DNA from: a virus | Taxonomy: Duplodnaviria > Heunggongvirae > Uroviricota > Caudoviricetes | Virus record (IMG/VR): IMGVR_UViG_3300024268_000023 | DNA: 64,000 nt | Strand: one strand, 5' to 3' | Shown: one piece after another, positions 1-64,000 of the stretch | Layout: each line of letters starts with the position of its first letter | Position numbering within the stretch: the stretch's first letter is position 1 | The notes under the pieces: model-generated | Database searches by the model: none | What the model saw: only the letters and a program-made list of their open reading frames with translations | Told to the model about the DNA's origin: nothing | Program-made: the position numbers and the translations under genes

Positions 1-2375
1 CTTTTGATGTACCAGACTCTACTCTATATGATTTCTTGATGAACGATGTATCGGAAGCGTATGAATGTGTTTTTGTTTTTGACACAATTAAAAGAGAAAT
101 AAACGTATATAACATCGAAGATAGTAGGCTCATACACGATAGCGATATTTATATTGGTTATAATAATTTTCTAAAGTCTGAAAAGGTTGAAGAAATTTCT
201 GAAGAACTCGTGACGGTTATGTCTTGCTATGGCGGTGACGGAGTTAATATTGCTTCTGTTAATCCTACCGGCACAATTTATCTTTATAATTTCGATCATT
301 TTAAACCGATGATGTCGAAAGGGCTCCAAGACGCTCTTGCTGCTTGGGAGGAAAAATATAAGGAATATGTAGTACCATGTTCATACGACAGCAAAGGCTC
401 TTACATCAAAGACACTGGCGGGAAATATTCGAATTTACTCCGAAGACTCAAAGAAGAAAATAGAGTGTTGATTGGGTTACAGACGGATTTGCGAGATCTT
501 GAAACCGAAAAATTAAAATATGAGGATTTGCAAGCTGCTCAAATCGCTGGCGGTATCGCTTCATCAACGGAAACCGGGAATAAAGCGGCTTACGAAGAAA
601 CGGTTGAAAATCTTAATAATGTGCTTATTGCAATTACTGCGAAAGAGGCAGAAATAACTACGCAGCAAGACATAATCAAAACCATTAAAGATGGGATGAG
701 CGCAGTAAATCATGAATTATCTTTTAAAGCTGAAGCTGGAACTTTTTTTGGCGCGAAGAATTTAGAAGAACTCGAATATTTCAAATATGAAAGCACTCAT
801 CAGGATGACAACTACATTATCACTGACGCAATGGATTTGGTAGAGCAACAGGATATGATTCAGCAGCTTTATGACAGCTGTATCAATATTATGGACAAGG
901 CAGCTCATCCGACTTATAACATTACAGCCGATTCGGTAAACTTTTTATTTATTGAAAAGTTGGCTCCGTATATTGATAGAATTTATGACAGTAGCAAGCC
1001 GGAAACTTTGAAACAGCTTTTGGGTACGAGATTTAATCTTGAAATTGCAGAAGATGAGTGGATAGACCCAGTGCTTCTCAAATTCCATGTAAATTTCGAT
1101 GATCCTACGGATTTCAGCATGGAGTTCAGCAATAAATATAGGCTTCATAATGCTTTGTGGACATATAGTGATCTTATTGGTGAAGCCGTTGCGACAAGCG
1201 GTAGTATGAGCTTTGACTATAGTTCTGTAAAAAATTGGGCAACCCATAAAGACGAGATGCTTGATTTCATTAATGGCAACTTCGATGTTTCAAAGAATAG
1301 ACTTGTAAATAATTCTGAAAGCAACTCGTTTCTAATCGATAATACGGGCATTAGAGGTTCGAGCAAAAATGCGGATGGCACTGATTCTAAAAAAGGAATC
1401 TGGATTACTGCTGATACGCTTGCTTTTACCGACGATAATTGGCAGACTGTAAAAACTGCTTTGGGGTTGGTTGGCAATACGGAAACATATGGGCTTAATG
1501 CAGAATTACTTATTGGCAAGGCTATTTTTGGTTCTAACCTTATGATTTCAAATGAAGCCAATACAATGACGATGGATAATAGGGGACTGATAATCCAATC
1601 TAATTCTGGGACAATCTCATTGATTCCAAATAAAAATTTGGAAGGAGAAAACGATAATCCAGGTGGAATTTCCATTATCAACAATAAAGGAACTAATGTT
1701 TTTCAAGTAAATATGGATGGCGAATTAGTTCTTCAAAGCATTAATGCAAAGTCTGGTAAAATTGGCGGTTTTGCAATTACCACTGAAAGAATTAATAATA
1801 CAGATGTTGCAGTATTAAAAAGTACAGAATCAACAAACAATCCACGCATTGTCCTTCGAAGCAATGGTACGGCTAAAATCGGCATGATGGAGATTAAAGC
1901 AAATACCACAATTTTTGACGGAGAAATTTATGCAGACAATATTGCATATAACGCCAAAAACGGTTACGGAGGGTCGTTATCAGGAAGTGCAATAACTGGA
2001 GGCTCAATCACTGGTTCTAAAATTACATCGGATGGAGTAAACGGTATTGGTACAAGTCAAATTAATACCAGTGCTGTTACTTATTCAAAGTTAAATAATG
2101 ACGTTGTAACGGAGTTTAATAAGATCTATGCGACGGAAGCGAAAGTTAAAAGTCTTATTGCAGAGAATGCTATTATTCAAAAACTCTCTATAGGGTCGAA
2201 TGGGTATCTACAATGTAACTCTTCGATAACACTAAATAGCACTACGGCTGGAATGTATGTTTATAAGCCAAATGAAAACAATGTGTTAGGCAATTTAGGC
2301 ATGGTGCTTTTGAAACCAATTAGAATAGCTATAAACGGTACTGCTTACGCCATTCTCGGTAGCGTAATAACATAA
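1..2375 (+). CDS. phage tail fibre/structural protein, 5'-partial
   Basis: Frame is open back to window position 3 with no stop, so the gene probably begins upstream. N-terminal half is coiled-coil-like. C-terminal half is beta-rich with Asn/Gly/Thr repeat segments typical of fibre/receptor-binding proteins. It lies in a plus-strand structural block. Confidence 0.55.
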   Translation, partial: FDVPDSTLYDFLMNDVSEAYECVFVFDTIKREINVYNIEDSRLIHDSDIYIGYNNFLKSEKVEEISEELVTVMSCYGGDGVNIASVNPTGTIYLYNFDHFKPMMSKGLQDALAAWEEKYKEYVVPCSYDSKGSYIKDTGGKYSNLLRRLKEENRVLIGLQTDLRDLETEKLKYEDLQAAQIAGGIASSTETGNKAAYEETVENLNNVLIAITAKEAEITTQQDIIKTIKDGMSAVNHELSFKAEAGTFFGAKNLEELEYFKYESTHQDDNYIITDAMDLVEQQDMIQQLYDSCINIMDKAAHPTYNITADSVNFLFIEKLAPYIDRIYDSSKPETLKQLLGTRFNLEIAEDEWIDPVLLKFHVNFDDPTDFSMEFSNKYRLHNALWTYSDLIGEAVATSGSMSFDYSSVKNWATHKDEMLDFINGNFDVSKNRLVNNSESNSFLIDNTGIRGSSKNADGTDSKKGIWITADTLAFTDDNWQTVKTALGLVGNTETYGLNAELLIGKAIFGSNLMISNEANTMTMDNRGLIIQSNSGTISLIPNKNLEGENDNPGGISIINNKGTNVFQVNMDGELVLQSINAKSGKIGGFAITTERINNTDVAVLKSTESTNNPRIVLRSNGTAKIGMMEIKANTTIFDGEIYADNIAYNAKNGYGGSLSGSAITGGSITGSKITSDGVNGIGTSQINTSAVTYSKLNNDVVTEFNKIYATEAKVKSLIAENAIIQKLSIGSNGYLQCNSSITLNSTTAGMYVYKPNENNVLGNLGMVLLKPIRIAINGTAYAILGSVIT

Positions 2376-2394
2376 AAGGAGCAAAAGTAATAAA

Positions 2395-2565
2395 ATGATA
2401 ACATCAAAAGATCTACAACCGATTATTGTAGCTCTTGAAAGCATCAGCGTTAAGGGCTCTCAGGATATCGGCACGATGAAAAATATATTTGATTATCTGG
2501 TTATGCTTCAGCAAAAAGCGGACGAGAAACCAGAAATCGACAACAAAAATGAAGGCGAAGCTTAA
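2395..2565 (+). CDS. small hypothetical protein (56 aa)
   Basis: ATG at 2395 preceded by AAGGAG. Stop at 2563-2565 overlaps a terminator-like hairpin. Below the ORF-track size cutoff. Confidence 0.4.
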   Translation: MITSKDLQPIIVALESISVKGSQDIGTMKNIFDYLVMLQQKADEKPEIDNKNEGEA

Positions 2566-2583
2566 TGCTTCGCCTTCTACTTT
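2551..2583 (+). terminator. hairpin terminator-like (GAAGGCGAAGC-TTAAT-GCTTCGCCTTC)
   Basis: Perfect 11-bp stem followed by a T-rich tract. Confidence 0.4.
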
Positions 2584-2595
2584 AATTATGAAAGG

Positions 2596-2982
2596 GTGAT
2601 TATAATGCAAGTTACATATAAGGAAGAGCTTGCGCCCGTTTCTTTTATTGCAGGAGATTACCAAGAATTTGAATATACAATAACGGATATTGATACAGGA
2701 AAAGCCGTTGATCCAAATTTAGTTAAAAGTTTTGAAGTAGTCTTATTCCGTTACGGAGAAACGGAAACTCCGGCTTTGGTCGTAAAAGGAAGTCGACGCC
2801 CATCTTTTTTAGGCGGTGGAAATGTTTTTACGGTTGCACTTAAATCGGAAGAAACGGCAAAACTTGAAAGTGGTTTGTATATTCAGCAACCTATCATCAA
2901 AGACGATGAAAAAACATTCAGGCCTTGCCAAGGGACGGTAAATATTATTGCTCGAGGTAAGACCGGAGAGGAGGATATTTAA
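2596..2982 (+). CDS. hypothetical structural-module protein
   Basis: 128-aa ORF with an RBS (AAAGGGTG), tightly packed with neighbours. Confidence 0.5.
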   Translation: MIIMQVTYKEELAPVSFIAGDYQEFEYTITDIDTGKAVDPNLVKSFEVVLFRYGETETPALVVKGSRRPSFLGGGNVFTVALKSEETAKLESGLYIQQPIIKDDEKTFRPCQGTVNIIARGKTGEEDI

Positions 2983-2984
2983 TT

Positions 2985-3431
2985 ATGGTTACAATTCCTC
3001 AAAGAAATCTTATAGCTAAATTCCTTTTTGGAAGAAGCATTAGTGGCGAAGAGCTTCTTAAATTGTCACCTGCGTCTTTTTATATTGGTTTAAGTGAAGA
3101 TGAACTTACAGAAAATGGCGTTATTACGGGAGAATTGACTTCTGGCGGATATAAACGTGCAAAAGTTGAGAACACTTATGGATTCAATGGCACTTTTAGC
3201 GAAAGTGCAAATAATGGCGCGGTAACAAATGAATACAAAGAAATCAGATTCGAAAAGTCAACAGAAGTTTGGCCAGCGGTTAAATCTGTTTTTATTTCTC
3301 CGAATGCAGAACCTACAGAGGGCGAATTTGCTATGTATATCGCCGCAGTTGATATTCAGGAGATTCCTAGCGGAGTAAACCTCTATTATGATAAAGGAGC
3401 TTTGCAGCTTTCTATAGGAGCTGGTGAATAA
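2985..3431 (+). CDS. hypothetical structural-module protein
   Basis: 148-aa ORF starting 3 nt after the previous stop. Confidence 0.5.
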   Translation: MVTIPQRNLIAKFLFGRSISGEELLKLSPASFYIGLSEDELTENGVITGELTSGGYKRAKVENTYGFNGTFSESANNGAVTNEYKEIRFEKSTEVWPAVKSVFISPNAEPTEGEFAMYIAAVDIQEIPSGVNLYYDKGALQLSIGAGE

Positions 3432-3434
3432 TTA

Positions 3435-3818
3435 ATGAAATATTCCTTCAATTTAAAAATAGAAACTCGGCTCAAAGAAGAAGGTTCAAACGCTTTAACT
3501 CTTACCAATAGACACTCTTTTGCATTAAAAACCACAATGTTTGGAGAATCTATAGATGCTATTTGGATGAATCTTGGCACTTTTGTTAATGATATTAAAG
3601 TGGCAGATAGTCTTAAAGATGTCAAAGCAGATATCCCTGAAATCAAACAATACATTGAATCTGCTTTCGAAAATAAAATTGAAGTTAATTTCAGTGTTGC
3701 AGGAGCTAAATTCGGCAGATTTTATAACCATACATTGGGTGATTATGATGACAGTGCATTAAGTGCTTTAGATGGCAAGACACTTAAAGAGTTGGATTCA
3801 AGTGAAGAGGAGGGATAA
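3435..3818 (+). CDS. hypothetical structural-module protein
   Basis: 127-aa ORF, contiguous operon spacing. Confidence 0.5.
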   Translation: MKYSFNLKIETRLKEEGSNALTLTNRHSFALKTTMFGESIDAIWMNLGTFVNDIKVADSLKDVKADIPEIKQYIESAFENKIEVNFSVAGAKFGRFYNHTLGDYDDSALSALDGKTLKELDSSEEEG

Positions 3819-3819
3819 G

Positions 3820-4503
3820 ATGCCAAAGACATTTAACCCGAATGAATATAAAATAGAAAACAAAAACGAAGATAGTCTGTTTAAAAATTTTAGGGACGAG
3901 CTTGTATCAGATCTTGAAGGTGGGTTTTCCGCCATAAGTACAGATCTTGATGATCTCTATACTCAGATTGAAGAAATTGAAATACCTGAAGTACCAGAAA
4001 TTCCAGAAGTTACACCAGCAGAAGACCAAACTGTTACTTTTACTGAAGCAGGAACGAAAGAAAATATTGCTACTACAGATACCATCAAAACGTTATTTGG
4101 TAAGATTGCGAAATGGTTTAGTAGTTTTGGTGCTCTTGCTTGGAAAGACACTATCAGCAATGCACAGGATATAGGTGATGAGGTTATTGAAAATAGAAAT
4201 CTTGCATATATGCCGGTTGATACGTTTAAAGGAAACTGTACAGAGAAGGCTGCAGCTCCGCAAGACTTAACCGTTGCAGAGATGCAAGAAGTTCTTGGTA
4301 TTAGTTGCGATGGAATTGGTGCTTTGCCGACTACAGGAGGCACGATTAATGGAAGTTTATCTGTCAAAACTCCAACCGAAGCTGCTCATGCTGTAAATAA
4401 AGGATATGTAGATGCTCTTCCATCTATCTATATTTCTACGTCTGAGCCAACGGAAGCTGATGGGAAAAATGGTGACATCTGGATTTTATATTCCACGGAA
4501 TGA
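3820..4503 (+). CDS. tail fibre-like protein
   Basis: Start moved to the ATG at 3820, which has a GAGGAGGG RBS; the track ORF begins at 3772 and overlaps the upstream gene. N-terminal helical region, Glu/Pro repeat EIPEVPEIPEV, and a C-terminal beta domain. Confidence 0.5.
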   Translation: MPKTFNPNEYKIENKNEDSLFKNFRDELVSDLEGGFSAISTDLDDLYTQIEEIEIPEVPEIPEVTPAEDQTVTFTEAGTKENIATTDTIKTLFGKIAKWFSSFGALAWKDTISNAQDIGDEVIENRNLAYMPVDTFKGNCTEKAAAPQDLTVAEMQEVLGISCDGIGALPTTGGTINGSLSVKTPTEAAHAVNKGYVDALPSIYISTSEPTEADGKNGDIWILYSTE

Positions 4504-4513
4504 GGTGTAGTAA

Positions 4514-6115
4514 ATGGCATTTTACGATTTGCTTACAACTACTTTGGATAATATAACGTTAAACAACGGGGATATTATTGAATGTAGATATTCTGGGAAT
4601 TATAAAGAACTAAAACTGCCCAAAGGGAGATATTTGTTTGATTGCTACGGAGCGCAAGGAGGCACGGTTACTAATGCTGGGCATAGTAATATGATCAGTG
4701 GCAGTGATTCCCCGATAATAACGACACATCTCGGTGGACTTGGAGGACGGATTTATGGAGAAATATCCGTTGTAGAAGATACGGTCTTTTACTTATATGT
4801 TGGAGGAGAAGGACTAGAGGGGTGTTATCAGTTTGAAGGAATCCTCCCCGGAGGGTGGAACGGAGGAGGAAGTGTTTCTAATGCATACTTTGCAGGTAGT
4901 GGCGGTGGAGCAACAGATATAAGACTTTCCCACAATTTAGAAGATAGGATTATTGTCGCAGGCGCTGGTGGTGGTGGCTGTGTCGTAGGTCAATCTCTTG
5001 AAACCGATAAATATTTCGCTTTCGGCGGTGCGGGAGGTGGAATAAAAGCAGACTCGGGCTCGGTTTATAATACTTTAGAATCCTATAATTGCACTGTTGC
5101 AACTGGAGGCTCTCAAACCGAGGGAGGCATTGGCGCTTCAATAACTGGCTCTTATACTGCGCAACAAGGGGAAACAGGCAGTCTTGGAGTTGGTGGAGCT
5201 GGCACTGGAAACATAACAAAGAAACAATGTGGTGGTGGCGGCGGCGGCGGCTATTACGGAGGCGGAGGAGGAACTCTTTTATATACTAGTGGTTACGGCA
5301 ACGGAGTATTTAGCTCTGGAGCAGGGGGCTCAAGCTTTGCCTCTACGGCTTTTTCAAATACCATCCACGAGCAAGGAACGCGAAAAGGAGACGGGTTAAT
5401 TAGAATTACTGTTCTTGATTCTAATAATGAAATTTCTATTTACGTTAAAAATAATGGAAGAATACTACAATCCTCTAAAATTAATTGTAAAGTTGGAAAC
5501 GATTGGTATATAGCTGATGCTTTATATGCAAAAGTAAATAATGAATGGACAGAATGCGGGAAACAAGTCCATACTCAGCCACCTCTTGAAGATGAAAGTG
5601 GGTCTGAAGGATCGGCATTACAAAGAAAGTTATATATATACGAACAAGGAAAATCCGATGTTTTTAAACAAAATTATGGGGCAGAAACAAGTAGCTATGG
5701 AACAATTGGTTATAATTCGGATGGAGAATATTATCTTTATAGCACTTATGGAAATCTAAATTTCGTAATTACAAACTGGATAGGCCCGATAAATTGTTCT
5801 GGATATTCTAAACTTATAATAGAATATAACCGTAATAGGAATGTTAGCAGTAGTGGTTTGTATGTTGGATATGGATATGACACCGATATTGATTTACCTG
5901 ATTCAAGTGCAAATTGGGAGTCTTACTTAAAAGCTGTTGATAACGAACAAGGTATATATGTTCAAAAAAAATTCGATATAACTAATATTGATTCGGATTT
6001 TTATATCAAGATATATGTGTCAGTCCCAAGTAGCGTAAGCTCAAGAACTTCAGTCATCGCTATTAAAAATATTTGGCTTGAAAGATCTCCGGGCTTAGAA
6101 ACTGATTCGGAATAA
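4514..6115 (+). CDS. glycine-rich tail fibre / collagen-like repeat protein
   Basis: 533 aa with long Gly-rich stretches (GGGGGGGYYGGGGG, AGAGGGG) and a C-terminal beta domain. Followed by a strong terminator. Confidence 0.55.
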   Translation: MAFYDLLTTTLDNITLNNGDIIECRYSGNYKELKLPKGRYLFDCYGAQGGTVTNAGHSNMISGSDSPIITTHLGGLGGRIYGEISVVEDTVFYLYVGGEGLEGCYQFEGILPGGWNGGGSVSNAYFAGSGGGATDIRLSHNLEDRIIVAGAGGGGCVVGQSLETDKYFAFGGAGGGIKADSGSVYNTLESYNCTVATGGSQTEGGIGASITGSYTAQQGETGSLGVGGAGTGNITKKQCGGGGGGGYYGGGGGTLLYTSGYGNGVFSSGAGGSSFASTAFSNTIHEQGTRKGDGLIRITVLDSNNEISIYVKNNGRILQSSKINCKVGNDWYIADALYAKVNNEWTECGKQVHTQPPLEDESGSEGSALQRKLYIYEQGKSDVFKQNYGAETSSYGTIGYNSDGEYYLYSTYGNLNFVITNWIGPINCSGYSKLIIEYNRNRNVSSSGLYVGYGYDTDIDLPDSSANWESYLKAVDNEQGIYVQKKFDITNIDSDFYIKIYVSVPSSVSSRTSVIAIKNIWLERSPGLETDSE

Positions 6116-6144
6116 CAGTACATTTAATTTAAAAATAATTTATA

Positions 6145-6180
6145 AAAGCTCTCAGCTTAATTGCTGAGAGCTTTTCTTTT
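6145..6180 (+). terminator. rho-independent terminator
   Basis: AAAGCTCTCAGC-TTAATT-GCTGAGAGCTTT stem-loop followed by TTCTTTT. Confidence 0.7.
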
Positions 6181-6252
6181 AGAAGAAGGTGAAAAGATGA
6201 AAGAAGTTTATGCGCCTTCGGGTTCACAGCTTTTGTTTTTCCCGATGGAAGA

Positions 6253-7161
6253 ATGGCGCTTATGAAACGCAAAGAACATAAATTAATTTCGAACGTTGAG
6301 TGCAAGCATTGTTACAAGTGTGATCAATGGCTTCCACTATCGTGCTTTGGGTCTGATAAAAGCAAATGGGATGGATTGAATGCTTCTTGTAAAGAATGCG
6401 AAAAAATAAAGCGCGATTCAGAAAGTTATAAGAAAAAATCAGTAATCAATGCTCGCAATTATTATGAAAAAAATAAAAATAGTGAGGATTTTATAGCCCG
6501 AAGAAAAGCTAATATCGAAAAGTTCAAAGAAAATAACCCGTTTTATAGCCAAGAGTATCATCAAAGAAACAAAGAAAAAGACAATGAAAGAAATTGTAAG
6601 AACTATTGGAAAAACAAAGAAAAATACAATTTGCGTTCAAGAAAGAATAATGCCCGTATATACAAAGAAACCCATCCTCACGCAGGAGAAAAGGTTGTTT
6701 CGCAAGGCGAAGAGTTTGTTGCAGATTGGTTGCAGAAACACGGTATTTTTGAACGGTTTGATTTCTATGGCAGACATTATTACGAAATCTTTGGTGAAAT
6801 AAAAGATAGCGATATTTACTACATACGGCAATATTGGTTTGAAGATTTAAAAGATAAAAAGAAACTATTATTTGATTTTTATATACCGAAGTTAAATGTA
6901 ATTATTGAGGTTAATGGCATAAAACACTATGCTCCAAAAAGTTTTAGTAAAAATGCAACTAAAGAAGATCGCTTAAAAGAATTTGCGGAAACGACATTGC
7001 ATGATCGGAAAAAATGCAGATATGCCGAAGAGCATGGAATAGAGGTCTTCGATATTAAATATGGGTTCGGAAATTATAAATTCCCTTATGTTGAGGCGGA
7101 ACTCAACAAAATAATGCAACCGTTTTTAAAAGAACAGGAAGGAAAGGAGATGTGCGCATGA
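6253..7161 (+). CDS. homing-endonuclease-like protein (N-terminal Cys4 zinc finger plus C-terminal Vsr/DUF559-like PD-(D/E)xK domain)
   Basis: CKHCYKCDQW...CKECEK zinc-finger motifs. C-terminal region FDFYIPKLNVIIEVNGIKHY fits the D...(E)VDG..H motif of Vsr-like nucleases. The gene is flanked by a ~60-bp direct duplication (6197-6256 and 7159-7218). Confidence 0.5.
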   Translation: MALMKRKEHKLISNVECKHCYKCDQWLPLSCFGSDKSKWDGLNASCKECEKIKRDSESYKKKSVINARNYYEKNKNSEDFIARRKANIEKFKENNPFYSQEYHQRNKEKDNERNCKNYWKNKEKYNLRSRKNNARIYKETHPHAGEKVVSQGEEFVADWLQKHGIFERFDFYGRHYYEIFGEIKDSDIYYIRQYWFEDLKDKKKLLFDFYIPKLNVIIEVNGIKHYAPKSFSKNATKEDRLKEFAETTLHDRKKCRYAEEHGIEVFDIKYGFGNYKFPYVEAELNKIMQPFLKEQEGKEMCA

Positions 7162-7282
7162 AAGAGATTTATGCACCTTCTGGTTCTCAACTTTTATTCT
7201 TCCCGATGGAAGAGTGCACCGTTGCTGCAGGATATAAAAATACAAAGTATCGCAAAGATTATGGGTATGTCCATTACGGGGT
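7159..7282 (+). CDS. putative exon 1 of a split M23 peptidase gene
   Basis: Encodes MKEIYAPSGSQLLFFPMEECTVAAGYKNTKYRKDYGYVHYGV. This parallels the GYKNAYYKSIYKMHHYGLD segment of the downstream M23 domain. The frame terminates 19 codons later. Confidence 0.4.
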
Positions 7283-7520
7283 GAAGATCGCCCCCTGGGT
7301 TTTATTCCAGAAAAAATCCCGTAAAATCGGTGAAGCCTGAGATGGTAATACCGAGTTCCCACGAAACCAGCGGGGAATGTAACGCATAGGTAGTGAGCGC
7401 TATGGAAGCAATAATCTACCCACGAGTACGGGACAGCGAAAGCTGAAAATGTATGCTGAACTTATACGAAAAGGAAGTATAAGAACTATTGGATAAAAAG
7501 CCAATAGGATAACAAATTTG
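7283..7520 (+). other. candidate group I intron (~238 nt, no ORF)
   Basis: Separates two pieces of an M23 peptidase reading frame, with a frame change from 0 to 1 and no ATG downstream. The upstream exon ends in U and the proposed intron ends in G. An internal guide-like GCCCCC near the 5' end can pair with exon CGGGGU. Local GC is above the surrounding sequence. Confidence 0.35.
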
Positions 7521-8643
7521 GGACTTCGATGATCGTTGGGGCAAAGACTTTAACGTACTTGCCTCAGGAACGGGTAAAGTTATAGGTGTAGAAAAGAACA
7601 GCAATAGCATCGGCGGTGTTGTTGTAATTCAGTATGACAATGTCTATAATCCGACCACAAAACTTAAGAGAAACCTTATTGTTCGTTATTATCACCTTTA
7701 TTCTTTAAAGGTAAAAAAAGGACAAACCGTCAATGCTTACGATGTTATCGGGACTATCAGTGGTTCTCATAAATGGTGGAATCATATCCATTTTGAGATT
7801 GATACGGACATCAAACACCCATTTCACACCCCCCAGGTTGCGGAGGGTTCGAGCAAATTGCTCATTAGAGCAGGTGCTACCGCGACCACTCTTTTGAACC
7901 CTATGTCGGTTTTGGTGGTCGGAAAGAAACAAACAGCAAGAGTTCACTCTCTCGCTGTTTATGCAACAACTGCGGTGGATTCTCCTCGTTTCTGCGAAGG
8001 GGATCCACCCCCTAAAGAAGAAATAAAAGCACCGATTCAGAAGCTGATTATGCCGATGAATGATGCAAAAATTACTTGCGGATATAAAAACGCATATTAT
8101 AAATCAATTTACAAGATGCATCACTATGGGTTAGATATGGTGAGTGCAAGCGGTAATAGAGAACTTTATGGACTTGGGAATGGCACTGTTGTTGCTGCAG
8201 GTTGGGATGGAGTTACTGCCGCTAAAAATGGTGCAAGCGCCGGAGCAGGGTATGTTTTAATCATTAAATATGAAGGCGTTTATAACCATAACACGAAAAA
8301 ATCTTGTGATGTGGTTTGCACTTTTATGCATATGAGAGAAGCTCCTCTCGTAAAAGCTGGAGACAAAATAACTACGGAAACTCTTTTGGGCTACTATGGT
8401 GGCACAGGAGCATATGTCAGCGGGGATCATCTTCATGTTCAATTTGACACAGACACAAAATATCCTTTGGCCTGTATGCCTATGGCTGCCACTGGGCACA
8501 AAATTTTAAAGCGAGGCACAATAGACTCCACAGTAGAGCCTTGCTATATACTGCACAAAGGAAGAGGGCAGACAGTTGCCCTTGGAGCTCACAGCAAACA
8601 ATTTGACAGTGTCAAAGTATTGGGAATTCCCACTGTAACTTGA
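7521..8643 (+). CDS. M23/LytM-family peptidase (putative exon 2; two M23-like regions)
   Basis: Frame is open from 7513 without an ATG until 7858. It encodes VLASGTGKVIGVE...HIHFEID and later HHYGLD...HLHVQFD (HxxxD and HxH M23 motifs). Confidence 0.55.
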
Positions 8644-8684
8644 AGATAAAGGATAATATTTTGAAGGAATGGTGTTAGTAAGAA

Positions 8685-9317
8685 ATGTTGAACTACATAG
8701 AATATCTTGGATTACCGAGTACAATTGCAATTGGTTTGGTAGTCTTGTTTTTTATTCTTCAAGTTATTGGAGAATTGCTGGAGTTTAAAGGAAAAGTCGT
8801 ACCGGAAGTTTTAAAAGTAAGAAAGTATTTTGCTCGCAAAAAAGAAGAGCGCGAAACTCTTAAAAAGATTCCAAGTCTTGTTCAAGGAATGGAAGAAAAA
8901 ATGGAAGCTATGGGTGAAAAGTTTGATAACTTTACAGCACATTACACCGATGACAATATTGACAAGCGCAATGATTGGATTGAAAAAGTAAATAAACACC
9001 TTACTGATAGTGGTTGTAAATTTGAAGGAATTGAGGCTAAAGTAGAAAAAAATGCTTCGATTTCTACAAAGCTCCTTATCAACACCGAACGTAGAGAAAT
9101 TATTGATTTTGCTCTTTATGTTTCAGATGAATCTCATCCGGTGACAAGAGAACAATTCAATAGGATTTTTAAACTTTATAACGAATATGAAGACATCATA
9201 GCGGAGAACGGCTTGAGCAATGGCGAAGTTGACATCTCTTACGGCATTATTAAAGAAGCATATGAAAAACACATGAAAGAACATAATTTTATTGAAGATA
9301 TGCATAACAGAAACTGA
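8685..9317 (+). CDS. hypothetical protein with N-terminal TM helix
   Basis: 210 aa with a hydrophobic N-terminus followed by charged coiled-coil-like sequence. Confidence 0.5.
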   Translation: MLNYIEYLGLPSTIAIGLVVLFFILQVIGELLEFKGKVVPEVLKVRKYFARKKEERETLKKIPSLVQGMEEKMEAMGEKFDNFTAHYTDDNIDKRNDWIEKVNKHLTDSGCKFEGIEAKVEKNASISTKLLINTERREIIDFALYVSDESHPVTREQFNRIFKLYNEYEDIIAENGLSNGEVDISYGIIKEAYEKHMKEHNFIEDMHNRN

Positions 9318-9328
9318 GGCGAAAAAAT

Positions 9329-9922
9329 ATGGGGAAAAATTTAGAATACAATAAAAAGGCTTTTGAACAGCTTGTTGAAGCGCCTGGAAGCAAATCTGTT
9401 TTCTCTCGTGACGGGTTTATTGAATATCAAAATGGAATGACCAATATAAAATATGGCCTCGTTACGGCAGCTTACGGTGGCTGTGGCGCTATTGCTGCGT
9501 GGAATATTTTAAAGGTTCTTAACGTTGCTCCGGATAAAGCAACACTTTTTGATGAAATGGAAAGAGGGCTTGTCCTCGGAGGCAAGCTTGGCACTGATAT
9601 TCTTTTCGTTAAAAGATATTTGAGCCAGAAAGGTCGCCAGGTGGATATGTATTGTTCACTTAAAGGATTCAAAAGAGCATTTTCCCGTATGGGAATTCTA
9701 TATTATATGAAAGACAATCTTAGGGCTCATTATGTTGCTTTCACTCCTGCAGGCACTAATGAAAAAGGCGAACTTTTATATAGATTCCATAATGCTGCGG
9801 CAGGCTCTTACTGGAAAACTTTTGATGGCATTAAATACATGGAACAGCTACCTATGACGATGGATGAATTTCTGAAAGAATCCAACGCGAAAGTCAAGGT
9901 GTTTTACGATGTTCGGAAATAA
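9329..9922 (+). CDS. putative papain-like/CHAP-like cysteine peptidase
   Basis: GGCGAIAAW cysteine context, and HYVAF histidine about 97 residues later. Position next to holin-like genes suggests a lysin role. Weak call. Confidence 0.35.
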   Translation: MGKNLEYNKKAFEQLVEAPGSKSVFSRDGFIEYQNGMTNIKYGLVTAAYGGCGAIAAWNILKVLNVAPDKATLFDEMERGLVLGGKLGTDILFVKRYLSQKGRQVDMYCSLKGFKRAFSRMGILYYMKDNLRAHYVAFTPAGTNEKGELLYRFHNAAAGSYWKTFDGIKYMEQLPMTMDEFLKESNAKVKVFYDVRK

Positions 9923-10253
9923 TCGGTTTTCTCGGAATCATTTAAATAAAAAGAAGAATCAAGAACAACGTTCTAAATCAATGTTCGTTCTATATTGGGT
10001 GCAGGCACTTGCTACGGTGACTGCGCTCTTTTCTTTTTGGAGCTGTATTGCAACGGGAGACACTACCGCGCTGACAGTGCTTATCCCTTCCGTGTTTGTA
10101 GATGCTTCAGCTGTAACAGCTCTTGTTTTATGGAAACGCAAAAATGAAAGAGCTTTTTCTTTCTTTTCTGATAAAGAAATGAGAAAAGCAATTGAATGGT
10201 TTAAGGAACATGATATTGACCCTGTCGATTTCTTCAGGGCACTTAAAGAGTAA
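9909..10253 (+). CDS. membrane protein (holin-like)
   Basis: 114 aa with two predicted TM segments after a basic N-terminus. Confidence 0.4.
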   Translation: MFGNNRFSRNHLNKKKNQEQRSKSMFVLYWVQALATVTALFSFWSCIATGDTTALTVLIPSVFVDASAVTALVLWKRKNERAFSFFSDKEMRKAIEWFKEHDIDPVDFFRALKE

Positions 10254-10270
10254 TGAAAGGAAATTGAAGT

Positions 10271-10774
10271 ATGGATAACGAAATTCTTATTATTGTTAAA
10301 ACTCTTGTAGATATGATTGCAGAACCGGTTCTTCTTGCGATAGGAGGTCTTCTTGTCTATTTTGTTAAAAAAGGGATTGAATATCTTCAGAATAAGCTGG
10401 ACAACGAATGCGCATCTAAATATCTCGAAATGGCGAAAGAAACCATCGTGATGTGCGTAACGGCCACCAATCAGAGTTATGTAGATAGTCTCAAAAACAA
10501 TGGCGCTTTTGATAAAGATGCCTGGGTTACTGCTTTTGAAAAATCTAAAAACAATGTTTTAAAACTTCTTAGCGATGCACAAAAAGAAGTTATTACTGAA
10601 ATTTATGGAGATATTGATGCTTGGATCAACACTCAGATTGAAGCAACCGTAAGACAGCTTAAGCAGGAAGCTGCAGCTCAGCAGGCTCCTTCTCAGGTGG
10701 TCAACATTAGCCAGCTTCCCTCTGAAATCGAAGTAGAGAATTGTGATGAAGCAGGCATTATTATGTCTGAATAA
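10271..10774 (+). CDS. membrane protein (holin-like, N-terminal TM plus coiled coil)
   Basis: 167 aa. One TM helix (PVLLAIGGLLVYFV) followed by a helical region. Followed by a terminator. Confidence 0.45.
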   Translation: MDNEILIIVKTLVDMIAEPVLLAIGGLLVYFVKKGIEYLQNKLDNECASKYLEMAKETIVMCVTATNQSYVDSLKNNGAFDKDAWVTAFEKSKNNVLKLLSDAQKEVITEIYGDIDAWINTQIEATVRQLKQEAAAQQAPSQVVNISQLPSEIEVENCDEAGIIMSE

Positions 10775-10781
10775 AAATTTA

Positions 10782-10816
10782 AGGCGGAACGAAATAAATC
10801 GTTCCGCCTTTTTTTG
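10782..10816 (+). terminator. rho-independent terminator
   Basis: AGGCGGAACG-AAATAAAT-CGTTCCGCCT followed by TTTTTTT. Confidence 0.75.
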
Positions 10817-10829
10817 CAGTTTTTTGGCA

Positions 10830-11170
10830 TATAAAATTTAAAGCAACGCTCTTTGCATCAATTGGCGTAAAATTGGCGTAAATATCATTTGTTTTAATTT
10901 TTATGGGTCAAAAAGTGGCTTAAATAAGCCGTTTTTTAAGGGTCAAAAAAGTTTATAATTATAATACCACATTTTCGCAAGACTTTCAAGCTGTATTGAA
11001 CAATAACTTCACATAACCTCACGTAACCTTATATAACCTCACTTTTCTTAAGCTCTTAAAAATTGCACTTTTCCGTTAACTTCACATAAGTTCACGTATC
11101 TTCACGTAAAAGCTGAACCAGTTGGCGTAAATTTTGGCGTATGGAGTAAAAAATGAAATTTTTGGTGTAT
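10830..11170. promoter_or_regulatory. attP-like region with repeated arm-type motifs
   Basis: At least seven copies of YTTCACRTAA-like decamers (CTTCACATAA, CCTCACGTAA, CTTCACGTAA...). Two pairs of TTGGCGTAAA direct repeats at 10861-10885 and 11121-11145. Lies immediately adjacent to the integrase gene. Confidence 0.45.
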
Positions 11171-11175
11171 GAATT

Positions 11176-12435
11176 TTATACTGCGCGTTCAACAAAAAAA
11201 GAATCAATGCTTTCGATGTCTTTTTGAGCAACGTCAACGGAAACATCAGTATAAATATCCATAGTGATTAAATAGCTGGAATGTCCCATTATAGTTTGTA
11301 TTATTTTTAAATCAACTCCAGATTCAAACAACCTGGTTGCAAAAGTATGACGGAAAGTGTGGCAAGTGATACTGGGGAGAGGAGTGGCTTCTTCGGGATA
11401 TAAGGGAACGACAGTGCTATTATAGCGCTTTACAATGTTTCTAAGCGCTTCGTTTATCGCTGTATGGGTATGTGGCTTTAATGCTTTGTTGATAAAACAA
11501 AAGTCACTTCGTCCATCGATAGTGATTGCGCTGGTAATTCCATGTTCGATTTGGAGATTTTTTTCATTAAGAAGAGCTTCTTTAACCCTCGGAGACATGG
11601 GAACTTTTCTCGTTCCTGCGGCGGTCTTAGGTTCGTGGTATTTGAATGCGGTGTGAGCATCCTCTGGAGTTTTAATGTAGAGCAAAGTTTTTGACACAGT
11701 AATTATATTTTTGTCAAAATCTATATCATTCCACGTTAACCCCATCAGTTCACCAATTCGAAGACCAGTTCCGAGCATAACAACAAAAAGGTTGTTCCAC
11801 TTATGATACATACCGCTCCTACTAACGTAAGTGAGTAATGCATTTTGTTCACTAACAGTAAGTGCAAATTTTTTTTGTGACTTTGAATTTGCCCTTGTAT
11901 GGAATTCGCGAAATGCTTGCTTCGCAGGATTTTCTCTAAGAATATGCTCATTAACGGCACTGTCAAAAACTTGGTTGAGAAGTATATGGATTAAGCGTAC
12001 GGTTGATTCTTTCAGTTCTAGATCTTCATTTAAATGAATGTATAATTGCTTTATATCTATGAAATTTATTTTCGCCAAAGACTTGGTGCCAATAGTGCCG
12101 TACACATAATTCTTATATTGCGAAAAATATGTTGTTTTCGTTGAATCTCTTATGCCACGCTTTAAAGAAAACCAGCGGTCAAAATACTTGTTTAAAGTAT
12201 ATTGGTTGCCTAAAGTTTGGATGCCGTCAAGCTGATCGTGCAAAATCTCGTTTTCTTTTTCTCTAAGGAGCAAAAGAGACTTTGCATATACTTCATGCCT
12301 TTTCCCGAATTCATCCGTCCAGCGATAACTATAATTTCCGTCTTTTCTTTGCGATTCTCCTTTTCTTAGAATCATTCTATTTGAATCTTTTCGTTTTGTA
12401 GTTATCTTTCCTGCCATAAAATGGCCTCCTTTCAA
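11176..12435 (-). CDS. int: tyrosine site-specific integrase
   Basis: C-terminal catalytic motifs HTFRHTFAT...GHSS...Y (R-H-R-Y family). N-terminal SAM-like/core-binding region. Confidence 0.9.
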   Translation of the reverse strand: MKGGHFMAGKITTKRKDSNRMILRKGESQRKDGNYSYRWTDEFGKRHEVYAKSLLLLREKENEILHDQLDGIQTLGNQYTLNKYFDRWFSLKRGIRDSTKTTYFSQYKNYVYGTIGTKSLAKINFIDIKQLYIHLNEDLELKESTVRLIHILLNQVFDSAVNEHILRENPAKQAFREFHTRANSKSQKKFALTVSEQNALLTYVSRSGMYHKWNNLFVVMLGTGLRIGELMGLTWNDIDFDKNIITVSKTLLYIKTPEDAHTAFKYHEPKTAAGTRKVPMSPRVKEALLNEKNLQIEHGITSAITIDGRSDFCFINKALKPHTHTAINEALRNIVKRYNSTVVPLYPEEATPLPSITCHTFRHTFATRLFESGVDLKIIQTIMGHSSYLITMDIYTDVSVDVAQKDIESIDSFFVERAV

Positions 12436-12436
12436 A

Positions 12437-12500
12437 CAGGAAAGAGCGCTGCTTTATATTATAATTATAATAAAACAGCGCTCTTAAAATCTATGAATAA
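12437..12500. promoter_or_regulatory. 10-bp inverted repeat (AAGAGCGCTG...CAGCGCTCTT) between xis and int
   Basis: Perfect 10-bp arms around an AT-rich 24-nt spacer. Candidate operator or attenuator. Confidence 0.35.
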
Positions 12501-12510
12501 ATTGTTAATT

Positions 12511-12777
12511 TTATATTGCGTTTGTATAATTAAGAAATTCTTCTAAGGCTTCTCGTTTTATAAGTGTATGTGTACCATTCTTTATTACAAAACTACAGCC
12601 ATCTACGGAGGCAAGAACTCTTAATTTATTAACACCTAATCCAGAATAAGCAGCCGCTTCTTCAAATGTTAAAGTGAGCTTACGCCAAATAGGAACATCA
12701 TACGCCTGTGCTGCCAAAGCCACCGGCTCCTCTCTTGGTATCATCCAATTCTTCCACGGGGTCAAATTCGAGGTCAA
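12511..12777 (-). CDS. xis: excisionase-like HTH DNA-binding protein
   Basis: LTLTFEEAAAYSGLGVNKLRVL helix-turn-helix. Sits directly upstream of int. The true start is probably internal (M12), since the 5' end overlaps the dUTPase gene. Confidence 0.55.
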   Translation of the reverse strand: MTSNLTPWKNWMIPREEPVALAAQAYDVPIWRKLTLTFEEAAAYSGLGVNKLRVLASVDGCSFVIKNGTHTLIKREALEEFLNYTNAI

Positions 12778-13135
12778 GATAGGGGACTACTACGAGTTGG
12801 GCAATGCGCTCTCCATGGACGACAATGCGTTCTTCCATGCCATCGTTGTGGAGCCCAACCTTAAACTCTCCTCTGTAGTCTTCATCAATAATGCCTGGGG
12901 CGTTCTCTGGCCGAAGGTCGCGCTTAATTGCCATTCCAGAGCGAGCACATACAAGACCAACGTATCCTTCAGGAATCGCGGCAGCAAATCCCGTTCCTAT
13001 TAGTTTGGTTTCGTGGGGTCTAATCACTATATGCCCTTCGGGAATATAAGCATACATGTCATATCCAGCAGCATGCTCAGATCCTCTATAAGGCAAAGTG
13101 GTGTCTTCATATAGTGGTTTAATTTGTACTTTCAT
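12698..13135 (-). CDS. dut: dUTP diphosphatase
   Basis: All five dUTPase motifs are present (AGYD, RSG, GIIDEDYRG, RIAQL, RGAGGFGSTG). Confidence 0.9.
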   Translation of the reverse strand: MKVQIKPLYEDTTLPYRGSEHAAGYDMYAYIPEGHIVIRPHETKLIGTGFAAAIPEGYVGLVCARSGMAIKRDLRPENAPGIIDEDYRGEFKVGLHNDGMEERIVVHGERIAQLVVVPYLDLEFDPVEELDDTKRGAGGFGSTGV

Positions 13136-13139
13136 TACT

Positions 13140-14072
13140 TTAATCTCCTTCGTTTACTTCTTTTCCTTCGGCCCGCAAACAAACAAAACTTGGAAACTGT
13201 AAGCTTTCTGTTCCTGCCTTGCTTTTTGTTACGCATTGATATTGAACTTCGACTACTCTGCCTAAAAGCTCTGGACGATGAGTCCAAATCCATTCTCTTG
13301 TAGGGATATCCATCCCACTTCCAACAGCGACCATGTTACCTTTATATTCAACCATAATCGCTCCAAGGCTGCCTTTATAGCGGCCTGTGCCTGGCTTGAA
13401 ATCAATGATTTCTAAATCAACGGTATGCTTATGCTTATATTTTAGAACATTGTTGTTTTTACTTCTCAAATAGGGGAGATCACGATTTATGACTATTCCT
13501 TCCCAGCCTTGAGCTTTGGAGTATTGAAACCATTCTTCGATTTTTGTTTGATCATAGCCTTCGTACAAATGAGGTATTAACTTCAGGTTTTCGATTTCAT
13601 TTGCAATGGCTTCATATGCATCTACAAGCGGTTCTCTGCGAAGACTATATGATGAAGTTTCCATATCCGGAATATTTGTATATTCATCGTAGCTTACTGC
13701 ATCGAAAATATGCATCTCTAAAGCGGATTTATCTGGATCAAGATTTCCTACTAAACTGCAAGTTTGAGTAAATCTGTCAAATTCATCTTCAAAATCTGAT
13801 TCTTCTCCTTTAATAAGAAGTTCACCCTCAATGATATATGGATTTGAATTTGTTCCACCCATTGCCTCATTGAGTTTCCAGCAATCTTCAAGAAGGTGTT
13901 CGCATCCGGGAATAATTCTTCGTTCCCTTGTGTAAAGATTACCGTCCTTAAAAATAGCGTGAACACCATTCATTTTCCTACTGATAGAAATCCACTCCCC
14001 CTCTTCAATATAAGAGGGGGAATATGGTTTTGGAAGTTGACAAATTATTTTTGAGGGTCTTCCTCTTGGCAT
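13140..14072 (-). CDS. lig: ATP-dependent DNA ligase (small phage type)
   Basis: Motif I KMNGVH (KxDG-like), EGELLIKGE (motif III), EGIVINRD (motif IV) and LKYKHK (motif V). Confidence 0.7.
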   Translation of the reverse strand: MPRGRPSKIICQLPKPYSPSYIEEGEWISISRKMNGVHAIFKDGNLYTRERRIIPGCEHLLEDCWKLNEAMGGTNSNPYIIEGELLIKGEESDFEDEFDRFTQTCSLVGNLDPDKSALEMHIFDAVSYDEYTNIPDMETSSYSLRREPLVDAYEAIANEIENLKLIPHLYEGYDQTKIEEWFQYSKAQGWEGIVINRDLPYLRSKNNNVLKYKHKHTVDLEIIDFKPGTGRYKGSLGAIMVEYKGNMVAVGSGMDIPTREWIWTHRPELLGRVVEVQYQCVTKSKAGTESLQFPSFVCLRAEGKEVNEGD

Positions 14073-14084
14073 TCAATCACTCCT

Positions 14085-16349
14085 TTAGGAACAAGCGCTC
14101 CAGCCGCAGTTTTTGCATACGTTACAACCACCTTCAAACACTATTGGAACTCCGCATTCAGGGCATTTCGGTTCATTTGAAGGCTGTAACTGCGGGGTTT
14201 CCTTTTTGACAATTACTGGTTTTGTAATTTTGTCTTTTAAAAAATCGTTAACTTCTTTCTGCATATCAAGCAGGGCTTTGCCCATAGCAACGGGGCAACA
14301 AGAGCCTGGTGAAACATCTTTTTTAGTTGCTCTTCTGACTGCATAGCTCGGGCAGGTGGGACAACTATCGAGGTCGTCGATAATCTGCTCAAGCGGAGCT
14401 CCATATCGTGCTGCAGTTGTTACAAGTCTTGATACAGCGGTTATATTCGACATACAGCCGCCGGTACTTCCTTTAGGGAAATATGTATTTGTAAACTTGC
14501 CCGTATCTCTATCGAAATAAGCGCACATATGGAGTGTTCCGCACCCGGTTGTTATGTGTCTTTGAAGTCCAATTGTATTTGTTGTATCGAGCGGAGCTAC
14601 TGCAACAGATTCGGTTGCGACTTCTTCTACGGCGAGTTCTTCTTTTTCTTTTTCGGTTGTGAGAACTCCTGTTCTTGCACAGTCATCTCTGTAAACGGTG
14701 ATGCCTTTAAGACCAGCTTTCCAAGCTTCAATATAGATGTTATAAATTTCATCTACAGTTGCGCTATTAGGCAAATTAACCGTAGAAGAGATGGAGGCAT
14801 CGATATATTTCTGCCACGCGGCCTGCATAGCAATTCTTTCCAATGGAGCAATATCGTGAGCAGTAACAAAATACTCAGGTAAATCTTTTTCGTCCGATAT
14901 ATCGTGCGATTCCATATATTTTTGAACGATAGGAGTATGGAGTTTGTAATAAACGGGCTCGTCTCCTTCATTAAGAGATTCTGTTTTTCTTGTGTATGTG
15001 TAAGAAAAAATAGGTTCTATTCCGCCGGAAATTCTAAACATTGTGGAGATAGTTCCTGTAGGCGCAATAGTAAGCAATGCACAGTTTCTAAGTCCATATT
15101 TTTTAACAAGATTTATAAATTCAAAATCTTTTTCTTCGTCATAAAGATTTTTGAAAAATGGCGTTTCAACAATTTTTTCGGGTTCACATTTAGGAAATGC
15201 GCCATCTCTCATGGCAAGCTCAAGAGAAGTGGTAACTGCTGTTCTTGCCATATAACTGGCTATCATTTCAGAGATTTCTACTGCCTCTTTTGAACCATAG
15301 CGAATTTTCATTTTAATAAGGGCATCCGCCAATCCCATTATTCCAAGGCCAATATTTCTCCAATTTGTTGCTGCTTCTTTTTGCACGTCGAGAGGAAGAA
15401 GGGGAATTCCTTCGTCAAGAACTTCGTTGAGTCCTTCAACTGCGATTTTTACTGCCTGTCCAAATTCTTCAAATTGGAAGCTTCCGTCTCTTACAAACGC
15501 TGCAAGATTGAGAGAGCCAAGAAGGCAACTTTGATAACGTCCTAGCGGCTGTTCTCCGCAAGGATTAGTGGAGCAAATTTCATATTCGGGGTTGTTGCTA
15601 TTTAAGTTCCAGTCCAAAATCCTATCCCAAAACAAAGCTCCAGGTTCACCCATAAGATGGTTGTTTTCTGCAATGCGATGAAGAATTTTCTTTGCATTGA
15701 GAGTTTTTGAAATGGTTTCACCGGTGGTTTCTCTCGTAAAACTCACTTCATAATCTTCCCCGAGCTCTGCTTTTCTAAGAAATTCATCGCTCATACGAAC
15801 TGAAATATTTGCTTTGGTGACTTTATCAAGATTTCTTTTAACGTCAACAAATTCTTCAATGTCAGGGTGATCGCTCGACATTGTTATCATCAAGGCGCCT
15901 CTACGATTATTCTGCCCCACCAGCCCAGTTGTGCAAGAATATAAATCCATCCAAGACACAGCGCCACTGCTTTCTCTTGCAGAGTTATAGACCGTTGTGC
16001 CTCTTGGAGAAAGCTTACTGATGTCAATACCAACGCCTCCGCCGTAGGAATATGTACGAGCCATTTCCTTCGCACAATCAAAAATACCTTCGATATTATC
16101 TTCTGGGGAAGCGTTTACATGGCAATTCGACATTTCCATTTTATAACCATGCAAATCCATTCCTCTGCCAGCAAGTATTCTTCCACCGAAAAGAAATTTC
16201 TGCTCAAACACCAGATTCATTAAAGGTTTATTCCCACCGCAAATTCGAGTAAGCCAAGTAGGAAAATCATCATCGTTGCCGGGATATTTCTTTTTAATTA
16301 TGTCAAGGCCAAGGGTGTTGTCTTCGCCTAGCCAATCTTTATAATCCAA
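14085..16349 (-). CDS. nrdJ: class II (B12-dependent) ribonucleotide reductase
   Basis: Active-site NPCGEQPL motif typical of class II RNR. Monomeric length of 754 aa. C-terminal Cys4 zinc ribbon CPECG...CKNCG. Confidence 0.75.
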   Translation of the reverse strand: MDYKDWLGEDNTLGLDIIKKKYPGNDDDFPTWLTRICGGNKPLMNLVFEQKFLFGGRILAGRGMDLHGYKMEMSNCHVNASPEDNIEGIFDCAKEMARTYSYGGGVGIDISKLSPRGTTVYNSARESSGAVSWMDLYSCTTGLVGQNNRRGALMITMSSDHPDIEEFVDVKRNLDKVTKANISVRMSDEFLRKAELGEDYEVSFTRETTGETISKTLNAKKILHRIAENNHLMGEPGALFWDRILDWNLNSNNPEYEICSTNPCGEQPLGRYQSCLLGSLNLAAFVRDGSFQFEEFGQAVKIAVEGLNEVLDEGIPLLPLDVQKEAATNWRNIGLGIMGLADALIKMKIRYGSKEAVEISEMIASYMARTAVTTSLELAMRDGAFPKCEPEKIVETPFFKNLYDEEKDFEFINLVKKYGLRNCALLTIAPTGTISTMFRISGGIEPIFSYTYTRKTESLNEGDEPVYYKLHTPIVQKYMESHDISDEKDLPEYFVTAHDIAPLERIAMQAAWQKYIDASISSTVNLPNSATVDEIYNIYIEAWKAGLKGITVYRDDCARTGVLTTEKEKEELAVEEVATESVAVAPLDTTNTIGLQRHITTGCGTLHMCAYFDRDTGKFTNTYFPKGSTGGCMSNITAVSRLVTTAARYGAPLEQIIDDLDSCPTCPSYAVRRATKKDVSPGSCCPVAMGKALLDMQKEVNDFLKDKITKPVIVKKETPQLQPSNEPKCPECGVPIVFEGGCNVCKNCGWSACS

Positions 16350-16355
16350 TAAGCA

Positions 16356-16895
16356 TCATCCTTCTCTTAAACTCATAAAATTCTTAATAACCGTGATTGT
16401 TTCTTCGAGATCATTATTCATGATATAAAAACACGGTATTTCTTTGAATCGGTTGAACAGGCCTTTACGGCCTGCGTCAACCTTCTGTCTATTTTTTATT
16501 TGATCCGCATTATCTCCGCGGGAAGCCATTCTGGATTTAAGCTGTTCTTCGCTTGCATCAATGTAAACAATGACCGGTTGTTTACCTTCTTTATAATGCT
16601 TTGCAAAATATTCTATCCCAGCTTCGTCGATAACGTAGAAATCATTTTTGCTTACTTGTTTTGATGTTGCTCCGTATTCATTTCCATCGAAGAGAGTATA
16701 AGCGCACATCTTCGGACGAAGCTCATCAAACTCTGATTTTGTTACGAATATATGCCCCTGTTCTCCGCTGTAGCGCTTTGGACGGGTGGTAAATGAGTTG
16801 ACCGACCGATAACCATACCGTCTGCAAAGTTCGCTTACAACGGTTGTCTTGCCGCTTCCAGAGGGGCCTACGACCAGATAAATATATTTACTCAA
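16356..16895 (-). CDS. P-loop nucleoside monophosphate kinase (guanylate/dNMP kinase-like)
   Basis: GPSGSGKTT Walker A motif at the N-terminus, 179 aa. Confidence 0.65.
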   Translation of the reverse strand: MSKYIYLVVGPSGSGKTTVVSELCRRYGYRSVNSFTTRPKRYSGEQGHIFVTKSEFDELRPKMCAYTLFDGNEYGATSKQVSKNDFYVIDEAGIEYFAKHYKEGKQPVIVYIDASEEQLKSRMASRGDNADQIKNRQKVDAGRKGLFNRFKEIPCFYIMNNDLEETITVIKNFMSLREG

Positions 16896-16911
16896 ACTAA
16901 CTTACCGCTCC

Positions 16912-17283
16912 TTAAATGTTGATGTGTGAAACGGCGTCAGTACATTTGCATTCAGAGCCCAAAACGCATTCATTGGCAACACCAGGTATAGTCGTCAGAC
17001 CGCCATATATCTGTTTTGCGGCTTCAAAACCTTTTTGGTAGCCATCTTCATGACCGACTTTTTTGCCTTCTTCGTAAGCTTCATGCCCAAGTTTATCCAG
17101 CTCAGTTTCATGCTCTCTGCGAAGCTCTTCTCTTACGGCTTCGATTTCTTTAAAAGCATCATCTTCGGCTTCTTCAAAACAATCATCGAACCCAGCGTTA
17201 TACCCTTCTTCATAAGCGGCTTCAAGAGCTTTTTCGATTTCTTCTGCGTTATTAAAAACAATTACTTTATATTTCATATTCAA
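16912..17283 (-). CDS. acidic hypothetical protein
   Basis: 123-aa ORF rich in Glu/Asp helices. Confidence 0.45.
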   Translation of the reverse strand: MNMKYKVIVFNNAEEIEKALEAAYEEGYNAGFDDCFEEAEDDAFKEIEAVREELRREHETELDKLGHEAYEEGKKVGHEDGYQKGFEAAKQIYGGLTTIPGVANECVLGSECKCTDAVSHINI

Positions 17284-17645
17284 ACCTCTTCCACATCTTC
17301 ATACAGATCAAACTCAAATTCAAAGTCGTCATCTCCACCGATTACAGCCATTTGGTATGCTTTGTCGTCCCAATATTCGTCCGCAGAAACTTTTCTGCAG
17401 TCACCACCGTACTGCTCGATTCTTTCGGGAAGATTTTCGTTTATGGCGTCAAAAACAATTCCAAGTTCTCTGCACCAGATAAGTGCTTCATCAAGAAGCT
17501 TCCCTGTGCGGCAAGTCCATAAGATAAATTTATCTCCGTTTTCTTGCTGTTTGAGAAGCTGTTTAATTAAATCGGTATTAGGTTCACCGATTTCGGGGTA
17601 TTTGTTTTCACAAAGAGTTCCATCAAAATCTACTGCAACAATCAT
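17280..17645 (-). CDS. HAD-superfamily phosphatase / nucleotidase-like
   Basis: N-terminal DxDGT motif (VAVDFDGTL). Confidence 0.6.
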   Translation of the reverse strand: MIVAVDFDGTLCENKYPEIGEPNTDLIKQLLKQQENGDKFILWTCRTGKLLDEALIWCRELGIVFDAINENLPERIEQYGGDCRKVSADEYWDDKAYQMAVIGGDDDFEFEFDLYEDVEEV

Positions 17646-18244
17646 GCAGATTCTACCTCCTCTGTTTCGTCTTTTCCAAGACAGATTTCTCTAAAATGGG
17701 GAAGAGACTCGATCCATTTACAAACGATTTTCCATTCCGGAAGGCGGTGATATCTGCGCTGATAATAAATGGTTTTAAGCTGTGCATAGTTTGTAGTCAT
17801 TCTTGCAGTGAGTTTAAATCCAGACGGGATGCTGTAAATTAAATGAAGAAAGTTTTCATCGGTGGGATTGCCGTTATAGATATCTATAAGCTCCTTAAAT
17901 CTGGCAACAATAATCGGATCGGTGTACTCAATGCACTGGATTTCGGGATTGAATTTACTGATACGATGCATTGTGCTTTGAGACGATACAAATTCAAGGA
18001 AGTGGTAACGTTCACCTTCGACCCAGGCTTTATTGGTAAAAGTAAGGTCGAACTGAACTACAATTCCGTGAAGAAAAGTGTCGTGGCCTTGTCCGCCTTG
18101 ACAACTGCCAAGAATTTTTGTTCTGTTAACGATTTCCGTTGAGCAATCTTCGATGTTTACGGCAAAAGGGTACTTAGATGCTTTTACGCTTTCCTCAAGC
18201 CCATAAACATTTACGTTAGAGATAATATCCTTAATTTCTAACAA
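17642..18244 (-). CDS. hypothetical protein, possible ThyX-like (weak)
   Basis: 200 aa. The GERYHFLEFVSSQS segment is loosely reminiscent of the ThyX RHR...S motif. Context is a nucleotide-metabolism cluster. Confidence 0.25.
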   Translation of the reverse strand: MLEIKDIISNVNVYGLEESVKASKYPFAVNIEDCSTEIVNRTKILGSCQGGQGHDTFLHGIVVQFDLTFTNKAWVEGERYHFLEFVSSQSTMHRISKFNPEIQCIEYTDPIIVARFKELIDIYNGNPTDENFLHLIYSIPSGFKLTARMTTNYAQLKTIYYQRRYHRLPEWKIVCKWIESLPHFREICLGKDETEEVESA

Positions 18245-18873
18245 TCGGATTCTTCATCCTTTCTTAACCGCTGAAAAGCGGTATCGCAATATTTTTGTTT
18301 CATTTCAAACCCGACATATCTTCGCCCAAGCATCTCGGCGGCAACAGCGGTAGTTCCAACCCCGATGAATGGGTCAAAGATAATGTCTTCGGGTTTCGTG
18401 CTGTTAAAAATAAAGTTCTTTATAAGCCACACTGGCTTGACCGTTGGGTGGGAGAACTCTCTTTTTTCAGCCTGGTTATTCATCGTATATGAATACGTAA
18501 ATTTACTATCATAGCAGCCGTAAAGCGGGACGGATTTTTCTCTTACAAAAAGTATGTAGTCTGTATCGGAGAGATATTTATTTACACAGGCGTCCGCCGG
18601 ATTTGTTTTGTGCCAACAGAGCAGAGTCCAATCGCAGCCCCGCTTTGTTACGAAATAGTCCAGAAGAAATATCAGCTGCTTTTGCCCACAAAAAATGTAG
18701 GTGTTTATTTTTCTTTGGACACGACAAATTTCGTCTAAAATTGATTCCAAGTCTTCTCCAAGCTCGGAATAGGGAGGATCGGCCACAACCATATCTACGA
18801 AGCCATCGGGAAGCTCAGCTATCATTTTTCTGCTATCGCAACAGCAAATGAAACTGTCCGATAAATACTCCAT
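18238..18873 (-). CDS. DNA N6-adenine/N4-cytosine methyltransferase (beta class)
   Basis: DPPY catalytic motif near the N-terminus. SAM-binding FDPFIGVGTT motif lies C-terminal to it. Confidence 0.8.
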   Translation of the reverse strand: MEYLSDSFICCCDSRKMIAELPDGFVDMVVADPPYSELGEDLESILDEICRVQRKINTYIFCGQKQLIFLLDYFVTKRGCDWTLLCWHKTNPADACVNKYLSDTDYILFVREKSVPLYGCYDSKFTYSYTMNNQAEKREFSHPTVKPVWLIKNFIFNSTKPEDIIFDPFIGVGTTAVAAEMLGRRYVGFEMKQKYCDTAFQRLRKDEESDC

Positions 18874-18887
18874 TGTGTGACCTCCTT

Positions 18888-19238
18888 TTATATTAATTTA
18901 AAGTTATCTGTTTTAATTTCCGAGTAGATGCAACGTCGAAGCACGTCCCTATAAAGATCTCGATTCATTTCTTTATCGAGAATTACTAACGAGTAACGAG
19001 CATGGCGACCTTCGACAAAATCGGAAACAATCGAAAAGCGAAATAAATTTGTTTCGATTGTTCGGCGTTCTTCGAACTCTGGGTAATAACAAGTAGATGC
19101 ATCATGGAGCTCACGGGAAAGCTTTATGCTCCATCCGGGTACATCGTCGGTGACAATTAAAATGTTGATTAGCATTAATGTTTTTACCTCCACGTGGTTA
19201 ATGGCTCTGCGGTAGGAATGGGAGGGAAACTCTCCCAC
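18888..19238 (-). CDS. hypothetical protein
   Basis: 116-aa ORF. Confidence 0.4.
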   Translation of the reverse strand: MGEFPSHSYRRAINHVEVKTLMLINILIVTDDVPGWSIKLSRELHDASTCYYPEFEERRTIETNLFRFSIVSDFVEGRHARYSLVILDKEMNRDLYRDVLRRCIYSEIKTDNFKLI

Positions 19239-19564
19239 TTGTGCATAAGTTCATCAAGGTTTTCTTTCTCTTGCGATTTAGTTGGTTCATTGAAATAATA
19301 GGTGTCGCAGTATTCGCACTTTTCTTTATAGAGGTTGATTGGAGCGCCGCAATTAGGACAATTACGATAAAAATTTGTTTTTTCTTTAATGGGAATTTCT
19401 TTTTTATCTTCGGGTTCAGATATTTTTATCCATCCCAAAGTCGTTCCATAAATCCATAAAGCGCCTGTATCTTTGCAAATCGCAGTATAACCAGTTTTAT
19501 GTGGAAGAGAATAGAGTTCCGACTGATTGTTTATTATATAAACGCCATGCGACCACTTCATCAA
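19184..19564 (-). CDS. hypothetical protein with zinc ribbon
   Basis: CPNCG...CEYC motif. Confidence 0.45.
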   Translation of the reverse strand: MMKWSHGVYIINNQSELYSLPHKTGYTAICKDTGALWIYGTTLGWIKISEPEDKKEIPIKEKTNFYRNCPNCGAPINLYKEKCEYCDTYYFNEPTKSQEKENLDELMHKWESFPPIPTAEPLTTWR

Positions 19565-22500
19565 ACCAACCTTTCATAACCGTTTAAATACCAATAACCT
19601 GCTTTGTTTTTATTCAAATCACGAGCAAAAACGATATCCCCTACTGCAAGAGGTTCTCGGTCAAACACATCTGTACGGATTGTAAGACGAGCCGTTTTGC
19701 CTGTTCCGATAGATTTTGTTCCTACTCGATATGCCCAAATTTCGTTTTTTGTTTTACTTTTTTGCGGAGTGCAATCAGTGATAATAAGTTTTCTACGGTC
19801 TTCAGGCCGACGAGTTGTAAGGTCAACATAACCAAGAATATCGAGCTGATTTTGCATTTTAACTTTATATGGAACATCCGGGATTTCGAGTGTTTTTATA
19901 TGGTGTTCATAGGTTCTGACAAGCTCCATAGCATCTGTTATCTTTGCTGTTTTAAGTTCCTCGCCCTTTGCATTTATCGAGCACAGATAGGGCGAGAAGA
20001 GCCCGTACAACGATTCTGGAATGGAATCCTTCCTAATCTGTTTTGCTTTTCCTTGGTGGAACTGATCCCAAATATCACATATTCTAGAAAGGGTAGGAGC
20101 GTTTCCAAATTGCTCGAAATAGTCAATTCTAATCAAAGGAAGAAGCTTTGCAGTTTTTATTGAACGAGCGTCAAACCAAGCAAGTACGTCAACAAAATCT
20201 TTGTAGTTTTGTTTTGCACATTCATAGCAAGCTCGAGCCATTGTTTTGGAATATCCCTTTATAGAGGAGAGAGGGTTGGTGATTTCGTTAGTAATTGGAT
20301 TAGCAACTACGTCACGGTTGTCCTGCCCAAATCTAAATGAGGGAAACTTAATTCCAAAATAGCTTTCAGCTTCTTCTTTCGCTGCATTCATCTTGTCTTT
20401 ATCTCCCTTTGCTTCCTGTACGGCAAGGTATGCCTTGTAGAATGCAAGAGGGTGGTGAGCTTTTAACCAAGCACCGTAAAGGCTGTCCAGAGCTACGCAA
20501 TAAGCGTGCGAACTATTGAAGCTATATCGGGAGTTGTCTTCTACGACTTGCCAAAGATATTCGGTTTGTGCTGTGGCTTTATCTTTAGGCATTCCGTCTT
20601 TTACCAACTGAGAAACCATGCCGTTTACGAATTGCTCTTTTAGAGCGAGAACTTTTTCTACTTTCTTTTTAGCAATACTTTTGATTGCCGAATAACAATC
20701 GCTCATTTTAAAACCAGCGTAATGCAGGATACTCATTACTTGCTCTTGAAAGAAAATATAAGACTCAGGAAGCTCTTCGGTTTGAATAAGATCGTCAAGT
20801 GGTTTAAAATTAAAACTAAAATGTTCTCTTTCAAGGAACGGTTTTCTTGACCCAGCTCCGCCGGGACGAATAGCCGCAATAAATGTTGTGAGCTCTGAGA
20901 TGTTTTTTGGCTTATATTTTTCGACCATAGCACGAGTGCCTTCTTGCTCCACTTGGTTAATGCCTAAAGTAATTCCTTTTTCGTAAATGCTCCAGCAAGA
21001 ATCTTCAGGAGTGCACATTTTAAGAAGCTCATTAACCGTGGGAACTTTTACTTTTGCTTCAGCGTACGCTTGGTTGATTAATTTAAGTACCGACACGATT
21101 AAATGATCGTTTTTTAGAAATTTATAATCTTCTGCGGCGTGTCCATCAAGCAATGTGCAAATTTCATCTTTTACTCGAACTAACCCGATTTCTTTTCTTA
21201 TATCGCCTTGATAAATAAGGCTCGAACACGGAGCTATCGACCAGCTCGTTACCGTACCGAGATAAACTTTTGATTCGTCGAAAATGTGCTTATACTCTTT
21301 CGGAATGTATTTTTCTATATCTATAAAATCCTTCTCATCTTCTTCGGCGTGTTTCAAAGCTGACTCGTATTTTTTAATTCCTTCAGAAACTTTATTTGCC
21401 GCTTCAAAGGGAATTCCTGCGCTCTTTGCATAAAGTTTAAAGCTTGCAGCAACTTTACTTGTGCCGTACGCAATCATCGGGTAGCTATGACATGCTCCCA
21501 TAATTTCACTTTGAGCTTGTAAAAATGGTGCAGAATCCGCCTCGTTCATATCGATATCGGCTAATGATTTTGTTTCCAGTACCCTCTCAGTGCTGATAAA
21601 TCTGGATGGATACATATGTATTTTTGCTGAAATCCTATCGACTTCGGAAAACCCTAACAGAGTATTGGTTAAGAAGGAAACTGCAGATCCTCGCCCTGTG
21701 TGGGTTAATTGTCCGCCAAGTTCTTTGCCTCGTTTCATTACATGGTAGTCAATTATAAAATAGTCAGATAGGCCTGTATCCACGACAACTTTTATTTCAT
21801 TATTTATTTCATCTATATAATGTTCCCATTCACGTTCGGGAACTTCGTATTTATATTTTTCCCAGCCTTCCCAAACTAGACGCTTATATTCTTCGTTTTT
21901 TTGCTCTTGACTCCAATCAGGGTATAAACTTGGAAGTTTGACTTCCTTTGTAAAAATCGGAGAATCGTATTCTTCAACCTCGCTAAATACAAGGGTGTTG
22001 GACATAGCTTCTTCAATTTGAGCACCATTGAGCACCCCCTGAGAAGCAAAGCGTTGGTAGAGTGTGTTTCCATCTGGGTAATCTAAAATAAAATTCTGCT
22101 CACCGGAATCTTCATATCTGATCCCTTTTGTTTCAAGGTAGTTGATGCGATCTATAGCATCTTCTGGCTTTATATAGTGACTATCGCACGCTGCGAGCAA
22201 CGGAATCTTAAGCTTATCGTGTAGTTTTAAGATGTGGTTGTTAAGTTCGATTTGATTTTCTTCCACGTGCGGTTGAACTTCGAGAAAAAAGTTATCCCCG
22301 AAATGATTGTGAAGCTCTTCTACAAGTGGATCCATAACGTCATATCCATATTTCCATCCAGCTATACATGCGCTTGAGCACCATACGTCTTCGGGCGGCA
22401 AGCTCATGAGCACGGAAGGATCAAGTCTCGGCTGACGATAGAAGGAGAATTCATTTGCGTCGCTTAAAGCTTCTGTAATGGCTTGCCTGCCGTGCTCGTT

Positions 22501-22803
22501 TTTTGCGGCGAGAAAGATGTGACAGTTCGTAGAATCTTTCTCGAACCGATCTAAAACCCAATAGGCCTCTGCTGCAAACAGAAATTTTAGTCCGTATTTT
22601 TGAGCCAATTCGTAATATTGCCAAATGTTGCCTTGAAATCCGTGCTCACACGAACTCAAAATTCTGTCTCCAATTTCTTGAGCACGGATGGCATATAGCT
22701 CGGGATCTGTACAGACATCTTGCTGGCGGCAATTTGTGTACCAGGAATGCTTGTGTTGGTTGCAGTATTCATACTTTTTCATACTGCGCACCTCGATGAG
22801 CAC
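19561..22803 (-). CDS. dnaE: DNA polymerase III alpha subunit (DnaE-like, with PHP domain)
   Basis: N-terminal PHP domain with His/Asp motifs. GRGSAVSFLTNTLLGFSEVD matches the DnaE palm motif GRGSAAGS. Length 1080 aa. Confidence 0.85.
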   Translation of the reverse strand: MLIEVRSMKKYEYCNQHKHSWYTNCRQQDVCTDPELYAIRAQEIGDRILSSCEHGFQGNIWQYYELAQKYGLKFLFAAEAYWVLDRFEKDSTNCHIFLAAKNEHGRQAITEALSDANEFSFYRQPRLDPSVLMSLPPEDVWCSSACIAGWKYGYDVMDPLVEELHNHFGDNFFLEVQPHVEENQIELNNHILKLHDKLKIPLLAACDSHYIKPEDAIDRINYLETKGIRYEDSGEQNFILDYPDGNTLYQRFASQGVLNGAQIEEAMSNTLVFSEVEEYDSPIFTKEVKLPSLYPDWSQEQKNEEYKRLVWEGWEKYKYEVPEREWEHYIDEINNEIKVVVDTGLSDYFIIDYHVMKRGKELGGQLTHTGRGSAVSFLTNTLLGFSEVDRISAKIHMYPSRFISTERVLETKSLADIDMNEADSAPFLQAQSEIMGACHSYPMIAYGTSKVAASFKLYAKSAGIPFEAANKVSEGIKKYESALKHAEEDEKDFIDIEKYIPKEYKHIFDESKVYLGTVTSWSIAPCSSLIYQGDIRKEIGLVRVKDEICTLLDGHAAEDYKFLKNDHLIVSVLKLINQAYAEAKVKVPTVNELLKMCTPEDSCWSIYEKGITLGINQVEQEGTRAMVEKYKPKNISELTTFIAAIRPGGAGSRKPFLEREHFSFNFKPLDDLIQTEELPESYIFFQEQVMSILHYAGFKMSDCYSAIKSIAKKKVEKVLALKEQFVNGMVSQLVKDGMPKDKATAQTEYLWQVVEDNSRYSFNSSHAYCVALDSLYGAWLKAHHPLAFYKAYLAVQEAKGDKDKMNAAKEEAESYFGIKFPSFRFGQDNRDVVANPITNEITNPLSSIKGYSKTMARACYECAKQNYKDFVDVLAWFDARSIKTAKLLPLIRIDYFEQFGNAPTLSRICDIWDQFHQGKAKQIRKDSIPESLYGLFSPYLCSINAKGEELKTAKITDAMELVRTYEHHIKTLEIPDVPYKVKMQNQLDILGYVDLTTRRPEDRRKLIITDCTPQKSKTKNEIWAYRVGTKSIGTGKTARLTIRTDVFDREPLAVGDIVFARDLNKNKAGYWYLNGYERLV

Positions 22804-24773
22804 GGCCCCATAGGAGGCCCGAGCACCTCGTCTTCACAATCAAGCTGAGGAACGCCATAAGGCAGAGGGGTATCTCCATAATCGGTCTTATCCCAGTCAT
22901 ATTGATGCCTTACGCTATCGTATGAATCAAAAAACCTTCTTGACGGCTGATCATAATAAAGTCCAATTGTTTTATTAGCTCCACTGCCAAACCTGTCTTT
23001 GAGCACGTCCAAAAGAACATCGTATTTCACCGGCATTTCCACCATCTTGCCCGACTTACCAATTACTCCTTCTTTTTCTTTTGGAGTTACTCGATAAAGA
23101 GCAAGAACTCGGTGGGAAAGATTTACCGCACTAACAACGCCTTGTAAATCAAAAATCGACATTCTTCTTAATGTGTCGAGTTTTTTAGGATGTAAAACCA
23201 CGAGACAAACCACATTCCATTTCTTACTGAAATCAATGATATCTCGTATAAATGCATCCTGTTTTGTCCATTTGTCTGAACCGTCATCTTTCGCCTCGGT
23301 ATCAATGCTGGACATATTATCAAGGACTATAAATTTCACACCATGGATTCGGACAGCCGATTCCATTGTGGCAAAGAGTCTGCTGGTTTTATGAGTAAAA
23401 CCATCTTTGTAGAAAAATAATTTTCCTTTATAATACTTATCGATAGCTCGTGCTGCTTCGGTGCGGATTTTATAATATTTGCTTCCTGTCCCAGTTTCAT
23501 AGCAGTTCATCCCACGTTGACCGGCGTGGACACTTGCAATCCAATTTTTCAGTGACTGATTAGAAAGTTCGCCGCTATAAACAAAAGAAGGGAAACCTTG
23601 ATCGAGAGCTTGACAAACCAAAGTTGAAATCAAACTTGATTTTCCTGCGCCAGCAACTCCCGTTAAAATTGTTGTTGTACCACAGTAGAATTTATCTAGC
23701 GCATTATCCAAATCTTTAAACCCAGTGACAAATCCGTCAACATCAGCCATATTAAAAGCTGATACATCTGAATAATCAATGAGGGTTTCTATTTCGGCAT
23801 TTCTTGCTTCATTCAAAACCTTTGCAACCGCTTCTTTACCTTCATAATAAAGGAGTTCGTTAAGGTCTTTTATTTTAAACCTGGTGCCATCTCCGTTCTC
23901 AGAGGTAAATTTAGGGATATCGGCAATTTTTGTTCTGTATTCCCCAAGGCGTGTTGAGACTTCTTTGGCAAATTTTGTTCCACTTTCATCGTTATCGTGA
24001 ACCAAAATAATTTCATCAAACTGTTGAAGCCAGCTCCAACACTCCGCAATCCAGTCTCTATTGCCATCGCCTAAGGGAATTGAAACTGCGTTTTTGAATC
24101 CACATTCTACTGCAGTCGCACAATCTCCTTCTCCAGAGCAGATTATAAGAGGTTGTGCAGGATTTATTTTTGAACAGTTATAAAGGAGAAACTGTGTGCC
24201 AGCTCCGGGTAGACACCATATCTTTGTTTCTCCATGAGGAACCTTGCTGGACTTTCTTACTTTGACCATAGCAAGAACGTCATTAAAGTCCCAGTATTGA
24301 AATAGAGTGTTTCCCGAAGGATCTTGCTCTATTCCAAGATAATCTATTGTTTCCGGGGAAATGCATCTTGAACCCCAGTATTCATAAACTTTATCTTTTG
24401 TGCCAGCATAAGTAGGCTTTGGATATTTATAATCGCTTTTTGCCAAAACGCCTCTTTCGGTAAAATCGTAAGGAAGTTTTGCTTCTTCAAAAAGCATTTC
24501 GCAGGCTCCGATAAAAGAACAGCCAAGAGCCTGCATGTAAGCATCCACAATGTCGACCGTATATCCGCATCCAAAGCACTTATAGCTGTATGTTTTTGGA
24601 TTGTATGAGCAGGATGGAGTGCTGTCTTCGTGGGTGGGGGAAGGACAGCAGCACGTATGTCTGCTCGGATTATATTTTTCAACTTGAAGGAGCTCGGCGA
24701 TGATATCCGCGTTTCGTTCCCCAAGTTGCTGTTTCGCTTTTAAGATCTCACTCGGATCTATCAACATCCGCAA
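22779..24773 (-). CDS. primase-helicase (DnaG-like Zn-finger/TOPRIM plus DnaB-like helicase)
   Basis: N-terminal CCCPSPTHED...CFGCG zinc-binding motif. TOPRIM acidic residues. C-terminal Walker A GVAGAGKSS. Confidence 0.8.
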   Translation of the reverse strand: MRMLIDPSEILKAKQQLGERNADIIAELLQVEKYNPSRHTCCCPSPTHEDSTPSCSYNPKTYSYKCFGCGYTVDIVDAYMQALGCSFIGACEMLFEEAKLPYDFTERGVLAKSDYKYPKPTYAGTKDKVYEYWGSRCISPETIDYLGIEQDPSGNTLFQYWDFNDVLAMVKVRKSSKVPHGETKIWCLPGAGTQFLLYNCSKINPAQPLIICSGEGDCATAVECGFKNAVSIPLGDGNRDWIAECWSWLQQFDEIILVHDNDESGTKFAKEVSTRLGEYRTKIADIPKFTSENGDGTRFKIKDLNELLYYEGKEAVAKVLNEARNAEIETLIDYSDVSAFNMADVDGFVTGFKDLDNALDKFYCGTTTILTGVAGAGKSSLISTLVCQALDQGFPSFVYSGELSNQSLKNWIASVHAGQRGMNCYETGTGSKYYKIRTEAARAIDKYYKGKLFFYKDGFTHKTSRLFATMESAVRIHGVKFIVLDNMSSIDTEAKDDGSDKWTKQDAFIRDIIDFSKKWNVVCLVVLHPKKLDTLRRMSIFDLQGVVSAVNLSHRVLALYRVTPKEKEGVIGKSGKMVEMPVKYDVLLDVLKDRFGSGANKTIGLYYDQPSRRFFDSYDSVRHQYDWDKTDYGDTPLPYGVPQLDCEDEVLGPPMGPCSSRCAV

Positions 24774-24939
24774 TAACGCCCCATTTCAAATATCTGATCT
24801 CGGCGATTAAATGGTGAATTGCCTGGGCAAGCGGATCTGAGTTATCGTGTGTTACGATATATTCGTTTATTACATCGAAGACTTTATCTTCTGTCACTTG
24901 ATCATCCTTTCCGCAAACTTTCAGTTACCAACAATCTCC

Positions 24940-25716
24940 TCAACAAAAACCAATTTCGTTTTCCTCACACTTATAACGGAAATCGCAAAGTTCATTACAC
25001 ATAAATTCACTTGAACGATCTTGTAAGAACATTTCCGTTTCTCTGATTTTTTCTACGGTTTTATAGACCCAATCCCATGCGGCATCGTAATCTTCTTTTT
25101 TGAATGGAATATCGTATGCTTTTTGGTCTCGGAAACAATAAAACCTTAATGTATCGGGAAATCCCAAGCCGGATTCTTCTGCGTATCTTGAATAAAGATA
25201 TAGCTGTCGACCATAATCAGCTAATTCTTTTTTGGATTTGAATTTGCTTTTACTTTTCCAGTCATGAAAAACGAGCTTTCCATCTTCCTTATAGATGAGG
25301 TCAATGAAACCCCTTAAAATGAAAGGTTTTTCTTCGTGTTCACAAAGCAAATCAAATTCCTGCTCAACTCCAAGGATTGTCCAATCTTTATCTTCAAATT
25401 CGTAAAAGAAGTCATAACCGTCGTTATAATATTTTTCTGCTAAATCAACATTGAACATCTCGGGAAAATCGTGTCTGATTTCAATTCCGTATCCGTTTTC
25501 GTATTCATCGGCAAGTTCATAAGACTCAAGTTCGCCTTTAAAGTGCCGTTCCAGGAGGGAATGGCAGAATGAGCCATATTCGCTCATTGCGTTTCCCTCA
25601 CCGGATTCATGTGCTATATAATTCAGATAGTATTGATATGGACACTGTTCGAATGTTGATAATTTAGAAAATGAATATTTCTCGAGCTCTAAATCAGAAC
25701 GGGAGTTCATCATCAT
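24940..25716 (-). CDS. PD-(D/E)xK nuclease with C-terminal Cys cluster (Cas4/RecB-like)
   Basis: IDLIYKEDGKLVFHDWK nuclease core and a C-terminal CNELCDFRYKC. Start set to the MMMNSRS methionines; the track ORF extends upstream into the SSB gene. Confidence 0.55.
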   Translation of the reverse strand: MMMNSRSDLELEKYSFSKLSTFEQCPYQYYLNYIAHESGEGNAMSEYGSFCHSLLERHFKGELESYELADEYENGYGIEIRHDFPEMFNVDLAEKYYNDGYDFFYEFEDKDWTILGVEQEFDLLCEHEEKPFILRGFIDLIYKEDGKLVFHDWKSKSKFKSKKELADYGRQLYLYSRYAEESGLGFPDTLRFYCFRDQKAYDIPFKKEDYDAAWDWVYKTVEKIRETEMFLQDRSSEFMCNELCDFRYKCEENEIGFC

Positions 25717-26128
25717 TTTCTGCCTGTACATCAATTGTTGCTTTAGCCTTTGTAGCTGGCTGTACTGCAGGTCTGTCATCAGCTTCAGGTGCTTCTCCTT
25801 CAGAAGATTCTTTTGTTCTGGGGGTAAATTCAACATTTTCTGCAAGAACCTCAACTGTTTTGCGTTTTTTGCCTTCTTTATCTTCCCATACTCTGGTTTG
25901 AATAGAACCTTCAACTACGATAGGGGAACCTTTCTGGAAATATTTGCAGATGAATTCAGCGGTGTGCCTCCAAGCAACAATATCGATCCAATCGGTCTGA
26001 GCTTCGGACTCCTTTCCGGAGTAGGGACGAGTAACAGCAATCGTAAAATCAGTTACATTTTTACCGTCTCCAGTTTGGCGAAGTTCAGGGTCGGCGGCAA
26101 GTCTGCCAATGAGAAATACTTTATTCAT
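25694..26128 (-). CDS. ssb: single-stranded DNA-binding protein
   Basis: OB-fold SSB sequence with the canonical acidic tail DDELPF-COOH. Confidence 0.9.
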   Translation of the reverse strand: MNKVFLIGRLAADPELRQTGDGKNVTDFTIAVTRPYSGKESEAQTDWIDIVAWRHTAEFICKYFQKGSPIVVEGSIQTRVWEDKEGKKRKTVEVLAENVEFTPRTKESSEGEAPEADDRPAVQPATKAKATIDVQAENDDELPF

Positions 26129-26131
26129 GTG

Positions 26132-27022
26132 TTAGCCCTCCATTACTTTAAGCTCTGCGAGAAGTTCTTCGAGGAGAGCTTTGTCGTCAATTTTGTTGTA
26201 GTTTGCTACGCCAAGTTTTTCTTTTACTTTGGCTGTTACAGCAGTTTTATCAATTCCTTTTGCGATAAGGGCATTGATTTCATTTTTGATATCGGTATAG
26301 ATATCGCTTTCTACGATGCCAGTAGTATGAATCGCTCGGGCTTCGGCTTCTTTACCTTTGTTTGCCCAGTTATAGAGAGCAACACCATCAGCTTCAGTAA
26401 GCTTTTCGTATTTGCCTTCGAAAAGGTGAGTGTTGTCTTTGAGACATTCAGCAATGTTGGTGTCCTGGTGAAGATTGAATGTAACGGTGTAGTTATATTC
26501 AATATCCTTTTCCTGCTGCATGCCCATACCAACTTTTTTGGGCTGCTGTTTGCCATTTTTCTCCTCGAGAACGTATTCGTCTTTACCTCTTGCCGTTACA
26601 ATAAGATGGCAGGGGGCTTCGAGGATTTTGTTCATAAAAGCCGCATGGCGAGGTTTAAGCTTACCCCAGTTCGCCCAGCTGTTTGATCCGGGCATTTTGT
26701 CGTGAAGCTCATTGAGGAATTTCCATTCAGAAGAAGAGCTATCAATGATAAGAACCTGATAGCCTTCAGCAACTGCATCATCAATTGCCTCAATAAATCT
26801 TTCGGGTGCGAAATCCGTAAGCTGCATATCGTCAAAATCGAATTCATCAGCATAGTAACGGATTCTCCCGTTTTCGGTGTCGACGGCTGCAATTCTTGAC
26901 CCGCAAGCCTTTGCTAACCCAGTTGCAAGACGAAGAGCGGAGTAGCTCTTTCCTGAACCGGAAGGGCCATTCAGTAGAACTTTCAGCCAGATTTTTTCTC
27001 GTTCCGCTTTCTTAAAAGCCAA
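26132..27022 (-). CDS. RecA-like/AAA ATPase (Sak4-like recombination protein)
   Basis: Walker A GPSGSGKS, Walker B LIIDS. Adjacent to ssb. Confidence 0.6.
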   Translation of the reverse strand: MAFKKAEREKIWLKVLLNGPSGSGKSYSALRLATGLAKACGSRIAAVDTENGRIRYYADEFDFDDMQLTDFAPERFIEAIDDAVAEGYQVLIIDSSSSEWKFLNELHDKMPGSNSWANWGKLKPRHAAFMNKILEAPCHLIVTARGKDEYVLEEKNGKQQPKKVGMGMQQEKDIEYNYTVTFNLHQDTNIAECLKDNTHLFEGKYEKLTEADGVALYNWANKGKEAEARAIHTTGIVESDIYTDIKNEINALIAKGIDKTAVTAKVKEKLGVANYNKIDDKALLEELLAELKVMEG

Positions 27023-27068
27023 AACGCATCATCCTTTCTATAATAAAATTAATCAAAGACGAGTTTTA

Positions 27069-27097
27069 TTGACAGAAGGCGACAGAAGCTGTATAAT
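27069..27097 (+). promoter_or_regulatory. consensus sigma70-type promoter (TTGACA-17-TATAAT)
   Basis: Exact -35 and -10 hexamers with 17-nt spacing, pointing the opposite way to the surrounding genes. Confidence 0.65.
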
Positions 27098-27181
27098 AAC
27101 AATGCTGTTATATTGCTTGCTCCTCGAGCCGTAATATACGCTTATGCGTCCCCATGATCGGTCACAAAAGGAGTTGATTGA

Positions 27182-27283
27182 ATGGAGCGTACAACAGCAG
27201 TTGTAGACAGAATCGTGTCTATAATCGCTAATTTAGCTTTTATAGCAGCTTCTGTCGTATCTATCGTTTGCAACTTGAATTAA
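27182..27283 (+). CDS. 33-aa hydrophobic peptide
   Basis: AAAGGAG RBS 8 nt upstream of the ATG. Lies downstream of the consensus promoter and upstream of a hairpin terminator. The peptide is a single TM-like segment. Confidence 0.4.
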   Translation: MERTTAVVDRIVSIIANLAFIAASVVSIVCNLN

Positions 27284-27302
27284 AGTTGCAAACAACCACG
27301 AA

Positions 27303-27331
27303 GGCGGAGCGCCAACTCCGCTTTCGTTTCC
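27303..27331 (+). terminator. hairpin terminator (GCGGAG-CGCCAA-CTCCGC followed by TTTCGTTTCC)
   Basis: 6-bp GC stem with a CGCCAA loop, followed by a T-rich tract. Confidence 0.45.
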
Positions 27332-27436
27332 TATCCTCTGGAGGAACAAGCTAAGTTTCCTAGGCCGAACTTGTTTCTCCTTCCTCAATTATCCGATGGA
27401 GCAGAATCGAATTCATTTCGTTTTTGCTCCATTTTT

Positions 27437-27775
27437 TCATATGTGCTCGCTGTCGCTACTTTCAGGTAGCCATCCGGTAGTTTCTCGTACAGAACAAACA
27501 CTCTCTTCACCGGATCTAATGTCGTAACCCAAATCCGTTTCGTCTGCGACGTGTAAACGAGTGGCGTCATTTCGTTTTTCGGCAAAAATTTTTTCAATTT
27601 CGTTTCTGTACTTTTTGTACTCGTTGAAGACATAGATGAATTCCTTTCCGTCAAGTACATACATAAATGCTACAAGATATTTGTTGTTATGGCATCTAAG
27701 AGCCCCGAATTCATCGATTTCAGAGTCTGTTAAAAGCCGATAGTGAAAGATAAAATCTTTTAGTTTGTCGAACAT
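27437..27775 (-). CDS. hypothetical protein
   Basis: 112-aa ORF. The overlapping 27385..27660 frame was judged less likely. Confidence 0.4.
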   Translation of the reverse strand: MFDKLKDFIFHYRLLTDSEIDEFGALRCHNNKYLVAFMYVLDGKEFIYVFNEYKKYRNEIEKIFAEKRNDATRLHVADETDLGYDIRSGEESVCSVRETTGWLPESSDSEHI

Positions 27776-27792
27776 ATGTTCTCCTAAATATT

Positions 27793-28101
27793 TTAATCAG
27801 CTAATTCTCTAAGAATTTCTGATACGAAATCGGCAAAAGTATCAGTTTCGGAATCGTCTGTTCGGATTCTTCTAAAGACCGGATATTTGCCATACTTTTT
27901 AGTATATTCGGATCGTTTCTCCAAATATTTGGTTTGTAGAGCGAGGATTTCTTTTTCGGCTGCCGCTCTTTCAAGTTCAGCAAGTTCTTTTTTCTTTCGT
28001 TCTTCTTCTTTGCGGATTCTTTCGGCACATTGAAGCTCGCATTTTGCGCGAGCCTCAATATTATCGAATTCTTTTCCGCAAAAACCACAAGAATAGGGCA
28101 T
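27793..28101 (-). CDS. hypothetical coiled-coil protein with N-terminal zinc-binding motif
   Basis: CGFCGKEF...CELQC motif followed by a charged helix. Confidence 0.45.
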   Translation of the reverse strand: MPYSCGFCGKEFDNIEARAKCELQCAERIRKEEERKKKELAELERAAAEKEILALQTKYLEKRSEYTKKYGKYPVFRRIRTDDSETDTFADFVSEILRELAD

Positions 28102-28147
28102 TTGCAGTTCTCCTTTTAATAAATATTTTTTATTTCAAGAAACTCAA

Positions 28148-28636
28148 TTAAGTTTCAGGAATAGCTGTATGATAATAACCATTACAAACATAAAGATTGG
28201 TTTCTTCGTTATCTTTTAAAGCTACCACTAAGTAATGTTTGAATGAACGTTCAGCGTAATCAATGTTTTTATAAGTAGAAAGTTCATTTAGAACTTCTTG
28301 ACAAAGTTGGTTAATGATTTCTTTCTCTTTTTCATTTTCAGCATCTTCATTGACCGATATTTCATAAAAATGATTCGGAAAAACTAAATTATCTTTTGTC
28401 AAAACAAGTTCTTCTTCATCACAAAGAACATATGTTCTTTTAAAACAGTGCGGACAATCTACCATTACGCAGCCATAAGCGCCGTGAGTTATATCGGACT
28501 TGGAAAAAGCGAGTTCCTTTCCACATTTTTCGCATTCGGCGCGATAAATCGGTTTCGGTTCGTCGCTGTGGCTGCTGATTTTTGCTGTTACTTTTTTCAT
28601 GTTAAATCCTCCATAGGGTCTTGGGTTTACGGGCAT
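28148..28636 (-). CDS. hypothetical zinc-binding protein
   Basis: CEKCGKEL...CPHCF cysteine pairs. Confidence 0.45.
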   Translation of the reverse strand: MPVNPRPYGGFNMKKVTAKISSHSDEPKPIYRAECEKCGKELAFSKSDITHGAYGCVMVDCPHCFKRTYVLCDEEELVLTKDNLVFPNHFYEISVNEDAENEKEKEIINQLCQEVLNELSTYKNIDYAERSFKHYLVVALKDNEETNLYVCNGYYHTAIPET

Positions 28637-28892
28637 ACGGCTGTGTCACTTTCTTTGGAGTAGGATTTAATTATATCATAGAATTAATATAAGTCAACAC
28701 CACTATATGAACATTACTACCATATTTAGTAAACTTTTTATTAATAAATTGGTTGTTTTGCATAAAAATAAGACATTGAATGTTATGTTAAAAGATTTGA
28801 CATAATTTTCAAATGCGGATACAGTAAAAAGTCTCATTTTATATCTGCACTTGGAAATTTATTTAAATATATATGTCAAATAGTGTTATTAT

Positions 28893-28935
28893 TGCTCCGG
28901 TGGGAAAGAGGCGAGCATTGCTCGCCTCTTTCTAT
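28893..28935. terminator. GC-rich hairpin (AGAGGCGAGCA-TTG-CTCGCCTCT) with T-run on plus side
   Basis: 11-bp stem. Lies just downstream of the end of minus-strand gene 28945..29484. Confidence 0.4.
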
Positions 28936-28944
28936 TTATTTTTT

Positions 28945-29484
28945 TTAGATTATTCGTTCGTTGTCATTATCTAATGTTGGATCGGGAGAAGGAAATACGT
29001 GGGGATCGACAATCTCAGGGTGCGTTAAATAAACTTGCCTCTTTTTAAGTTCTTGATATCTAAGATTTTTCTCTAACAATTCTCTACTAAAAGGGTCACA
29101 TACACCAAACTCACAAATTTTAATTTCTCTTTCAACATAGCTTAAAGGCATTGAACTGATTTCTTCAATGTCAGATTGGCATAATGGCGATTTTTTTATT
29201 GAGTCCTCAGATATCGTGTTTAACGCCTCTTTCTCATTTTTAGATTCGTTTAATATACCCAATAAGAATGGAGTGATTAATATTATTATAAACCAAAGTA
29301 AAAAGGCATTGGCATTGATATTTTCTTTACCACTATAAGACGTAAATAAAAAAAGAAGGGGAAATATTAAAGCACATGCCCAAGCAATCCACAATGCTTT
29401 AGTAATATTCAATTTTTTCACGAACATCACCTCGCAAATGTCAAGTGCAATCATCTGAATATTTGGTTTCATTTTGGACAGCAT
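28945..29484 (-). CDS. membrane protein
   Basis: Two or three TM helices in a 179-aa ORF. Confidence 0.45.
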   Translation of the reverse strand: MLSKMKPNIQMIALDICEVMFVKKLNITKALWIAWACALIFPLLFLFTSYSGKENINANAFLLWFIIILITPFLLGILNESKNEKEALNTISEDSIKKSPLCQSDIEEISSMPLSYVEREIKICEFGVCDPFSRELLEKNLRYQELKKRQVYLTHPEIVDPHVFPSPDPTLDNDNERII

Positions 29485-29496
29485 GTGCTGTCCTTT

Positions 29497-30135
29497 TTAA
29501 TTATATAAAGTTATTCTGGATTCTTCAAAATAGAGAATATTTTTTATTAGTTTTTTGCCAGGATTGATTTTAATGTAATAATCCAACTGCTGTTTATATG
29601 GGCTAACATTTTCAAACTTAGAAGCATGATTAAAATAATATAATGCCCGAAGAATTTGTTCCGCTTTAGTAACGCCATCTTTTGGTAATTTAATGTTTTT
29701 TATGTGTTCGGCTAAATAAATATCTCGACTATATTCAGACTTGAATACCGTATATGTTTTATTATCTTTATTTGGGATCCACGAGCATATATATTCTTGT
29801 CTTCGTACTATTTTATTTGCTTTGTTCATGCACCAATGCACTGGATCTCGACCATGGCAGTATTTTTGAGAAATCTCGTCGCAATGGTTATCATAAAAGG
29901 CTTCGTTCCGTTCTTCACCGACGCCAATGCCATCCATTTGCGCGAGCTCAAGAAGGCAACGCATATTATAACAATATATTTTAAATTGATATATGTTATC
30001 TCGGCCGTGTCCCATTCCTTTGCGGTAAGCGGCTTCCATATCTTCTATATCTCTTTGGCGAGCTCGTTCGTCGGACTTTACGCTGGCAGATAAAATAAAA
30101 TATAAAATTATTAGTGCTACAAAAAATACAGCCAT
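29497..30135 (-). CDS. membrane-anchored hypothetical protein
   Basis: N-terminal TM helix, 212 aa. Confidence 0.45.
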   Translation of the reverse strand: MAVFFVALIILYFILSASVKSDERARQRDIEDMEAAYRKGMGHGRDNIYQFKIYCYNMRCLLELAQMDGIGVGEERNEAFYDNHCDEISQKYCHGRDPVHWCMNKANKIVRRQEYICSWIPNKDNKTYTVFKSEYSRDIYLAEHIKNIKLPKDGVTKAEQILRALYYFNHASKFENVSPYKQQLDYYIKINPGKKLIKNILYFEESRITLYN

Positions 30136-30146
30136 GAAGCCACCTC

Positions 30147-30440
30147 CTAAGAGATATGATTTTTAGTAAACAAACTATAAACTAAAGCTGCCAAAAAGCA
30201 CAGTAAACAAGATAACACAGCATGGGTGTTGATTTCTATTTCAGATATTCCAAATAGATTGAATCCGGCCTTTACAAGCGTAGCTGAAATATAGCTGATT
30301 ATTACGCTATAAACTATTTGCCGTTTCCAGCTAATTTCCTTTATAGACAATTTTAACCATTCAAACGATAAAATAAATATATACCCTGGAATAATGTATA
30401 AGAGAAAACTAGCAATAATATCAATTAATCCGATCCGCAT
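30147..30440 (-). CDS. small membrane protein
   Basis: 97 aa with three hydrophobic segments. Confidence 0.45.
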   Translation of the reverse strand: MRIGLIDIIASFLLYIIPGYIFILSFEWLKLSIKEISWKRQIVYSVIISYISATLVKAGFNLFGISEIEINTHAVLSCLLCFLAALVYSLFTKNHIS

Positions 30441-30527
30441 TTGTTGTCTTCTTTCTGTTAAGAAATATATCCTTAATACTAATTATAACAAACGAGCTCC
30501 AGGATTTCAACTCTTCACATTTTTGTT

Positions 30528-31247
30528 TTAATTTCCATCTCTTGCATCTGCAAAGTAATCCAAAGCTTCTTCACAAGCTGCGATTGCGGCATCGAGATTA
30601 TCAATAGCGTTTTGCATAGCATCTCCTCGTTCTGAATCCTGGAGGTTTTCGGGGAGATTATCATAAGCAGTTTGTTCCGCATCACAAATCATATTTGCTT
30701 TTGCAATAAGTTCGTTCATTCGTTCGATAAGGGCGTCGATTTCTTTTCTTCTTACAGCATTCATATTGTCTTCCTCCGTAATTAAATTGTTAAATTTATT
30801 TTCGCGGAAGAAACGGACATTGTTCCATTCCAGCACAAATGACTGTGATTCGTGGTAGGAGCTTCTGCCGCTCTCCAATAATTTCGGATTATAAAAAATG
30901 GTGATTAAGCCGCCTTCGCTGGGCGAATAACCGTAGTCAAATACTGATTTTATTGCCCATTTACAGCTCTCTGAAGGCTCTACAAAGCGGTTTACCCAGT
31001 CATATCGATCGATTACTTCAGCTATTGTCCACCCGTTTAGAACGGCTGTATTAAGCGCACATTCGGCAATAAGAGCTTGTCCGAAAAAGTCTGTAGAAGC
31101 TTCAGACATAACTGCATATTCAAGTAATTCTCTTTCTTCGTCGTCGAGTTCGTAGCGCATTTCTGGAATTTCGTATCCACATGTTGTCAGAGGTGTTGCG
31201 ATTAGTAAAATAATCGCCATCATAAGACAGAGGATTCGCTTCATCAA
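30528..31247 (-). CDS. secreted SleB/CwlJ-like cell-wall hydrolase domain protein
   Basis: Signal peptide. SEASTDFFGQALIAECALNTAVLNGW resembles the AEA...GQ.AV..VV.NR core of Hydrolase_2. C-terminal coiled coil. Confidence 0.45.
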   Translation of the reverse strand: MMKRILCLMMAIILLIATPLTTCGYEIPEMRYELDDEERELLEYAVMSEASTDFFGQALIAECALNTAVLNGWTIAEVIDRYDWVNRFVEPSESCKWAIKSVFDYGYSPSEGGLITIFYNPKLLESGRSSYHESQSFVLEWNNVRFFRENKFNNLITEEDNMNAVRRKEIDALIERMNELIAKANMICDAEQTAYDNLPENLQDSERGDAMQNAIDNLDAAIAACEEALDYFADARDGN

Positions 31248-31405
31248 TCAATCCTCCCAATCGAAAACCATTGCAAATTCATTTTTCCTTCCGGTTGATC
31301 CAATGGAAATTTTAGTAATTTTTACAGAAGGATTTGCACTTTTGAAATTCGCAAGGGTAGAGGTGAGGGAAGTTACATTTGGATAAAGATCGGCATTGGT
31401 ATATT

Positions 31406-31591
31406 TCATCTTGTTTTCTCCTTTTCTTTCAAATGTTTTATATCGGATTCTATGTCACATTCCGCATCGTAGATACGATCAAATTCTTTTCTAATTTCTT
31501 TTCTTTCCGCTCTTTTATCGAAGCACATCGCAATCAAGAACCCGGTGCTCACAGCTGTGAGCACCGTATTTATTATAACTAACGTTACCAT
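31406..31591 (-). CDS. small membrane protein
   Basis: 61 aa with an N-terminal TM helix. Confidence 0.35.
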   Translation of the reverse strand: MVTLVIINTVLTAVSTGFLIAMCFDKRAERKEIRKEFDRIYDAECDIESDIKHLKEKEKTR

Positions 31592-31593
31592 AA

Positions 31594-32517
31594 TTACTGC
31601 GGGAGATTAATCATGAAAGAGGTTCCTTCCCCGAGCATAGTAACGGGGAGCTTGCCATCCCACTGCTGGATGTAATAGTAGTTAACAAGAACATCTGTAA
31701 GAGATTCTGCCAACTTACGGTTTGCTTCAGCTTCTGCTTCAGCGGCGATAAGAAGGGCCTGAGCCTGAGCTTCAGCAGCAATAATATCCTGTTCTGCTTT
31801 AATCTTTGCAACCGCTTTATCTTTTTCTGCTTGAATTCTTGCAGTTTCAGCTTCGATAGTCGCAAGTTCGAGTTCTTGCTGTGCGTTAACCTTTTTCTGA
31901 ATTGCAGCAGCAGTTTCATTATCAACCGAGATATCGGTAAAGTTTACTGTGTCAATAATAATGCCATAAGGAGCAAATCTTTCCCTAAGATAAGTATCAA
32001 GTTCAGCATTAATCTGAGTACGTTTATCACCGAAGATATCAGTTACGGGGTGATTTGCAGAAATTTCCTGAGTCCATGCAATAATCTTGGGCTTAATAAA
32101 AGTCTCTTTAATTTCTTCGCCGGATTTACCTTTGAACGTCGTAAAAGTCTGAGCGATACATTCTGCATCAAACTTATAAGAGAATTCAAGGTTTACTCTA
32201 ACTGTTTTACCATCTGATGTAGGGATGTTGAAACTTTCGTCAATAGGGGAGTCTCCGATTTTTTCGGAAGAAAGATAGGACTGCTCAATACCGATAGAGT
32301 AAAGAGTTACTTTCTTTGTCGGGGCGACAAATTTCCAACCCTGAGTGAGAACTTCATCTTCAACGCCGCCATTCATGTTGTACACGATACCGACGTAACC
32401 AGCAGGAATATGTTCAAAACACATAAGCCCAACAATAAGTCCTCCGATGAGAAGAACAGCCAAAATAACTGCGCCAATTAAACCTTTTTTCATTTTGTTA
32501 CTCCTTTTCGTTTTCAT
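31594..32517 (-). CDS. SPFH/band-7 (prohibitin/HflK-like) membrane protein
   Basis: N-terminal TM helix, then a GYVGIVYNM... SPFH domain and a long Ala/Glu coiled coil. Confidence 0.7.
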   Translation of the reverse strand: MKTKRSNKMKKGLIGAVILAVLLIGGLIVGLMCFEHIPAGYVGIVYNMNGGVEDEVLTQGWKFVAPTKKVTLYSIGIEQSYLSSEKIGDSPIDESFNIPTSDGKTVRVNLEFSYKFDAECIAQTFTTFKGKSGEEIKETFIKPKIIAWTQEISANHPVTDIFGDKRTQINAELDTYLRERFAPYGIIIDTVNFTDISVDNETAAAIQKKVNAQQELELATIEAETARIQAEKDKAVAKIKAEQDIIAAEAQAQALLIAAEAEAEANRKLAESLTDVLVNYYYIQQWDGKLPVTMLGEGTSFMINLPQ

Positions 32518-32670
32518 TTTCTGTTTTGTCTTCCATCATCATTTCATCAGTAGCATCTTTAAACAAGCGATGGAAAAGCTTGCCTACGGGACGATAGAGA
32601 AATGAGCAGAGCAGCCACAGAAAAGCTGCACCAAGGAACAAGAGAATATAAAACACTGGTGACATTCTCA
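32506..32670 (-). CDS. small membrane protein downstream of SPFH gene
   Basis: About 54 aa, starting MSPVFYILLFLGAAFLWLLC. Start at 32670; approximate stop near 32506. Confidence 0.3.
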
Positions 32671-32680
32671 AATCTCCTTT

Positions 32681-32863
32681 TTATTTTATATAATTAGCTA
32701 CATTAATAGCCAATTGGACAACTACATCTGCAAGAGCGAAGAAGAAAAAGCACCAGTAAATGAATTTTGGTACTTCGACTTCACACCGCTCTGCAGCAAA
32801 TACAGCGATTCCGAAAATCGCCATGATGGTTATCGCGATGAGAGAACCTATGATGTCAATCAA
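32681..32863 (-). CDS. small membrane protein
   Basis: 60 aa with two TM helices. Confidence 0.35.
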   Translation of the reverse strand: MIDIIGSLIAITIMAIFGIAVFAAERCEVEVPKFIYWCFFFFALADVVVQLAINVANYIK

Positions 32864-33444
32864 TTTTCTTCCTCAGTCTCCTCATCGTCGGTGCGATACA
32901 AATGATGATACCAGTCGGGTTTCTGAATACCATATATGATGCCCGAATCACCCGGGATCTCCTCACTTGGTTCAATTACGGTTTCGGTATTATCTTGATT
33001 TAAAATGTAAATCGGCACATCTGATATCTTTTGAATTTCACTGAATGCCATCGGATACATTCCGTCCCACTCGTATCCATACTCAACCATTTCTTCATAT
33101 GAGAAATTAGCGGGAGATTCCATTTCCATATATTTTTTTATATCAACGGGCTCAATAATTGCATAATCTTCGGAGTGAAGTTTTTTCCTACTGAAAAATC
33201 CTTTTAGTTCATAAAGATGCTCGAGCAAAAGGCATCCGGCAAAATGTCTTGCAGGAATTTTATCCATTACAGTGATATTAGTTTTGCCTGCCTGGATATA
33301 ATATAAATTCCAATTGGATGGTACTGTAGATTTATCGATCAAAGCCGAAAGATAAAGCCCAAGATAGTTTTCTTCTATGTCAATTAAATTCGCCGTCTCA
33401 AATTCTGAGAGAGGTTTTTCTGTTCTATGAAAAGTGCTTTTCAT
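32860..33444 (-). CDS. hypothetical protein
   Basis: 194-aa ORF with an acidic C-terminus. Confidence 0.45.
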   Translation of the reverse strand: MKSTFHRTEKPLSEFETANLIDIEENYLGLYLSALIDKSTVPSNWNLYYIQAGKTNITVMDKIPARHFAGCLLLEHLYELKGFFSRKKLHSEDYAIIEPVDIKKYMEMESPANFSYEEMVEYGYEWDGMYPMAFSEIQKISDVPIYILNQDNTETVIEPSEEIPGDSGIIYGIQKPDWYHHLYRTDDEETEEEN

Positions 33445-33455
33445 TTCCTTCCTCC

Positions 33456-33725
33456 TTATTCTTCAACAACAACTACGGGAAACCCATATATTTCAATGCG
33501 GTCGGTATTGCCGTTGAGATAGAAGTAAACTTCATCTTCTGAACCATAAACATAATCTACATTGTTCCACTGCTGAAGCACATTGCCGTTGAAATCATAC
33601 ATATACACAGTAATTGTTTCTTCATCATAGCTCGTACCCGAAGAGTAAGAATCATCTACGGTTCCACAAGCGCAAAGAAGAAAAATAAAACAGATTGCCA
33701 AAATAATAGTCAAAACCTTTTTCAT
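33456..33725 (-). CDS. lipoprotein
   Basis: Signal peptide with a lipobox-like LLCACG. Confidence 0.5.
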   Translation of the reverse strand: MKKVLTIILAICFIFLLCACGTVDDSYSSGTSYDEETITVYMYDFNGNVLQQWNNVDYVYGSEDEVYFYLNGNTDRIEIYGFPVVVVEE

Positions 33726-33738
33726 TTTTGAAACTCCT

Positions 33739-34020
33739 TTATATTATTTCACTTATATTAATCGAAGGGTAGAGAAGAGCTTTAAGCCGCGCAAGACAAG
33801 AATCACAGAGAACTAAATGCGACGAATTATGGCCTCCGCAAATAATACACGCTCCAGCTCTTTCATGTTCAATAGCTTCTATTCGAGCCATCATTTCATT
33901 AAGAGTCATAGGAGTCAATGTATCTCCTATTTCAAACCTTATAGATTCCACATCATCCCTCCTCAGCCTCAAAAGCTTCCCAACTTGGATATACTTTTCC
34001 ATCACAACGGAAAATTTCAT
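33739..34020 (-). CDS. hypothetical Cys-rich protein (ends ...INISEII)
   Basis: Start is uncertain: the track ORF start at 34074 overlaps the upstream gene. Carries the shared C-terminal motif. Confidence 0.4.
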   Translation of the reverse strand: MKFSVVMEKYIQVGKLLRLRRDDVESIRFEIGDTLTPMTLNEMMARIEAIEHERAGACIICGGHNSSHLVLCDSCLARLKALLYPSINISEII

Positions 34021-34678
34021 ATCTGCCAGCTGCGGTTTGACATGAAGTGTCAAGACGAACAGAACACTCGCCAAAAGAATTGAATTTATCTACAATTTTT
34101 CGAATGTTTTCCACCTGTTCATCGCTCATCTTGTGCTCATAAATCCAGCGATTTACATCACCGTCTTCACCATATTGGAGGGTTTTGAAAGTGACCTGAT
34201 CGAATCCCATGGTGTTGAAATTCTCTGGAGTTAAAAAATCGAATTCATTTGTAAGAAGAATAACCATTCGATATGTACGAGGAACTATCGCATTTCTATT
34301 TGAAATTACTTTCCAAGCATTTAAATACTCTCGTACATTTGTGACAGAAAGAGTAATGACTTTTACACAATGATTTAAACCCCAATTATCAAAATGCTGA
34401 TTATGGGTTGTAAATTCAATATCACCATCAAAATCGTCGCAATTCCAAAGAACTCTGGCAACATCATTAACGTATTTCATGTTTTGAGTAGGGTCGCACT
34501 CTCCGGTGATAACTACTGCAGATTTATCTTTTGCAGCTTCGCGAAGTTTTTTCGCCCATTCTTTTGGGTCTTTTTCATATAGGTTTTCAAATGTGCCGGT
34601 GTTTTTATGTCCACGAGCTACGCACATAGGGCATTTATAAACACAAGGCTGATAGGGAACACTAACTTGCAAATTCAT
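33953..34678 (-). CDS. radical SAM domain protein
   Basis: CVYKCPMC (CxxxCxxC) cluster at residues 12-19. 241 aa. Confidence 0.6.
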   Translation of the reverse strand: MNLQVSVPYQPCVYKCPMCVARGHKNTGTFENLYEKDPKEWAKKLREAAKDKSAVVITGECDPTQNMKYVNDVARVLWNCDDFDGDIEFTTHNQHFDNWGLNHCVKVITLSVTNVREYLNAWKVISNRNAIVPRTYRMVILLTNEFDFLTPENFNTMGFDQVTFKTLQYGEDGDVNRWIYEHKMSDEQVENIRKIVDKFNSFGECSVRLDTSCQTAAGRYEIFRCDGKVYPSWEAFEAEEG

Positions 34679-34692
34679 TTAACCAACTCCAA

Positions 34693-34908
34693 TCATATGA
34701 TTTCATCTATTCCGATTGGTTCTAAGGGATTGGCAGTATCGTCAACGACAATCCAATCGCCATGAATCATTGTTTTGAAAAGGTTTCTAAATTCCAGTTC
34801 CCGTAAACTAAATTCACGGTTTTCCCAAGAATGAGATTCTTCACGTCGACGACGAATATATTTACGTGCAAAACCTTGAGGCCAATTATTCATGCTCCAA
34901 TCATCCAT
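34693..34908 (-). CDS. hypothetical protein (ends ...GIDEII)
   Basis: 71 aa with the shared C-terminal motif. Confidence 0.4.
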   Translation of the reverse strand: MDDWSMNNWPQGFARKYIRRRREESHSWENREFSLRELEFRNLFKTMIHGDWIVVDDTANPLEPIGIDEII

Positions 34909-35671
34909 CGTTTTTCCCCTCTAAAAATTCATCTTCAAGAACGATAACGTTTACTTTTCCAGAATGGGCAGTACAAGTATCAAGAGCAATAATGCCTTCA
35001 TCGTAATATGGTGAAAAATCAGCATCAGTGCCAAATTCACTACCTAAATATTTATCTTTTTGATAGCGTACTTTGCCCCAAGTTGTGTGCCAGTGGCCAC
35101 ATACAATGGTTTTATCTTTTTCGATAATTCCTTCGTGGGCCATTTGCATTCCGTTACGCCATCTGGCTTCTTCCCATCTGGAGTTGTGGGCTTCACGCCA
35201 GTCACAATCGTAAATATAATTCCTATCACATTGCCAATATTTTGGGCAATCATCAAGACAATTTACTGCAATCCAGCCATGCACAAAGATGTACTTTTCA
35301 GTTTCAAAATAGTTTACCATTTTATTTAGCAGAGGGCGGACGTTCATATAGCCAACGCCATAGTCGCCACTATCCTGCATAAATTCCATAGCCGTATCAA
35401 ATGTGCCATTCCCAATATCGTGAGAAGCAGGGAAACCGCGTTTGAATAATTCTTCAAGAAGGTCTTCATGATTTCCCTTGATGAGAATTTTATTTTTGAT
35501 TTGAGAGAGAAACTTGAGCATTTCAAGATTTTCTTCTCCTCGGTCAAAGTTATCACCACATGAAACCAGCCAGTGGTCGGGGTTGTTTTCATCCCAACCT
35601 GCTTCGGCGAGAGCTTCTTTAAGTGGTGTCAAAAAGCCATGAGCATCGCTATAAACAAAAAACTTTACCAT
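34901..35671 (-). CDS. calcineurin-like metallophosphoesterase (Ser/Thr phosphatase-like)
   Basis: DAHG, GDNFDRG and GNHE motifs. Confidence 0.8.
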   Translation of the reverse strand: MVKFFVYSDAHGFLTPLKEALAEAGWDENNPDHWLVSCGDNFDRGEENLEMLKFLSQIKNKILIKGNHEDLLEELFKRGFPASHDIGNGTFDTAMEFMQDSGDYGVGYMNVRPLLNKMVNYFETEKYIFVHGWIAVNCLDDCPKYWQCDRNYIYDCDWREAHNSRWEEARWRNGMQMAHEGIIEKDKTIVCGHWHTTWGKVRYQKDKYLGSEFGTDADFSPYYDEGIIALDTCTAHSGKVNVIVLEDEFLEGKNDG

Positions 35672-35910
35672 GGATTGTCTTCATCTTCCTCTCGTTCATC
35701 CCAATATTTTTCCAAAAGGGAAACGCCGTAAAGCATCAAATAACTAGCAGGAATTCCGAGGAATAAGAACCCACTGAAAAATCCAGCGATAAAAAAGACG
35801 ATAGGTATAATAACTCCAAGGAGCCAAATTAATACAACAGTGATTTCTTCATAATGATCCTCATAAAAGATCCAACAGAAGAAATCTAAAATCGGATTTC
35901 TTTTCATCAT
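35665..35910 (-). CDS. small membrane protein
   Basis: 81 aa with two TM helices. Confidence 0.4.
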   Translation of the reverse strand: MMKRNPILDFFCWIFYEDHYEEITVVLIWLLGVIIPIVFFIAGFFSGFLFLGIPASYLMLYGVSLLEKYWDEREEDEDNPW

Positions 35911-36122
35911 TTGTTATCCTCCTCATAAAGTTTTAAACAATATATTGCAAATGCGGCAATCCAAGAAGCTGGAATTGCACATAAAACTACAAATTTATTT
36001 TCAATAATTGAAGGGATTATGCACATGAGTACACTAAAAGCAGGAATCATCCATCCCAATACGGTAGGAATAATTTCCAATTCGTCAGGCCCGCTGACAA
36101 AAAGCCAATACAAAAAATCCAA
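35907..36122 (-). CDS. small membrane protein
   Basis: 71 aa with two TM helices. Confidence 0.4.
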   Translation of the reverse strand: MDFLYWLFVSGPDELEIIPTVLGWMIPAFSVLMCIIPSIIENKFVVLCAIPASWIAAFAIYCLKLYEEDNK

Positions 36123-36314
36123 AAAGAAATTTCGTTTCGTATTATCACTTCCTTAAACTACATCTTTAATTTCTACCTCTTGATAATAAGAGATATGGTG
36201 GTTACAACAAGGACAATGCTTGTCCTTGGGCTGACTATATCTAACGATAACAATTGCTCCACACAGCGGGCAACTAGCTACATATTGCATTGCTTAAAGA
36301 ACCTCCAATTCATT

Positions 36315-36512
36315 TTAGCTGTTTCTGGCTACTCCAACGAGCTTATGCAAATCATAAAAGTTCATTGGATTAAGCCCAGTTTCTTCTTTGATTTTTTTGA
36401 CGTGATAACGGATAGTGTTATAATGTGTATAAGTACCTCGAGACGTTTTTGCTACATCCATATTAAAATTAGCTAAAGCCAAAATGACTTCTTTATCTTT
36501 ATCAGTCATCAA
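36315..36512 (-). CDS. small HTH DNA-binding protein
   Basis: A TSRGTYTHYNTIRYHVKKI helix-turn-helix-like segment in a 65-aa ORF. Confidence 0.45.
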   Translation of the reverse strand: MMTDKDKEVILALANFNMDVAKTSRGTYTHYNTIRYHVKKIKEETGLNPMNFYDLHKLVGVARNS

Positions 36513-36810
36513 AACAAACCTCCTTGTCTGGATTAATCTGATATGTAAAATCCAATGTGTTTAAAGCAAACAAAACACCATCGGTAAAACCTTTGTCATA
36601 TGATTCGTTGCCGGTTGTAATCCAAGTTAAGTCGGGATATTCTTCTTCTTTTGAATCTAAAGCGGCTTTTCGTTTGTCTGTTGAATGCATTCGATTTTTA
36701 TATTCCCAATAATCAGAACCATGGTTTCTGCAAGATTTATCAATAGATTTAGCACCGTGATATTCTTTGCGGTGCTCTTTTTTATGCAAGATTGCTTTTG
36801 TAAGTGTCAT
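36502..36810 (-). CDS. hypothetical protein
   Basis: 102-aa ORF. Confidence 0.4.
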   Translation of the reverse strand: MTLTKAILHKKEHRKEYHGAKSIDKSCRNHGSDYWEYKNRMHSTDKRKAALDSKEEEYPDLTWITTGNESYDKGFTDGVLFALNTLDFTYQINPDKEVCFDD

Positions 36811-36964
36811 TTGGTTCCTCCATACATTCTAAATGATATATACAGCTATTAATGGTGAAAATAGCCACCATTTTATCGTGAGCATCAGCATAATAAGAGA
36901 GAAATTCTTGATTGTGTTTTAAATTTTCAAGCTCGGAAATTATTTCTTTGTAAGTTGGAATCAT
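36782..36964 (-). CDS. hypothetical protein
   Basis: 60-aa ORF in operon spacing. Confidence 0.3.
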   Translation of the reverse strand: MIPTYKEIISELENLKHNQEFLSYYADAHDKMVAIFTINSCIYHLECMEEPNDTYKSNLA

Positions 36965-37317
36965 TGAGCATCTCGCTTTCTTTGAAGTTTATGAACAATA
37001 CGCATAATCATCCGCCAAGAAAGTTCATGTGCAACTATCTTTATAAAGTCATAATAAGCACCGGCTGAAACCCAATGGTTAAATTCTTCTGAAAGCATAT
37101 CCACTCTCTTTTGTCTATGAGAAATAAAGTTATCATTTGGACTGAAACGAATGATATTATCTTCATCAATATATTCGGCGCAATATTTCATTGCCTCTTC
37201 TTCGTCTTCTTCAAGATATTCTCGTGTGAAGCATATATCTTTATGTGTGCACTTACTGCACAATGTGCTCATCGTCGTATCAACTCCTTTTAAATAATTT
37301 CTTCTATATCTAAACAA
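36961..37317 (-). CDS. hypothetical protein
   Basis: 118-aa ORF. Confidence 0.4.
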   Translation of the reverse strand: MFRYRRNYLKGVDTTMSTLCSKCTHKDICFTREYLEEDEEEAMKYCAEYIDEDNIIRFSPNDNFISHRQKRVDMLSEEFNHWVSAGAYYDFIKIVAHELSWRMIMRIVHKLQRKRDAQ

Positions 37318-37466
37318 TGATAAAGCGGATTAAGTTCAGTAGAATTTTTTTCAATTATCTTCTCCAGAATATAAACCACTTGATCCCTTGTGAATAACTT
37401 GGAATAATGAAACAACATAAATTTTTTGATTAACTTTTCAATATCATCAACCGGCACTGCTTTCAT
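37290..37466 (-). CDS. hypothetical protein (ends ...LDIEEII)
   Basis: Start moved to an internal Met to limit overlap with the upstream gene. Shared C-terminal motif. Confidence 0.35.
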   Translation of the reverse strand: MKAVPVDDIEKLIKKFMLFHYSKLFTRDQVVYILEKIIEKNSTELNPLYHCLDIEEII

Positions 37467-37818
37467 TTCTGGTTTCCTCCGGGAAAAAATATTTGAACCA
37501 ATCCGCAATTCTATGTACGGTTGTATTTTGAATTTTATATTCACCACTCGTGGTTTTATAAAAAGCCCTTATCGTAGAATCTTCGAAAAGTTCCAGCTCA
37601 AGAAAATCATCTGAATTTCCATAAGAAAACAGCAAGCTTTTATTTGAACCAGGATATACATTGGGGGCTTTTGGAAGTTTTGATAGAAGATAACGAGCAT
37701 GAGAAATAATTCTGTCGCTATATTTTTCGCATCCATTTGCGTCCCAATCTGGGGGTAGTTGCGAAAGTCGATAAAGCTGCATTCTGGCAGCGCTTATATC
37801 ACAAGACATTCTATCCAC
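37447..37818 (-). CDS. hypothetical protein
   Basis: 123-aa ORF. Confidence 0.4.
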   Translation of the reverse strand: MDRMSCDISAARMQLYRLSQLPPDWDANGCEKYSDRIISHARYLLSKLPKAPNVYPGSNKSLLFSYGNSDDFLELELFEDSTIRAFYKTTSGEYKIQNTTVHRIADWFKYFFPEETRNESSAG

Positions 37819-37823
37819 TCCTT

Positions 37824-38246
37824 TTATTTGTTGTCCCAGCAGTATTTAACAAAGTCATCCCAAACATATTGCAACTGGTCATATACATCAATTTTTGCTT
37901 CGTTTAAGTAAATTTGTTTTGCAATATGCAATTCGGCAAACCCGAACCAATCAAAGTCTGGGAAATTCGTTACATTAAGAGCGTATTCTTCGGGAGTGCG
38001 ACATCCACACCAGGGGAGAAGGAGCACTTGATTATCTTCATTGACCCTAATCAAAAGTTCCCATTCACAGCGGCTCCAAAAATGGTACATCATTTCGTGT
38101 TTTAATTCAGTTGCGAATTCCTCTTTGGTTTTATACTTTCTTTTAAGTCTTTTGAAATAATCTCGATCAAATTTGCCTTCGAGAATATTCATTTGCTCGA
38201 TTTCTTTTTTGTTGGAGTTATAACAATAAACATTCCATTCAAGCAT
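37824..38246 (-). CDS. hypothetical protein
   Basis: 140-aa ORF. Confidence 0.4.
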   Translation of the reverse strand: MLEWNVYCYNSNKKEIEQMNILEGKFDRDYFKRLKRKYKTKEEFATELKHEMMYHFWSRCEWELLIRVNEDNQVLLLPWCGCRTPEEYALNVTNFPDFDWFGFAELHIAKQIYLNEAKIDVYDQLQYVWDDFVKYCWDNK

Positions 38247-38448
38247 TATCTATCACTCCAAATCGATTTTGGATTTCCTTCCAATGGACAGAAAACCAAA
38301 CCGGCCACGCTCGGCAAACATTGGCACACCCTCGTCTTTCTCCAGGGACACAATATTTGCAAGGATATTCTCCCATCTCGGCATAGGCGACCAGATCTTT
38401 GGTGTCGTCTCTAATAAAATCTGTTGGCGTAAGAGCATTAATCATCAC
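38239..38448 (-). CDS. hypothetical Cys-rich protein
   Basis: 69 aa with CKYCVPGERRGCANVC. Confidence 0.35.
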   Translation of the reverse strand: MMINALTPTDFIRDDTKDLVAYAEMGEYPCKYCVPGERRGCANVCRAWPVWFSVHWKEIQNRFGVIDNA

Positions 38449-38484
38449 GTCCTCCTTAATTTCAGAACATATGTTCTTTATTTT

Positions 38485-38736
38485 TTAAAAATCGAGGGTT
38501 TTATAGATATCGCTAATCTTAAGGGAAAATTTCCTTGTCCAACCTTCATCATAAATGTCCTCGTATATGTAAGTGCTTATTTCGTTGGTGCCAATAGGAG
38601 ATTCGGCCATCGCTAAGTCAAGAACAGCTCCATCGCCTTTTTCAAAACAAAGATAAACACCAGGATATTCTGGATCTGAATTTACTCCAGCCACTAAATA
38701 CCCACCGGAAATTTTAATTTTAACTTCGTTTTCCAT
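38485..38736 (-). CDS. hypothetical protein
   Basis: 83-aa ORF. Confidence 0.4.
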   Translation of the reverse strand: MENEVKIKISGGYLVAGVNSDPEYPGVYLCFEKGDGAVLDLAMAESPIGTNEISTYIYEDIYDEGWTRKFSLKISDIYKTLDF

Positions 38737-38740
38737 TATG

Positions 38741-38899
38741 ATTCTCCTTCCTGGCAGTCTGTTACTTCAAAGTCCCAAGACCAATCAAAATCATCGTGAC
38801 CCATTGCTCTTGCAATTTCCCATGCTTGGTCTTCTGTATCAGCTTCAATTGTCGCGAAACCAAATCTGCAAACAGTTATGTCGTATGTATTCATTATGT
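38741..38899 (-). CDS. small hypothetical protein (52 aa)
   Basis: GGAGGA RBS before the ATG (MNTYDITVCRF...). Below track cutoff. Confidence 0.35.
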
Positions 38900-38905
38900 C
38901 CTCCG

Positions 38906-39109
38906 TCAATTCTTTTCGTAAACAACTAAAACTTCTACGCCGTGTGAAAACCCGACCTCAAAAGCATTCATAGTACAAGCTTGCACACGCCAACCATTTT
39001 CAATATTGCTTTCTATTTCTTTTTTGGCTTCAAAAGCACCATCATATAATTCAACTTTTTGCATATTCAACCTCCATGAAATCACTCTTTTATTCGTACC
39101 AAAATTCAT
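38906..39109 (-). CDS. hypothetical protein
   Basis: 67-aa ORF. Confidence 0.35.
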   Translation of the reverse strand: MNFGTNKRVISWRLNMQKVELYDGAFEAKKEIESNIENGWRVQACTMNAFEVGFSHGVEVLVVYEKN

Positions 39110-39320
39110 TATCCTCTTCGGTAATATCGCTTATCTGAAATACTAAATATTCCTCGCTATCCACTGTAATATACTCTTTTTCAAGAAGTTCGAATCCGTC
39201 AAGGTCTGCCACTTCAATATCAAAAACTTCTCTTGTTTCCGTATTTACTTTGCAATTAGTGGTTACTTCATAACCGCCATCCCAAACACTTGTAAATGTT
39301 GCGTTCTTAATCATAATCAA
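39090..39320 (-). CDS. hypothetical protein
   Basis: 76-aa acidic ORF. Confidence 0.35.
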   Translation of the reverse strand: MIMIKNATFTSVWDGGYEVTTNCKVNTETREVFDIEVADLDGFELLEKEYITVDSEEYLVFQISDITEEDNEFWYE

Positions 39321-39342
39321 CCCACCATTTCAAATTGTCGTT

Positions 39343-39480
39343 TTATTCTTCGGTTTCATTGTTGTTTGTAATAACAACATCAATATTGCAATTATCACAC
39401 CAATATTCGTAAATACCTTTCTCAAAAGGTTCGAGCCTTACTAATTCTTTGCCACATACAGGGCAATTAATTCTTTCCAT
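39343..39480 (-). CDS. small zinc-ribbon protein (45 aa)
   Basis: MERINCPVCGKEL...CDNCN. Below track cutoff. Confidence 0.35.
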   Translation of the reverse strand: MERINCPVCGKELVRLEPFEKGIYEYWCDNCNIDVVITNNNETEE

Positions 39481-39499
39481 AGAAATCACCTTCATAAAA

Positions 39500-39724
39500 T
39501 TATCCTTTGATTCCGTATTTCCGCTGAATCGCTATTTTTATATCCCCGCATTTTGTGCATTGCCAACATCTAGCACCTGTCCATGCCTCGCCATTGAGAA
39601 TTGCGGTAGCTAATAAACCTCGAAAAAAAGCGTCAGTTTCCTCATCTAACATCTCTCTATTGATGAATTTATGGGCAGTTTTTTCGCCGCAACCCCGGCA
39701 ATATATAAATTTTTGTATGCTCAT
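39500..39724 (-). CDS. zinc-ribbon protein
   Basis: CRGCGEK...CWQCTKCG. Confidence 0.4.
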   Translation of the reverse strand: MSIQKFIYCRGCGEKTAHKFINREMLDEETDAFFRGLLATAILNGEAWTGARCWQCTKCGDIKIAIQRKYGIKG

Positions 39725-40041
39725 TCTGATGCCTCCGGTCTACCAAAAATATCCCAACGAATAACATCTCCGTTAGATTTATATACAAATGTTGTTTTGC
39801 CTTTAACAACTAGCAAATCTCCATCTTCTTTGGCCAATTCAGCGGCGTTAATCATGGCGTCGAAAGCCAAGCCAAATTTACTGAACCTTTTAATAACTAC
39901 ACCATGATTGTCTTGAGTTTGCTCTAAAATAAAATCAACGCCAGTTTTCGATCTGTATGCTGTGCATTGTTCTACTGGCTGCATGTCATAAAGTCTGTCA
40001 ATGCAAGCAGCGTATTTTCTGCAATCTTCGCATAAGTTCAT
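39721..40041 (-). CDS. hypothetical protein
   Basis: 106-aa ORF. Confidence 0.4.
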   Translation of the reverse strand: MNLCEDCRKYAACIDRLYDMQPVEQCTAYRSKTGVDFILEQTQDNHGVVIKRFSKFGLAFDAMINAAELAKEDGDLLVVKGKTTFVYKSNGDVIRWDIFGRPEASE

Positions 40042-40286
40042 TTCGATTTCTCCTCATAGAGGTCTATATTGGCTATTTCATCAAGCTTTATTAAGATGGC
40101 ATTAATATCTTGTTCGCCAGTTACAATGTTAGCATCGATAAGCGCACTCTTAAATTTAAGGAAAGCTTCATGCCCGGTTTTATTTAAAACCCATTCGTTA
40201 TTATCATTTAAATAAAAAGGTTTTTTAGTTTTAAAATAATGGCATAATATACGGCCTAAAGTAATAGTTTTACTCAAATTAATCAC
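40038..40286 (-). CDS. hypothetical protein
   Basis: 82-aa ORF. Confidence 0.35.
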   Translation of the reverse strand: MINLSKTITLGRILCHYFKTKKPFYLNDNNEWVLNKTGHEAFLKFKSALIDANIVTGEQDINAILIKLDEIANIDLYEEKSK

Positions 40287-40289
40287 TCC

Positions 40290-40565
40290 TTAAGTCAAAT
40301 AATTATCAGCATAATCGAAATCATCGCAGCCATCATTTTCTTCGTCTTCACTACGAATACCATCGATATCAAAGGCATATTCGATTTGGTATCTTAAATC
40401 TCCGAGCGTACCTTCGGCTTCACGAAGTAAATCTGCGAATTGAATTAAATCCTGTTTTTCTCCTTGAACAACAAAATCATGTTCTTGAAAACGATAAATT
40501 TTTACTGGCATAATTGTTCCTCCAAAGGAATTTAATATTTCAATTTCGTTCCGCATTTGGAACAA
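40290..40565 (-). CDS. hypothetical acidic protein
   Basis: 91-aa ORF. Confidence 0.35.
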   Translation of the reverse strand: MFQMRNEIEILNSFGGTIMPVKIYRFQEHDFVVQGEKQDLIQFADLLREAEGTLGDLRYQIEYAFDIDGIRSEDEENDGCDDFDYADNYLT

Positions 40566-40903
40566 TATTCAGGCAAAGGATATTCTAGTTCACTTACACA
40601 ACATCTATCTTCAACAAAATTACTACAAACAGGGCACACATACGCATCTTGTTCTTCGTCATATACTACCCAATTGCAATCAATAGTTTCTAAATCTTCT
40701 TTTGAAAAGACGCCTTCTTCAATGCACTGTTCGACTTCTTCCTGTACCCAACAACATTCAACTTCATCAGGTGAATTACGAAGAATTTCAAACTCTCCTC
40801 TATCGTACGCAGCACTGATTCTTTCTTCTGCTTGGGTATAATTATCAGCTTCTACGGCGATAGTTTTTATGAATGTTTCTTTTACGTCAAAATAATATGT
40901 CAT
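40532..40903 (-). CDS. hypothetical Cys-rich acidic protein
   Basis: 123 aa with C-terminal CPVC...CSKCG. Confidence 0.4.
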   Translation of the reverse strand: MTYYFDVKETFIKTIAVEADNYTQAEERISAAYDRGEFEILRNSPDEVECCWVQEEVEQCIEEGVFSKEDLETIDCNWVVYDEEQDAYVCPVCSNFVEDRCCVSELEYPLPEYCSKCGTKLKY

Positions 40904-40935
40904 TAAAAATACTCCTCCAAACGTGCATTTTATTT

Positions 40936-41412
40936 TTATATCAATTCTTCTATTCCTACACCATTTTTAGGTTTTGGAGGATTCGCTTCATAAACCCACT
41001 GGAGAAAGGCTTCCTCATCAAATGCGGGAATTATTGCCGCCCTGATTGCACCGTACCCATTCATGAAATCGGCTTCCCAGAGATCGTCGGAATCTTCACC
41101 ATCTCCGCTAAGATGAAAAATTACTTCAGGAAACAGTTTAGAGATGCTCTGCATATCTTCATAATAATCATACCATTTCATATCATCATTAAGAAAACTT
41201 GAGTTAATTTCATCTTCAATATCAGTGATTTCAAATTCTCTTCCTTCGTAGCCTTGAACATAGATTTTTCCATCTCGTTCATAGGGATGTCTTTTATCTG
41301 AAGGGTCGATTTCTTCATCATACATACATTTATAGAATGCTTTATAAATATCAATAAACTGGTTTGGTTTAGCGTTATCAATACTGATGCTAAAGTATGT
41401 GTAATATCCCAT
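40936..41412 (-). CDS. hypothetical protein (ends ...GIEELI)
   Basis: 158 aa with the shared C-terminal motif. Confidence 0.45.
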   Translation of the reverse strand: MGYYTYFSISIDNAKPNQFIDIYKAFYKCMYDEEIDPSDKRHPYERDGKIYVQGYEGREFEITDIEDEINSSFLNDDMKWYDYYEDMQSISKLFPEVIFHLSGDGEDSDDLWEADFMNGYGAIRAAIIPAFDEEAFLQWVYEANPPKPKNGVGIEELI

Positions 41413-41437
41413 TTAATTTTCCTCCTTAATTTATTTT

Positions 41438-41513
41438 TGGTTGGGGTGGCGGGATTCGAACCCACGAGATGCAGGAGTCAAAGTCCTGTGCCTTACCGCT
41501 TGGCGACACCCCA
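41438..41513 (-). tRNA. tRNA-Gln(TTG)
   Basis: Hand-folded cloverleaf close to E. coli tRNA-Gln (UGGGGUGUCGCCAAGCGGUAAGG...). Anticodon loop CTTTGAC. CCA is encoded. Confidence 0.7.
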
Positions 41514-41516
41514 GTG

Positions 41517-41592
41517 TGGAGCTTCTATACGGAATCGAACCGTAAACCTGTTCATTACGAATGAACCGCTCTGCCAGTTGAGCTATAGAAGC
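41517..41592 (-). tRNA. tRNA-Thr(CGT)
   Basis: Acceptor GCTTCTA/TAGAAGC. D-arm GCTC-AACTGGCA-GAGC. Anticodon stem GTTCA/TGAAC with loop TTCGTAA. T-arm TACGG-TTCGATT-CCGTA. Confidence 0.6.
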
Positions 41593-41671
41593 AAGCTTAA
41601 GCTGGTTATCTCAAAAAACGGTACCGACGCGAGCGCCAATTCCTGGAAACCAGATAACCATGGTTTTGAGC

Positions 41672-41747
41672 TGGTGGGCCTTGAGGGACTCGAACCCCCA
41701 ACCAACCGCTTATGAGGCGGCTCCTCTGCCAGTTGAGCTAAAGGCCC
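41672..41747 (-). tRNA. tRNA-Met(CAT) (elongator or Ile-lysidine type)
   Basis: Acceptor GGGCCTT/AAGGCCC. Anticodon loop CTCATAA. T-loop TTCGAGT. Confidence 0.6.
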
Positions 41748-41856
41748 AGAAAGACGCGGTCTTTCCCGCCGTCAGCCGACTTTCATCGGCAATTTTATGA
41801 AGAATAAAAAAGCAGCGGCATCTGTACCCTCGCAAGAAAGGATAAAAGATGGCCTT

Positions 41857-41939
41857 GGTGCGCCTGACAGGACTTGAACCCGCAAGCCATTCGACACCAG
41901 ATCCTAAATCTGGCGCGTTTGCCATTTCGCCACAGGCGC
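41857..41939 (-). tRNA. tRNA-Leu(TAG)
   Basis: Acceptor GCGCCTG/CAGGCGC. Anticodon loop TTTAGGA. Long variable arm. 83 nt. Confidence 0.65.
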
Positions 41940-42283
41940 ATTTTCGCTGAAGTGGGGCGGAGATTGCGCCGCCCCACGCCCGGTCAGTTTTTATTTTACC
42001 GACGTGTCAGAACCGTCACACGTCATCACAACAGCGGAAGGTGTTTAGGTGAGCACCTTCAAGCTCAATTGCTACTCGCCTCACGAGCACATAAACACAG
42101 GAGGGTTGCAATTTCCTCATCTCCAATAATGGCGACGGCAGCACGTTCCGTCCTCTGTGCGTGGGGCAACATCAGTGGCGACACTTATTTCACAACCACC
42201 ATAAGAACCTGCACCAGCGCAGGCACCGGTACAGTAAGAAATTAGTTACCGATTTCTTATGCGAAGTGTCTTTAATGCGAATG

Positions 42284-42357
42284 GAGCGGATAACGGGAGT
42301 CGAACCCGCCTATCCAGCTTGGGAAGCTGGCATTCTACCGATGAACTATATCCGCAA
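42284..42357 (-). tRNA. tRNA-Gly(CCC)
   Basis: Acceptor GCGGATA/TATCCGC. Anticodon stem CCAGC/GCTGG with loop TTCCCAA. Confidence 0.65.
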
Positions 42358-42429
42358 GTAGGCGTGGCAGACTATAAAGCGGCCTGCCGGCGCTTTGAAA
42401 AAGGAGGGATTATGATTAATACTTATACT

Positions 42430-42504
42430 TGGAGCTGGTGGACGGATTTGAACCCCCAACCTGCTGATTACAAATCAGCTGCACTGCCATTGTGCTACAC
42501 CAGC
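42430..42504 (-). tRNA. tRNA-Thr(TGT)
   Basis: Acceptor GCTGGTG/CACCAGC. Anticodon stem GCTGA/TCAGC with loop TTTGTAA. Confidence 0.65.
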
Positions 42505-42558
42505 GCATGCCCTCGTCTTTCCGAGGCGTCAGCCTTGTACTGAGGCAAGATACATATC

Positions 42559-42628
42559 TCATGGCGGCAGGAATCGAACCTGAGACACGCCCCTCTCTGG
42601 GCTGCTCTACCAACTGAGCTACGCCATG
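42559..42628 (-). tRNA. degenerate/short tRNA-like gene (70 nt, anticodon arm not foldable by hand)
   Basis: Perfect 7-bp acceptor CATGGCG/CGCCATG. Canonical D-arm GCTC-AGTTGGTA-GAGC and T-loop TTCGATT. The 19 nt between the D- and T-arms do not form a standard anticodon stem. CCA is not encoded. Confidence 0.3.
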
Positions 42629-42711
42629 TTGTTTGAGGATTTATTTTACAACTAATCCTCAAAAGTTGTTATGAAAGGAATCGCTTTTGTTTTGGAAATT
42701 TAATTTCCAAA

Positions 42712-42795
42712 CTGGTGCCGGGCAGGGGACTCGAACCCCTACGAATTGCTCGTCAGGGCTTAAACCTGATGTGTCTGCCAATTTCACCACCCCGG
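42712..42795 (-). tRNA. tRNA-Leu(TAA)
   Basis: Anticodon stem TCAGG/CCTGA with loop TTTAAGC. Long variable arm. T-arm AGGGG-TTCGAGT-CCCCT. 84 nt. Confidence 0.6.
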
Positions 42796-42799
42796 CTTA

Positions 42800-43204
42800 T
42801 TACGACACCAATTGTTTTTCTCTTCTGTATTTTCCTATGCAACTCTTAGAGCAGAAAGGGCCTAATTGGCGTCTATATCTATTCCCATAATAATTTTGTT
42901 GCTGTTTAGCCGTCCATAAAAATTCTTTTCCGCAATAAACACAAACAGCAACTTTATCATGGTACTTCGATGGCATATGTTGACGTTGATGTTCACCATG
43001 CATAATAATTTGTAGGTTATCTAATTCATTATTCAATGGGTTTCCATCAATATGGTGAACGTCTTCTTCGGGTAATAATTCACGCCCAAGAAATTGTTCC
43101 ATTAAAAAACGAGGATAGGAAATTACTTTTTTCGATTCTTTAATATAAACCCTTTGTCTGCCGTCTTTACATGTATAGACAGTATAATCTAGGCCTTCAA
43201 TCAA
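42800..43204 (-). CDS. HNH homing endonuclease
   Basis: HHIDGNPLNNELDNLQ...HGEH motif (HNH with the Asn/His spacing). C-terminal Cys4 zinc finger. Embedded in the tRNA array. Confidence 0.75.
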   Translation of the reverse strand: MIEGLDYTVYTCKDGRQRVYIKESKKVISYPRFLMEQFLGRELLPEEDVHHIDGNPLNNELDNLQIIMHGEHQRQHMPSKYHDKVAVCVYCGKEFLWTAKQQQNYYGNRYRRQLGPFCSKSCIGKYRREKQLVS

Positions 43205-43359
43205 ATGGCATCATCCTTTCATATTACGACCCGCAGTGCTTATAACCCTCTACTCAGCACTTGATTTCTCCCGATTAGTTATGCCATCTAACCGCAATAG
43301 AAATCGTTCCCAATTCTACATTCAAAGGAGGGTGTCTATTATAATAATGTATAATAGAT

Positions 43360-43437
43360 TGGTGCCGGTGGTGGGATTCGAACCCACAGAAAAACGCATT
43401 TTGAGTACGCCCCGTTTGCCAATTACGACACACCGGC
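43360..43437 (-). tRNA. tRNA with ambiguous anticodon (CAA in a class-I body, or UCA opal-suppressor-like)
   Basis: Good acceptor (GCCGGTG/CACCGGC) and T-arm (GTGGG-TTCGAAT-CCCAC). Anticodon region GGCGTACTCAAAATGCG folds either with loop CTCAAAA (CAA) or loop ACTCAAA (UCA, with C33). There is no long variable arm, so it is not a normal tRNA-Leu. Confidence 0.4.
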
Positions 43438-43446
43438 ATTTTTATT

Positions 43447-43554
43447 TGGTGGCAAGGGTAGGATTTGAACCTACGAAGTTCTACGAGCGCACGCTAGCCA
43501 GCTCTACGAACGGGAATTTACGGTTCCCTTCTTTGACCACTTGAATACCTTAAC
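43447..43554 (-). tRNA. tRNA-like element, possibly tRNA-Tyr(GTA) with an unusually long (~37 nt) variable region, or a 3' tRNA fragment
   Basis: Clear 3' end (T-arm GTAGG-TTCAAAT-CCTAC, acceptor CCTTGCC, A, CCA). An anticodon-like hairpin GGGAA-CCGTAAA-TTCCC lies 50 nt upstream. The best 5' acceptor partner (GTTAAGG) makes the whole element 108 nt. Confidence 0.3.
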
Positions 43555-43561
43555 CATGTGA

Positions 43562-43639
43562 TGGTGGGGATGACAGGATTTGAACCTGCGGCTTCCTGTT
43601 CCCAAAACAGGAGCTCTAACCAAACTGAGCCACATCCCC
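43562..43639 (-). tRNA. tRNA-Pro(TGG)
   Basis: Acceptor GGGGATG/CATCCCC. D-arm GCTC-AGTTTGGTTA-GAGC. Anticodon stem CCTGT/ACAGG with loop TTTGGGA. CCA encoded. Confidence 0.7.
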
Positions 43640-43728
43640 AGATTTGCGCCGAGCGCCAACTCGGTGCAAATTTGCGAAACAACACAAATAAATGATATTT
43701 TGTTCCTCTTTTGCATTCCCCTTACGGG

Positions 43729-43804
43729 TGGGTCGAGGGGTAGGACTCGAACCTACGACTTTTAGCTTATGAGGCTAAATTGCTACCACTGCATCACCCT
43801 CGGA
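43729..43804 (-). tRNA. tRNA-Met(CAT), initiator-like (C1:A72 mismatch)
   Basis: Anticodon stem TTAGC/GCTAA with loop CTCATAA. The first acceptor pair is C:A, as in bacterial initiator tRNA. T-arm GTAGG-TTCGAGT-CCTAC. Confidence 0.55.
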
Positions 43805-43818
43805 TTTTTGCAATACTA

Positions 43819-43965
43819 TTTATTTTTGCTTTCGTCTTCAAAGAAGAAATCCCCACCAGTCTCCGGGTGTGTCCACAAACCATTGCCTAAATAGTATCTG
43901 CCTTGTTCGTCGTCTTCTCTGCTTTTGTTCATTTGATCATAATTAAGACCAAGTCCCATGACGTC
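43819..43965 (-). CDS. small hypothetical protein (~48 aa)
   Basis: AAAGGAGG RBS before the ATG (MGLGLNYDQMNKSREDD...). Sits between tRNA genes. Confidence 0.3.
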
Positions 43966-44022
43966 CTGCCTCCTTTCTATTGTTTCAGATGTTTTTTGAA
44001 GAGGGAATTAAAAAATTCCTTT

Positions 44023-44111
44023 GGCGGAGAGAGGGGGATTCGAACCCCCGCACGCTTTTACACGCCTATCGGTTTTCAAGACCGAACCCTTCAACCACTT
44101 GGGTATCTCTC
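44023..44111 (-). tRNA. tRNA-Ser(TGA)
   Basis: Acceptor GGAGAGA/TCTCTCC. Anticodon stem TCGGT/ACCGA with loop CTTGAAA. Long variable arm. 89 nt. Confidence 0.65.
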
Positions 44112-44169
44112 CACGCATGTGGGCTGATTGAATTATCTGGTCAATATTAATTCAAACTTTAGCGAAACA

Positions 44170-44250
44170 ATAAAACTCCCGAAAATAACCTGTCACACTT
44201 TCCGCCACAGTTTTGCTACAAGAATGTTTGAAGCAGGGAATGTACCTGGT
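44170..44250 (+). pseudogene. fragment of a tyrosine-integrase gene (catalytic-domain remnant)
   Basis: Encodes KITCHTFRHSFATRMFEAG, which is 16/20 identical to the window's integrase (ITCHTFRHTFATRLFESG) and about 75% identical at the nucleotide level. The remaining N-terminal ~350 codons of an integrase are absent, and the reading frame stops shortly downstream. Confidence 0.55.
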
Positions 44251-44319
44251 TCAAATTTCCAGATTTTTTACGTGTCAGCCCAACACGGAAAGCATTTTCT
44301 TTCGGCTTTTGCCTAGTCA

Positions 44320-44935
44320 GTCTGTGGTTACATGCTTTTCTTAACCCTCGTGCAAAGCTCCACAGATGTACGGAACTGACCCCATCATCTGCTTCATCGC
44401 TCGCCCCCGCCGAGCTTTTTGCAACAACGGGCAGCTTTGAACTCGGCCTTTTATTAGTCGCTTGCCGAGTAGCGACAAACATTTCACGCATCGAATAATT
44501 TATATACCGCACCATCGATAAGCGGTCTTTGTTTAAGTCCACATTAAGGCAGGGAATCACCTCGCCGAACTAGTCGGCTCCAGAACTCGTGACCAAAGAT
44601 TGGAACGAATTCGACGACCCTTTCTGCACATGGCAGACGGGCTAAAGCAAGATCTTACTTAAGACGAATAGCTATGCATTTCGTCTCTGGAATGCCGCTG
44701 TTAAGCGCAACGGCTTAGAAGCTATTCTCACATTCTGTGACGCATGGACGTTTCGCTGCTGAGTCTCGTGATGCCGTTGGCGTTAGCCATTAGGCATCTT
44801 CGTCGACTCAGCAGTCGAAACCCGAGCGCTCGTTCTCTCCTCCTAGGCGTGCCAGTGGCACGGCACGCCCTGGAGGAGAGTAACGAAAAAATCTTTGTGA
44901 TATTTTTTGTTTACTCCAGGTTACACCATAAAGCT
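44320..44935. ncRNA. GC-rich structured non-coding element A (~600 nt)
   Basis: GC content clearly above the flanking sequence. Multiple long inverted repeats (CTGCTGAGTC...GACTCAGCAG; CTCCTAGGCGTGCC...GGCACGCCCTGGAGGAG). No credible ORF. The right end carries the GGTYACACC motif shared with elements B and C. Confidence 0.4.
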
Positions 44936-45041
44936 TGGAACATTTACTAATTTTTACGGGATATATTGTCCATGTAAGCCTATTCTAATTAATTCATAAT
45001 ATATCTCGGTTCCAATATGCAATGTGAGCTTTTAATTTATC

Positions 45042-45302
45042 TTATATATAAAAGCTTGCGACAACAGGGTTATCGTAGCTAATAAGTCCTCTCTTTGAAA
45101 GTTCTTCATAGAAATAATCTATAAAAGAATCTTCGTCGAACTCCTCTTCTTCAAGATATGTATCGAGAGCGTCCTGGATTTCTCGCTTTTCTTCAGCCGT
45201 AAGTTCTCTTGTCACATCATAGGAAACAATAATTTCACCGTAGCCTGCATTATTGCAAAGGTTTACTTTCATGCAAATTCCTCCATTTTCACGATTTATC
45301 AA
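45042..45302 (-). CDS. hypothetical acidic protein
   Basis: 86-aa ORF. Confidence 0.4.
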   Translation of the reverse strand: MINRENGGICMKVNLCNNAGYGEIIVSYDVTRELTAEEKREIQDALDTYLEEEEFDEDSFIDYFYEELSKRGLISYDNPVVASFYI

Positions 45303-45607
45303 TACCTCTTCTCAAAGGCATAATCATCAATGTCAAGCATTTCCTTGAGGGCTTGAGCTTGTGGGGAATTTTCCAAGACGCGAGCCATTAGATGTACAGC
45401 ATATTCTCCGTCTTGAAGTTCGTTGTCACAAAATTCACCATAGCAGGCAAAACATTCTCCGCTATAATCCTCATCTTCTGCGACAAGTTCCATTTCCTCG
45501 AGCTCGTATCGGCGTTCCTCGCACCATTCCTTTTTATATTCTTTGTAAAGAAGAGCCGGAAGCTCATCCTCAATTTCAAGATACATTGGATTCAAAACTC
45601 CTTTCAT
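45299..45607 (-). CDS. hypothetical acidic Cys-containing protein
   Basis: 102-aa ORF with a start overlapping the previous stop. Confidence 0.4.
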   Translation of the reverse strand: MKGVLNPMYLEIEDELPALLYKEYKKEWCEERRYELEEMELVAEDEDYSGECFACYGEFCDNELQDGEYAVHLMARVLENSPQAQALKEMLDIDDYAFEKRY

Positions 45608-45905
45608 TTTATAAAATATGTTTGATAACTTATCACACTTGCGGGCGCCGGCGTCGTAGGGCCCATAGCCTGATGGGCATGAGCTTTACCGTGTTAGATG
45701 TGTTTCATCGCAGATTTTTCAGGAAGGCTGCGGGTTAACTTTTTGATTTCTTTCGGGATACATGTGTAATCCTAGAATTCATGATCATCCGCCAGCTGCT
45801 GGAGTTCAGCAGTGCCTTCGCTTCCCAGACCTCGCAGGGTTGGTTACCTCCGGAGGCGTGGTACCCTTCTTTCTGCTAATTTTTTACTTTTGGTCACACC
45901 AAGAA
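45608..45905. ncRNA. GC-rich structured non-coding element B (~300 nt)
   Basis: GC-rich with a CTGCTGGAGTTCAGCAG hairpin. The right end (CTAATTTTTTACTTTTGGTCACACCAAGAAG) is homologous to element C (CTAATCATTTTCTTTTGGTCACACCTAAAAAA), with identical TTTTGGTCACACC. Confidence 0.4.
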
Positions 45906-45952
45906 GCATCAATTGTTATTACGCAATTGATTATGCTTATCAAACAATGGTT

Positions 45953-46219
45953 TTATATAATTTCTTCTATATTAATAACTTCAAGAGAAGCTACAAGCGT
46001 ATGCTCAGGGCAATTCCATCCTGAATCAACATCAAGTATTTGCCCAGTCTCATCATCATCCAGATAATGTCCTTCATTCCAATCTTCGAATTCTACTCCG
46101 TACCAGGGTTCCTCTTCGTCTTCCATAAACTCTCTGATGATTCCAGTTTTGCCAAGCAATGAATATTCACCATCAGGCACGGCTATACATTTAACTACCT
46201 GTCCATATTTAAATTTCAT
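45953..46219 (-). CDS. small paralog-family protein 1 (ends VINIEEII)
   Basis: 88 aa starting MKFKYGQVVKC. First member of a tandem array of 11 related small genes. Confidence 0.55.
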   Translation of the reverse strand: MKFKYGQVVKCIAVPDGEYSLLGKTGIIREFMEDEEEPWYGVEFEDWNEGHYLDDDETGQILDVDSGWNCPEHTLVASLEVINIEEII

Positions 46220-46233
46220 AAACTAGACTTCCT

Positions 46234-46539
46234 TTATATAATTTCTTTTATATTGACTGATTCAAAGAGCGGAGCTAAAACGTCAGGGGAACAGTACCAT
46301 CCTGTTAAAGGTGAAACCCACTCTTGTTCTTTATCATCGAAGATTGCGTGTCCGTCTCTAATTGGTTTATCAAAACAGACACCGACCCAATCATTCCTAT
46401 CGTTCTGATTTCCAAATCCTTTACGATTAACGCATAAGACTGTTCCAACTAGGCCAACAAAGGAACGACCTCGCTCGGTATCGGTTATGTCGGTTGGTTT
46501 TTTGGTGCATCTGACTCTCTGCCCATAATGGAATTTCAT
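46234..46539 (-). CDS. small paralog-family protein 2 (ends SVNIKEII)
   Basis: 101 aa starting MKFHYGQRVRC. Confidence 0.55.
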   Translation of the reverse strand: MKFHYGQRVRCTKKPTDITDTERGRSFVGLVGTVLCVNRKGFGNQNDRNDWVGVCFDKPIRDGHAIFDDKEQEWVSPLTGWYCSPDVLAPLFESVNIKEII

Positions 46540-46814
46540 ATGAGTTCATCAACTCCAATCGGCATTTCAAGAAGGATTAAGGTTTTTGGAGGGCAATACC
46601 AACCATGATCCCACGCTATGGCCTCACCGGTTTCTGCATCGTCAAGAGAGTGTCCGTTTTCAATTTCTTCATCAAATTCAACCCCGGGCCAAAGCTCGTC
46701 TTCTGAATCATAAGATGTTGTAAAATCACGGACTGTACCTATTTGCCCTACCACGGAACCATTTCCGTCAGCAACATCTATGCAACGTACTCTTTGACCG
46801 TAATAAAACTGCAT
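46536..46814 (-). CDS. small paralog-family protein 3 (ends PIGVDELI)
   Basis: 92 aa starting MQFYYGQRVRC. ATGA start/stop overlap with the neighbour. Confidence 0.55.
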   Translation of the reverse strand: MQFYYGQRVRCIDVADGNGSVVGQIGTVRDFTTSYDSEDELWPGVEFDEEIENGHSLDDAETGEAIAWDHGWYCPPKTLILLEMPIGVDELI

Positions 46815-46829
46815 TTTGACTACCTCCTT

Positions 46830-47066
46830 TTATATAATTTCTTCTATATTAAGGATCTGAGAGCCTACAAACCCCCATGGAATAAACAGACCAATATCTC
46901 CGGTTACTTTTATTTCAGCATCATCAGGATCAATTATAGTAAGCCAATGCTCCGAGGCAGCGTGGACAGCCAGCGGTTTGTTCCCAAATTTAACCCAGTC
47001 ACTCCAAGTGAGCATATTTTTTTGTTCTGGGTTAATTTGTACTAAGTCTCCAGGCTTAATAAACAT
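46830..47066 (-). CDS. small paralog-family protein 4 (ends ILNIEEII)
   Basis: 78 aa. Confidence 0.5.
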   Translation of the reverse strand: MFIKPGDLVQINPEQKNMLTWSDWVKFGNKPLAVHAASEHWLTIIDPDDAEIKVTGDIGLFIPWGFVGSQILNIEEII

Positions 47067-47306
47067 CTATATCAACTCCTCAATGTTTATAATATCATCT
47101 ACCTTTTTTAGAGTAATTTTATAATAGCCGTAGTTCCATCCCAAACAGGCACTATTACAGTCAATCACTTTAAGCTTCCCAGAATAAATAAGCTCATCAT
47201 CTGCCGATATAATTCTTTCTATAAGATGGCCAGGAGTGAGTGGGAAACTAGATGTTATTACAAACCCATCGTCAATTTCTACTACCCAAGGGCTATAGTC
47301 TTTCAT
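47067..47306 (-). CDS. small paralog-family protein 5 (ends IINIEELI)
   Basis: 79 aa. Confidence 0.5.
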   Translation of the reverse strand: MKDYSPWVVEIDDGFVITSSFPLTPGHLIERIISADDELIYSGKLKVIDCNSACLGWNYGYYKITLKKVDDIINIEELI

Positions 47307-47614
47307 ATCAGTTCCTCTACGCCCACAGGAGCTTCGACTTTCCTGAGCTCAAGTTCTCCAGACTTAAACCAACGATGCTGACCTCGATCCGGTCGAACCT
47401 TCTCGTAAACATTTACAAGGTATTCTTTTCTCTTTTTCCCACCATCCCAGTAATCGTCTACCGAAAGGATTCTGCTTTCTCTGTTGGTTTTGTAAAGCCA
47501 ATAACGATCTTTGCCTCGCTGGCTAAATTCGACGAAATCGCCGATTTTAAATTTAGGTTTAAATCCCATATCGTACTCCTTTCTGAGACCGTTTTCTTTC
47601 AAGAAGATCAACAA
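47303..47614 (-). CDS. small paralog-family protein 6 (ends PVGVEELI)
   Basis: 103 aa. Confidence 0.5.
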   Translation of the reverse strand: MLIFLKENGLRKEYDMGFKPKFKIGDFVEFSQRGKDRYWLYKTNRESRILSVDDYWDGGKKRKEYLVNVYEKVRPDRGQHRWFKSGELELRKVEAPVGVEELI

Positions 47615-47792
47615 GGTAATTTACCTCTGATTCATATAAAGCAATGTTACCGTATTCATCTCCCCAAACGAATTCGTTTGCAATAGATCCGGTTAATTCT
47701 TCGATTTCATCGCTAATTTGTTTTATGGTAAGCTCATCCTCACTGGATAAGCCAAGTCTTTCAAGCAGGTTATCAATGTCGGCCATAGTCAA
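47559..47792 (-). CDS. hypothetical protein (no C-terminal tag)
   Basis: 77-aa helical protein. The only array member lacking the motif. Its 3' end overlaps the next gene. Confidence 0.4.
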   Translation of the reverse strand: MTMADIDNLLERLGLSSEDELTIKQISDEIEELTGSIANEFVWGDEYGNIALYESEVNYLVDLLERKRSQKGVRYGI

Positions 47793-47802
47793 CAGGCTCC
47801 TT

Positions 47803-48051
47803 TCATATTAACTCAGAGATATTTATGGGTTCAGTTGTTTTTGCAATGTATTTGCAAGGTATAAACCAGCCATGATACATCTCACACAGGCCATTGCAAT
47901 CATGCAATTCGTCTTTTTTGACATCCCATCTTACCGGAACCCAAGCTAACTCGGTTGCTCTTTCACCTGCAACTACGCCAGTGTCTCCTTTTTCCACATA
48001 ATCAAAATCTTTTACACAAATAACTCTTTGTCCTTTTGAAAATTCCATCAT
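47803..48051 (-). CDS. small paralog-family protein 7 (ends EPINISELI)
   Basis: 82 aa starting MMEFSKGQRVIC. Confidence 0.55.
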   Translation of the reverse strand: MMEFSKGQRVICVKDFDYVEKGDTGVVAGERATELAWVPVRWDVKKDELHDCNGLCEMYHGWFIPCKYIAKTTEPINISELI

Positions 48052-48353
48052 ATAAGCTCATCAACTCCCACCAATTCCCATGCTGCTTCAATCAATTTAA
48101 CATTGTCATGAAGTTTAGCTACATAACAAGCTCCGGTAACTCGTTTGAAATCACTGTCGCAGTAGTTATTAGGGTCGTCCAACATTACAAGAGCCCATCC
48201 GATGAATCGGCTATCATCACTACCGCCTGGTCTAGTTCCAAGTTCTTCAACCATTTCCTTTGTGAGATATCCGATAACTCTTCCTCTGTCTGCACAACCA
48301 TTGTTGGTGAATTCTACTCTGTCACCGATGCTCAAGCCAGATATGTTGTTCAT
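48048..48353 (-). CDS. small paralog-family protein 8 (ends LVGVDELI)
   Basis: 101 aa. Confidence 0.5.
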   Translation of the reverse strand: MNNISGLSIGDRVEFTNNGCADRGRVIGYLTKEMVEELGTRPGGSDDSRFIGWALVMLDDPNNYCDSDFKRVTGACYVAKLHDNVKLIEAAWELVGVDELI

Positions 48354-48369
48354 AGTTAAACTCCTTTCA

Positions 48370-48609
48370 TTAGATTAAATCAGATATGTTTATAACTGGA
48401 ATTTTTCTGCCGATTCTGCGAACTTCTTCTGTTCCAATTTTAAAATGATGATGGCGTTTTCCATTCTCGTATTTTACTACGGCATATTCAGTGTGAGGAT
48501 CTAATCCAGATCCTCTGTCGATACGAATAACTTCACCTCGACCCCAGACTTTGTTCCAATATTTTGTTCCTTCGACAATGTCACCGATTTCAAGCACAAG
48601 GTCACTCAT
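48370..48609 (-). CDS. small paralog-family protein 9 (ends VINISDLI)
   Basis: 79 aa. Confidence 0.5.
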   Translation of the reverse strand: MSDLVLEIGDIVEGTKYWNKVWGRGEVIRIDRGSGLDPHTEYAVVKYENGKRHHHFKIGTEEVRRIGRKIPVINISDLI

Positions 48610-48911
48610 ATCAATTCCTCCAATCCAACAATGTCAGATGTAGCAATAACTACTTTTTTGATACAAAAACGGTTCCAATACCAACCATGACCGAAGATGC
48701 CTTCTTCTGAATCTTCTTCCATTTGGACGGTGGGATTGTCTCCGTCATTGTATGCTGCACTTTTTACTGTCATCTTTTTGCCAAGCCAATGATCCATTTC
48801 GCCAAACGAATTTTCTTTGCAAAGCCCATCAAGATCCCACTCATCAACTATGAGCACAGAATCTCCCGGCTTCAAATTCTGAAAAGCTTTCTCACTTATC
48901 ATCGTGCTCAA
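48606..48911 (-). CDS. small paralog-family protein 10 (ends IVGLEELI)
   Basis: 101 aa. Its start overlaps the RT stop codon. Confidence 0.5.
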   Translation of the reverse strand: MSTMISEKAFQNLKPGDSVLIVDEWDLDGLCKENSFGEMDHWLGKKMTVKSAAYNDGDNPTVQMEEDSEEGIFGHGWYWNRFCIKKVVIATSDIVGLEELI

Positions 48912-50053
48912 GCCTCCTTGATGCGAGCTAATAGTGCGTGCTCAATATCGATTTTATACTTTTCGCTAAGGTGAGAAATAACATAATCGGCGTATTCCTT
49001 CTCTTGCTGACGAAAGTAATTGAACTGACCGAGCACAACCTGAGCATCGTGTACTGAACGTTCGTGCCCGTTTTTTGTGTCCAAAGCCCAGTTTGTGAGC
49101 ATGGCTTTAATTTCATCTTTCTTTTTCCAGCCAATTGTGATTTCTTTGTTGGCATTATACATCAGTCCCAAATGGAAGTTGTGTCCCGCAAAGGAACAGT
49201 AGTGGGTTTTCTTCGTGTTGAGCACGAAAGGAGCACCACAGTCTTTCAACATAACGAGCACGGCTTTTTCGATTTCCTTTGGGTTGAAATCTTTTGAGCA
49301 CGAAACACAGATATCATCCGCATATCTTGTGTAGTAAAACTTTTTGTCTCCATAGTTATGAGCGAGACTTTTTGACATTTCAAAATCAAAAGGAATCATA
49401 AGTAAGTTCGTGAGCATGGGAGAGATAGGGGTTCCTTGAGGCAGGCCTCCTTTGAGAAAACAGAGCTTAAGGCAATGCTCAAGAGCAATTTTCCCTTCCG
49501 GATGTTCAACAATCATACAAAAAGGGTAAATATGCGTGATGGTTTCCCATGCATATTTAAATGTAAAACTTCCAAAAAAGTTATGGAAGTCAAGGTATTC
49601 AAACCAACGACTGCCTCTGTTGGCATGGTACAATCTCTCATCTTTGGTTCCTCTACCAGGGACGTAAGCATATGCAGAAGTATGCCATTTTGCAGCACAG
49701 TCGTATTCAAAGCAATGTCTGAGAAGCTTGAGGCTTGACTTTAAGGCACCGAGAGGCTCGTCGATAGGACGTTTACCGCCATTCTTCTTAGGTATTTCAT
49801 AATGACGATAGTATTTCTCCATATGTGCCAAATCAAAGTCCTTAGTGGCTTCCACAATTCTTTCGAGTGAACGAATCATAGAATGCACATGAGTTTTCGA
49901 TTTTATGGCAAACGGAATTGCTTCTGTCTTGATGGTTCTTGTGTAGGGGATATCTCTTCTGTTTATGTTTTCAAAACTAAAATCCCCTGCTAAAAATTCA
50001 TCAATCGTGATTTGCTTTTCATGGGGAGAGGCAGGTAAAGTTATGTAATACAT
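48908..50053 (-). CDS. reverse transcriptase (retron/group-II-like, stand-alone)
   Basis: RT motif 4 LPQGTPISPMLTNLLM (QGxxxSP) and motif 5 YYTRYADDICVSC (YADD). 381 aa. No maturase, endonuclease or Zn domain. A 390-bp GC-rich non-coding region lies immediately upstream. Confidence 0.8.
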   Translation of the reverse strand: MYYITLPASPHEKQITIDEFLAGDFSFENINRRDIPYTRTIKTEAIPFAIKSKTHVHSMIRSLERIVEATKDFDLAHMEKYYRHYEIPKKNGGKRPIDEPLGALKSSLKLLRHCFEYDCAAKWHTSAYAYVPGRGTKDERLYHANRGSRWFEYLDFHNFFGSFTFKYAWETITHIYPFCMIVEHPEGKIALEHCLKLCFLKGGLPQGTPISPMLTNLLMIPFDFEMSKSLAHNYGDKKFYYTRYADDICVSCSKDFNPKEIEKAVLVMLKDCGAPFVLNTKKTHYCSFAGHNFHLGLMYNANKEITIGWKKKDEIKAMLTNWALDTKNGHERSVHDAQVVLGQFNYFRQQEKEYADYVISHLSEKYKIDIEHALLARIKEA

Positions 50054-50059
50054 TATTGC

Positions 50060-50440
50060 TCCTTTCTTCCATATCCTATATATGTGATTGCTGCTACTTC
50101 AGATCAGGAACACTAGTTGTTACTGGGTTACAGCAATTCTTTGGGTAGAGGTGAGTTACCTGTACTAGTGATAAGCTCATCTTGGCACACATGATTTCGT
50201 GTGTGATGTCGCGAGCAACCACGGTTTTGAGTTGTTTCTCTTTTGAGGTTTGAGTGAACTTACGAAGCACCCGTTCGAGATCTAGGATGCCAATCGCCGT
50301 CCCAGGGCTATTACCTTCTACTAATCATTTTCTTTTGGTCACACCTAAAAAATCGCTTTCGTTTCATGACACTTAGCGCGATCGATATGGATTTTTATTT
50401 TTGTTTACTTGAGGAGCTCTAATGAGCTCCGGTTCTTCTA
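50060..50440. ncRNA. GC-rich structured non-coding element C, upstream of the RT on the same strand
   Basis: No ORF. It carries inverted repeats (CACACATGATTTCGTGTGTG; GGAGCTC-TAAT-GAGCTCC) and the shared CTAAT...TTTTGGTCACACC motif. It is a candidate RT-associated ncRNA. Confidence 0.4.
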
Positions 50441-50441
50441 A

Positions 50442-51122
50442 TTAAAATGCCTTAGAATAAGACATGAAGGGATTGGAGAAAATAATATGTTTCCATTCTT
50501 CTCCTTTTACCATTCTCATAAAGTTTGCAACAGCCATCGAACAAATGCATCTGATAGTAGGTGCGACAGAAAGAGGCTGGTTGCACGCAGATACGGGCTG
50601 TTGCTCGTCTGCTTCTTCTTTGGTGAACTGCATGGTAGAAAGAAGACGCTCTTGGTCTTTAATGCTCTGCCAGTCAGCAGCATAATGCTGAGCATCTTCA
50701 AGACCTACGCGGATATCAAAGATACCTTTGATGGCCGGGTTACCAGAGTTTTCCTCACAAATTTTCTTTCTCAGCTCGATGTTATCGACTGCGAGAAATA
50801 CATATCCATCGAGAGGCTGATCACTGTAACCGTGTTTAAAAAGGCGAAGTCCTTTCGAACCGATTTCAATATCGGGGTTGATGCGAGTCATCATTTCTGC
50901 AACAGCATCAACTTTGAGCCGACCGATATCGGTTGCGTAAAACATCTGATTCGCTACGTTATGAGCTTCGACTGTGTCAAAGTCATAAAGCGAAACTTTT
51001 GTGAGACCGAGACGAGCAATATTTTCTGCAACAGTGCTGCCTACTGCACCACAGCCGATGATATGCACTCTGCCGTCACATTTTTCGGGCTTGAAAAATT
51101 CATAAGAACGTACAAGATCCAT
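50442..51122 (-). CDS. E1-like (ThiF/MoeB-family) adenylyltransferase
   Basis: Rossmann GCGAVGS and the YDFDTVEAHNVANQ ThiF/E1 signature. 226 aa. Confidence 0.65.
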   Translation of the reverse strand: MDLVRSYEFFKPEKCDGRVHIIGCGAVGSTVAENIARLGLTKVSLYDFDTVEAHNVANQMFYATDIGRLKVDAVAEMMTRINPDIEIGSKGLRLFKHGYSDQPLDGYVFLAVDNIELRKKICEENSGNPAIKGIFDIRVGLEDAQHYAADWQSIKDQERLLSTMQFTKEEADEQQPVSACNQPLSVAPTIRCICSMAVANFMRMVKGEEWKHIIFSNPFMSYSKAF

Positions 51123-51138
51123 AATCCAAATTCCTTTC

Positions 51139-51576
51139 TTATATGATTTCGTTTATGTTTACAGATTCATTCTGTTTGAAAATCTGAGCATAATTTCCAA
51201 CTGCATTGGGAGCAACATCAGACTCTATAGAGCGCTGAATACCGCAATATTCCCACAAATCTCCGTTGTATAATTCTTCGTTATCTTCTAAGTCTTCGCC
51301 AATGTGAACGTAAACGTATTGGATGTTTTCGCTGTCACAATGATACAGATATTGCATCGTCGCATCTACATCGGAAAATTCACGGTACCATTTTGTGGTA
51401 TATATTTTTGCCAATATTACAGGATTGGATGGGTCTTTTCGATTTTCAAACAAACTGTAATCATCAGCATGCGTCCAAGTGCGATGCGCTTCCTCGTTGG
51501 AAGCTTTGAAATGATTGAGCATATCCATAAAATCTTTTTTATACATTGCAAGTCCAACATCACTGTAGTATCCCAT
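51139..51576 (-). CDS. hypothetical protein (ends SVNINEII)
   Basis: 145 aa with the shared C-terminal motif. Confidence 0.45.
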   Translation of the reverse strand: MGYYSDVGLAMYKKDFMDMLNHFKASNEEAHRTWTHADDYSLFENRKDPSNPVILAKIYTTKWYREFSDVDATMQYLYHCDSENIQYVYVHIGEDLEDNEELYNGDLWEYCGIQRSIESDVAPNAVGNYAQIFKQNESVNINEII

Positions 51577-51587
51577 ACAAAGCCTCC

Positions 51588-52001
51588 TTATATGAGCTCA
51601 TCGATTCCGACGAGTTCTATGATTTCATTTGTAACGTAGTAAACTTCGTTATATTCTCTGATATCTCTCAAAACCCATTCTTCATCAAGTTCTTCGGATT
51701 GAATATAACTCGAAAGATATGTGATATTTGCGTCACTATTGAATGAAGCTGAGTCAAACTCATCAAAAGCCTCATCAAGATCGTAATCATAGAACGGGGC
51801 AAAGATTCTGTGATCCTCACCAAACGCCCAAAGGCTTGTATAGCCAAGCGCCTTTGCTTGATCTGGGTTATGGACAAGAACAGCCACTCTTTTCTTTGCA
51901 ATGCGAGACAACTCGTCTGGAGTGATGGGCATAGGATTTAACCCAAATCCGTCCCGTATAAATTTGCAAAATTTTCTATTTGCCTCCTGTTCAGAAAACA
52001 T
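51588..52001 (-). CDS. hypothetical protein (ends LVGIDELI)
   Basis: 137 aa with the shared C-terminal motif. Confidence 0.45.
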   Translation of the reverse strand: MFSEQEANRKFCKFIRDGFGLNPMPITPDELSRIAKKRVAVLVHNPDQAKALGYTSLWAFGEDHRIFAPFYDYDLDEAFDEFDSASFNSDANITYLSSYIQSEELDEEWVLRDIREYNEVYYVTNEIIELVGIDELI

Positions 52002-52014
52002 TTAACCACTCCTT

Positions 52015-52329
52015 TCAAATTATTTCTTCAATATTAACTAAGGAGAAATCACTTGTGAGTTCGTCTCCAGTGAAATACTCCCATTCTTCTGTGAAATCAA
52101 CTCGATAAGTATTGACGAGGTCTGGTGAATCATCCCAAGTGTCTTCAAAGCATCTCGAGACCACGCCTTTGTCCCCAATTTGAATTTTTTCCGTGGGAGG
52201 CTCAGAATGACACTGCCGCACATAAATGACGCGGTCTCCTTCTTTGAACTTGAATTTAGTACCCATACTGACTACCATACTGGTTACCGTAAAATCCTTT
52301 GTAACTACCGTACTGAGCAATAGCATCAT
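52015..52329 (-). CDS. hypothetical protein (ends LVNIEEII)
   Basis: 104 aa with the shared C-terminal motif. Confidence 0.45.
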   Translation of the reverse strand: MMLLLSTVVTKDFTVTSMVVSMGTKFKFKEGDRVIYVRQCHSEPPTEKIQIGDKGVVSRCFEDTWDDSPDLVNTYRVDFTEEWEYFTGDELTSDFSLVNIEEII

Positions 52330-53296
52330 GCTCTTCTTTTATGATTTCTGCTTCAACAAGAAGGTCGTCTATTGTGTTTTTGGTGAAGCCAGCGTTAACA
52401 GACTCGAGCAATTCTTCAAGAATTTCGTCTGCTTCAAGCCAACCTACGGTAAGGGCAGTAACGATAGTGCTTGCAGAAATCTGGAGCTGAGTCTTAGTGA
52501 GAGGTTTCTTTTTCCCAGACTCTTTTCCTTTAGAGCCTTTGGATTCTTTAGTGCCGGAAGAAGCACCAGAAGTGGAAGGGAATTGGCTCACGTTAGATTT
52601 ACTGTAATTGGAATTATAAGTTCCACCGTAGGTTTTGGCTTTGAGCTTATCTTCTTTTTCGGTTTTCACCCACCCGAGAAGGTCTTCTCCAACGGGTACC
52701 ACAAAATCAATTTCTTTTGTATCAAAGAGAGCATTGCTTTCCATATCGTAAAGAGCTCCAGTGAACTCAAAAGATTTATTCATAATGAAGAAGATAAAGA
52801 ACCCATCATCGTCAAGAGTTTCAACTACTTCCTTTCTGCAAATCATATCTGTAGAAGAGGGGGAAGGAGCCATATTGACATGAGAATGTCCCTGAAAATT
52901 AAGTTTGCATCTCTGCTGAACAGGAATTTTTGAAAGCCACAGAGCCCTTTCGGTTTCATCCGCTTCAACGGTTGCAGAAGCGACTTTCTGAGGGTAAACA
53001 AGAATGTCGGTAATTTTGAAATGAGTTTCATCGATGCGATCGACAATACCATTCCAAGCAACCTCACTGTTTGTCATACAAACAAGAGCGGACATTTTAG
53101 CCCATGCTTCGGGAGTAAACTCGACCTGGGGTCTGTCATAGTCTTTTGAAGTGTAAGCATAAGGCATTTTGAACTCAATGGTTCCGTCTTTAAGAACATC
53201 AGTTTTGAGTTTTTCAAGAAACGAATCTACTTTTTCAAGCAGAGCTGCCTTGGTTTCTTCAATCATGTTTTCAGTTGCTCTAATAGGTTTCGGCAT
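52256..53296 (-). CDS. JAB/MPN+ (JAMM) metalloprotease domain protein
   Basis: The HSHVNMAPSPSSTD stretch matches the JAMM motif HxHx7Sx2D, with an upstream Glu. A Lys/Ser-rich linker leads to a C-terminal domain. The 5' end overlaps the previous gene, so the true start may be internal. Confidence 0.65.
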   Translation of the reverse strand: MPKPIRATENMIEETKAALLEKVDSFLEKLKTDVLKDGTIEFKMPYAYTSKDYDRPQVEFTPEAWAKMSALVCMTNSEVAWNGIVDRIDETHFKITDILVYPQKVASATVEADETERALWLSKIPVQQRCKLNFQGHSHVNMAPSPSSTDMICRKEVVETLDDDGFFIFFIMNKSFEFTGALYDMESNALFDTKEIDFVVPVGEDLLGWVKTEKEDKLKAKTYGGTYNSNYSKSNVSQFPSTSGASSGTKESKGSKGKESGKKKPLTKTQLQISASTIVTALTVGWLEADEILEELLESVNAGFTKNTIDDLLVEAEIIKEEHDAIAQYGSYKGFYGNQYGSQYGY

Positions 53297-53308
53297 AAAT
53301 TTCCCTCC

Positions 53309-54775
53309 TTAACTGTTTTCTCTAAGCCATGCAACTGCATCTATGTAGTTTACTTTGCGTCCATCAGGAAGAAGATAAGGACACTGATGTTTATTCCAAA
53401 GCTGTTCTTTGGAGTATCTTTCAACTACGCAATCATCGGTGAATACGAGATATGGGCAAGAACCAATTGCCTGAGAAACGGCACCAACGTAGTTGCCGAC
53501 GCTCATGCATTCAGTCATTCTGCTCTCGTTGGTTCCAAGACATCTGTAATAGTAATGATGCGGCTGGGGAGCATATCCGGCGAATTTAGGAGCGGGTTCG
53601 CAAAGTCCCGGTTCATCTTTGCTTATTACAGAAAGAGTTCCGCGCTCAAGGGAAAGTCTGAAGTTCGAATAAACAGGAACCTTAATTTCACGCTCAATAA
53701 AGACTGACTCCATGAGCTTGATTGCTTCTTTTTCAGTAATTTCCTTTTCTTTATCGCGATAAGCACAGTAAATTCTTCTGCGGATATCATCAATGTCATG
53801 AGTCGGGTCTTTAAACGCTGTGAGATTTGCGGTGGCGGTAAAAATGAGATCATTGCCTTGCCAAGTGCGAATCGCAATTGAAGGTCTTCCAGTGAAAAGA
53901 ACTGCAAGTTCAGAGCCATCACCATCTTCGTCTACCTCAAGAGAACGTTTTCTAAGATAGCTATCCCTGATGCGTGCTGCATAATCTTCAAGCTTTGCAA
54001 CGGTATCACGATACTGTCTGTTAAGATTATCCAGTTCAGAGGTCGCATTACGAAGGAGTTTTCCTTTTACGCTTTTGTAAGCATTTTTGAATTTGATGCT
54101 CTGTACTTTTTCAGCAACATCAGTTCCTTCATAAATTTTCTGAGCAGCGGCAACAAATTCGTTATCACCAATGTCGATAGCTCTAACAAGTTCTCTTTCA
54201 AGTTCATTGAGGGGATGGTTTTCAAAAGTAAAATCGGGTTTCACATTGAAATACCAAGGAATAATTCTGGGGCATACTGCTGCACACACGTTCCAGAAAT
54301 ATTCACCAACGATAGAACCGACAACGACTGAAATCTTGTCTTTTTCGTTGTAATAAGTTTGAATAAAGTCGCCTTCATTTTTATATTCCTGTTTTTCGAT
54401 GCGACCATCGAAAAACTTATTTACTATATCGTTAGGCACAAAGCCACGTTTTGTAAAAATAGCTTTGAGCGGAGTTTTCAAAGTTTTGTACTGTCCTACA
54501 TAAATGTAGTAAAGGGAACCAGGTGTAAGTTCCAGTGCTTCAACTTTTCCCTTTGTGCCATCGACGGTTTCGTTTGCGAAGTTTATGGAAGTAAAGTTGA
54601 AGATTTCCCCATCTTTAAGTCTCGGAGGAAGACATGCTCTAAAGACGATACGGGGAACCTCGTGTTTGTCTTGTTCAGTTCCATGCTCTACGATGTTCGG
54701 ATAACATTCGGCAAGGGCAAGCTCGCCTATTTCGATGTGGGTAGAGAGCTCAGCTACAGGATATCTTTCATCCAT
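53309..54775 (-). CDS. large hypothetical protein in E1/JAB neighbourhood
   Basis: 488 aa with several Cys/His pairs near the C-terminus. No E2 HPN motif seen. Confidence 0.45.
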   Translation of the reverse strand: MDERYPVAELSTHIEIGELALAECYPNIVEHGTEQDKHEVPRIVFRACLPPRLKDGEIFNFTSINFANETVDGTKGKVEALELTPGSLYYIYVGQYKTLKTPLKAIFTKRGFVPNDIVNKFFDGRIEKQEYKNEGDFIQTYYNEKDKISVVVGSIVGEYFWNVCAAVCPRIIPWYFNVKPDFTFENHPLNELERELVRAIDIGDNEFVAAAQKIYEGTDVAEKVQSIKFKNAYKSVKGKLLRNATSELDNLNRQYRDTVAKLEDYAARIRDSYLRKRSLEVDEDGDGSELAVLFTGRPSIAIRTWQGNDLIFTATANLTAFKDPTHDIDDIRRRIYCAYRDKEKEITEKEAIKLMESVFIEREIKVPVYSNFRLSLERGTLSVISKDEPGLCEPAPKFAGYAPQPHHYYYRCLGTNESRMTECMSVGNYVGAVSQAIGSCPYLVFTDDCVVERYSKEQLWNKHQCPYLLPDGRKVNYIDAVAWLRENS

Positions 54776-54868
54776 TTGCGGTTCACTCCTTATTTGAATG
54801 TAAAATTATTTTGAAAGGGAAGGAGGGTGGTTGCCCACCCTCCATAGAAAAGGGAATGGGTCGAACGA

Positions 54869-55090
54869 TTAAGCGTTCTGAAGTTTGTTGGAAACAACGA
54901 TGTCAACGATGTTGCTTCCATCAGCGAGAGAATTGAGAGTGACGTTGCAATCGGTTACAACATCGGAGTTGACGATGATCTGTCTGGAGGTGGCAATGCC
55001 GTGTCCTTCGCAGAACTGTTTGAGGGTCATGCCTCCATCAACGATTTCGGATTTGCAGTTGGAATCAACAGAATAGTAAACCTGTACCAT
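54869..55090 (-). CDS. small beta-rich protein, possible ubiquitin-like (ThiS/MoaD-like) candidate
   Basis: 73 aa. LADGSNIVDIV resembles the MoaD/ThiS C-terminal strand, but the protein ends ...KLQNA rather than GG. Confidence 0.3.
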   Translation of the reverse strand: MVQVYYSVDSNCKSEIVDGGMTLKQFCEGHGIATSRQIIVNSDVVTDCNVTLNSLADGSNIVDIVVSNKLQNA

Positions 55091-55202
55091 AATATAAATC
55101 TCCTTTTAATATATAAATTTTAATTTGATTTGAATTGAATTTTGTTTGTGAGATTGACGGGAGAGGAGAAAACTAACTCCTCTCCCTAAAGCCTGTTCTC
55201 AA

Positions 55203-55589
55203 TCAGATGACAGTGACTGTTTCTCTGATAGCGGCTTTTTCTTTCTCGATTTCCTTGAGGGCAGTTGCGATATTTGCTTCAACTTTGTTTACACGAAGAA
55301 TTGCAACGCCAACTGCTTCTACCACGAGGTCTTCGGCTTTGCCAGCACCTTTGGGGAGAGGCATAGTGAGGCAAGCGACAGATTTTTCTGCGTGGGTTTC
55401 ATCGTTGAACTGAACGCAGAAGGTGTCGATCTGTGCCTTTTCACCGAATCCTACGGCGAAAACAGGACGCTTGTCCTCGTCGAAGAGTTTGAGGAGATTG
55501 GGACGGTATTTTGCGACAGTCTGGATTTCCTCCTTGGTGTATTCGCTTTCGATTACGTAGACGCTACCAGCGACTTTGATTTTTGCCAT
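55203..55589 (-). CDS. hypothetical protein
   Basis: 128-aa ORF. Confidence 0.45.
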   Translation of the reverse strand: MAKIKVAGSVYVIESEYTKEEIQTVAKYRPNLLKLFDEDKRPVFAVGFGEKAQIDTFCVQFNDETHAEKSVACLTMPLPKGAGKAEDLVVEAVGVAILRVNKVEANIATALKEIEKEKAAIRETVTVI

Positions 55590-55659
55590 AATTAGTGGCT
55601 CCTTTCATAATAAAATTTTTTTTGATTTATATATTAAATTGGTTTCCCAAATTAATACC

Positions 55660-56076
55660 TTAAATAAGTTCTTCTATGTTTATAAGGTCATATTCAGAAT
55701 CCTTAATAACATAGCAATGATCTATGCCGGTGTTGTCCCGGTACCATTCAACAGAAGAAAAGATTTCCTCTTTTGATGTTCCCGGCATCCAACCCTCGTA
55801 AAACGGCTGGAAGTCCCTGTTATTAAAATCTTCGGGCTCATCAGAACCCTCCAAGCAATAGATTCGAGGCAGAGCATCGAAGTGCAACCAATAATATACA
55901 CTGGATGATTCGTTCATGATTTTTTGCTTTTGTTCATCTGAAGCGAAATAAACAAAGCTTTCTTTTCCGCTTTCTGCTCGAGAAATAAATTCCTTTATTG
56001 AAATTTTCTTTACAGGGAAATGGCACTGTTCGCAAGCTTCAATGAAATGGTATGTTAAATCTTTTGTTGGTTCCAT
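55660..56076 (-). CDS. hypothetical protein (ends LINIEELI)
   Basis: 138 aa with the shared C-terminal motif. Confidence 0.45.
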   Translation of the reverse strand: MEPTKDLTYHFIEACEQCHFPVKKISIKEFISRAESGKESFVYFASDEQKQKIMNESSSVYYWLHFDALPRIYCLEGSDEPEDFNNRDFQPFYEGWMPGTSKEEIFSSVEWYRDNTGIDHCYVIKDSEYDLINIEELI

Positions 56077-56077
56077 A

Positions 56078-56425
56078 TCATATCAACTCCTCTATGTTCA
56101 CAAGCGTTCCAGCAGCAGGAACGATATAATACTCCAAGTCATTCCAATCTTCATTGTCGTAAATAGACTTAAGATTGCCGCTTGTAAAATAAGTGTTCTT
56201 CGAGTATAGCGGATTGAACAGAAGCATATTTGCATATCCATAGCCGGAATTGATGTTCATGCTACCGAACAATACCTTTTCGGAGGGGTTCTCCGTCACC
56301 AAAACGCACATTCCGTGTTCTTTTGTTTGACGAAGACAACGGATTTGTTCAAGAGTCATAAACCTCAAACGCGATTCGTGCCCATGGCTGGTGACACCTT
56401 GGATAAAATCTTCCTTTGATATCAT
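56078..56425 (-). CDS. hypothetical protein (ends LVNIEELI)
   Basis: 115 aa with the shared C-terminal motif. Confidence 0.45.
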   Translation of the reverse strand: MISKEDFIQGVTSHGHESRLRFMTLEQIRCLRQTKEHGMCVLVTENPSEKVLFGSMNINSGYGYANMLLFNPLYSKNTYFTSGNLKSIYDNEDWNDLEYYIVPAAGTLVNIEELI

Positions 56426-56569
56426 GATGTTCTTTCTTCCTCCTCTTCTTTTTGTTCTTCGAGGAATTCGTTGTATTCCTCATCGGAAACAAACTGCATA
56501 ATGCGTCCGTTTTCATAAACGTTGTAACTGAAATCTCCGTACATACTACGAACTCCTTTCCGAAATGTC
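56420..56569 (-). CDS. small acidic protein (~49 aa)
   Basis: MTFRKGVRSMYGDF...EEEEEERTS. ATGA overlap with the downstream gene. Below track cutoff. Confidence 0.3.
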
Positions 56570-56723
56570 ATGTAATCACTGCCTTTGCAAGATTAATCAA
56601 GCCAACGCCAACAAGCAGTACATAGGCGCTTGCGGAGAAATACCGTTCGTTTTTGTAACTTGTCATAGCTTGATAAGAAAACAAAACTACTGAGGCCATA
56701 TGAAGAATAATTCTGAACTCCAT
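56568..56723 (-). CDS. small membrane protein (~51 aa)
   Basis: MEFRIILHMASVVLFSYQ... with two hydrophobic segments. Its stop overlaps the next start (ATGA). Confidence 0.3.
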   Translation of the reverse strand: MEFRIILHMASVVLFSYQAMTSYKNERYFSASAYVLLVGVGLINLAKAVIT

Positions 56724-56738
56724 GGGTGTCATCACCTC

Positions 56739-57158
56739 TTAACCAAAGTCATCCCAGTAGCTTTCCGGTACACCAAGGTCGGCAGATAGACTGATATAGT
56801 CGTAAGGGTTTCCCTCTGGCGCGGCAGGTCTTCCGTAAAAAGCGGGACGTTCAATGATGGGAACTCTGTATCGCATCTGTACCACCAGCGAAGGCCCGGA
56901 AATCAGTTCCTCCACAGGACGGTTCTCAGTAATGAAATTATCAACTTCCGGAGTTCCGATGAAAGTGTGTTCATTAACAAAGAGAACGGGAAACGCTGCG
57001 GTTTTCAATGTTCTTGAACGTTTCATTTTCTCTTCGGTAATAGGAGGGAAGGGATACTTTTTGAAAAGAGAACCAAAAGTCATAGTTCCTCTTTCAATAG
57101 ATTCATAAATGGCGGGTTTGCCTTCGCGGAGAATGCGGAGATTGATTTTTGATTCCAT
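56739..57158 (-). CDS. hypothetical protein
   Basis: 139-aa ORF. Confidence 0.45.
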   Translation of the reverse strand: MESKINLRILREGKPAIYESIERGTMTFGSLFKKYPFPPITEEKMKRSRTLKTAAFPVLFVNEHTFIGTPEVDNFITENRPVEELISGPSLVVQMRYRVPIIERPAFYGRPAAPEGNPYDYISLSADLGVPESYWDDFG

Positions 57159-57173
57159 TTTTATTTTCCTTTC

Positions 57174-57617
57174 TTAAATGATTTTGAACAGTTTTACAGG
57201 CTTATTGATGGTTAGATTGAATGCAGAATGAATTTTGAAATCGATGTCGTCATTAAGGGTGTAATCATATATACCGCCTTTATATGTAGCACCCATATTG
57301 CAACAAAGATGTGGTGGGTCTACAACTTGAAGAACTTTCCGTACGGAAGAGTCGTAGAAGTATTCTCCACACTTTAAAGATCGATATTCTTCATAGGACA
57401 TCGGAACTTTGCAAACCATAAATAATTCGGATCGAGCACCCTCAGAGTCATTGCGACCATCGGGTTCAGAACGGCCCCAACCGTTCCATACGATGCCGAT
57501 ATAGTTGCCATAAGTTGAAATGATTTTCCCTACACGAGGAGCCGTGAAAGTATTGTTATAAGCAATTAAATCGCCAACTTTGAGATTTTTAAACTGTTCT
57601 TCGGTAAGCATTTTCAT
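57174..57617 (-). CDS. hypothetical protein (N-terminal paralog-like motif FKNLKVGDLIAY)
   Basis: 147 aa. Its N-terminus resembles the following small paralogs. Confidence 0.45.
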   Translation of the reverse strand: MKMLTEEQFKNLKVGDLIAYNNTFTAPRVGKIISTYGNYIGIVWNGWGRSEPDGRNDSEGARSELFMVCKVPMSYEEYRSLKCGEYFYDSSVRKVLQVVDPPHLCCNMGATYKGGIYDYTLNDDIDFKIHSAFNLTINKPVKLFKII

Positions 57618-57625
57618 TTCCTTTC

Positions 57626-57868
57626 TTATATGATCTCAGATATGTTTATAGTTGAGAACTGCGGGTAAGAGTCAAAACACTTTAGCCCTGACGGCTCATT
57701 TGTATAGTGGTATTCATTAGAAGATATTCTCCATGCAACACTTATTCTATTGGGCCGCACCTTTGTAACATTTCCGAACATACCTTTTAAGTTGGCATCC
57801 CCCCAATCACAAGAATGAAGAACCTTATCGCCAACTTTAAGGTTATCAAATTGTTCTTTGGTTATCAT
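57626..57868 (-). CDS. small paralog-family protein (ends TINISEII)
   Basis: 80 aa with an N-terminal FDNLKVGDKVLHS. Confidence 0.5.
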   Translation of the reverse strand: MITKEQFDNLKVGDKVLHSCDWGDANLKGMFGNVTKVRPNRISVAWRISSNEYHYTNEPSGLKCFDSYPQFSTINISEII

Positions 57869-58137
57869 ATGATTTCCTCCAGACGTACGGAATTATTTGG
57901 ATATTGAAATTCATAATCAGCAAGAAGCGGGAGAGTATATTTTATTTCTGAAGAAACATCATTCCACTTTATAAACACGGTGCGTCCGTCTTCGGGAGTT
58001 ACCTTGGTAACGATGCCATATACAATCCTCTTTATGTAAAGCTTTGTTCCAGGGCAAAGCTTATCAAAATCCTGCTTTGTCATATGATTTCCTCCAATCC
58101 AACCAATGCTACGGGGTTTGAAACAAAACGAACCCAA
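57865..58137 (-). CDS. small paralog-family protein (ends SVRLEEII)
   Basis: 90 aa with an N-terminal FDKLCPGTKLYIK. Confidence 0.45.
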   Translation of the reverse strand: MGSFCFKPRSIGWIGGNHMTKQDFDKLCPGTKLYIKRIVYGIVTKVTPEDGRTVFIKWNDVSSEIKYTLPLLADYEFQYPNNSVRLEEII

Positions 58138-58319
58138 TTCTCGACTTCATTATACTTGTATGTTTCGTCAAGCGTTTGGTTTGTATTGGAAACTCTTACC
58201 CAATGAACTTTGATAGTGCCGTTGTCATGGAATGCTTGCGTTACAACTCCATTCCAAGTGCTATTTGAGTTGGTGACCTTTGATCCAGCACGGAGGCTTT
58301 CAAATTCCTTTAACGTCAT
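58080..58319 (-). CDS. small paralog-family protein (ends LVGLEEII)
   Basis: 79 aa with an N-terminal FESLRAGSKV. Overlaps its neighbour by 58 nt, so the start is uncertain. Confidence 0.4.
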   Translation of the reverse strand: MTLKEFESLRAGSKVTNSNSTWNGVVTQAFHDNGTIKVHWVRVSNTNQTLDETYKYNEVENWVRFVSNPVALVGLEEII

Positions 58320-58612
58320 ATGAGTTCCTCCAATCCTACAGGAGATGTTGCAAAACCTTCAAAGAGAGTTTCGCAATAGTTCCATCCGCGAGAGCATTCT
58401 TCGATTCGTACCGCAAAATACTCTTTGCCTTCGTTGTCAGAAGTCCATAAATACGGATTTGTTTTTACGGTAACAATTTTACCTTCGAATTCCCTCATGT
58501 TATCATTTACATACTCGGGCCAGCCGCCATCGAAAACGTTCCAATCAGAGAAGAATTTTACTTTATCGCCAGGACGAAGCTTTATAAAACTCTCATGTTT
58601 CATTGTTGTCAC
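58316..58612 (-). CDS. small paralog-family protein (ends PVGLEELI)
   Basis: 98 aa. Confidence 0.5.
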   Translation of the reverse strand: MTTMKHESFIKLRPGDKVKFFSDWNVFDGGWPEYVNDNMREFEGKIVTVKTNPYLWTSDNEGKEYFAVRIEECSRGWNYCETLFEGFATSPVGLEELI

Positions 58613-58621
58613 CTCCCACCG

Positions 58622-58984
58622 TCAAAACCAAGGGGCAGAGGTTTCAAAGATGGCGCGAACCATGCCTCTATTTCTTCCGGAAATAAATTCAACTTCATAG
58701 AGAGGAATTTTATCTTCTCCCAGAGGCACGTATCTTTTTCGAACGAGAGCGTCTGCGAATTCGATGACATCTCCTACCTTATACTCGAACAATTCATCAT
58801 GCAGACCATCATCTTTTGTATAAAAGTTTTTATCACCATAAAGACTGCCTTCGGTGCTTTCATAAATTGGAGCACCATGCTCAAATTTTGAAAGATAAAC
58901 TTTCTTGATGACTATTGTTCTTCCGTCATGAAGTGTAACCGTCTCTCCGACGACGTGACCGGGTTTCGGATATGTCATATTCAT
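58622..58984 (-). CDS. hypothetical protein
   Basis: 120-aa ORF. Confidence 0.45.
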   Translation of the reverse strand: MNMTYPKPGHVVGETVTLHDGRTIVIKKVYLSKFEHGAPIYESTEGSLYGDKNFYTKDDGLHDELFEYKVGDVIEFADALVRKRYVPLGEDKIPLYEVEFISGRNRGMVRAIFETSAPWF

Positions 58985-59150
58985 TCGCCTCCAATTTTCT
59001 TTTTGTGATTCTTCTGGCGGCTTTATCCACCGACGATTCCGTTGTGCATTTTACAAGCTCAGCGTAATCGTAAAAGTCAAGTTTCAAACGAAACTCCTCT
59101 GTGAGAAGCCTTTCTTTTTCGATAATGTAGCTTTCAAGTTCAGGTGTCAT
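58926..59150 (-). CDS. hypothetical basic protein
   Basis: 74 aa. Overlaps the start region of the downstream gene. Confidence 0.3.
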   Translation of the reverse strand: MTPELESYIIEKERLLTEEFRLKLDFYDYAELVKCTTESSVDKAARRITKRKLEANEYDISETRSRRRRDGYTS

Positions 59151-59620
59151 AGGCCAGCCTCCTTTTGTTAGGTGAGAAAATAGAACATATGTTCTATTAT
59201 TTTTTCAAATGCCTTTCGGCATATAATGCGGAGTGAGCGGAAGAGGGAAGAGTTGAACTTCCATTTTGATTCTGAAAGTAAATTCGTTTGTACCAGAGAC
59301 GATTCACTTAATTATGAGCCATGCACTGCCATTGTGCTACTCTTCCGTGTTTGCACACTGTAACCCCGTGTGCATGGTCAGAACAGAGGTGACGATAACG
59401 CAATCCTCAGTTAAATTCATATATGGTGCAGAATTGTATCGAACATATGTTCTTATTTTTGAGTACAAAAAAGAGACGAACTTTGTTTGCGCCCGTCTCT
59501 TTCCTCGTTGTCTTGATTGATTTTGTGACGCTATTATATCACGAATCTCGAATCTGTCAAGAGGTTTTGCGGGTGCTGGTGCCATTTTAGTCAAAAATTG
59601 ACTAATTTGTTGTCCAGCTT

Positions 59621-60016
59621 TTAGATTTTAAAATCTTTTGCTTTTGCGGTATTCACGAGGTAAAGAACACCTCTACGAGTGAGAGGTTTGATAGGGTATT
59701 CGTTTTTCTTGATGACCGAACGCAAAGAGATCATTTTTTTGTTTGCTTCCTTTTCGTCTGAAATATTAGTTACACAGCAAGCGTCGCCCATTGCAAGAAA
59801 CGCGATGCAATCGGCGTTTGCTGCATCAAAAGCAGGAGCCGCTCTGTGACGAGTGAGGTTATTGAAGTAATTGCGGGACGGAATGTCCTCAATTTTACAA
59901 GGTGTAAGGGTCATAATTTGGTTTCCTCCTTGGATTTTGAATGTAATTTTATTTTCATGAGCACGGTGCTCAAATGAAACGAGATTAATTTTTGAGCAAT
60001 CAAAAACCGTGCTCAA
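59621..60016 (-). CDS. hypothetical protein
   Basis: 131-aa ORF. Confidence 0.4.
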   Translation of the reverse strand: MSTVFDCSKINLVSFEHRAHENKITFKIQGGNQIMTLTPCKIEDIPSRNYFNNLTRHRAAPAFDAANADCIAFLAMGDACCVTNISDEKEANKKMISLRSVIKKNEYPIKPLTRRGVLYLVNTAKAKDFKI

Positions 60017-60080
60017 AATCTGAGCACGGTTCAGAAAGCTCTATTCAGAAAGGAATGAGGGTATAATCAGTTGAGGCACT

Positions 60081-60116
60081 AAAAAACCGGGCTCGTTTGG
60101 AGTCCGGTTTTCTTTA
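60081..60116. terminator. bidirectional hairpin terminator (AAAACCGG...CCGGTTTT)
   Basis: 8-bp stem flanked by an A-run upstream and a T-run downstream. Confidence 0.5.
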
Positions 60117-60184
60117 TGCCACTTGTGAGGCGAGGTAGCAATAAGAAGTTTTATTTTTCGTCAAGCATAAAATTCGTAAAAGCA

Positions 60185-60565
60185 TCAAGATCTTACAAGC
60201 GGAATATATAAGTCATGATATGTGAAATCTATATCGATTTCTTCTTCATTTGCTGAAGAAAATTCACACACATCAACATTTTTGAGAATATCTCTAAGCC
60301 ATTCAAATTCATCGGGAGCTCTTAGTGCTAAAGAAAACGTTGTAACTCTTAATGTACCAGAAGTACGAGGGGCGTAATCTTTTGAAAATTGAATATGATA
60401 AGCTTCATCCGAAGGTAAAGTTGTGTGATACCATAGGAAAAATGCTATTGCCTCAATTATATTCTCAAAAACCACAGGATTAACTTGATAGCCGTTCGGC
60501 AGTGCTTCATTAATTTTAATTGCGAATTTAGTTCTTGCGTTTTGTATTTGCTGGCTATAATCCAT
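60185..60565 (-). CDS. hypothetical protein
   Basis: 126-aa ORF. Confidence 0.4.
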   Translation of the reverse strand: MDYSQQIQNARTKFAIKINEALPNGYQVNPVVFENIIEAIAFFLWYHTTLPSDEAYHIQFSKDYAPRTSGTLRVTTFSLALRAPDEFEWLRDILKNVDVCEFSSANEEEIDIDFTYHDLYIPLVRS

Positions 60566-60789
60566 CTTATTACCACCTATTAAAAAATTAGGGAGTTAAA
60601 GTCCCCGTAGGATTCAGCAAGAAACTTCCAATAAAGCAGAATTGGAAGAAACTCCACCGTCTACCACCAACGTTGCTGAATCCTACGGGAAATTCAATCC
60701 CTTACAACATTTTAATAAGAGAATACGATTTTGTCAAGCATTTTATTAAAGAGAGGCCTATTAAAGGCCCCTCTAATTTAATTGCTCAA

Positions 60790-61155
60790 TCAGGAAAACT
60801 GTTCAAGATAACGCAAAACAAACTCTTGCTGCATATTAGGAATTTTGGAATACATTTTCAAATAGGTTTCGATTTGCTTTTTAGTAAGCGAACCGAAATT
60901 GTCTTCCGTTAAGCCTACGACAAGGAATGTTCCGCAGATAATATCAATTGCATTACCGGTTTCCTCATCGTAGAGAAACCTGTTCGGCGGAAGATTGCAG
61001 AGTTTGCCTTCGTCGTTGCAAATAATCGCAACTTCATCAGTGAAAGGGTAGAGAACTTCAATAAGGCCACCAACCTCATGCTGGAGGGATTCCAAATCGG
61101 AACCAATTTCCTTTGCATATGCGGCTTTACCGGGTTCTACAACGAGCGTTTTCAT
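60790..61155 (-). CDS. hypothetical protein
   Basis: 121-aa ORF. Confidence 0.45.
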   Translation of the reverse strand: MKTLVVEPGKAAYAKEIGSDLESLQHEVGGLIEVLYPFTDEVAIICNDEGKLCNLPPNRFLYDEETGNAIDIICGTFLVVGLTEDNFGSLTKKQIETYLKMYSKIPNMQQEFVLRYLEQFS

Positions 61156-61268
61156 TTGATGACACTCCTTTCAAAATCTTCTATAACAACGATTGCGGCA
61201 GCCGTGAGGGCTACCACAAGCACTGCTGTGAGTATGACGCCAATGGCGATTTCAAATACAAATTCCGT

Positions 61269-61472
61269 TTACATCAACACCTTTTCAATCTGAACTGCTT
61301 TGAAGGCGCAGAATGCTGCTAATGCAAAGAAAACCACGCAAAGGGGAATGCATTCGGAAAATAATGCCGCAAGAATAAAGTGCATTATCATAAACCAACC
61401 GTTTCTGTTTGCGATGTTGCGCAGGTTTTTGCGGTTCACTTTTACATTGCATTTCATGTGATGCACCTCCAA
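61269..61472 (-). CDS. small membrane protein
   Basis: 67 aa with two TM helices. Confidence 0.35.
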   Translation of the reverse strand: MEVHHMKCNVKVNRKNLRNIANRNGWFMIMHFILAALFSECIPLCVVFFALAAFCAFKAVQIEKVLM

Positions 61473-61479
61473 TTCTAAA

Positions 61480-61863
61480 TTAAATTTCGATTATGATTGC
61501 GATTTCCTTTCGGGCATAAAAGTCCGGGTGAAGAGTTCTGAGCTGACGCGGAACCCATTCGATAGGAAATTCGTTTTTGGGCGAAGCAAAAAATTCGCGA
61601 AGATTATCGAAGGCCCGGAGCTGTTCTTTGGCGTCGGGAGAACAAATGCTGCTGACGTAGCTCATATAGTATGCGAAACGAATTTCGCTTGGGGTTTTGC
61701 TGGGGAAACATCCGCAGGACGTCGCAAGATGACATAAGCCCTGCATAGCGGATTCAGAATCGATTTCATTCGAGAGATATTCATCGAGTATGTGCTCAAT
61801 GATAGGTTTTGTGCAGGGGATAAGATGGTCGCGTTTGAAGGTTTCTAAATTCATATGCGATTT
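61480..61863 (-). CDS. hypothetical Cys-rich protein
   Basis: The 3' half of track ORF 61480..62181, from the internal Met at MNLETFKRD. The 5' half is low-complexity and overlaps a better ORF. Confidence 0.4.
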   Translation of the reverse strand, partial: KSHMNLETFKRDHLIPCTKPIIEHILDEYLSNEIDSESAMQGLCHLATSCGCFPSKTPSEIRFAYYMSYVSSICSPDAKEQLRAFDNLREFFASPKNEFPIEWVPRQLRTLHPDFYARKEIAIIIEI

Positions 61864-61873
61864 CCTTTCTAAT

Positions 61874-62125
61874 TTACTTTTTGCCTGCAAGAGCAGCGAG
61901 GTCTTTGATGAGGACGTTCCAGGCTTCCCACTGATAATAATAGCGAGTTCCTTCCTCCGGAGGCATTGCGTCTTTTTCGATGAGTTCGCCGGTGTCTTCG
62001 TCGATGAGGTCTTCCATGAGCCATCTTCTGCGATCATAGGCAACTTCAAGCAGATCTTTGATGTTTTCGAGATAAGCAATGCGCTCATCAATGGATTCGG
62101 TTGCGGGATGTTTGCACATAAGCAT
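61874..62125 (-). CDS. hypothetical acidic protein
   Basis: 83-aa ORF lying 11 nt upstream of the next start. Confidence 0.45.
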   Translation of the reverse strand: MLMCKHPATESIDERIAYLENIKDLLEVAYDRRRWLMEDLIDEDTGELIEKDAMPPEEGTRYYYQWEAWNVLIKDLAALAGKK

Positions 62126-62154
62126 TTCCTTTCTGAATTAGAATTTGATTTAGA

Positions 62155-62301
62155 ATAAAACCGTGAGAAGATAGCCGGCAATTGCTACGCAAGCGAGAAT
62201 TGCGACAAGGTTTGCACCATTGCCCTGCACGAAGTAGTAAACCTCTTCGCACAAATCAAGGAGTTTGTTGGTGATTTTGTTAATGATTCTTTTCATAACT
62301 C
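62155..62301 (-). CDS. small membrane protein (~48 aa)
   Basis: MKRIINKITNKLLDLCEEVYYFVQGNGANLVAILACVAIAGYLLTVLF. Below track cutoff. Confidence 0.3.
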
Positions 62302-62455
62302 ATTTCCTTTCTGGCAATGTGATGCCAACTCGATTTCAAGACTGATTTCCTTTGCGGGGCATGCACCTTTAAGAGGAGGTGGGGCGGCGGCAAAGGCAAC
62401 CGACCGCCCTGCTGAAAGCAAAAGTCGATGGACAAATTGCGTAGCATTAAGCCCA

Positions 62456-62482
62456 TACTAAAAAGCACCACTGTGTGGTGGT
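62456..62482 (-). terminator. rho-independent terminator
   Basis: AGCACCAC-TGTG-GTGGTGCT stem followed, on the minus strand, by TTTTT. Lies downstream of gene 62552..63415. Confidence 0.6.
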
Positions 62483-62551
62483 GCTTTCGGATACGGGTTT
62501 AATTATGAGGCTGATATGGTGATGCGAAATGGAAAGTGATTTTCTTTTTGA

Positions 62552-63415
62552 TTATGCGTCTGCCACAGCAGTAGCAGGAACAAGCTCTGCTTCTGCGAAA
62601 TAATCCTTGCCTTTTGTTCTGACGGCATATTCGTTGTGTGTGATAGATTTGTTGCAAATGCTCATAATAGATTCCATCATCTTTTTGCTGGATTTTGCAG
62701 TAAGACTGCGTCCCTGACGGGATTCCTTGATTTCGGACATTATGAGGCGATTGATATCCTGCTTGATAACACCATATCCTTCGCCAAGCATTGCGAGAAC
62801 AACCGACTCAAGAAACGCAAGGAGCTTGTTCTTGCTCAGTGCGTTTTCATCTGCAGCAAGCTCAGCTTGAATTCTTGCATAGATAGCCGTTCCTGCGGTC
62901 TTCTTAGGCACAGAAGAGTTAAGCTCCCTGCAAGCATAAACTTCAAGGCGAGTTGCAAGCTCGTCAATCATACTCGACCAATTAGGCTGTGCGCCAAGAG
63001 GAAGGGAACGATCTCTTGCAAAAAGAAGCATTTCGCGAAGGTCGACTGCAGTGCGTGTTTCTTTTTCGCTGAGAACAAAACGGTTGAGCGTTTCGCTCAT
63101 TTTGTCTACGCACTGAATAGTGGGGTATTCATATACTTTGATAGCGTGCACCATCGGATTTTCCTTCTCGAAACATTCAAGGAAAAAATTTGTACGGGAA
63201 TATGTGTTGTATTCCTCTACGAGAATGCCGCATTCTGCGCGTGCTTCGGTTACAGCATCCATATCACGCGCGGCTCGAGCTTCATTGACACGCACGACAG
63301 CCTTGTCAAGCTCAATTTTTTTACATGCCATCAATTCGATGTAGGTGTTTTCCATTTTACGACTTCCTTTCAAGTGTAATTCTGCCAATCTTAAAGGCAT
63401 AACAAAGCCTACCAA
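62552..63415 (-). CDS. hypothetical protein
   Basis: 287-aa mostly helical ORF. An internal Met (MENTYIEL) is a possible start. Confidence 0.5.
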   Translation of the reverse strand: MVGFVMPLRLAELHLKGSRKMENTYIELMACKKIELDKAVVRVNEARAARDMDAVTEARAECGILVEEYNTYSRTNFFLECFEKENPMVHAIKVYEYPTIQCVDKMSETLNRFVLSEKETRTAVDLREMLLFARDRSLPLGAQPNWSSMIDELATRLEVYACRELNSSVPKKTAGTAIYARIQAELAADENALSKNKLLAFLESVVLAMLGEGYGVIKQDINRLIMSEIKESRQGRSLTAKSSKKMMESIMSICNKSITHNEYAVRTKGKDYFAEAELVPATAVADA

Positions 63416-63794
63416 TCAAATGCGAATGATAGGCTCTATATGCTTTTAAGCGGCAAAAGCCGCTGAAATTCTATTTAACGCAATATCAACATAACTTTTC
63501 TATGTTTCCGGAGTTTTTTGGCACAAATACGCGGCGTTCCGTGGTACACCCACAGTTTGCCCTTACTTCTGATTTTGCGGTACACCCGCAATGCCAGTGT
63601 AACGTAAGTGTAATTTGTTGCCACGCTCTGAAGACACGAATTGTAAATGTCGTACTGTTGGAACTTCTTGATAAAACAGGTTCCGACCTGACTCCGATGC
63701 ATTGGCGGTATTGTAGCGTGTCGGCGTTGTCGGCACGCTTCCCTTGCACGGTAGGGATTTCAAGATTACTCTCGAAAACTTTCTTCATATTTGG

Positions 63795-64000
63795 AAAACG
63801 CGCGACACTTTCGCTTTCGCTTCCGCTTTCGCGTTCGCTTCGCTTCGTTTCGCTTCGTTTTCACTAAATAAGAGAAAACGCGCGACACTTTCGCTTTCGC
63901 TTCCGCTTTCGCGTTCGCTTCGCTTCGTTTCGCTTCGTTTTCACTAAATAAGAGAAAACGCGCGACACTTTCGCTTTCGCTTCCGCTTTCGCGTTCGCTT
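63795..64000. repeat. 80-bp tandem direct repeats (at least 2.5 copies, continuing past window end) built from TTCGCT-like hexamers
   Basis: The unit AAAACGCGCGACACTTTCGCTTTCGCTTCCGCTTTCGCGTTCGCTTCGCTTCGTTTCGCTTCGTTTTCACTAAATAAGAG recurs at 63795, 63875 and 63955. Confidence 0.85.

Follow-up and report, generated by a model that had tools for sequence, protein, structure and literature searches.

A retron-type reverse transcriptase with candidate template RNAs in an uncultured phage family

Retrons are at present regarded as bacterial anti-phage systems comprising one reverse transcriptase (RT), one non-coding RNA (ncRNA) and one effector. The phage locus considered here, an RT gene preceded by a structured leader, lies in IMG/VR virus record IMGVR_UViG_3300024268_000023 (Caudoviricetes), of which a stretch of 64,000 nt, referred to here as the window, was analysed. 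A preliminary description read the locus as a phage RT whose template is a retron msr-msd-like ncRNA directly upstream, and this central reading is supported by a retron-clade RT and a covarying leader. The 'stand-alone' RT of that description is however not a lone oddity: across a large family of phages it is conserved and keeps its synteny, and at least two ncRNA units lie in the window. We consider it likely that the locus consists of a retron-type RT plus multiple ncRNA units, a retroelement belonging to the phage itself.

The RT gene (48908..50053, minus strand, ATG start) is a genuine open reading frame of 381 aa, as first described, which carries GGLPQGTPISPMLTN and YTRYADDICVS, with YADD and LPQGTPISP motifs intact. 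Pfam returned RVT_1 alone (E = 1.1e-18, residues 87–287), in line with the earlier remark that maturase, HNH, Zn and Cas domains are absent. The best PADLOC match was retron RT_II-A (1.1e-43), all 25 listed of 67 PADLOC matches were retron RT models, and the type VI RT models scored far below type II-A (74 vs 148 bits). All of the best 12 matches in a PDB search were likewise retron RTs, and the NCBIfam model retron_St85_RT scored 164 bits, which is under its curated cut-off of 235. By these profile and PDB matches the RT is placed in the retron clade, together with the RTs of bacterial retrons such as Retron-Sen2/St85, Eco1/Ec86 and Eco7/Ec78, from which it differs in its sub-cut-off NCBIfam score and in a family-specific, conserved N-terminal extension of ~ 75 aa.

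Upstream of the RT and on the same strand, a 388-nt gap (50054–50441) separates it from a ThiF gene, confirming the non-coding leader; the sole ORF inside it (58 aa, GTG start) falls within the stretch of the gap that is unalignable between relatives. The whole gap folds moderately better than shuffled sequences (z = −2.58). Inverted repeat search, leader alignment (A2) and a covariance model (R1) delimit within it a retron-type msr-msd candidate, nc1, running from a1 to a2 (50068..50391, minus strand, as are all parts that follow). Its 8-nt a1 arm, TCCATATC (50384..50391), is followed directly on the 3′ side by an invariant G (50383), a candidate branch/priming guanosine, and then by two hairpins: SL1 (ATCGC ... 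GCGAT, 50352..50382, read from the sequence and alignments) and the conserved msr hairpin SL2 (UUUUAGG-UGUGA-CCAAAAG, 50332..50350, RNAalifold). A variable core, the presumed template or msd (50101..50320), leads into a conserved 3′ block (50076..50100, ..GCAGCAAUCACAUAUAUAG), the presumed template start, which ends in UAG beside the a2 arm, GATATGGA (50068..50075). The a2 arm is 3 nt ahead of the Shine-Dalgarno sequence of the RT gene (SD; AAAGGAG, 50059–50065), and the RT start codon 14 nt past the end of nc1. R1 scored 36 bits on nc1 (50394–50308), which is part of its training set.

Both inverted repeats cited in the preliminary description exist, but neither is the conserved a1/a2 pair: GGAGCTC/GAGCTCC (50413–50430) sits outside the ncRNA unit, and the CACACA hairpin formed by CACACATGA/TCGTGTGTG (50186–50205) falls in the non-conserved core. 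The decisive repeat, a1 with a2 (I7 in the inverted repeat search), had been overlooked. Of the covariance searches proposed there, those against Rfam matched no family to either nc1 or the second unit, nc2.

The same plan recurs across the family. An ORF-free gap of 300–450 nt precedes the RT in most family loci, and in an alignment of the leader across five relatives (A2) the 5′ and 3′ blocks are conserved, while the middle between them cannot be aligned. Related loci share the plan while differing in their a1/a2 sequences: 80.5% of 77 loci possess an exact inverted repeat (8 nt or longer) whose a1 arm is followed by a G, compared with 4.5% of shuffled controls. When no G was required in the search, 23 of 31 distinct a1 sequences were still followed by one, and in alignment A3 this column (G12) is invariant. 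All eight a1/a2 pairs show compensatory changes across clades in A3, as do eight of nine SL2 pairs (88% of cells paired); taken together, a1/a2 and SL2 are paired in 93% of cells, as against 34–43% with partners slid by 1–3 columns. The a1/a2 pairing in A3 arises partly by construction, because the arms were located through the inverted repeat search. Independent support for it comes from the shuffled control, the G, SL2 (which played no part in choosing sequences), the TAG ahead of a2 and a hold-out set. Specifically, the triplet before a2 in 31 distinct units was TAG (13) or CAG (4), the 3′ block before a2 is invariant within close groups, and ~ 13 of 16 assessable MAG loci, fetched afterwards, share the plan. 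An SL1 hairpin is visible by eye in every clade, varying in position and sequence, and MAFFT does not hold it in register. A short A-rich, TATAAA-like stretch was also seen by eye ahead of many a1 arms.

Blast of the leader against the window revealed a second retron-type unit with no RT adjacent, nc2 (45619..45946, minus strand), located ~ 3 kb downstream of the RT stop codon. It comprises an a1 arm, TGTTTGATAA (45946–45937), the following G (45936), SL1 (45931–45908), SL2 (45906–45887), a variable core and an a2 arm, TTATCAAACA (45628–45619), preceded by AAG. Its minimum free energy fold yields a1/a2, SL1 and SL2 (z = −3.43), R1 scored 54 bits on it (nc2 also being in the training set), and a search with the unit motif matched the window twice, where 0.12 matches were expected. 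Loci L082, L084, L085 and L087 have a second copy as well; in an alignment of nc2-type copies (A7), which adds L086, the ends are conserved and the core varies.

In relatives, the number of units per RT ranges from two to about nine, all within 5–6 kb of it. R1 produced 99 matches in 50 loci, every one on the RT strand, and of 96 matches checked, 77 possess an exact a1/a2 pair plus G of their own, the a2 arm following 209–373 nt downstream. Among 62 viral loci picked by a short pattern, R1 matched 14, exactly those with the RT, and gave no match in the other 48 (469 kb of unrelated viral DNA). No description of a multi-template-RNA layout for retrons was found in the searchable literature, although a 2026 preprint mentions an 'ncRNA array' together with a reverse transcriptase.

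The distance of nc2 and many other units from the RT, like the A-rich stretches before many a1 arms, would suit structured RNAs or DNA sites unrelated to the RT (promoter/terminator modules or recombination sites), the RT itself being a remnant. We regard this as extremely improbable: the RT gene is intact, 61 columns (YADD included) being invariant among 20 members of 39–100% identity (alignment A1), units and RT coincide in 14 of 14 loci of the 62-locus set, R1 matches keep to the RT strand without exception, and the compensatory changes in SL2 and a1/a2 indicate RNA structure rather than a DNA site.

Within the units, substitutions are confined to the middle. The nc1 core is unalignable even with that of a relative whose RT is 88% identical, and variable cores diverge 5–30 times faster than RT third codon positions. 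Thus, loci L004 and L019 have RTs that are 100% identical in nucleotide sequence and cores that are only 89.9% identical, while in L010 and L011 the RT third positions are 99.5% identical and the cores only 83.7%. The core substitutions displayed no adenine bias. A strong single msd hairpin was not seen in 41 folded cores (mean z = −0.69 against dinucleotide shuffles, six of 41 below −2), nor in the nc1 core (z = −1.65); in this respect, the template part of the phage units departs from a classical msd.

Among 63 well-defined units, 46 end 2–33 nt upstream of an SD and ORF start (within about 50 nt), and for the remainder the next element is another unit. In the window, the a2 arm of nc2 is followed by the SD and start codon of an acidic, Cys-containing ORF of 102 aa (45299..45607, minus strand), just as nc1 stops shortly ahead of the RT SD. 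Type VI retrons offer a parallel: a preprint reports that their reverse-transcribed DNA derepresses effector translation (10.1101/2025.10.22.683967). Since the phage units are likewise followed at once by an SD and ORF start, reverse transcription could affect the gene downstream in cis. Near the phage RT, no HTH or small-toxin pair of the type VI kind was recognised. It is conceivable, if unlikely, that the units are mainly cis-acting 5′ leaders, through which the RT regulates by reverse transcription and RNase H cleavage that alter translation or stability, the cDNA being a by-product. Position alone does not discriminate here, because classical retrons too place the msd just upstream of the RT. 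Moreover, what lies downstream varies from phage to phage (RT, metallophosphoesterase, small unknown proteins), and a core that outpaces synonymous sites to such a degree would be unexpected in a purely regulatory leader.

Under the reading that we prefer, a retron-type RT with multiple ncRNA units, the single RT (48908–50053) would be served by at least two same-strand template RNAs, nc1 and nc2. In each RNA a1 would pair with a2, and the invariant G would therefore be placed beside the conserved ..UAG ahead of a2. The RT would dock on the conserved 5′ hairpins (SL1, SL2 and the motif that follows), prime from the 2′-OH of the invariant G and copy the conserved 3′ block and then the variable core, the product of each unit being a branched RNA–DNA molecule (msDNA). 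Here we infer priming from the G after a1, the synthesis and length of cDNA from the units, and the use of nc2 by the same RT as nc1.

Could the mechanism be other than retron-like? The a1/a2 duplex joins the ends of the template in a geometry that could also support template jumping, the core lacks the classical msd hairpin, and the NCBIfam retron score is under its cut-off. These points would fit copying of the DRT2/UG type without a 2′–5′ branch (by rolling circle or template jumping), or else an RT of a group II intron or a diversity-generating retroelement (DGR), but we judge such a mechanism very unlikely. Against the 164 bits of the retron model, the NCBIfam group II RT/maturase model scored 77 bits (cut-off 300), Drt2 51 bits (cut-off 390; residues 202–291) and Drt3a 39 bits (cut-off 200), the last two matching the catalytic core only, and no non-retron RT model appeared among the 25 listed PADLOC matches. 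A DRT2/UG-Abi assignment was rejected on these grounds. As in DRT2, the phage RT has a structured upstream ncRNA template and no separate effector gene; unlike in DRT2, the a1/a2-plus-G layout is that of a retron, the invariant G exactly at the a1 junction being a retron signature.

A group II intron RT was also rejected. The RT has no maturase or endonuclease domain, and intron domains V/VI, whose presence nearby the preliminary description had flagged as a sign of such an origin, are absent: Rfam gave no match to group II intron RNA domains at E values up to 1 in 47000–52000, and over the full 64 kb none reached the gathering score. For a DGR, the sign to look for was a template repeat elsewhere. 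No template/variable repeat pair exists in the 64 kb window for either unit, and no repeat of more than 35 nt of nc1 or nc2 was found elsewhere in it (~ 65 kb of phage genome lies outside), the sole 35-nt match being that of nc1 to nc2; a DGR RT was rejected accordingly, and the lack of adenine bias in the cores likewise speaks against it.

The retron-type locus thus resembles bacterial retrons in its RT clade, in a same-strand ncRNA immediately preceding the RT, and in a1/a2 flanks, a G after a1, conserved msr hairpins and a variable template. It differs from them in that the RT is served by several ncRNA units, some of them kilobases distant, in the lack of a recognised effector, and in occupying a fixed position in a large phage family instead of a place in defence islands.

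The RT always has a ThiF/E1-like gene as its neighbour, usually together with JAB-like, E2-like and Ubl-like genes. Immediately upstream of nc1 lies a gene for a ThiF/E1-like adenylyltransferase of 226 aa (50442..51122, minus strand; Pfam ThiF, 7.7e-23; PADLOC E1-E2 models; NCBIfam) with a GCGxVGS nucleotide-binding loop and an invariant Cys180 (alignment A6). Further upstream on the same strand are a JAB/MPN-like protein of 346 aa with motif HSHVNMAPSPSSTD (52256..53296; PADLOC JAB model, E = 1e-4), a 488-aa protein without a Pfam family, termed F1 (53309..54775), and a small 73-aa protein (54869..55090), the positional counterpart of a family (f7) found upstream of F1. In the structure model of F1, an alpha/beta domain at the N-terminus is followed by a long coiled coil and by a C-terminal domain that holds the invariant His406 and Cys412; weak fold matches suggest that F1 may be E2-like. 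The 73-aa protein is possibly ubiquitin-like (Ubl), a member of f7 having a sub-threshold match to DUF2604 (E = 0.023). An E1-like adenylating enzyme and a JAB deconjugase are therefore both encoded beside the RT, by the Pfam and PADLOC matches given. The typical gene order across 78 loci is Ubl-like, F1, JAB-like, ThiF, ncRNA, RT, with F1 in 67, ThiF in at least 43 and a conserved JAB-like family in 35; conversely, the RT lies downstream of ThiF in 78 of 79 ThiF-anchored viral loci, the exception being a truncated contig. A conserved-Cys ThiF, a JAB-like HxH..S..D motif, a putative Ubl and a possible E2-like protein recall the Bil-type Ubl/E2/JAB/E1 sets, CBASS Cap2/Cap3 and PRTRC. Unlike those bacterial sets, the present one is phage-encoded and always beside an RT, and the PRTRC ThiF model scored just 33 bits on its ThiF (cut-off 145). 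Constant synteny within one phage family is no proof that the Ubl/E1/JAB genes work with the RT.

The paralog array noticed in the preliminary description does adjoin the RT: ten small paralogous ORFs (78–103 aa; 45953..48911, minus strand) fill the space between the RT and nc2 and share a C-terminal tail, [VI][NG][IVL]x[ED][LI]I. Tail codons differ between copies, so that it is the protein sequence which is conserved. The tail recurs in three further small ORFs (51139..52329, minus strand) between the ThiF and JAB-like genes.

Prophage and satellite retrons, such as Ec73 on phiR73 and Ec67 on a P2-like prophage, travel as accessory cargo, each with a single ncRNA and with an effector that is fused or adjacent. 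With the exception of Eco5, the E. coli retrons studied are prophage-related (PMC7736814). The present locus resembles them in that a retron-type RT is borne by a phage genome, and an ordinary defence retron, i.e. a tripartite toxin-antitoxin or abortive infection system carried by a temperate phage to protect the lysogen, is a possible though rather unlikely explanation. Its effector would be an unrecognised nearby gene, either a small paralog or the Ubl/E2/JAB/E1 set. Retron-type RTs are annotated in GenBank records of Pf-type Pseudomonas phages (weak matches to the present RT, of 27–32% identity), the window encodes an integrase (11176–12435), and a fast-changing msd would be expected of an arms-race sensor. 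Cargo genes are however usually patchy, while this RT, with at least 411 family loci in IMG/VR, keeps a constant genomic position down to identities of ~ 35% and is syntenic over hundreds of contigs. Furthermore, Pfam, PADLOC and NCBIfam scans of the neighbours detected no known retron effector (types I–XIII), ThiF and ubiquitin are not mentioned in the retron classification paper (PMC7736814), and several ncRNA units per RT depart from the tripartite layout.

The carriers are phage contigs of roughly 100–170 kb from gut and other host-associated samples, and the phages concerned probably infect gut Clostridia. No close relative of the RT was found in a cultured phage of the GenBank collection, where the best match (34% identical) was to an unannotated faecal metagenome record.

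As to function, the preliminary description had suggested that the element may serve in inter-phage competition or counter-defence. We tentatively propose that several abundant, rapidly changing ssDNA/RNA hybrids made by the phage act on factors of the host or of rival phages, whether as a decoy, a sensor or a regulator, a role that is plausible without being probable. Their partners may be the ubiquitin-like conjugation genes nearby or whichever gene follows directly on each unit, and part of the fast change of the cores may come from error-prone cDNA copied back into the phage genome. More speculative, and in our view doubtful, is a multi-template DNA factory, in which one RT would serve cassettes with their own a1/a2 'address' and make distinct ssDNAs against host defences or rival phages, possibly via the ubiquitin-like enzymes. 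Cassette sequences would then renew continuously, because error-prone cDNA would be written back on the replicating phage genome; if true, this would be a natural self-diversifying retron array working for the virus and not for the cell.

What sets the locus apart is RT-ncRNA machinery at one genomic position in hundreds of phage contigs, with several template RNAs and no known effector; it also offers a concrete starting point for tests on an uncultured phage family whose hosts are probably Clostridia. Were the units reverse transcribed, it would follow that retrons serve viruses too, a widening of known retron biology, and that one RT naturally uses several templates. The latter would be relevant to multiplexed retron genome editing, the arrays for which have to our knowledge so far been engineered ones. 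In the same case, the fast cores would offer a test of retron cDNA feedback into the genome.

Two minor features of the leader deserve mention. The GGAGCUC-AUUA-GAGCUCC hairpin (I17; 50413..50430, minus strand) lies between the ThiF stop codon and nc1 and covaries among relatives (U:A to C:G); no U run follows it on the minus strand, and it may mark the 3′ end of the ThiF transcript or serve in its processing. The leader had also been described as having a GC content well above the phage average, which does not hold for the window: the gap has 41.8% GC compared with 39.6% for the window (sd 4.1% over equal-sized windows), which puts it near the 75th percentile. Family-wide the impression does have a weak basis, since the cores, which are C-rich and T-poor, have ~ 50% GC compared with ~ 45% for whole loci.

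A 381-aa open reading frame with an ATG start, located at 48908..50053 on the minus strand, carries the reverse transcriptase (RT) motifs GGLPQGTPISPMLTN and YTRYADDICVS. RVT_1 was its sole Pfam domain (residues 87-287, E 1.1e-18); the Pfam scan returned no maturase, nuclease, zinc or Cas domain, in agreement with the preliminary description as regards maturase, zinc and Cas domains. The best PADLOC match was RT_II-A (E 1.1e-43, 148 bits, residues 77-365), and all 25 PADLOC matches listed for the protein were retron RT models. NCBIfam scores were 164 bits for retron_St85_RT (below the curated cut-off of 235 bits for that model), 90 for retron-TIR and 83 for retron Ec67, compared with 77 for group II RT/maturase, 51 for Drt2 and 39 for Drt3a. 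The best 12 matches of a PDB sequence search were likewise all retron RTs, including Ec78, Ec83, Kva2, Ec67 and Ec86. Since PADLOC, NCBIfam and PDB matches all point to retron RTs, the enzyme is judged to belong to the retron clade, albeit as a divergent member. An N-terminal extension of about 75 residues was conserved within its own family (alignment A1). A group II intron origin, one of the alternatives raised beforehand, was rejected on the Pfam, Rfam and NCBIfam scans, with no intron match in Rfam and the group II RT/maturase score less than half of that for retron_St85_RT.

A protein search with the RT produced 1197 relatives. Those of a close group (70-100% identity) lay on contigs reaching 170 kb in length, and a second, large group stood at ~ 40% identity; the exact protein was found on metagenome contigs of about 129 kb. 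At least 411 loci of the family were present in IMG/VR, and a single-protein query of IMG/VR gave no close relatives. No nucleotide similarity to GenBank phages was detected, and no close RT relative was seen among the cultured phages there. Full-length relatives in species-representative genomes were confined to metagenome-assembled genomes (MAGs), labelled mostly as Oscillospiraceae, Lachnospiraceae, Roseburia, Lawsonibacter, Christensenella and Clostridia, with two labelled Bacteroides or Bacteroidales. Below ~ 35% identity the matches were ordinary bacterial retron RTs, aligned over residues ~ 80-320 only. The window itself is phage DNA, encoding a tail protein, an integrase, ribonucleotide reductase, a large DNA polymerase and primase/helicase. 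The integrase is of the tyrosine type (11176-12435, minus strand; phrog_1, E 4.6e-65), and one phage clade has another integrase-family gene (L043, 7196-8011) among the small paralogs, downstream of the RT by a few genes.

The RT is separated from a ThiF-family gene by a 388-nt gap (50054-50441, minus strand), and the order of ThiF, a 360-390 nt gap, RT and an array of small ORFs was kept in all four close relatives compared. The whole gap folded somewhat better than shuffled sequences (z = -2.58). Alignment of the leader in five relatives revealed three zones, namely a nearly invariant 5' block of ~ 80 nt, a middle of roughly 220-250 nt that defied alignment, even to the relative with an 88% identical RT, and an invariant 3' block, ..ATATAGGATATGGA, which adjoins the RT ribosome-binding site. 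The 5' block opens with TCCATATC, and its complement GATATGGA closes the 3' block (inverted repeat I7). On the minus strand, the resulting unit, nc1 (50391-50068), consists of arm a1 (50391-50384), a G (50383), hairpins SL1 (50382-50352) and SL2 (50350-50332), a variable core (about 50320-50101), the conserved 3' block (50100-50076) and arm a2 (50075-50068), followed by the Shine-Dalgarno sequence (SD) of the RT at 50065-50059.

The same plan recurred across the RT family. For 77 loci whose upstream sequence was long enough, the 75 nt preceding the RT were compared with the DNA lying beyond them, and the best inverted repeat joining the two was constant in position and varied in sequence by clade (e.g. 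TATGCAAT/ATTGCATA, ACTGTAAC/GTTACAGT, AAATCGTGAT/ATCACGATTT and ATAACTGTAAT/ATTACAGTTAT). Exact repeats of 8 nt or longer, with G as the next base, occurred in 80.5% of loci versus 4.5% of shuffled upstream regions. In the 31 distinct cases, a1 was followed by G in 23, G not having been a search requirement, and a2 was preceded by TAG or CAG in 17. RNAalifold applied to the 31-sequence leader alignment A3 recovered both a1/a2 and SL2, the latter having played no part in the choice of sequences. Paired cells on this structure amounted to 93%, versus 34-43% when partners were slid by one to three columns, and compensatory changes occurred in eight of eight a1/a2 pairs and eight of nine SL2 pairs. 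Of 16 MAG loci fetched as a hold-out after the hypothesis had been formed, about 13 showed the same plan, among them two with a1/a2 arms of 13-17 nt and a single bulge. By architecture and covariation, the leader is thus identified as a predicted retron-type ncRNA. The core of the earlier proposal, an RT paired with a templating ncRNA, is supported by the retron-clade RT and by the conserved, covarying a1/a2, the G and SL2.

Other parts of that proposal fared less evenly. The RT ORF, the gap and both quoted hairpins exist, but the leader is not GC-rich, because its GC content of 41.8% compares with a mean of 39.6% (sd 4.1%) for same-size windows. The GGAGCTC hairpin (50430-50413, minus strand) covaries in relatives but lies outside nc1, and the CACACA hairpin falls within the non-conserved core. 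The GGAGCTC hairpin was also considered as an intrinsic terminator of the minus-strand transcript and rejected, the terminator scan calling it on the plus strand only and no U run being present on the minus strand. The search with Rfam covariance models that had been suggested as a check gave no family for nc1 or nc2, permissive thresholds included. A consensus scan detected no sigma-70-type promoter on the minus strand of the leader. Many a1 arms follow a short stretch that is A-rich and TATAAA-like (nc1, 50401-50392; nc2, the second unit, 45959-45951; and many other loci), as in aataaaaaT directly followed by CCATATC and in ttatataaaa..TGTTTGATAA. This stretch, a possible promoter element of each unit, was not reported by the sigma-70 consensus scan.

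Alignment of the leader to the window by blast yielded a single 35-nt match (45871-45905), which led to a complete second unit, nc2 (45946-45619, minus strand). It comprises a1 TGTTTGATAA, the G, SL1, SL2, a variable core, ..AAG and a2 TTATCAAACA, and its minimum free energy fold consists of the a1/a2 closing stem with SL1 and SL2 (z = -3.43). The SL2 core GGUGUGACCAAAAG is identical in nc1 and nc2. In the window the SL2 motif has exactly two occurrences (0.12 expected), and it is also present twice in each of four related loci (L082, L084, L085 and L087). When the second copies in relatives were aligned, including one in L086, their ends proved conserved and their SL1 stems covaried, whereas the core was variable. 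Downstream of nc2 are an SD and the start of a 102-aa ORF, with no RT.

A covariance model of the 5' module of the unit (R1; matches taken at E up to 0.01) gave 99 matches in 50 loci, every one of them on the RT strand. Out of 96 matches checked, 77 had their own exact a1/a2 (7-13 nt) and G, with a2 located 209-373 nt downstream and usually preceded by TAG or CAG. Specificity was controlled on 62 viral loci from an IMG/VR pattern scan for the GAAGTAACAA motif, mostly chance matches: R1 matches were found in 14 of them, exactly the 14 that encode the RT, and the remaining control loci (469 kb) gave zero matches. Many phages carry a tandem of two or three units directly past the RT stop codon, and one locus (L059) had nine R1 matches. 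A further, weak candidate unit at 44890-44963 of the window (R1 E 0.11) has an SL2-like hairpin and no a1/a2 pair. The locus is richer than the preliminary description suggested, with more than one unit per RT, an RT family and conserved neighbours. Often situated directly behind the last unit downstream of the RT is a calcineurin-like metallophosphoesterase gene (Metallophos, E 8.8e-14; L006, 6739-7437; about 19 loci), which is absent from the clade of the window. An SD and ORF start lay within about 50 nt of the unit end in 46 of 63 well-defined units, and the remainder were followed by the next unit. This placement would suit units acting mainly as cis-regulators of the genes behind them, a reading we consider rather improbable.

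The variable cores, presumed to hold the template (msd), were, on the RNA strand, rich in C and poor in T (A 30.5%, C 27.5%, G 22.5%, T 19.4%); for comparison, the RT genes had 20.8% C and 26.6% T. They did not form a strong single hairpin, the mean z against dinucleotide shuffles being -0.69 with six of 41 non-redundant cores below -2, and a classical long msd hairpin is unsupported by core folding. Between near-identical phages, cores differed 5-30 times as much as RT third codon positions (loci L006/L010/L011, L017-L025, L043-L060, L002/L004/L019 and L075/L077). For instance, L004 and L019 have RT genes 100% identical in nucleotides and cores 89.9% identical, and core identity was 83.7% at 99.5% RT third-position identity (L010/L011), 71.3% at 92.3% (L017/L024) and 70.6% at 92.6% (L075/L077). 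Across six close groups, substitutions were seen only mid-unit, the first ~ 75 nt and last ~ 40-60 nt being invariant. Because these substitutions favour no base, the change is not adenine mutagenesis of the type seen in diversity-generating retroelements (DGRs). The DGR reading, also singled out for checking, was rejected on this ground and on the absence of any repeat of nc1 or nc2 elsewhere in the 64 kb window, apart from their mutual 35-nt match. The fast change could stem from local hypermutation (e.g. by writing cDNA back into the genome), from recombination between diverged alleles or from strong diversifying selection.

Retron-type synthesis is the best-supported account of the RT and its units. 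The RT would bind the conserved 5' hairpins, the a1/a2 duplex would set the G beside the template start, and cDNA synthesis would start at the 2'-OH of this G and proceed into the variable core, with the same steps repeated for each unit. Transcription, priming, the synthesis and length of the cDNA and the use of distant units by the same RT are all what we infer from the arrangement of the sequence. The role given most weight, though still a tentative one, is that the products might serve the phage against host defences or rival phages, acting as a decoy, a sensor or a regulator. Compared with retrons, the element would work in the same way and displays most of the defining features that can be tested from sequence, but it differs in five respects: like its relatives it has several ncRNA units per RT, it lacks both a known effector and a strong msd hairpin, its RT is extended at the N-terminus, and it occupies a fixed place in a phage family. 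Engineered 'retron arrays' are known (PMC10370050). In the literature searched we did not find this clade or natural multi-ncRNA retrons described; an earlier description is nevertheless possible, as one preprint (10.64898/2026.09.22.753630) has 'ncRNA array' ten times and 'reverse transcriptase' fourteen times in its text.

Pfam, PADLOC and NCBIfam scans revealed no known retron effector near the RT. A conventional defence retron, acting in superinfection exclusion through an unrecognised effector, is a doubtful reading, if somewhat less so than cis-regulation. What adjoins the RT looks like a ubiquitin-like conjugation set. On the minus strand of the window it comprises the ThiF-family gene (50442..51122) with a nucleotide-binding loop and invariant cysteine, a 346-aa JAB-like protein with a JAB motif (52256-53296), the 488-aa protein F1 (53309-54775), which has invariant His/Cys and weakly matches RWD/UBC-like folds, and a protein of 73 aa that may be ubiquitin-like (54869-55090). 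F1 had no Pfam or NCBIfam match and a weak structure-search result, and protein searches gave only 11 relatives. ORF clustering of 78 RT loci gave the typical order ~ 75-aa protein, F1, JAB-like protein, acidic protein (sometimes present), ThiF, DUF6273-like protein (sometimes present), ncRNA and RT; F1 (about 490 aa) was present in 67 of the 78. With ThiF-anchored viral loci, the RT lay downstream in 78 of 79, the exception being a truncated contig. A ThiF gene always adjoins the RT, and the remaining members are usually present as well. The strict co-occurrence of RT and conjugation set in a single phage family would fit a functional link, and shared ancestry with kept gene order would account for it equally well. 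The retron classification paper (PMC7736814) mentions neither ThiF nor ubiquitin. A 219-aa ORF on the plus strand (50487-51146) is antisense over the entire ThiF gene and has equivalents in relatives (family f4), which mask ThiF in some rows of the ORF clustering; most likely it does not represent a gene.

On the minus strand, 13 small ORFs of 78-145 aa (45953-48911 and 51139-52329) have a common C-terminal tail, [VI][NG][IVL]x[ED][LI]I, directly before the stop codon. As codons differ between copies, it is the protein sequence of the tail that is conserved. For this reason, and because most SDs lie after the stop codon, the idea that the tail DNA signals ribosome binding or the start of the following gene was rejected. 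Such arrays flank ThiF/E1-like and JAB-like genes and were also recorded at L082-L087, L043, L061, L069 and L075, the tails in other phage clades of the family being ..EEFI, ..C[KR]SLL, ..S[NK]LI and ..LLGG.

At gathering score, Rfam reported only tRNAs, drum RNA and skipping-rope RNA in the window. ARAGORN identified 12 tRNA genes in an array at 41438-44112 (minus strand), one of them (42559-42628) reported with a two-base anticodon; a weak 105-nt Rfam tRNA match (43450-43554) was missing from this set. The skipping-rope RNA match (RF02924; 42093-42162, minus strand; 46 bits versus a gathering score of 36.7) lies inside the array. The drum RNA match (RF02958; 44287-44402, minus strand; 67 bits versus 43) sits between the tRNA-Ser and an ORF at 45042-45302, where a stretch of ~ 900 nt holds no convincing genes. 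This stretch (44113-45040, minus strand) has short overlapping ORFs only, with no family-supported gene, and also holds the weak R1 match at 44890-44963; its GC content of 0.46-0.49 is above that of its surroundings.

What the first reader, a model, noticed from the sequence alone, without database searches (positions are those of the whole stretch)
50442..55090. Phage-encoded E1-like / JAB / putative Ubl neighbourhood
A ThiF/E1-like adenylyltransferase (50442-51122; GCGAVGS and DFDTVEAHNV) lies near a JAMM metalloprotease (52256-53296; HSHVNMAPSPSSTD). A 488-aa multi-Cys protein and a 73-aa beta-rich protein (54869-55090) follow, and the small protein's LADGSNIVDIV segment resembles a ThiS/MoaD-like Ubl. 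E1/JAB/Ubl operons are known in bacteria, including as anti-phage conjugation systems, and occasionally on phage tails. Here the module is interleaved with C-terminally tagged small proteins, and no clear E2 is visible. It may be a non-canonical or phage-adapted version, possibly an anti-defence decoy or de-conjugating enzyme set.
Basis: partly seen in the sequence, partly recalled or inferred. Interest (0 to 1): 0.68.

Follow-up and report, generated by a model that had tools for sequence, protein, structure and literature searches.

The report
Phage ubiquitin-like conjugation cassette beside retron
A virus of gut bacteria carries a compact gene set that looks like a complete ubiquitin-type protein-tagging system (tag, activating enzyme, probable carrier enzyme, removal enzyme) next to a retron reverse transcriptase, and the same six genes recur together in about 200 fetched related viral and metagenome-assembled loci, yet I found no description of it in any library or paper I searched.

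Summary

A six-gene cassette, P130-Ubl-E2-like-JAB-E1-(ncRNA)-retron-type RT, is the only conserved gene set across 148 JAB-anchored loci. Their flanks are not conserved. In the reciprocal RT-anchored search, 74 of 79 loci had the cassette, and the other five are cut by contig ends.

The Ubl ends in an invariant Ala (usually Asn-Ala), followed in some homologs by 1-3 extra residues, as in a trimmed precursor.

The tagged small ORFs between JAB and E1 are lineage-specific insertions. No library or paper searched describes the cassette. The mechanism is inferred (E1 to E2 to target, with JAB trimming and deconjugating), and its biological role and its coupling to the retron are unproven.

The parts
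55203..55589 (-). P130: 128-aa protein of unknown fold, first gene of the cassette. Lys27 (codon 55511-55509) in the motif K-[YF]-R-P is nearly invariant.
   Evidence: Homologs are found just upstream of the Ubl in 131 of 148 loci. There are no Pfam or PDB hits. Conservation is shown.
54869..55090 (-). Ubl: 73-aa beta-grasp protein ending ...K-L-Q-N-A. Ala73 (codon 54874-54872) is the predicted reactive C-terminus.
54822..54843 (-). GC-rich hairpin (9 bp stem, 7 GC pairs) in the 93-nt gap between the Ubl and the E2-like gene. It may be an attenuator or RNA-stability element.
   Evidence: Terminator-like scan and the sequence itself. Function not tested.
53309..54775 (-). X: 488-aa probable E2-like carrier. 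The N-terminal 57 residues were modelled at low confidence. Residues ~58-155 form a MoaB/Mog-like alpha/beta domain. Residues 220-280 form a long helix. Residues ~288-488 form a UBC/RWD-like domain carrying His406 (53560-53558) and Cys412 (53542-53540) in the motif P-x-P-H-x5-C-x-G.
52256..53296 (-). JAMM/MPN+ metallopeptidase (346 aa). Catalytic residues are Glu78 (53065-53063) and H137-S-H139-x7-S147-x2-D150 (52888-52847). It also has an N-terminal extension, a Ser/Gly/Lys-rich linker, a C-terminal helical region and a Tyr/Gly-rich tail.
   Evidence: PADLOC JAB hit at 1e-4. The family has 2,356 cluster representatives at E<=1e-3.
51139..52329 (-). Three small ORFs (52015-52329, 51588-52001, 51139-51576) ending ..VNIEEII, ..VGIDELI and ..VNINEII. 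They are lineage-specific insertions between JAB and E1, not core parts of the cassette.
   Evidence: The number of inserted ORFs varies from 1 to 7 in the close relatives. It is zero in most distant relatives, where E1 starts within a few bases to about 100 nt of the JAB stop.
50442..51122 (-). E1-like adenylyltransferase (226 aa, single domain). It has GCGAVGS (P-loop-like GxGxxG), Asp113 (50786-50784) in AVDN, and the invariant Cys180 (50585-50583) in P-V-S-A-C. It has no Zn-binding CxxC pairs and no rhodanese domain.
   Evidence: Pfam ThiF 7.7e-23. PDB profile hits. NCBIfam hits are all below their cut-offs. Identity is 84-97% in the clade. C180 is 100% conserved in 62 unique sequences.
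50413..50430 (-). Conserved GC-rich hairpin immediately after the E1 stop codon, probably marking the end of the Ubl transcription unit.
   Evidence: (present in all 7 clade members).
50066..50393 (-). Retron-type ncRNA candidate (msr-msd). Inverted repeat a1 is TCCATATC (50391-50384) and a2 is GATATGGA (50075-50068). Between them lie a conserved 5' block and a variable centre. The element ends 14 nt before the RT start codon.
   Evidence: Alignment A7. The minimum-free-energy fold closes a1 with a2. The a1/a2 arms covary between clades at the same place. There is no Rfam match.
48908..50053 (-). Retron-type reverse transcriptase (381 aa). The YADD motif is at residues 244-247 (49324-49313).
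   Evidence: Pfam RVT_1 1.1e-18. PADLOC RT_II-A 1.1e-43. NCBIfam retron St85 family 3.5e-48, 164 bits against a cut-off of 235. An RT lies downstream of E1 in 197 of 202 loci with enough flank.

Best explanation
The region is one copy of a conserved cassette of temperate phages of gut Clostridia. It encodes a self-contained ubiquitin-like conjugation and deconjugation system, Bil-like in gene order (Ubl, E2-like, JAB, E1), with an extra 128-aa protein in front and a retron (ncRNA plus RT) behind.

Proposed mechanism, all of it inferred:
1. The 73-aa Ubl is made with, or trimmed by the JAMM peptidase to, a free C-terminal Ala.
2. The homodimeric minimal E1 adenylates that carboxylate and takes it onto Cys180 as a thioester.
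3. The Ubl passes to Cys412 of the 488-aa protein, whose C-terminal UBC-like domain acts as the E2. Its N-terminal domains presumably choose the target.
4. The Ubl is ligated to a lysine of a target that is not yet known. P130 with its conserved Lys27, another phage protein, or a host protein are candidates.
5. The JAMM peptidase reverses the modification.

The retron is a separate transcription unit but an obligate neighbour, so it probably works with the cassette as a sensor or regulator. The overall role is most likely in virus-host or virus-virus conflict.

What is shown: domain identities, catalytic-residue conservation, the Ubl tail pattern and the gene linkage. What is not shown: every chemical step, the target and the biological role.
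For: - E1, JAMM and beta-grasp identities.
- Candidate catalytic residues are invariant. E1 C180, X H406 and X C412 are 100% conserved; the JAMM E/H/H/S/D residues are at least 90% conserved.
- The Ubl tail is an invariant Ala followed by 0-3 unconserved residues. This parallels BilA, which has a conserved Gly plus up to 9 residues that BilC trims (PMC10557695).
- A C-terminal Ala is an accepted E1 substrate in type II CBASS (PMC10097602).
- The gene order Ubl-E2-DUB-E1 is the same as in bilABCD.
- Six families are near-universal across 148 loci (126-142 loci each), while the best flanking family is in only 40.
- The RT-anchored search recovers the cassette in 74 of 79 loci, and the other five are truncated by contig ends.
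- An integrase elsewhere in the window indicates a temperate phage.
Against: - The Ubl lacks the C-terminal Gly or Gly-Gly that nearly all known Ubls have.
- The E1 aligns with known E1s confidently only over its Rossmann half in the PDB and PADLOC searches, so the catalytic role of Cys180 is positional inference.
- No target, E3 or effector is identifiable.
- Four phage loci (L013, L112, L118, L125) keep the Ubl genes but have no RT within at least 3.5 kb. A hairpin separates E1 from the retron. The two parts may therefore be functionally separable.
- All loci come from one broad group of gut phages and MAGs, so inherited synteny contributes to the linkage signal.
Confidence: 0.6

Rival explanations
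1. Sulfur-carrier or biosynthetic system. The beta-grasp protein would be a ThiS/MoaD-type carrier that the E1 adenylates and that is then thiocarboxylated, with the JAMM peptidase maturing its C-terminus as in the CysO/Mec+ and QbsE/QbsD systems. The sulfur would go to a cofactor, a tRNA or DNA. The 488-aa protein would be the downstream transferase.
For: - The best NCBIfam E1 hits are ThiF/MoeB models.
- The phage carries a large tRNA array.
Against: - There is no Gly-Gly tail; the end is Asn-Ala.
- Among the cassette proteins scanned there is no rhodanese, cysteine desulfurase, PP-loop ATPase or other sulfur enzyme.
- All ThiF/MoeB hits are far below the equivalog cut-offs.
- The MoaB similarity is to a generic flavodoxin-like fold.
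- The UBC/RWD-like domain with its invariant His/Cys, and the Bil-like gene order, fit conjugation better.
Confidence: 0.1
2. The Ubl cassette and the retron are independent systems that merely travel together in one hyper-variable accessory region of this phage group. The Ubl part works as in the best explanation, and the retron does something unrelated.
For: - A conserved hairpin follows E1, and the ncRNA has its own conserved 5' block, so these are separate transcription units.
- In 82 of 204 loci, 0.6-2.5 kb of other genes lie between E1 and the retron.
- Four phage loci have the Ubl genes but no RT.
- No described retron type that I know of, or that the literature searches returned, has Ubl-type effectors.
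Against: - The RT follows E1 in 197 of 202 loci with flank.
- It is recovered reciprocally: 74 of 79 RT-anchored loci have the cassette and the rest are truncated.
- No flanking gene family exceeds 27% occupancy.
- The order and orientation never vary.
Confidence: 0.35
3. CBASS-like priming without a true Ubl. The E1 and E2-like proteins would conjugate the C-terminus of an enzyme, such as the RT or the JAB protein itself, as Cap2 does with cGAS. The 73-aa beta-grasp would be only an adaptor.
For: - The best PADLOC matches of the E1 and JAB are the CBASS Cap2 and Cap3 models.
- The window RT ends in Ala, as do 43% of its relatives.
- Some JAB homologs end in YLGG plus one residue.
Against: - The C-termini of the RT and JAB are not conserved. 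The Ubl's terminal Ala is invariant and is followed by variable extensions.
- The Ubl gene sits in the BilA position.
- The Cap2 similarity is confined to the Rossmann segment, residues 15-95.
Confidence: 0.07
4. Phage counter-defence set. The cassette would neutralise host Ubl-based immunity (Bil or CBASS type II) by decoy Ubl loading or by stripping conjugates with the JAMM peptidase.
For: - It is phage-borne, lies among small accessory genes and belongs to a large phage-specific JAB family.
- Its Ala terminus is shared with some CBASS cGAS proteins.
Against: - Nothing here speaks to host systems. A deconjugase alone would suffice for stripping, yet E1, E2-like, Ubl and P130 are all strictly retained.
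- The association with a retron and the temperate lifestyle fit a prophage-carried defence at least as well.
- This is a rival only about biological role, not about chemistry.
Confidence: 0.15

Closest known systems
BilABCD (bacterial ISG15-like) anti-phage ubiquitination operons, types I and II (operon families 6D and 6C of Iyer et al. 2006)
   Same: - A four-part set of stand-alone Ubl, E2, JAMM DUB and E1 in the same order, Ubl-E2-DUB-E1.
- The Ubl has a conserved reactive residue followed by unconserved residues, which in Bil the DUB removes.
- The E2 has a conserved Cys with a nearby His.
- The system lies in a conflict-related genomic setting.
   Different: - It is carried by phages, not by bacterial defence islands.
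- The Ubl ends in Ala, not Gly.
- The E1 is a 226-aa single adenylation domain, not a multidomain IAD+AAD+CYS protein.
- The 'E2' is a 488-aa multidomain protein with no detectable sequence similarity to BilB.
- There is an extra 128-aa protein and an attached retron.
- No library model matches X, JAB or the Ubl at the usual significance cut-offs; the only hit is a weak PADLOC Cap3-type match for JAB (E=1e-4).
Type II CBASS Cap2 (E1-E2 fusion) and Cap3 (JAMM)
   Same: - These are the best defence-library matches for the E1 (Cap2 models, down to 7e-17) and the JAB (Cap3 models, 1e-4).
- The system is bacterial-type with a minimal E1.
- The conjugated C-terminus may be Ala.
- A JAMM peptidase serves as the deconjugase.
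   Different: - There is no CD-NTase and no nucleotide-activated effector nearby.
- The E1 and E2-like functions are separate proteins.
- The substrate is a true beta-grasp Ubl.
- The E1 similarity covers only the Rossmann segment.
Retrons, especially type II-A (St85/Sen2-like RT)
   Same: - The RT is most similar to retron RT models.
- A noncoding region of about 330 nt lies directly upstream, bracketed by covarying inverted repeats like a1/a2, with a conserved 5' part and a variable centre.
- The element is carried on a temperate phage, as some classical retrons are (my own knowledge).
   Different: - The scores are below NCBIfam's curated cut-off (164 against 235 bits).
- The retron-typical VTG motif reads N-L-G (by eye; consensus).
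- There is no Rfam msr match.
- The neighbouring conserved genes are a Ubl-conjugation set. As far as I know (from my own knowledge of the 13-type scheme of Mestre et al. 2020, not checked here), no described retron type has this as effector, and no searched paper links the two.
Lambda/T1 tail-assembly Ubl (TAPI) with the JAB-NlpC/P60 protein K
   Same: A phage-encoded beta-grasp protein with a JAB peptidase nearby (Iyer et al. 2006).
   Different: - The cassette is not in the tail module; the tail genes are at the other end of the window.
- There is no NlpC/P60 domain.
- There is no PHROG tail-family hit.
- An E1 and an E2-like protein are present, which tail modules lack.
ThiS/MoaD-ThiF/MoeB sulfur-carrier pairs
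   Same: The beta-grasp fold is closest to MoaD2/ThiS. The E1 is the same size as ThiF and MoeB and matches the same Pfam family.
   Different: - There is no Gly-Gly end.
- There is no Zn-binding CxxC pair in the E1.
- There are no sulfur-transfer partners.
- An E2-like protein is present.

Membership tests
E1 / ThiF-MoeB-Uba adenylyltransferase superfamily (Pfam PF00899) | Profile match above the curated threshold over the whole adenylation domain | tested here: met
   ThiF 81.3 bits against a cut-off of 28.1, covering residues 18-222.
E1 / ThiF-MoeB-Uba adenylyltransferase superfamily (Pfam PF00899) | Nucleotide-binding GxGxxG and the Mg/ATP-binding Asp | tested here: met
   G23-C-G25-A-V-G28 and D113 (AVDN) are at least 90% conserved in 62 sequences.
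E1 / ThiF-MoeB-Uba adenylyltransferase superfamily (Pfam PF00899) | Catalytic Cys in the crossover loop (true E1s as opposed to plain adenylases) | tested here: inconclusive
   Cys180 (PVSAC) is 100% conserved and lies just before the helix that follows the crossover loop. The C-terminal half does not align confidently to solved E1s, so the equivalence is positional only.
JAMM/MPN+ metallopeptidases | The E-x(n)-H-x-H-x7-S-x2-D metal and catalytic motif | tested here: met
   E78, H137, H139, S147 and D150 are invariant in 30 homologs of 29-53% identity.
JAMM/MPN+ metallopeptidases | Profile similarity to established members | tested here: met
   The family profile hits Rpn11 at E=2e-4 with the motifs aligned. 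2 of 30 homologs hit Pfam Prok-JAB at 8e-5. The window protein alone hits no Pfam model.
Ubiquitin-like beta-grasp modifiers | Beta-grasp fold | tested here: met
Ubiquitin-like beta-grasp modifiers | Flexible C-terminal tail ending in Gly or Gly-Gly | tested here: not met
   The tail is K-x-[DNQSK]-[NSG]-Ala. The Ala is invariant and no Gly-Gly is present. The only precedent for Ala is the type II CBASS cGAS proteins.
Ubiquitin-like beta-grasp modifiers | Covalent conjugation through the C-terminus | not testable with these tools
   Needs biochemistry. The pattern of 0-3 unconserved residues after the Ala is indirect support for processing.
E2 / UBC-fold conjugating enzymes | UBC fold (helix, four-stranded meander, helices) | tested here: inconclusive
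E2 / UBC-fold conjugating enzymes | Catalytic Cys after beta4 with a conserved His upstream (HPN..C) | tested here: inconclusive
   His406-x5-Cys412 are the only fully invariant residues in 82 sequences and sit in the expected place. The motif is PNPH rather than HPN, and the spacing is shorter.
E2 / UBC-fold conjugating enzymes | Sequence or profile similarity to known E2s | tested here: not met
   No E2 hits from the PDB profile search, Pfam or PADLOC. hhalign against four canonical E2s gives probability 0.1%.
BilABCD | Gene order Ubl-E2-DUB-E1 with four stand-alone proteins | tested here: met
   The order holds in all loci and matches PMC10557695.
BilABCD | Multidomain E1 (inactive and active adenylation domains plus a CYS domain), and a Ubl with a universally conserved Gly | tested here: not met
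   The E1 is 226 aa with one domain. The Ubl's conserved terminal residue is Ala.
Type II CBASS (Cap2/Cap3) | A CD-NTase and an effector in the operon, with an E1-E2 fusion protein | tested here: not met
   No CD-NTase or effector hit among the cassette and flanking proteins. The E1 is a separate protein.
Retron | RT belonging to the retron clade | tested here: inconclusive
   The best hits are retron models (PADLOC RT_II-A 1e-43; NCBIfam St85 family 3.5e-48). The score is 164 bits against a cut-off of 235, and the VTG motif reads NLG (consensus).
Retron | Upstream ncRNA bracketed by the inverted repeats a1 and a2 | tested here: met
   In the window, an 8-bp a1/a2 pair encloses about 310 nt and ends 14 nt before the RT start. 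The arms differ between clades but stay complementary at the same position. Inverted repeats of at least 9 nt occur in 32% of 84 non-redundant loci against 5.6% of shuffles.
Retron | Production of branched msDNA | not testable with these tools
   Requires detection of msDNA in cells that express the ncRNA and RT.
Lambda-type tail-assembly Ubl/JAB (TAPI/TAPK) | Location in the tail module, and a JAB fused to or next to NlpC/P60 | tested here: not met
   The cassette lies among small accessory genes about 46 kb from the tail gene. There is no NlpC/P60 domain and no PHROG hit.
ThiS/MoaD sulfur-carrier systems | A Gly-Gly C-terminus and an associated sulfurtransferase or biosynthetic enzymes | tested here: not met
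   The Ubl ends Asn-Ala. No such enzymes are present in the cassette.

The most novel reading that the evidence does not exclude
The cassette is a new class of retron system whose effector arm is a complete ubiquitin-like conjugation machine. Reverse-transcribed msDNA, or its perturbation during infection, would gate an E1 / E2-like / JAMM cascade that attaches an Ala-terminated Ubl to viral or host proteins. The system would be carried by temperate phages of gut Clostridia as a weapon against competitors or host defences. This would be the first link between retroelement-based sensing and Ubl conjugation, and the first complete E1-E2-DUB-Ubl system native to phages.
Probability: 0.35. Interest if true: 0.9.

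Novelty: new variant of a known kind. Interest (0 to 1): 0.78.

Why it matters
Ubiquitin-like conjugation in bacteria has been shown only in host defence systems (type II CBASS, Bil). Here the virus side appears to own a full set, with an unusual chemistry (a C-terminal Ala) and a very small E1 that could serve as a minimal model for E1-E2 transfer.

The cassette is abundant. The JAB family has 2,356 representatives at 50% identity, IMG/VR holds 469 RT relatives, and about 200 loci were examined directly. All come from human and animal gut samples, so it is a sizeable unannotated function of gut phages.

Its near-obligate pairing with a retron offers a concrete and testable case of what a retron does in a phage, and of how Ubl conjugation might be triggered. 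It also supplies a diverse set of compact RT-ncRNA pairs that may be useful for retron-based editing.

Tried and rejected
- Near-identity DNA search of the region against GenBank phages found no match. tblastn of X found none, and tblastn of JAB found one unannotated faecal phage.
- Single-sequence locus scans found almost nothing. Alignment-based scans were needed.
- The first word-index search with the 73-aa protein found only 2 proteins. The profile search found 10.
- Sequence-level tests of the E2 idea all failed: PDB profile, Pfam, PADLOC, hhalign against canonical E2s and Foldseek against PDB.
- P130 gave no hit in Pfam or PDB.
- The ncRNA matched nothing in Rfam. An nhmmer profile of its 5' block finds only the window's own clade.
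- I considered whether the C-terminal 'tag' of the small ORFs is just a Shine-Dalgarno/ATGA overlap. I rejected that as the sole cause, because 12 of 22 tagged ORFs do not overlap the next start and their codons vary synonymously.
- I considered whether the RT or JAB C-terminus could be the E1 substrate. I rejected it because those termini are not conserved.
- I considered whether the cassette is a tail-assembly module. I rejected it.
- The one isolate-genome hit, Allochromatium (L146), is a distant E1-JAB pair in a different order without X, Ubl or RT. It did not identify a closer known system.
- Literature searches for any phage E1/JAB/Ubl cassette, or for a retron-Ubl link, returned nothing relevant. 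Subscription-only papers were not searchable.

Full report
**Setting**

The window is part of a large temperate phage. It carries a tail protein, an integrase, ribonucleotide reductase, a DNA polymerase, a primase-helicase and a ligase. It also has an array of 12 or more tRNA genes with drum and skipping-rope RNAs. All genes between about 33 and 60 kb run on the minus strand. The exact proteins occur on metagenome contigs of up to 129 kb. The closest genome-collection relative is a contig binned with an Oscillospiraceae MAG, and most other relatives sit in Clostridia MAGs from human and animal guts.

**Check of the observation**

The four ORFs and the quoted motifs are present as described.

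- **E1.** The 226-aa protein is a ThiF/E1 adenylyltransferase: Pfam 7.7e-23, well above threshold, over residues 18-222. A family profile hits Uba1, MoeB, UBA5, Cap2, TcdA and MccB in PDB. It matches no NCBIfam equivalog above its cut-off, so it is an E1-superfamily member of no named subfamily.
- **JAB.** The 346-aa protein matches no Pfam model by itself. HSHVNMAPSPSSTD is nevertheless an exact HxHx7SxxD JAMM motif, with the expected Glu 59 residues upstream. These residues are invariant in homologs down to about 30% identity. The family profile aligns in register with Rpn11 (E=2e-4).

**The 488-aa protein**

It matches nothing in Pfam, PHROGs, PADLOC or NCBIfam. The word-index search found only ten relatives.

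The AlphaFold model (pLDDT 72, with the C-terminal 190 residues at 80-95) has four parts:
- a low-confidence N-terminus;
- a long helix;

Across 82 family members only His406 and Cys412 are 100% conserved, in the motif P-N-P-H-x5-C-x-G. That motif lies between the fourth strand and the following helix, which is the position of the HPN motif and catalytic Cys in E2 enzymes.

Every sequence-based test for E2 homology failed, and Foldseek found nothing significant. I therefore call it a probable E2-like carrier and mark the assignment as fold-level only.

**The real unit**

The six closest relatives keep the following order:
1. a 128-aa protein;
2. the 73-aa Ubl;
3. the roughly 487-aa protein X;
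4. JAB;
5. one to seven small ORFs;
6. E1;
7. a gap of about 360 nt;
8. an RT of about 382 aa.

The JAB protein belongs to a very large family, with 2,356 representatives at E<=1e-3. I used a JAB alignment to fetch 80 IMG/VR loci and 59 loci from GTDB genomes. Every locus with enough sequence has X, JAB and E1 in the same order, usually directly abutting. Nearly all have a Ubl of about 75 aa and a protein of about 130 aa upstream and the RT downstream.

I clustered all same-strand ORFs of 148 loci. Exactly six families are near-universal:

| Family | Loci (of 148) |
|---|---|
| X | 142 |
| E1 | 137 |
| P130 | 131 |
| RT | 129 |
| JAB | 126 |
| Ubl | 126 |
| Next most frequent family | 40 |

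The cassette is therefore conserved while its surroundings are not.

The reverse experiment agrees. An RT alignment recovered 469 RT relatives in IMG/VR. Of the best 79 new loci, 74 have X-JAB-E1 upstream, and the remaining five are cut off by the contig end. Overall the RT follows E1 in 197 of 202 loci with at least 3.5 kb of downstream sequence. Four phage loci, and one distant Allochromatium locus, lack it.

The small tagged ORFs between JAB and E1 are thus insertions specific to this clade and a few others. They are not part of the core.

**The Ubl tail**

In the window's clade the protein ends K-x-x-N-A, with Lys69, Asn72 and Ala73 invariant. Across 62 unique sequences recovered with the Ubl profile (five with different tails are probably P130 proteins), the pattern is K-x-[DNQSK]-[NSG]-A. 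About half of them stop at the Ala. The rest add one to three unconserved residues such as R, A, AA, GQ, LAA, VVM or AI.

This is the signature of a modifier whose reactive end is exposed by trimming. BilA likewise has a conserved Gly followed by up to nine residues that the JAMM protein BilC removes (PMC10557695). A terminal Ala is unusual but has a precedent: the cGAS proteins conjugated by Cap2 end in Gly or Ala, and Gly-to-Ala mutants still form the thioester (PMC10097602).

**The retron**

The RT's best models are retron RTs: PADLOC type II-A at 1e-43, and the NCBIfam St85 family at 3.5e-48, though below its cut-off.

The 388-nt gap between E1 and the RT contains, in order:
- a conserved hairpin right after the E1 stop;
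- a conserved 5' block;
- a variable centre;
- an 8-9-nt segment (GATATGGA) complementary to TCCATATC at the 5' end, finishing 14 nt before the RT start.

In other clades the two arms have different sequences but remain complementary at the same position. Examples are ATCGTGAT/ATCACGAT..CTGTAAT/ATTACAG....CCGTAAT/ATTACGG....TGCAAT/ATTGCA.. and ..TGTAAC/GTTACA... Inverted repeats of at least 9 nt occur in 32% of 84 non-redundant loci against 5.6% of shuffles.

That is the architecture of a retron msr-msd RNA. There is no Rfam match, and msDNA itself cannot be shown here.

**Mechanism**

The gene order (Ubl, E2-like, JAMM, E1) is that of bilABCD. The catalytic residues of all three enzymes are conserved, and the Ubl tail behaves like a processed modifier. 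The most economical reading is a Ubl cascade:
1. JAMM trims the Ubl to ..Asn-Ala.
2. The E1, probably as a homodimer like other single-domain E1s, adenylates Ala73 and forms a thioester on Cys180.
3. The Ubl is transferred to Cys412 of X.
4. It is ligated to a target lysine.
5. JAMM reverses the modification.

The large non-catalytic part of X, and P130 with its nearly invariant Lys27, are candidates for target selection or for being the target.

The retron is transcriptionally separate, to judge from the hairpin and its own conserved 5' block. It is nevertheless almost never lost, which suggests it senses or regulates. This step is the weakest part of the argument.

The biological role is open. 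It could be a prophage-borne defence against other phages, a counter-defence, or modification of the phage's own proteins.

**Comparison with known systems, and novelty**

Functionally the cassette works most like Bil and, more distantly, like Cap2/Cap3. It fails the membership tests for both:
- the E1 has a single domain;
- the Ubl terminus is Ala;
- there is no CD-NTase;
- X and the Ubl match no family model, and JAB has only a weak Cap3-type match.

It is neither a lambda-type tail-assembly Ubl/JAB pair nor a sulfur-carrier system (see the membership table). No paper in the searchable library describes a phage E1/E2/JAB/Ubl cassette or a retron linked to Ubl enzymes. None of the exact proteins carries a name in any source.

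I rate it a new variant of a known kind: Ubl conjugation operons, here phage-borne, minimal, Ala-terminated and retron-linked. There is a substantial chance that it represents a new type of retron system.

**Caveats**
- All inference is computational.
- The E2 call depends on a medium-confidence model.
- The loci come from one broad group of gut phages, so shared ancestry inflates the linkage counts. The non-conservation of the flanks and the low identities (JAB about 35%, the X C-terminal domain 14-26%) argue that selection maintains the set.

Noticed in passing
window 33739-58612, minus strand (22 ORFs; for example 46234-46539, 48606-48911, 51588-52001, 56078-56425): Twenty-two small proteins of about 70-160 aa end in the same heptapeptide, [VI]-[NG]-[IVL]-[EDSK]-[ED]-[LI]-I-COOH. 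In 10 of them the stop overlaps the next ATG (ATATGA) and in 12 it does not. Codons differ synonymously, so the conservation is at the peptide level. Related phages carry other lineage-specific tails on their small ORFs (..EEFI; ECxC[ED]SLL; C[KR]SLL; x[ED]xLL). The function is unknown; a C-terminal degron or a docking tail are possibilities. Many N-termini look SH3/KOW-like (weak Pfam hits in relatives).
   Followed up: partly
window 48908-50393 (-): A retron-type RT with an upstream ncRNA bracketed by inverted repeats lies directly after the E1 gene. It turned out to be a near-obligate neighbour of the Ubl cassette.
   Followed up: yes
window 45872-45905 (-), and equivalent places in L002, L004, L006 and L008: There is a second, partial copy (about 34 nt: TTGGTGTGACCAAAAG.AAAA.ATTAG) of the conserved 5' block of the retron ncRNA. 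It lies in a noncoding gap about 3 kb downstream of the RT and is conserved in position in related loci. It may be a shared regulatory or RNA motif.
   Followed up: no
window 54822-54843 (-): A strong GC-rich hairpin (9-bp stem) lies between the Ubl gene and the E2-like gene. It could set a high ratio of Ubl to enzymes by partial termination or transcript stabilisation.
   Followed up: no
window 41438-44402 (-): A tRNA array holds 12 genes by ARAGORN and 13 by Rfam. One has an aberrant anticodon loop (42559-42628) and one is a weak long candidate (43450-43554). A skipping-rope RNA (42093-42162) and a drum RNA (44287-44402) are interspersed.
   Followed up: no
window 11176-12435 (-); 6253-7161 (+): A tyrosine-type integrase (phrog_1, 4.6e-65) indicates a temperate lifestyle. 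An HNH/homing-endonuclease-like gene sits near the tail genes.
   Followed up: no
window 52256-52330 (C-terminus of JAB), and JAB homologs in L009-L147: JAB proteins end in a Tyr/Gly-rich tail (window: YGNQYGSQYGY). In several other clades the tail is Y-L-G-G followed by one residue (K, R or E), which is reminiscent of a ubiquitin precursor end. It is not conserved enough to call.
   Followed up: partly
L013, L112, L118, L125: These four phage loci keep P130, Ubl, X, JAB and E1 but have no RT within at least 3.5 kb downstream. They are natural 'retron-less' variants and useful for testing whether the two parts depend on each other.
   Followed up: partly
L146 7201-8675 (Allochromatium humboldtianum DSM 21881, contig NZ_JABZEO010000001.1): This was the only isolate-genome hit. 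It is a distant E1-JAB pair in the opposite order, without X, Ubl or RT. It lies next to a dCTP deaminase and a P4-type primase, probably on another mobile element.
   Followed up: partly
window 55509-55511 (Lys27 of the 128-aa protein): The motif K-K-[YF]-R-P with Lys27 is about 90% conserved across otherwise divergent P130 proteins (22-69% identity). It is a candidate acceptor lysine or interaction site.
   Followed up: no
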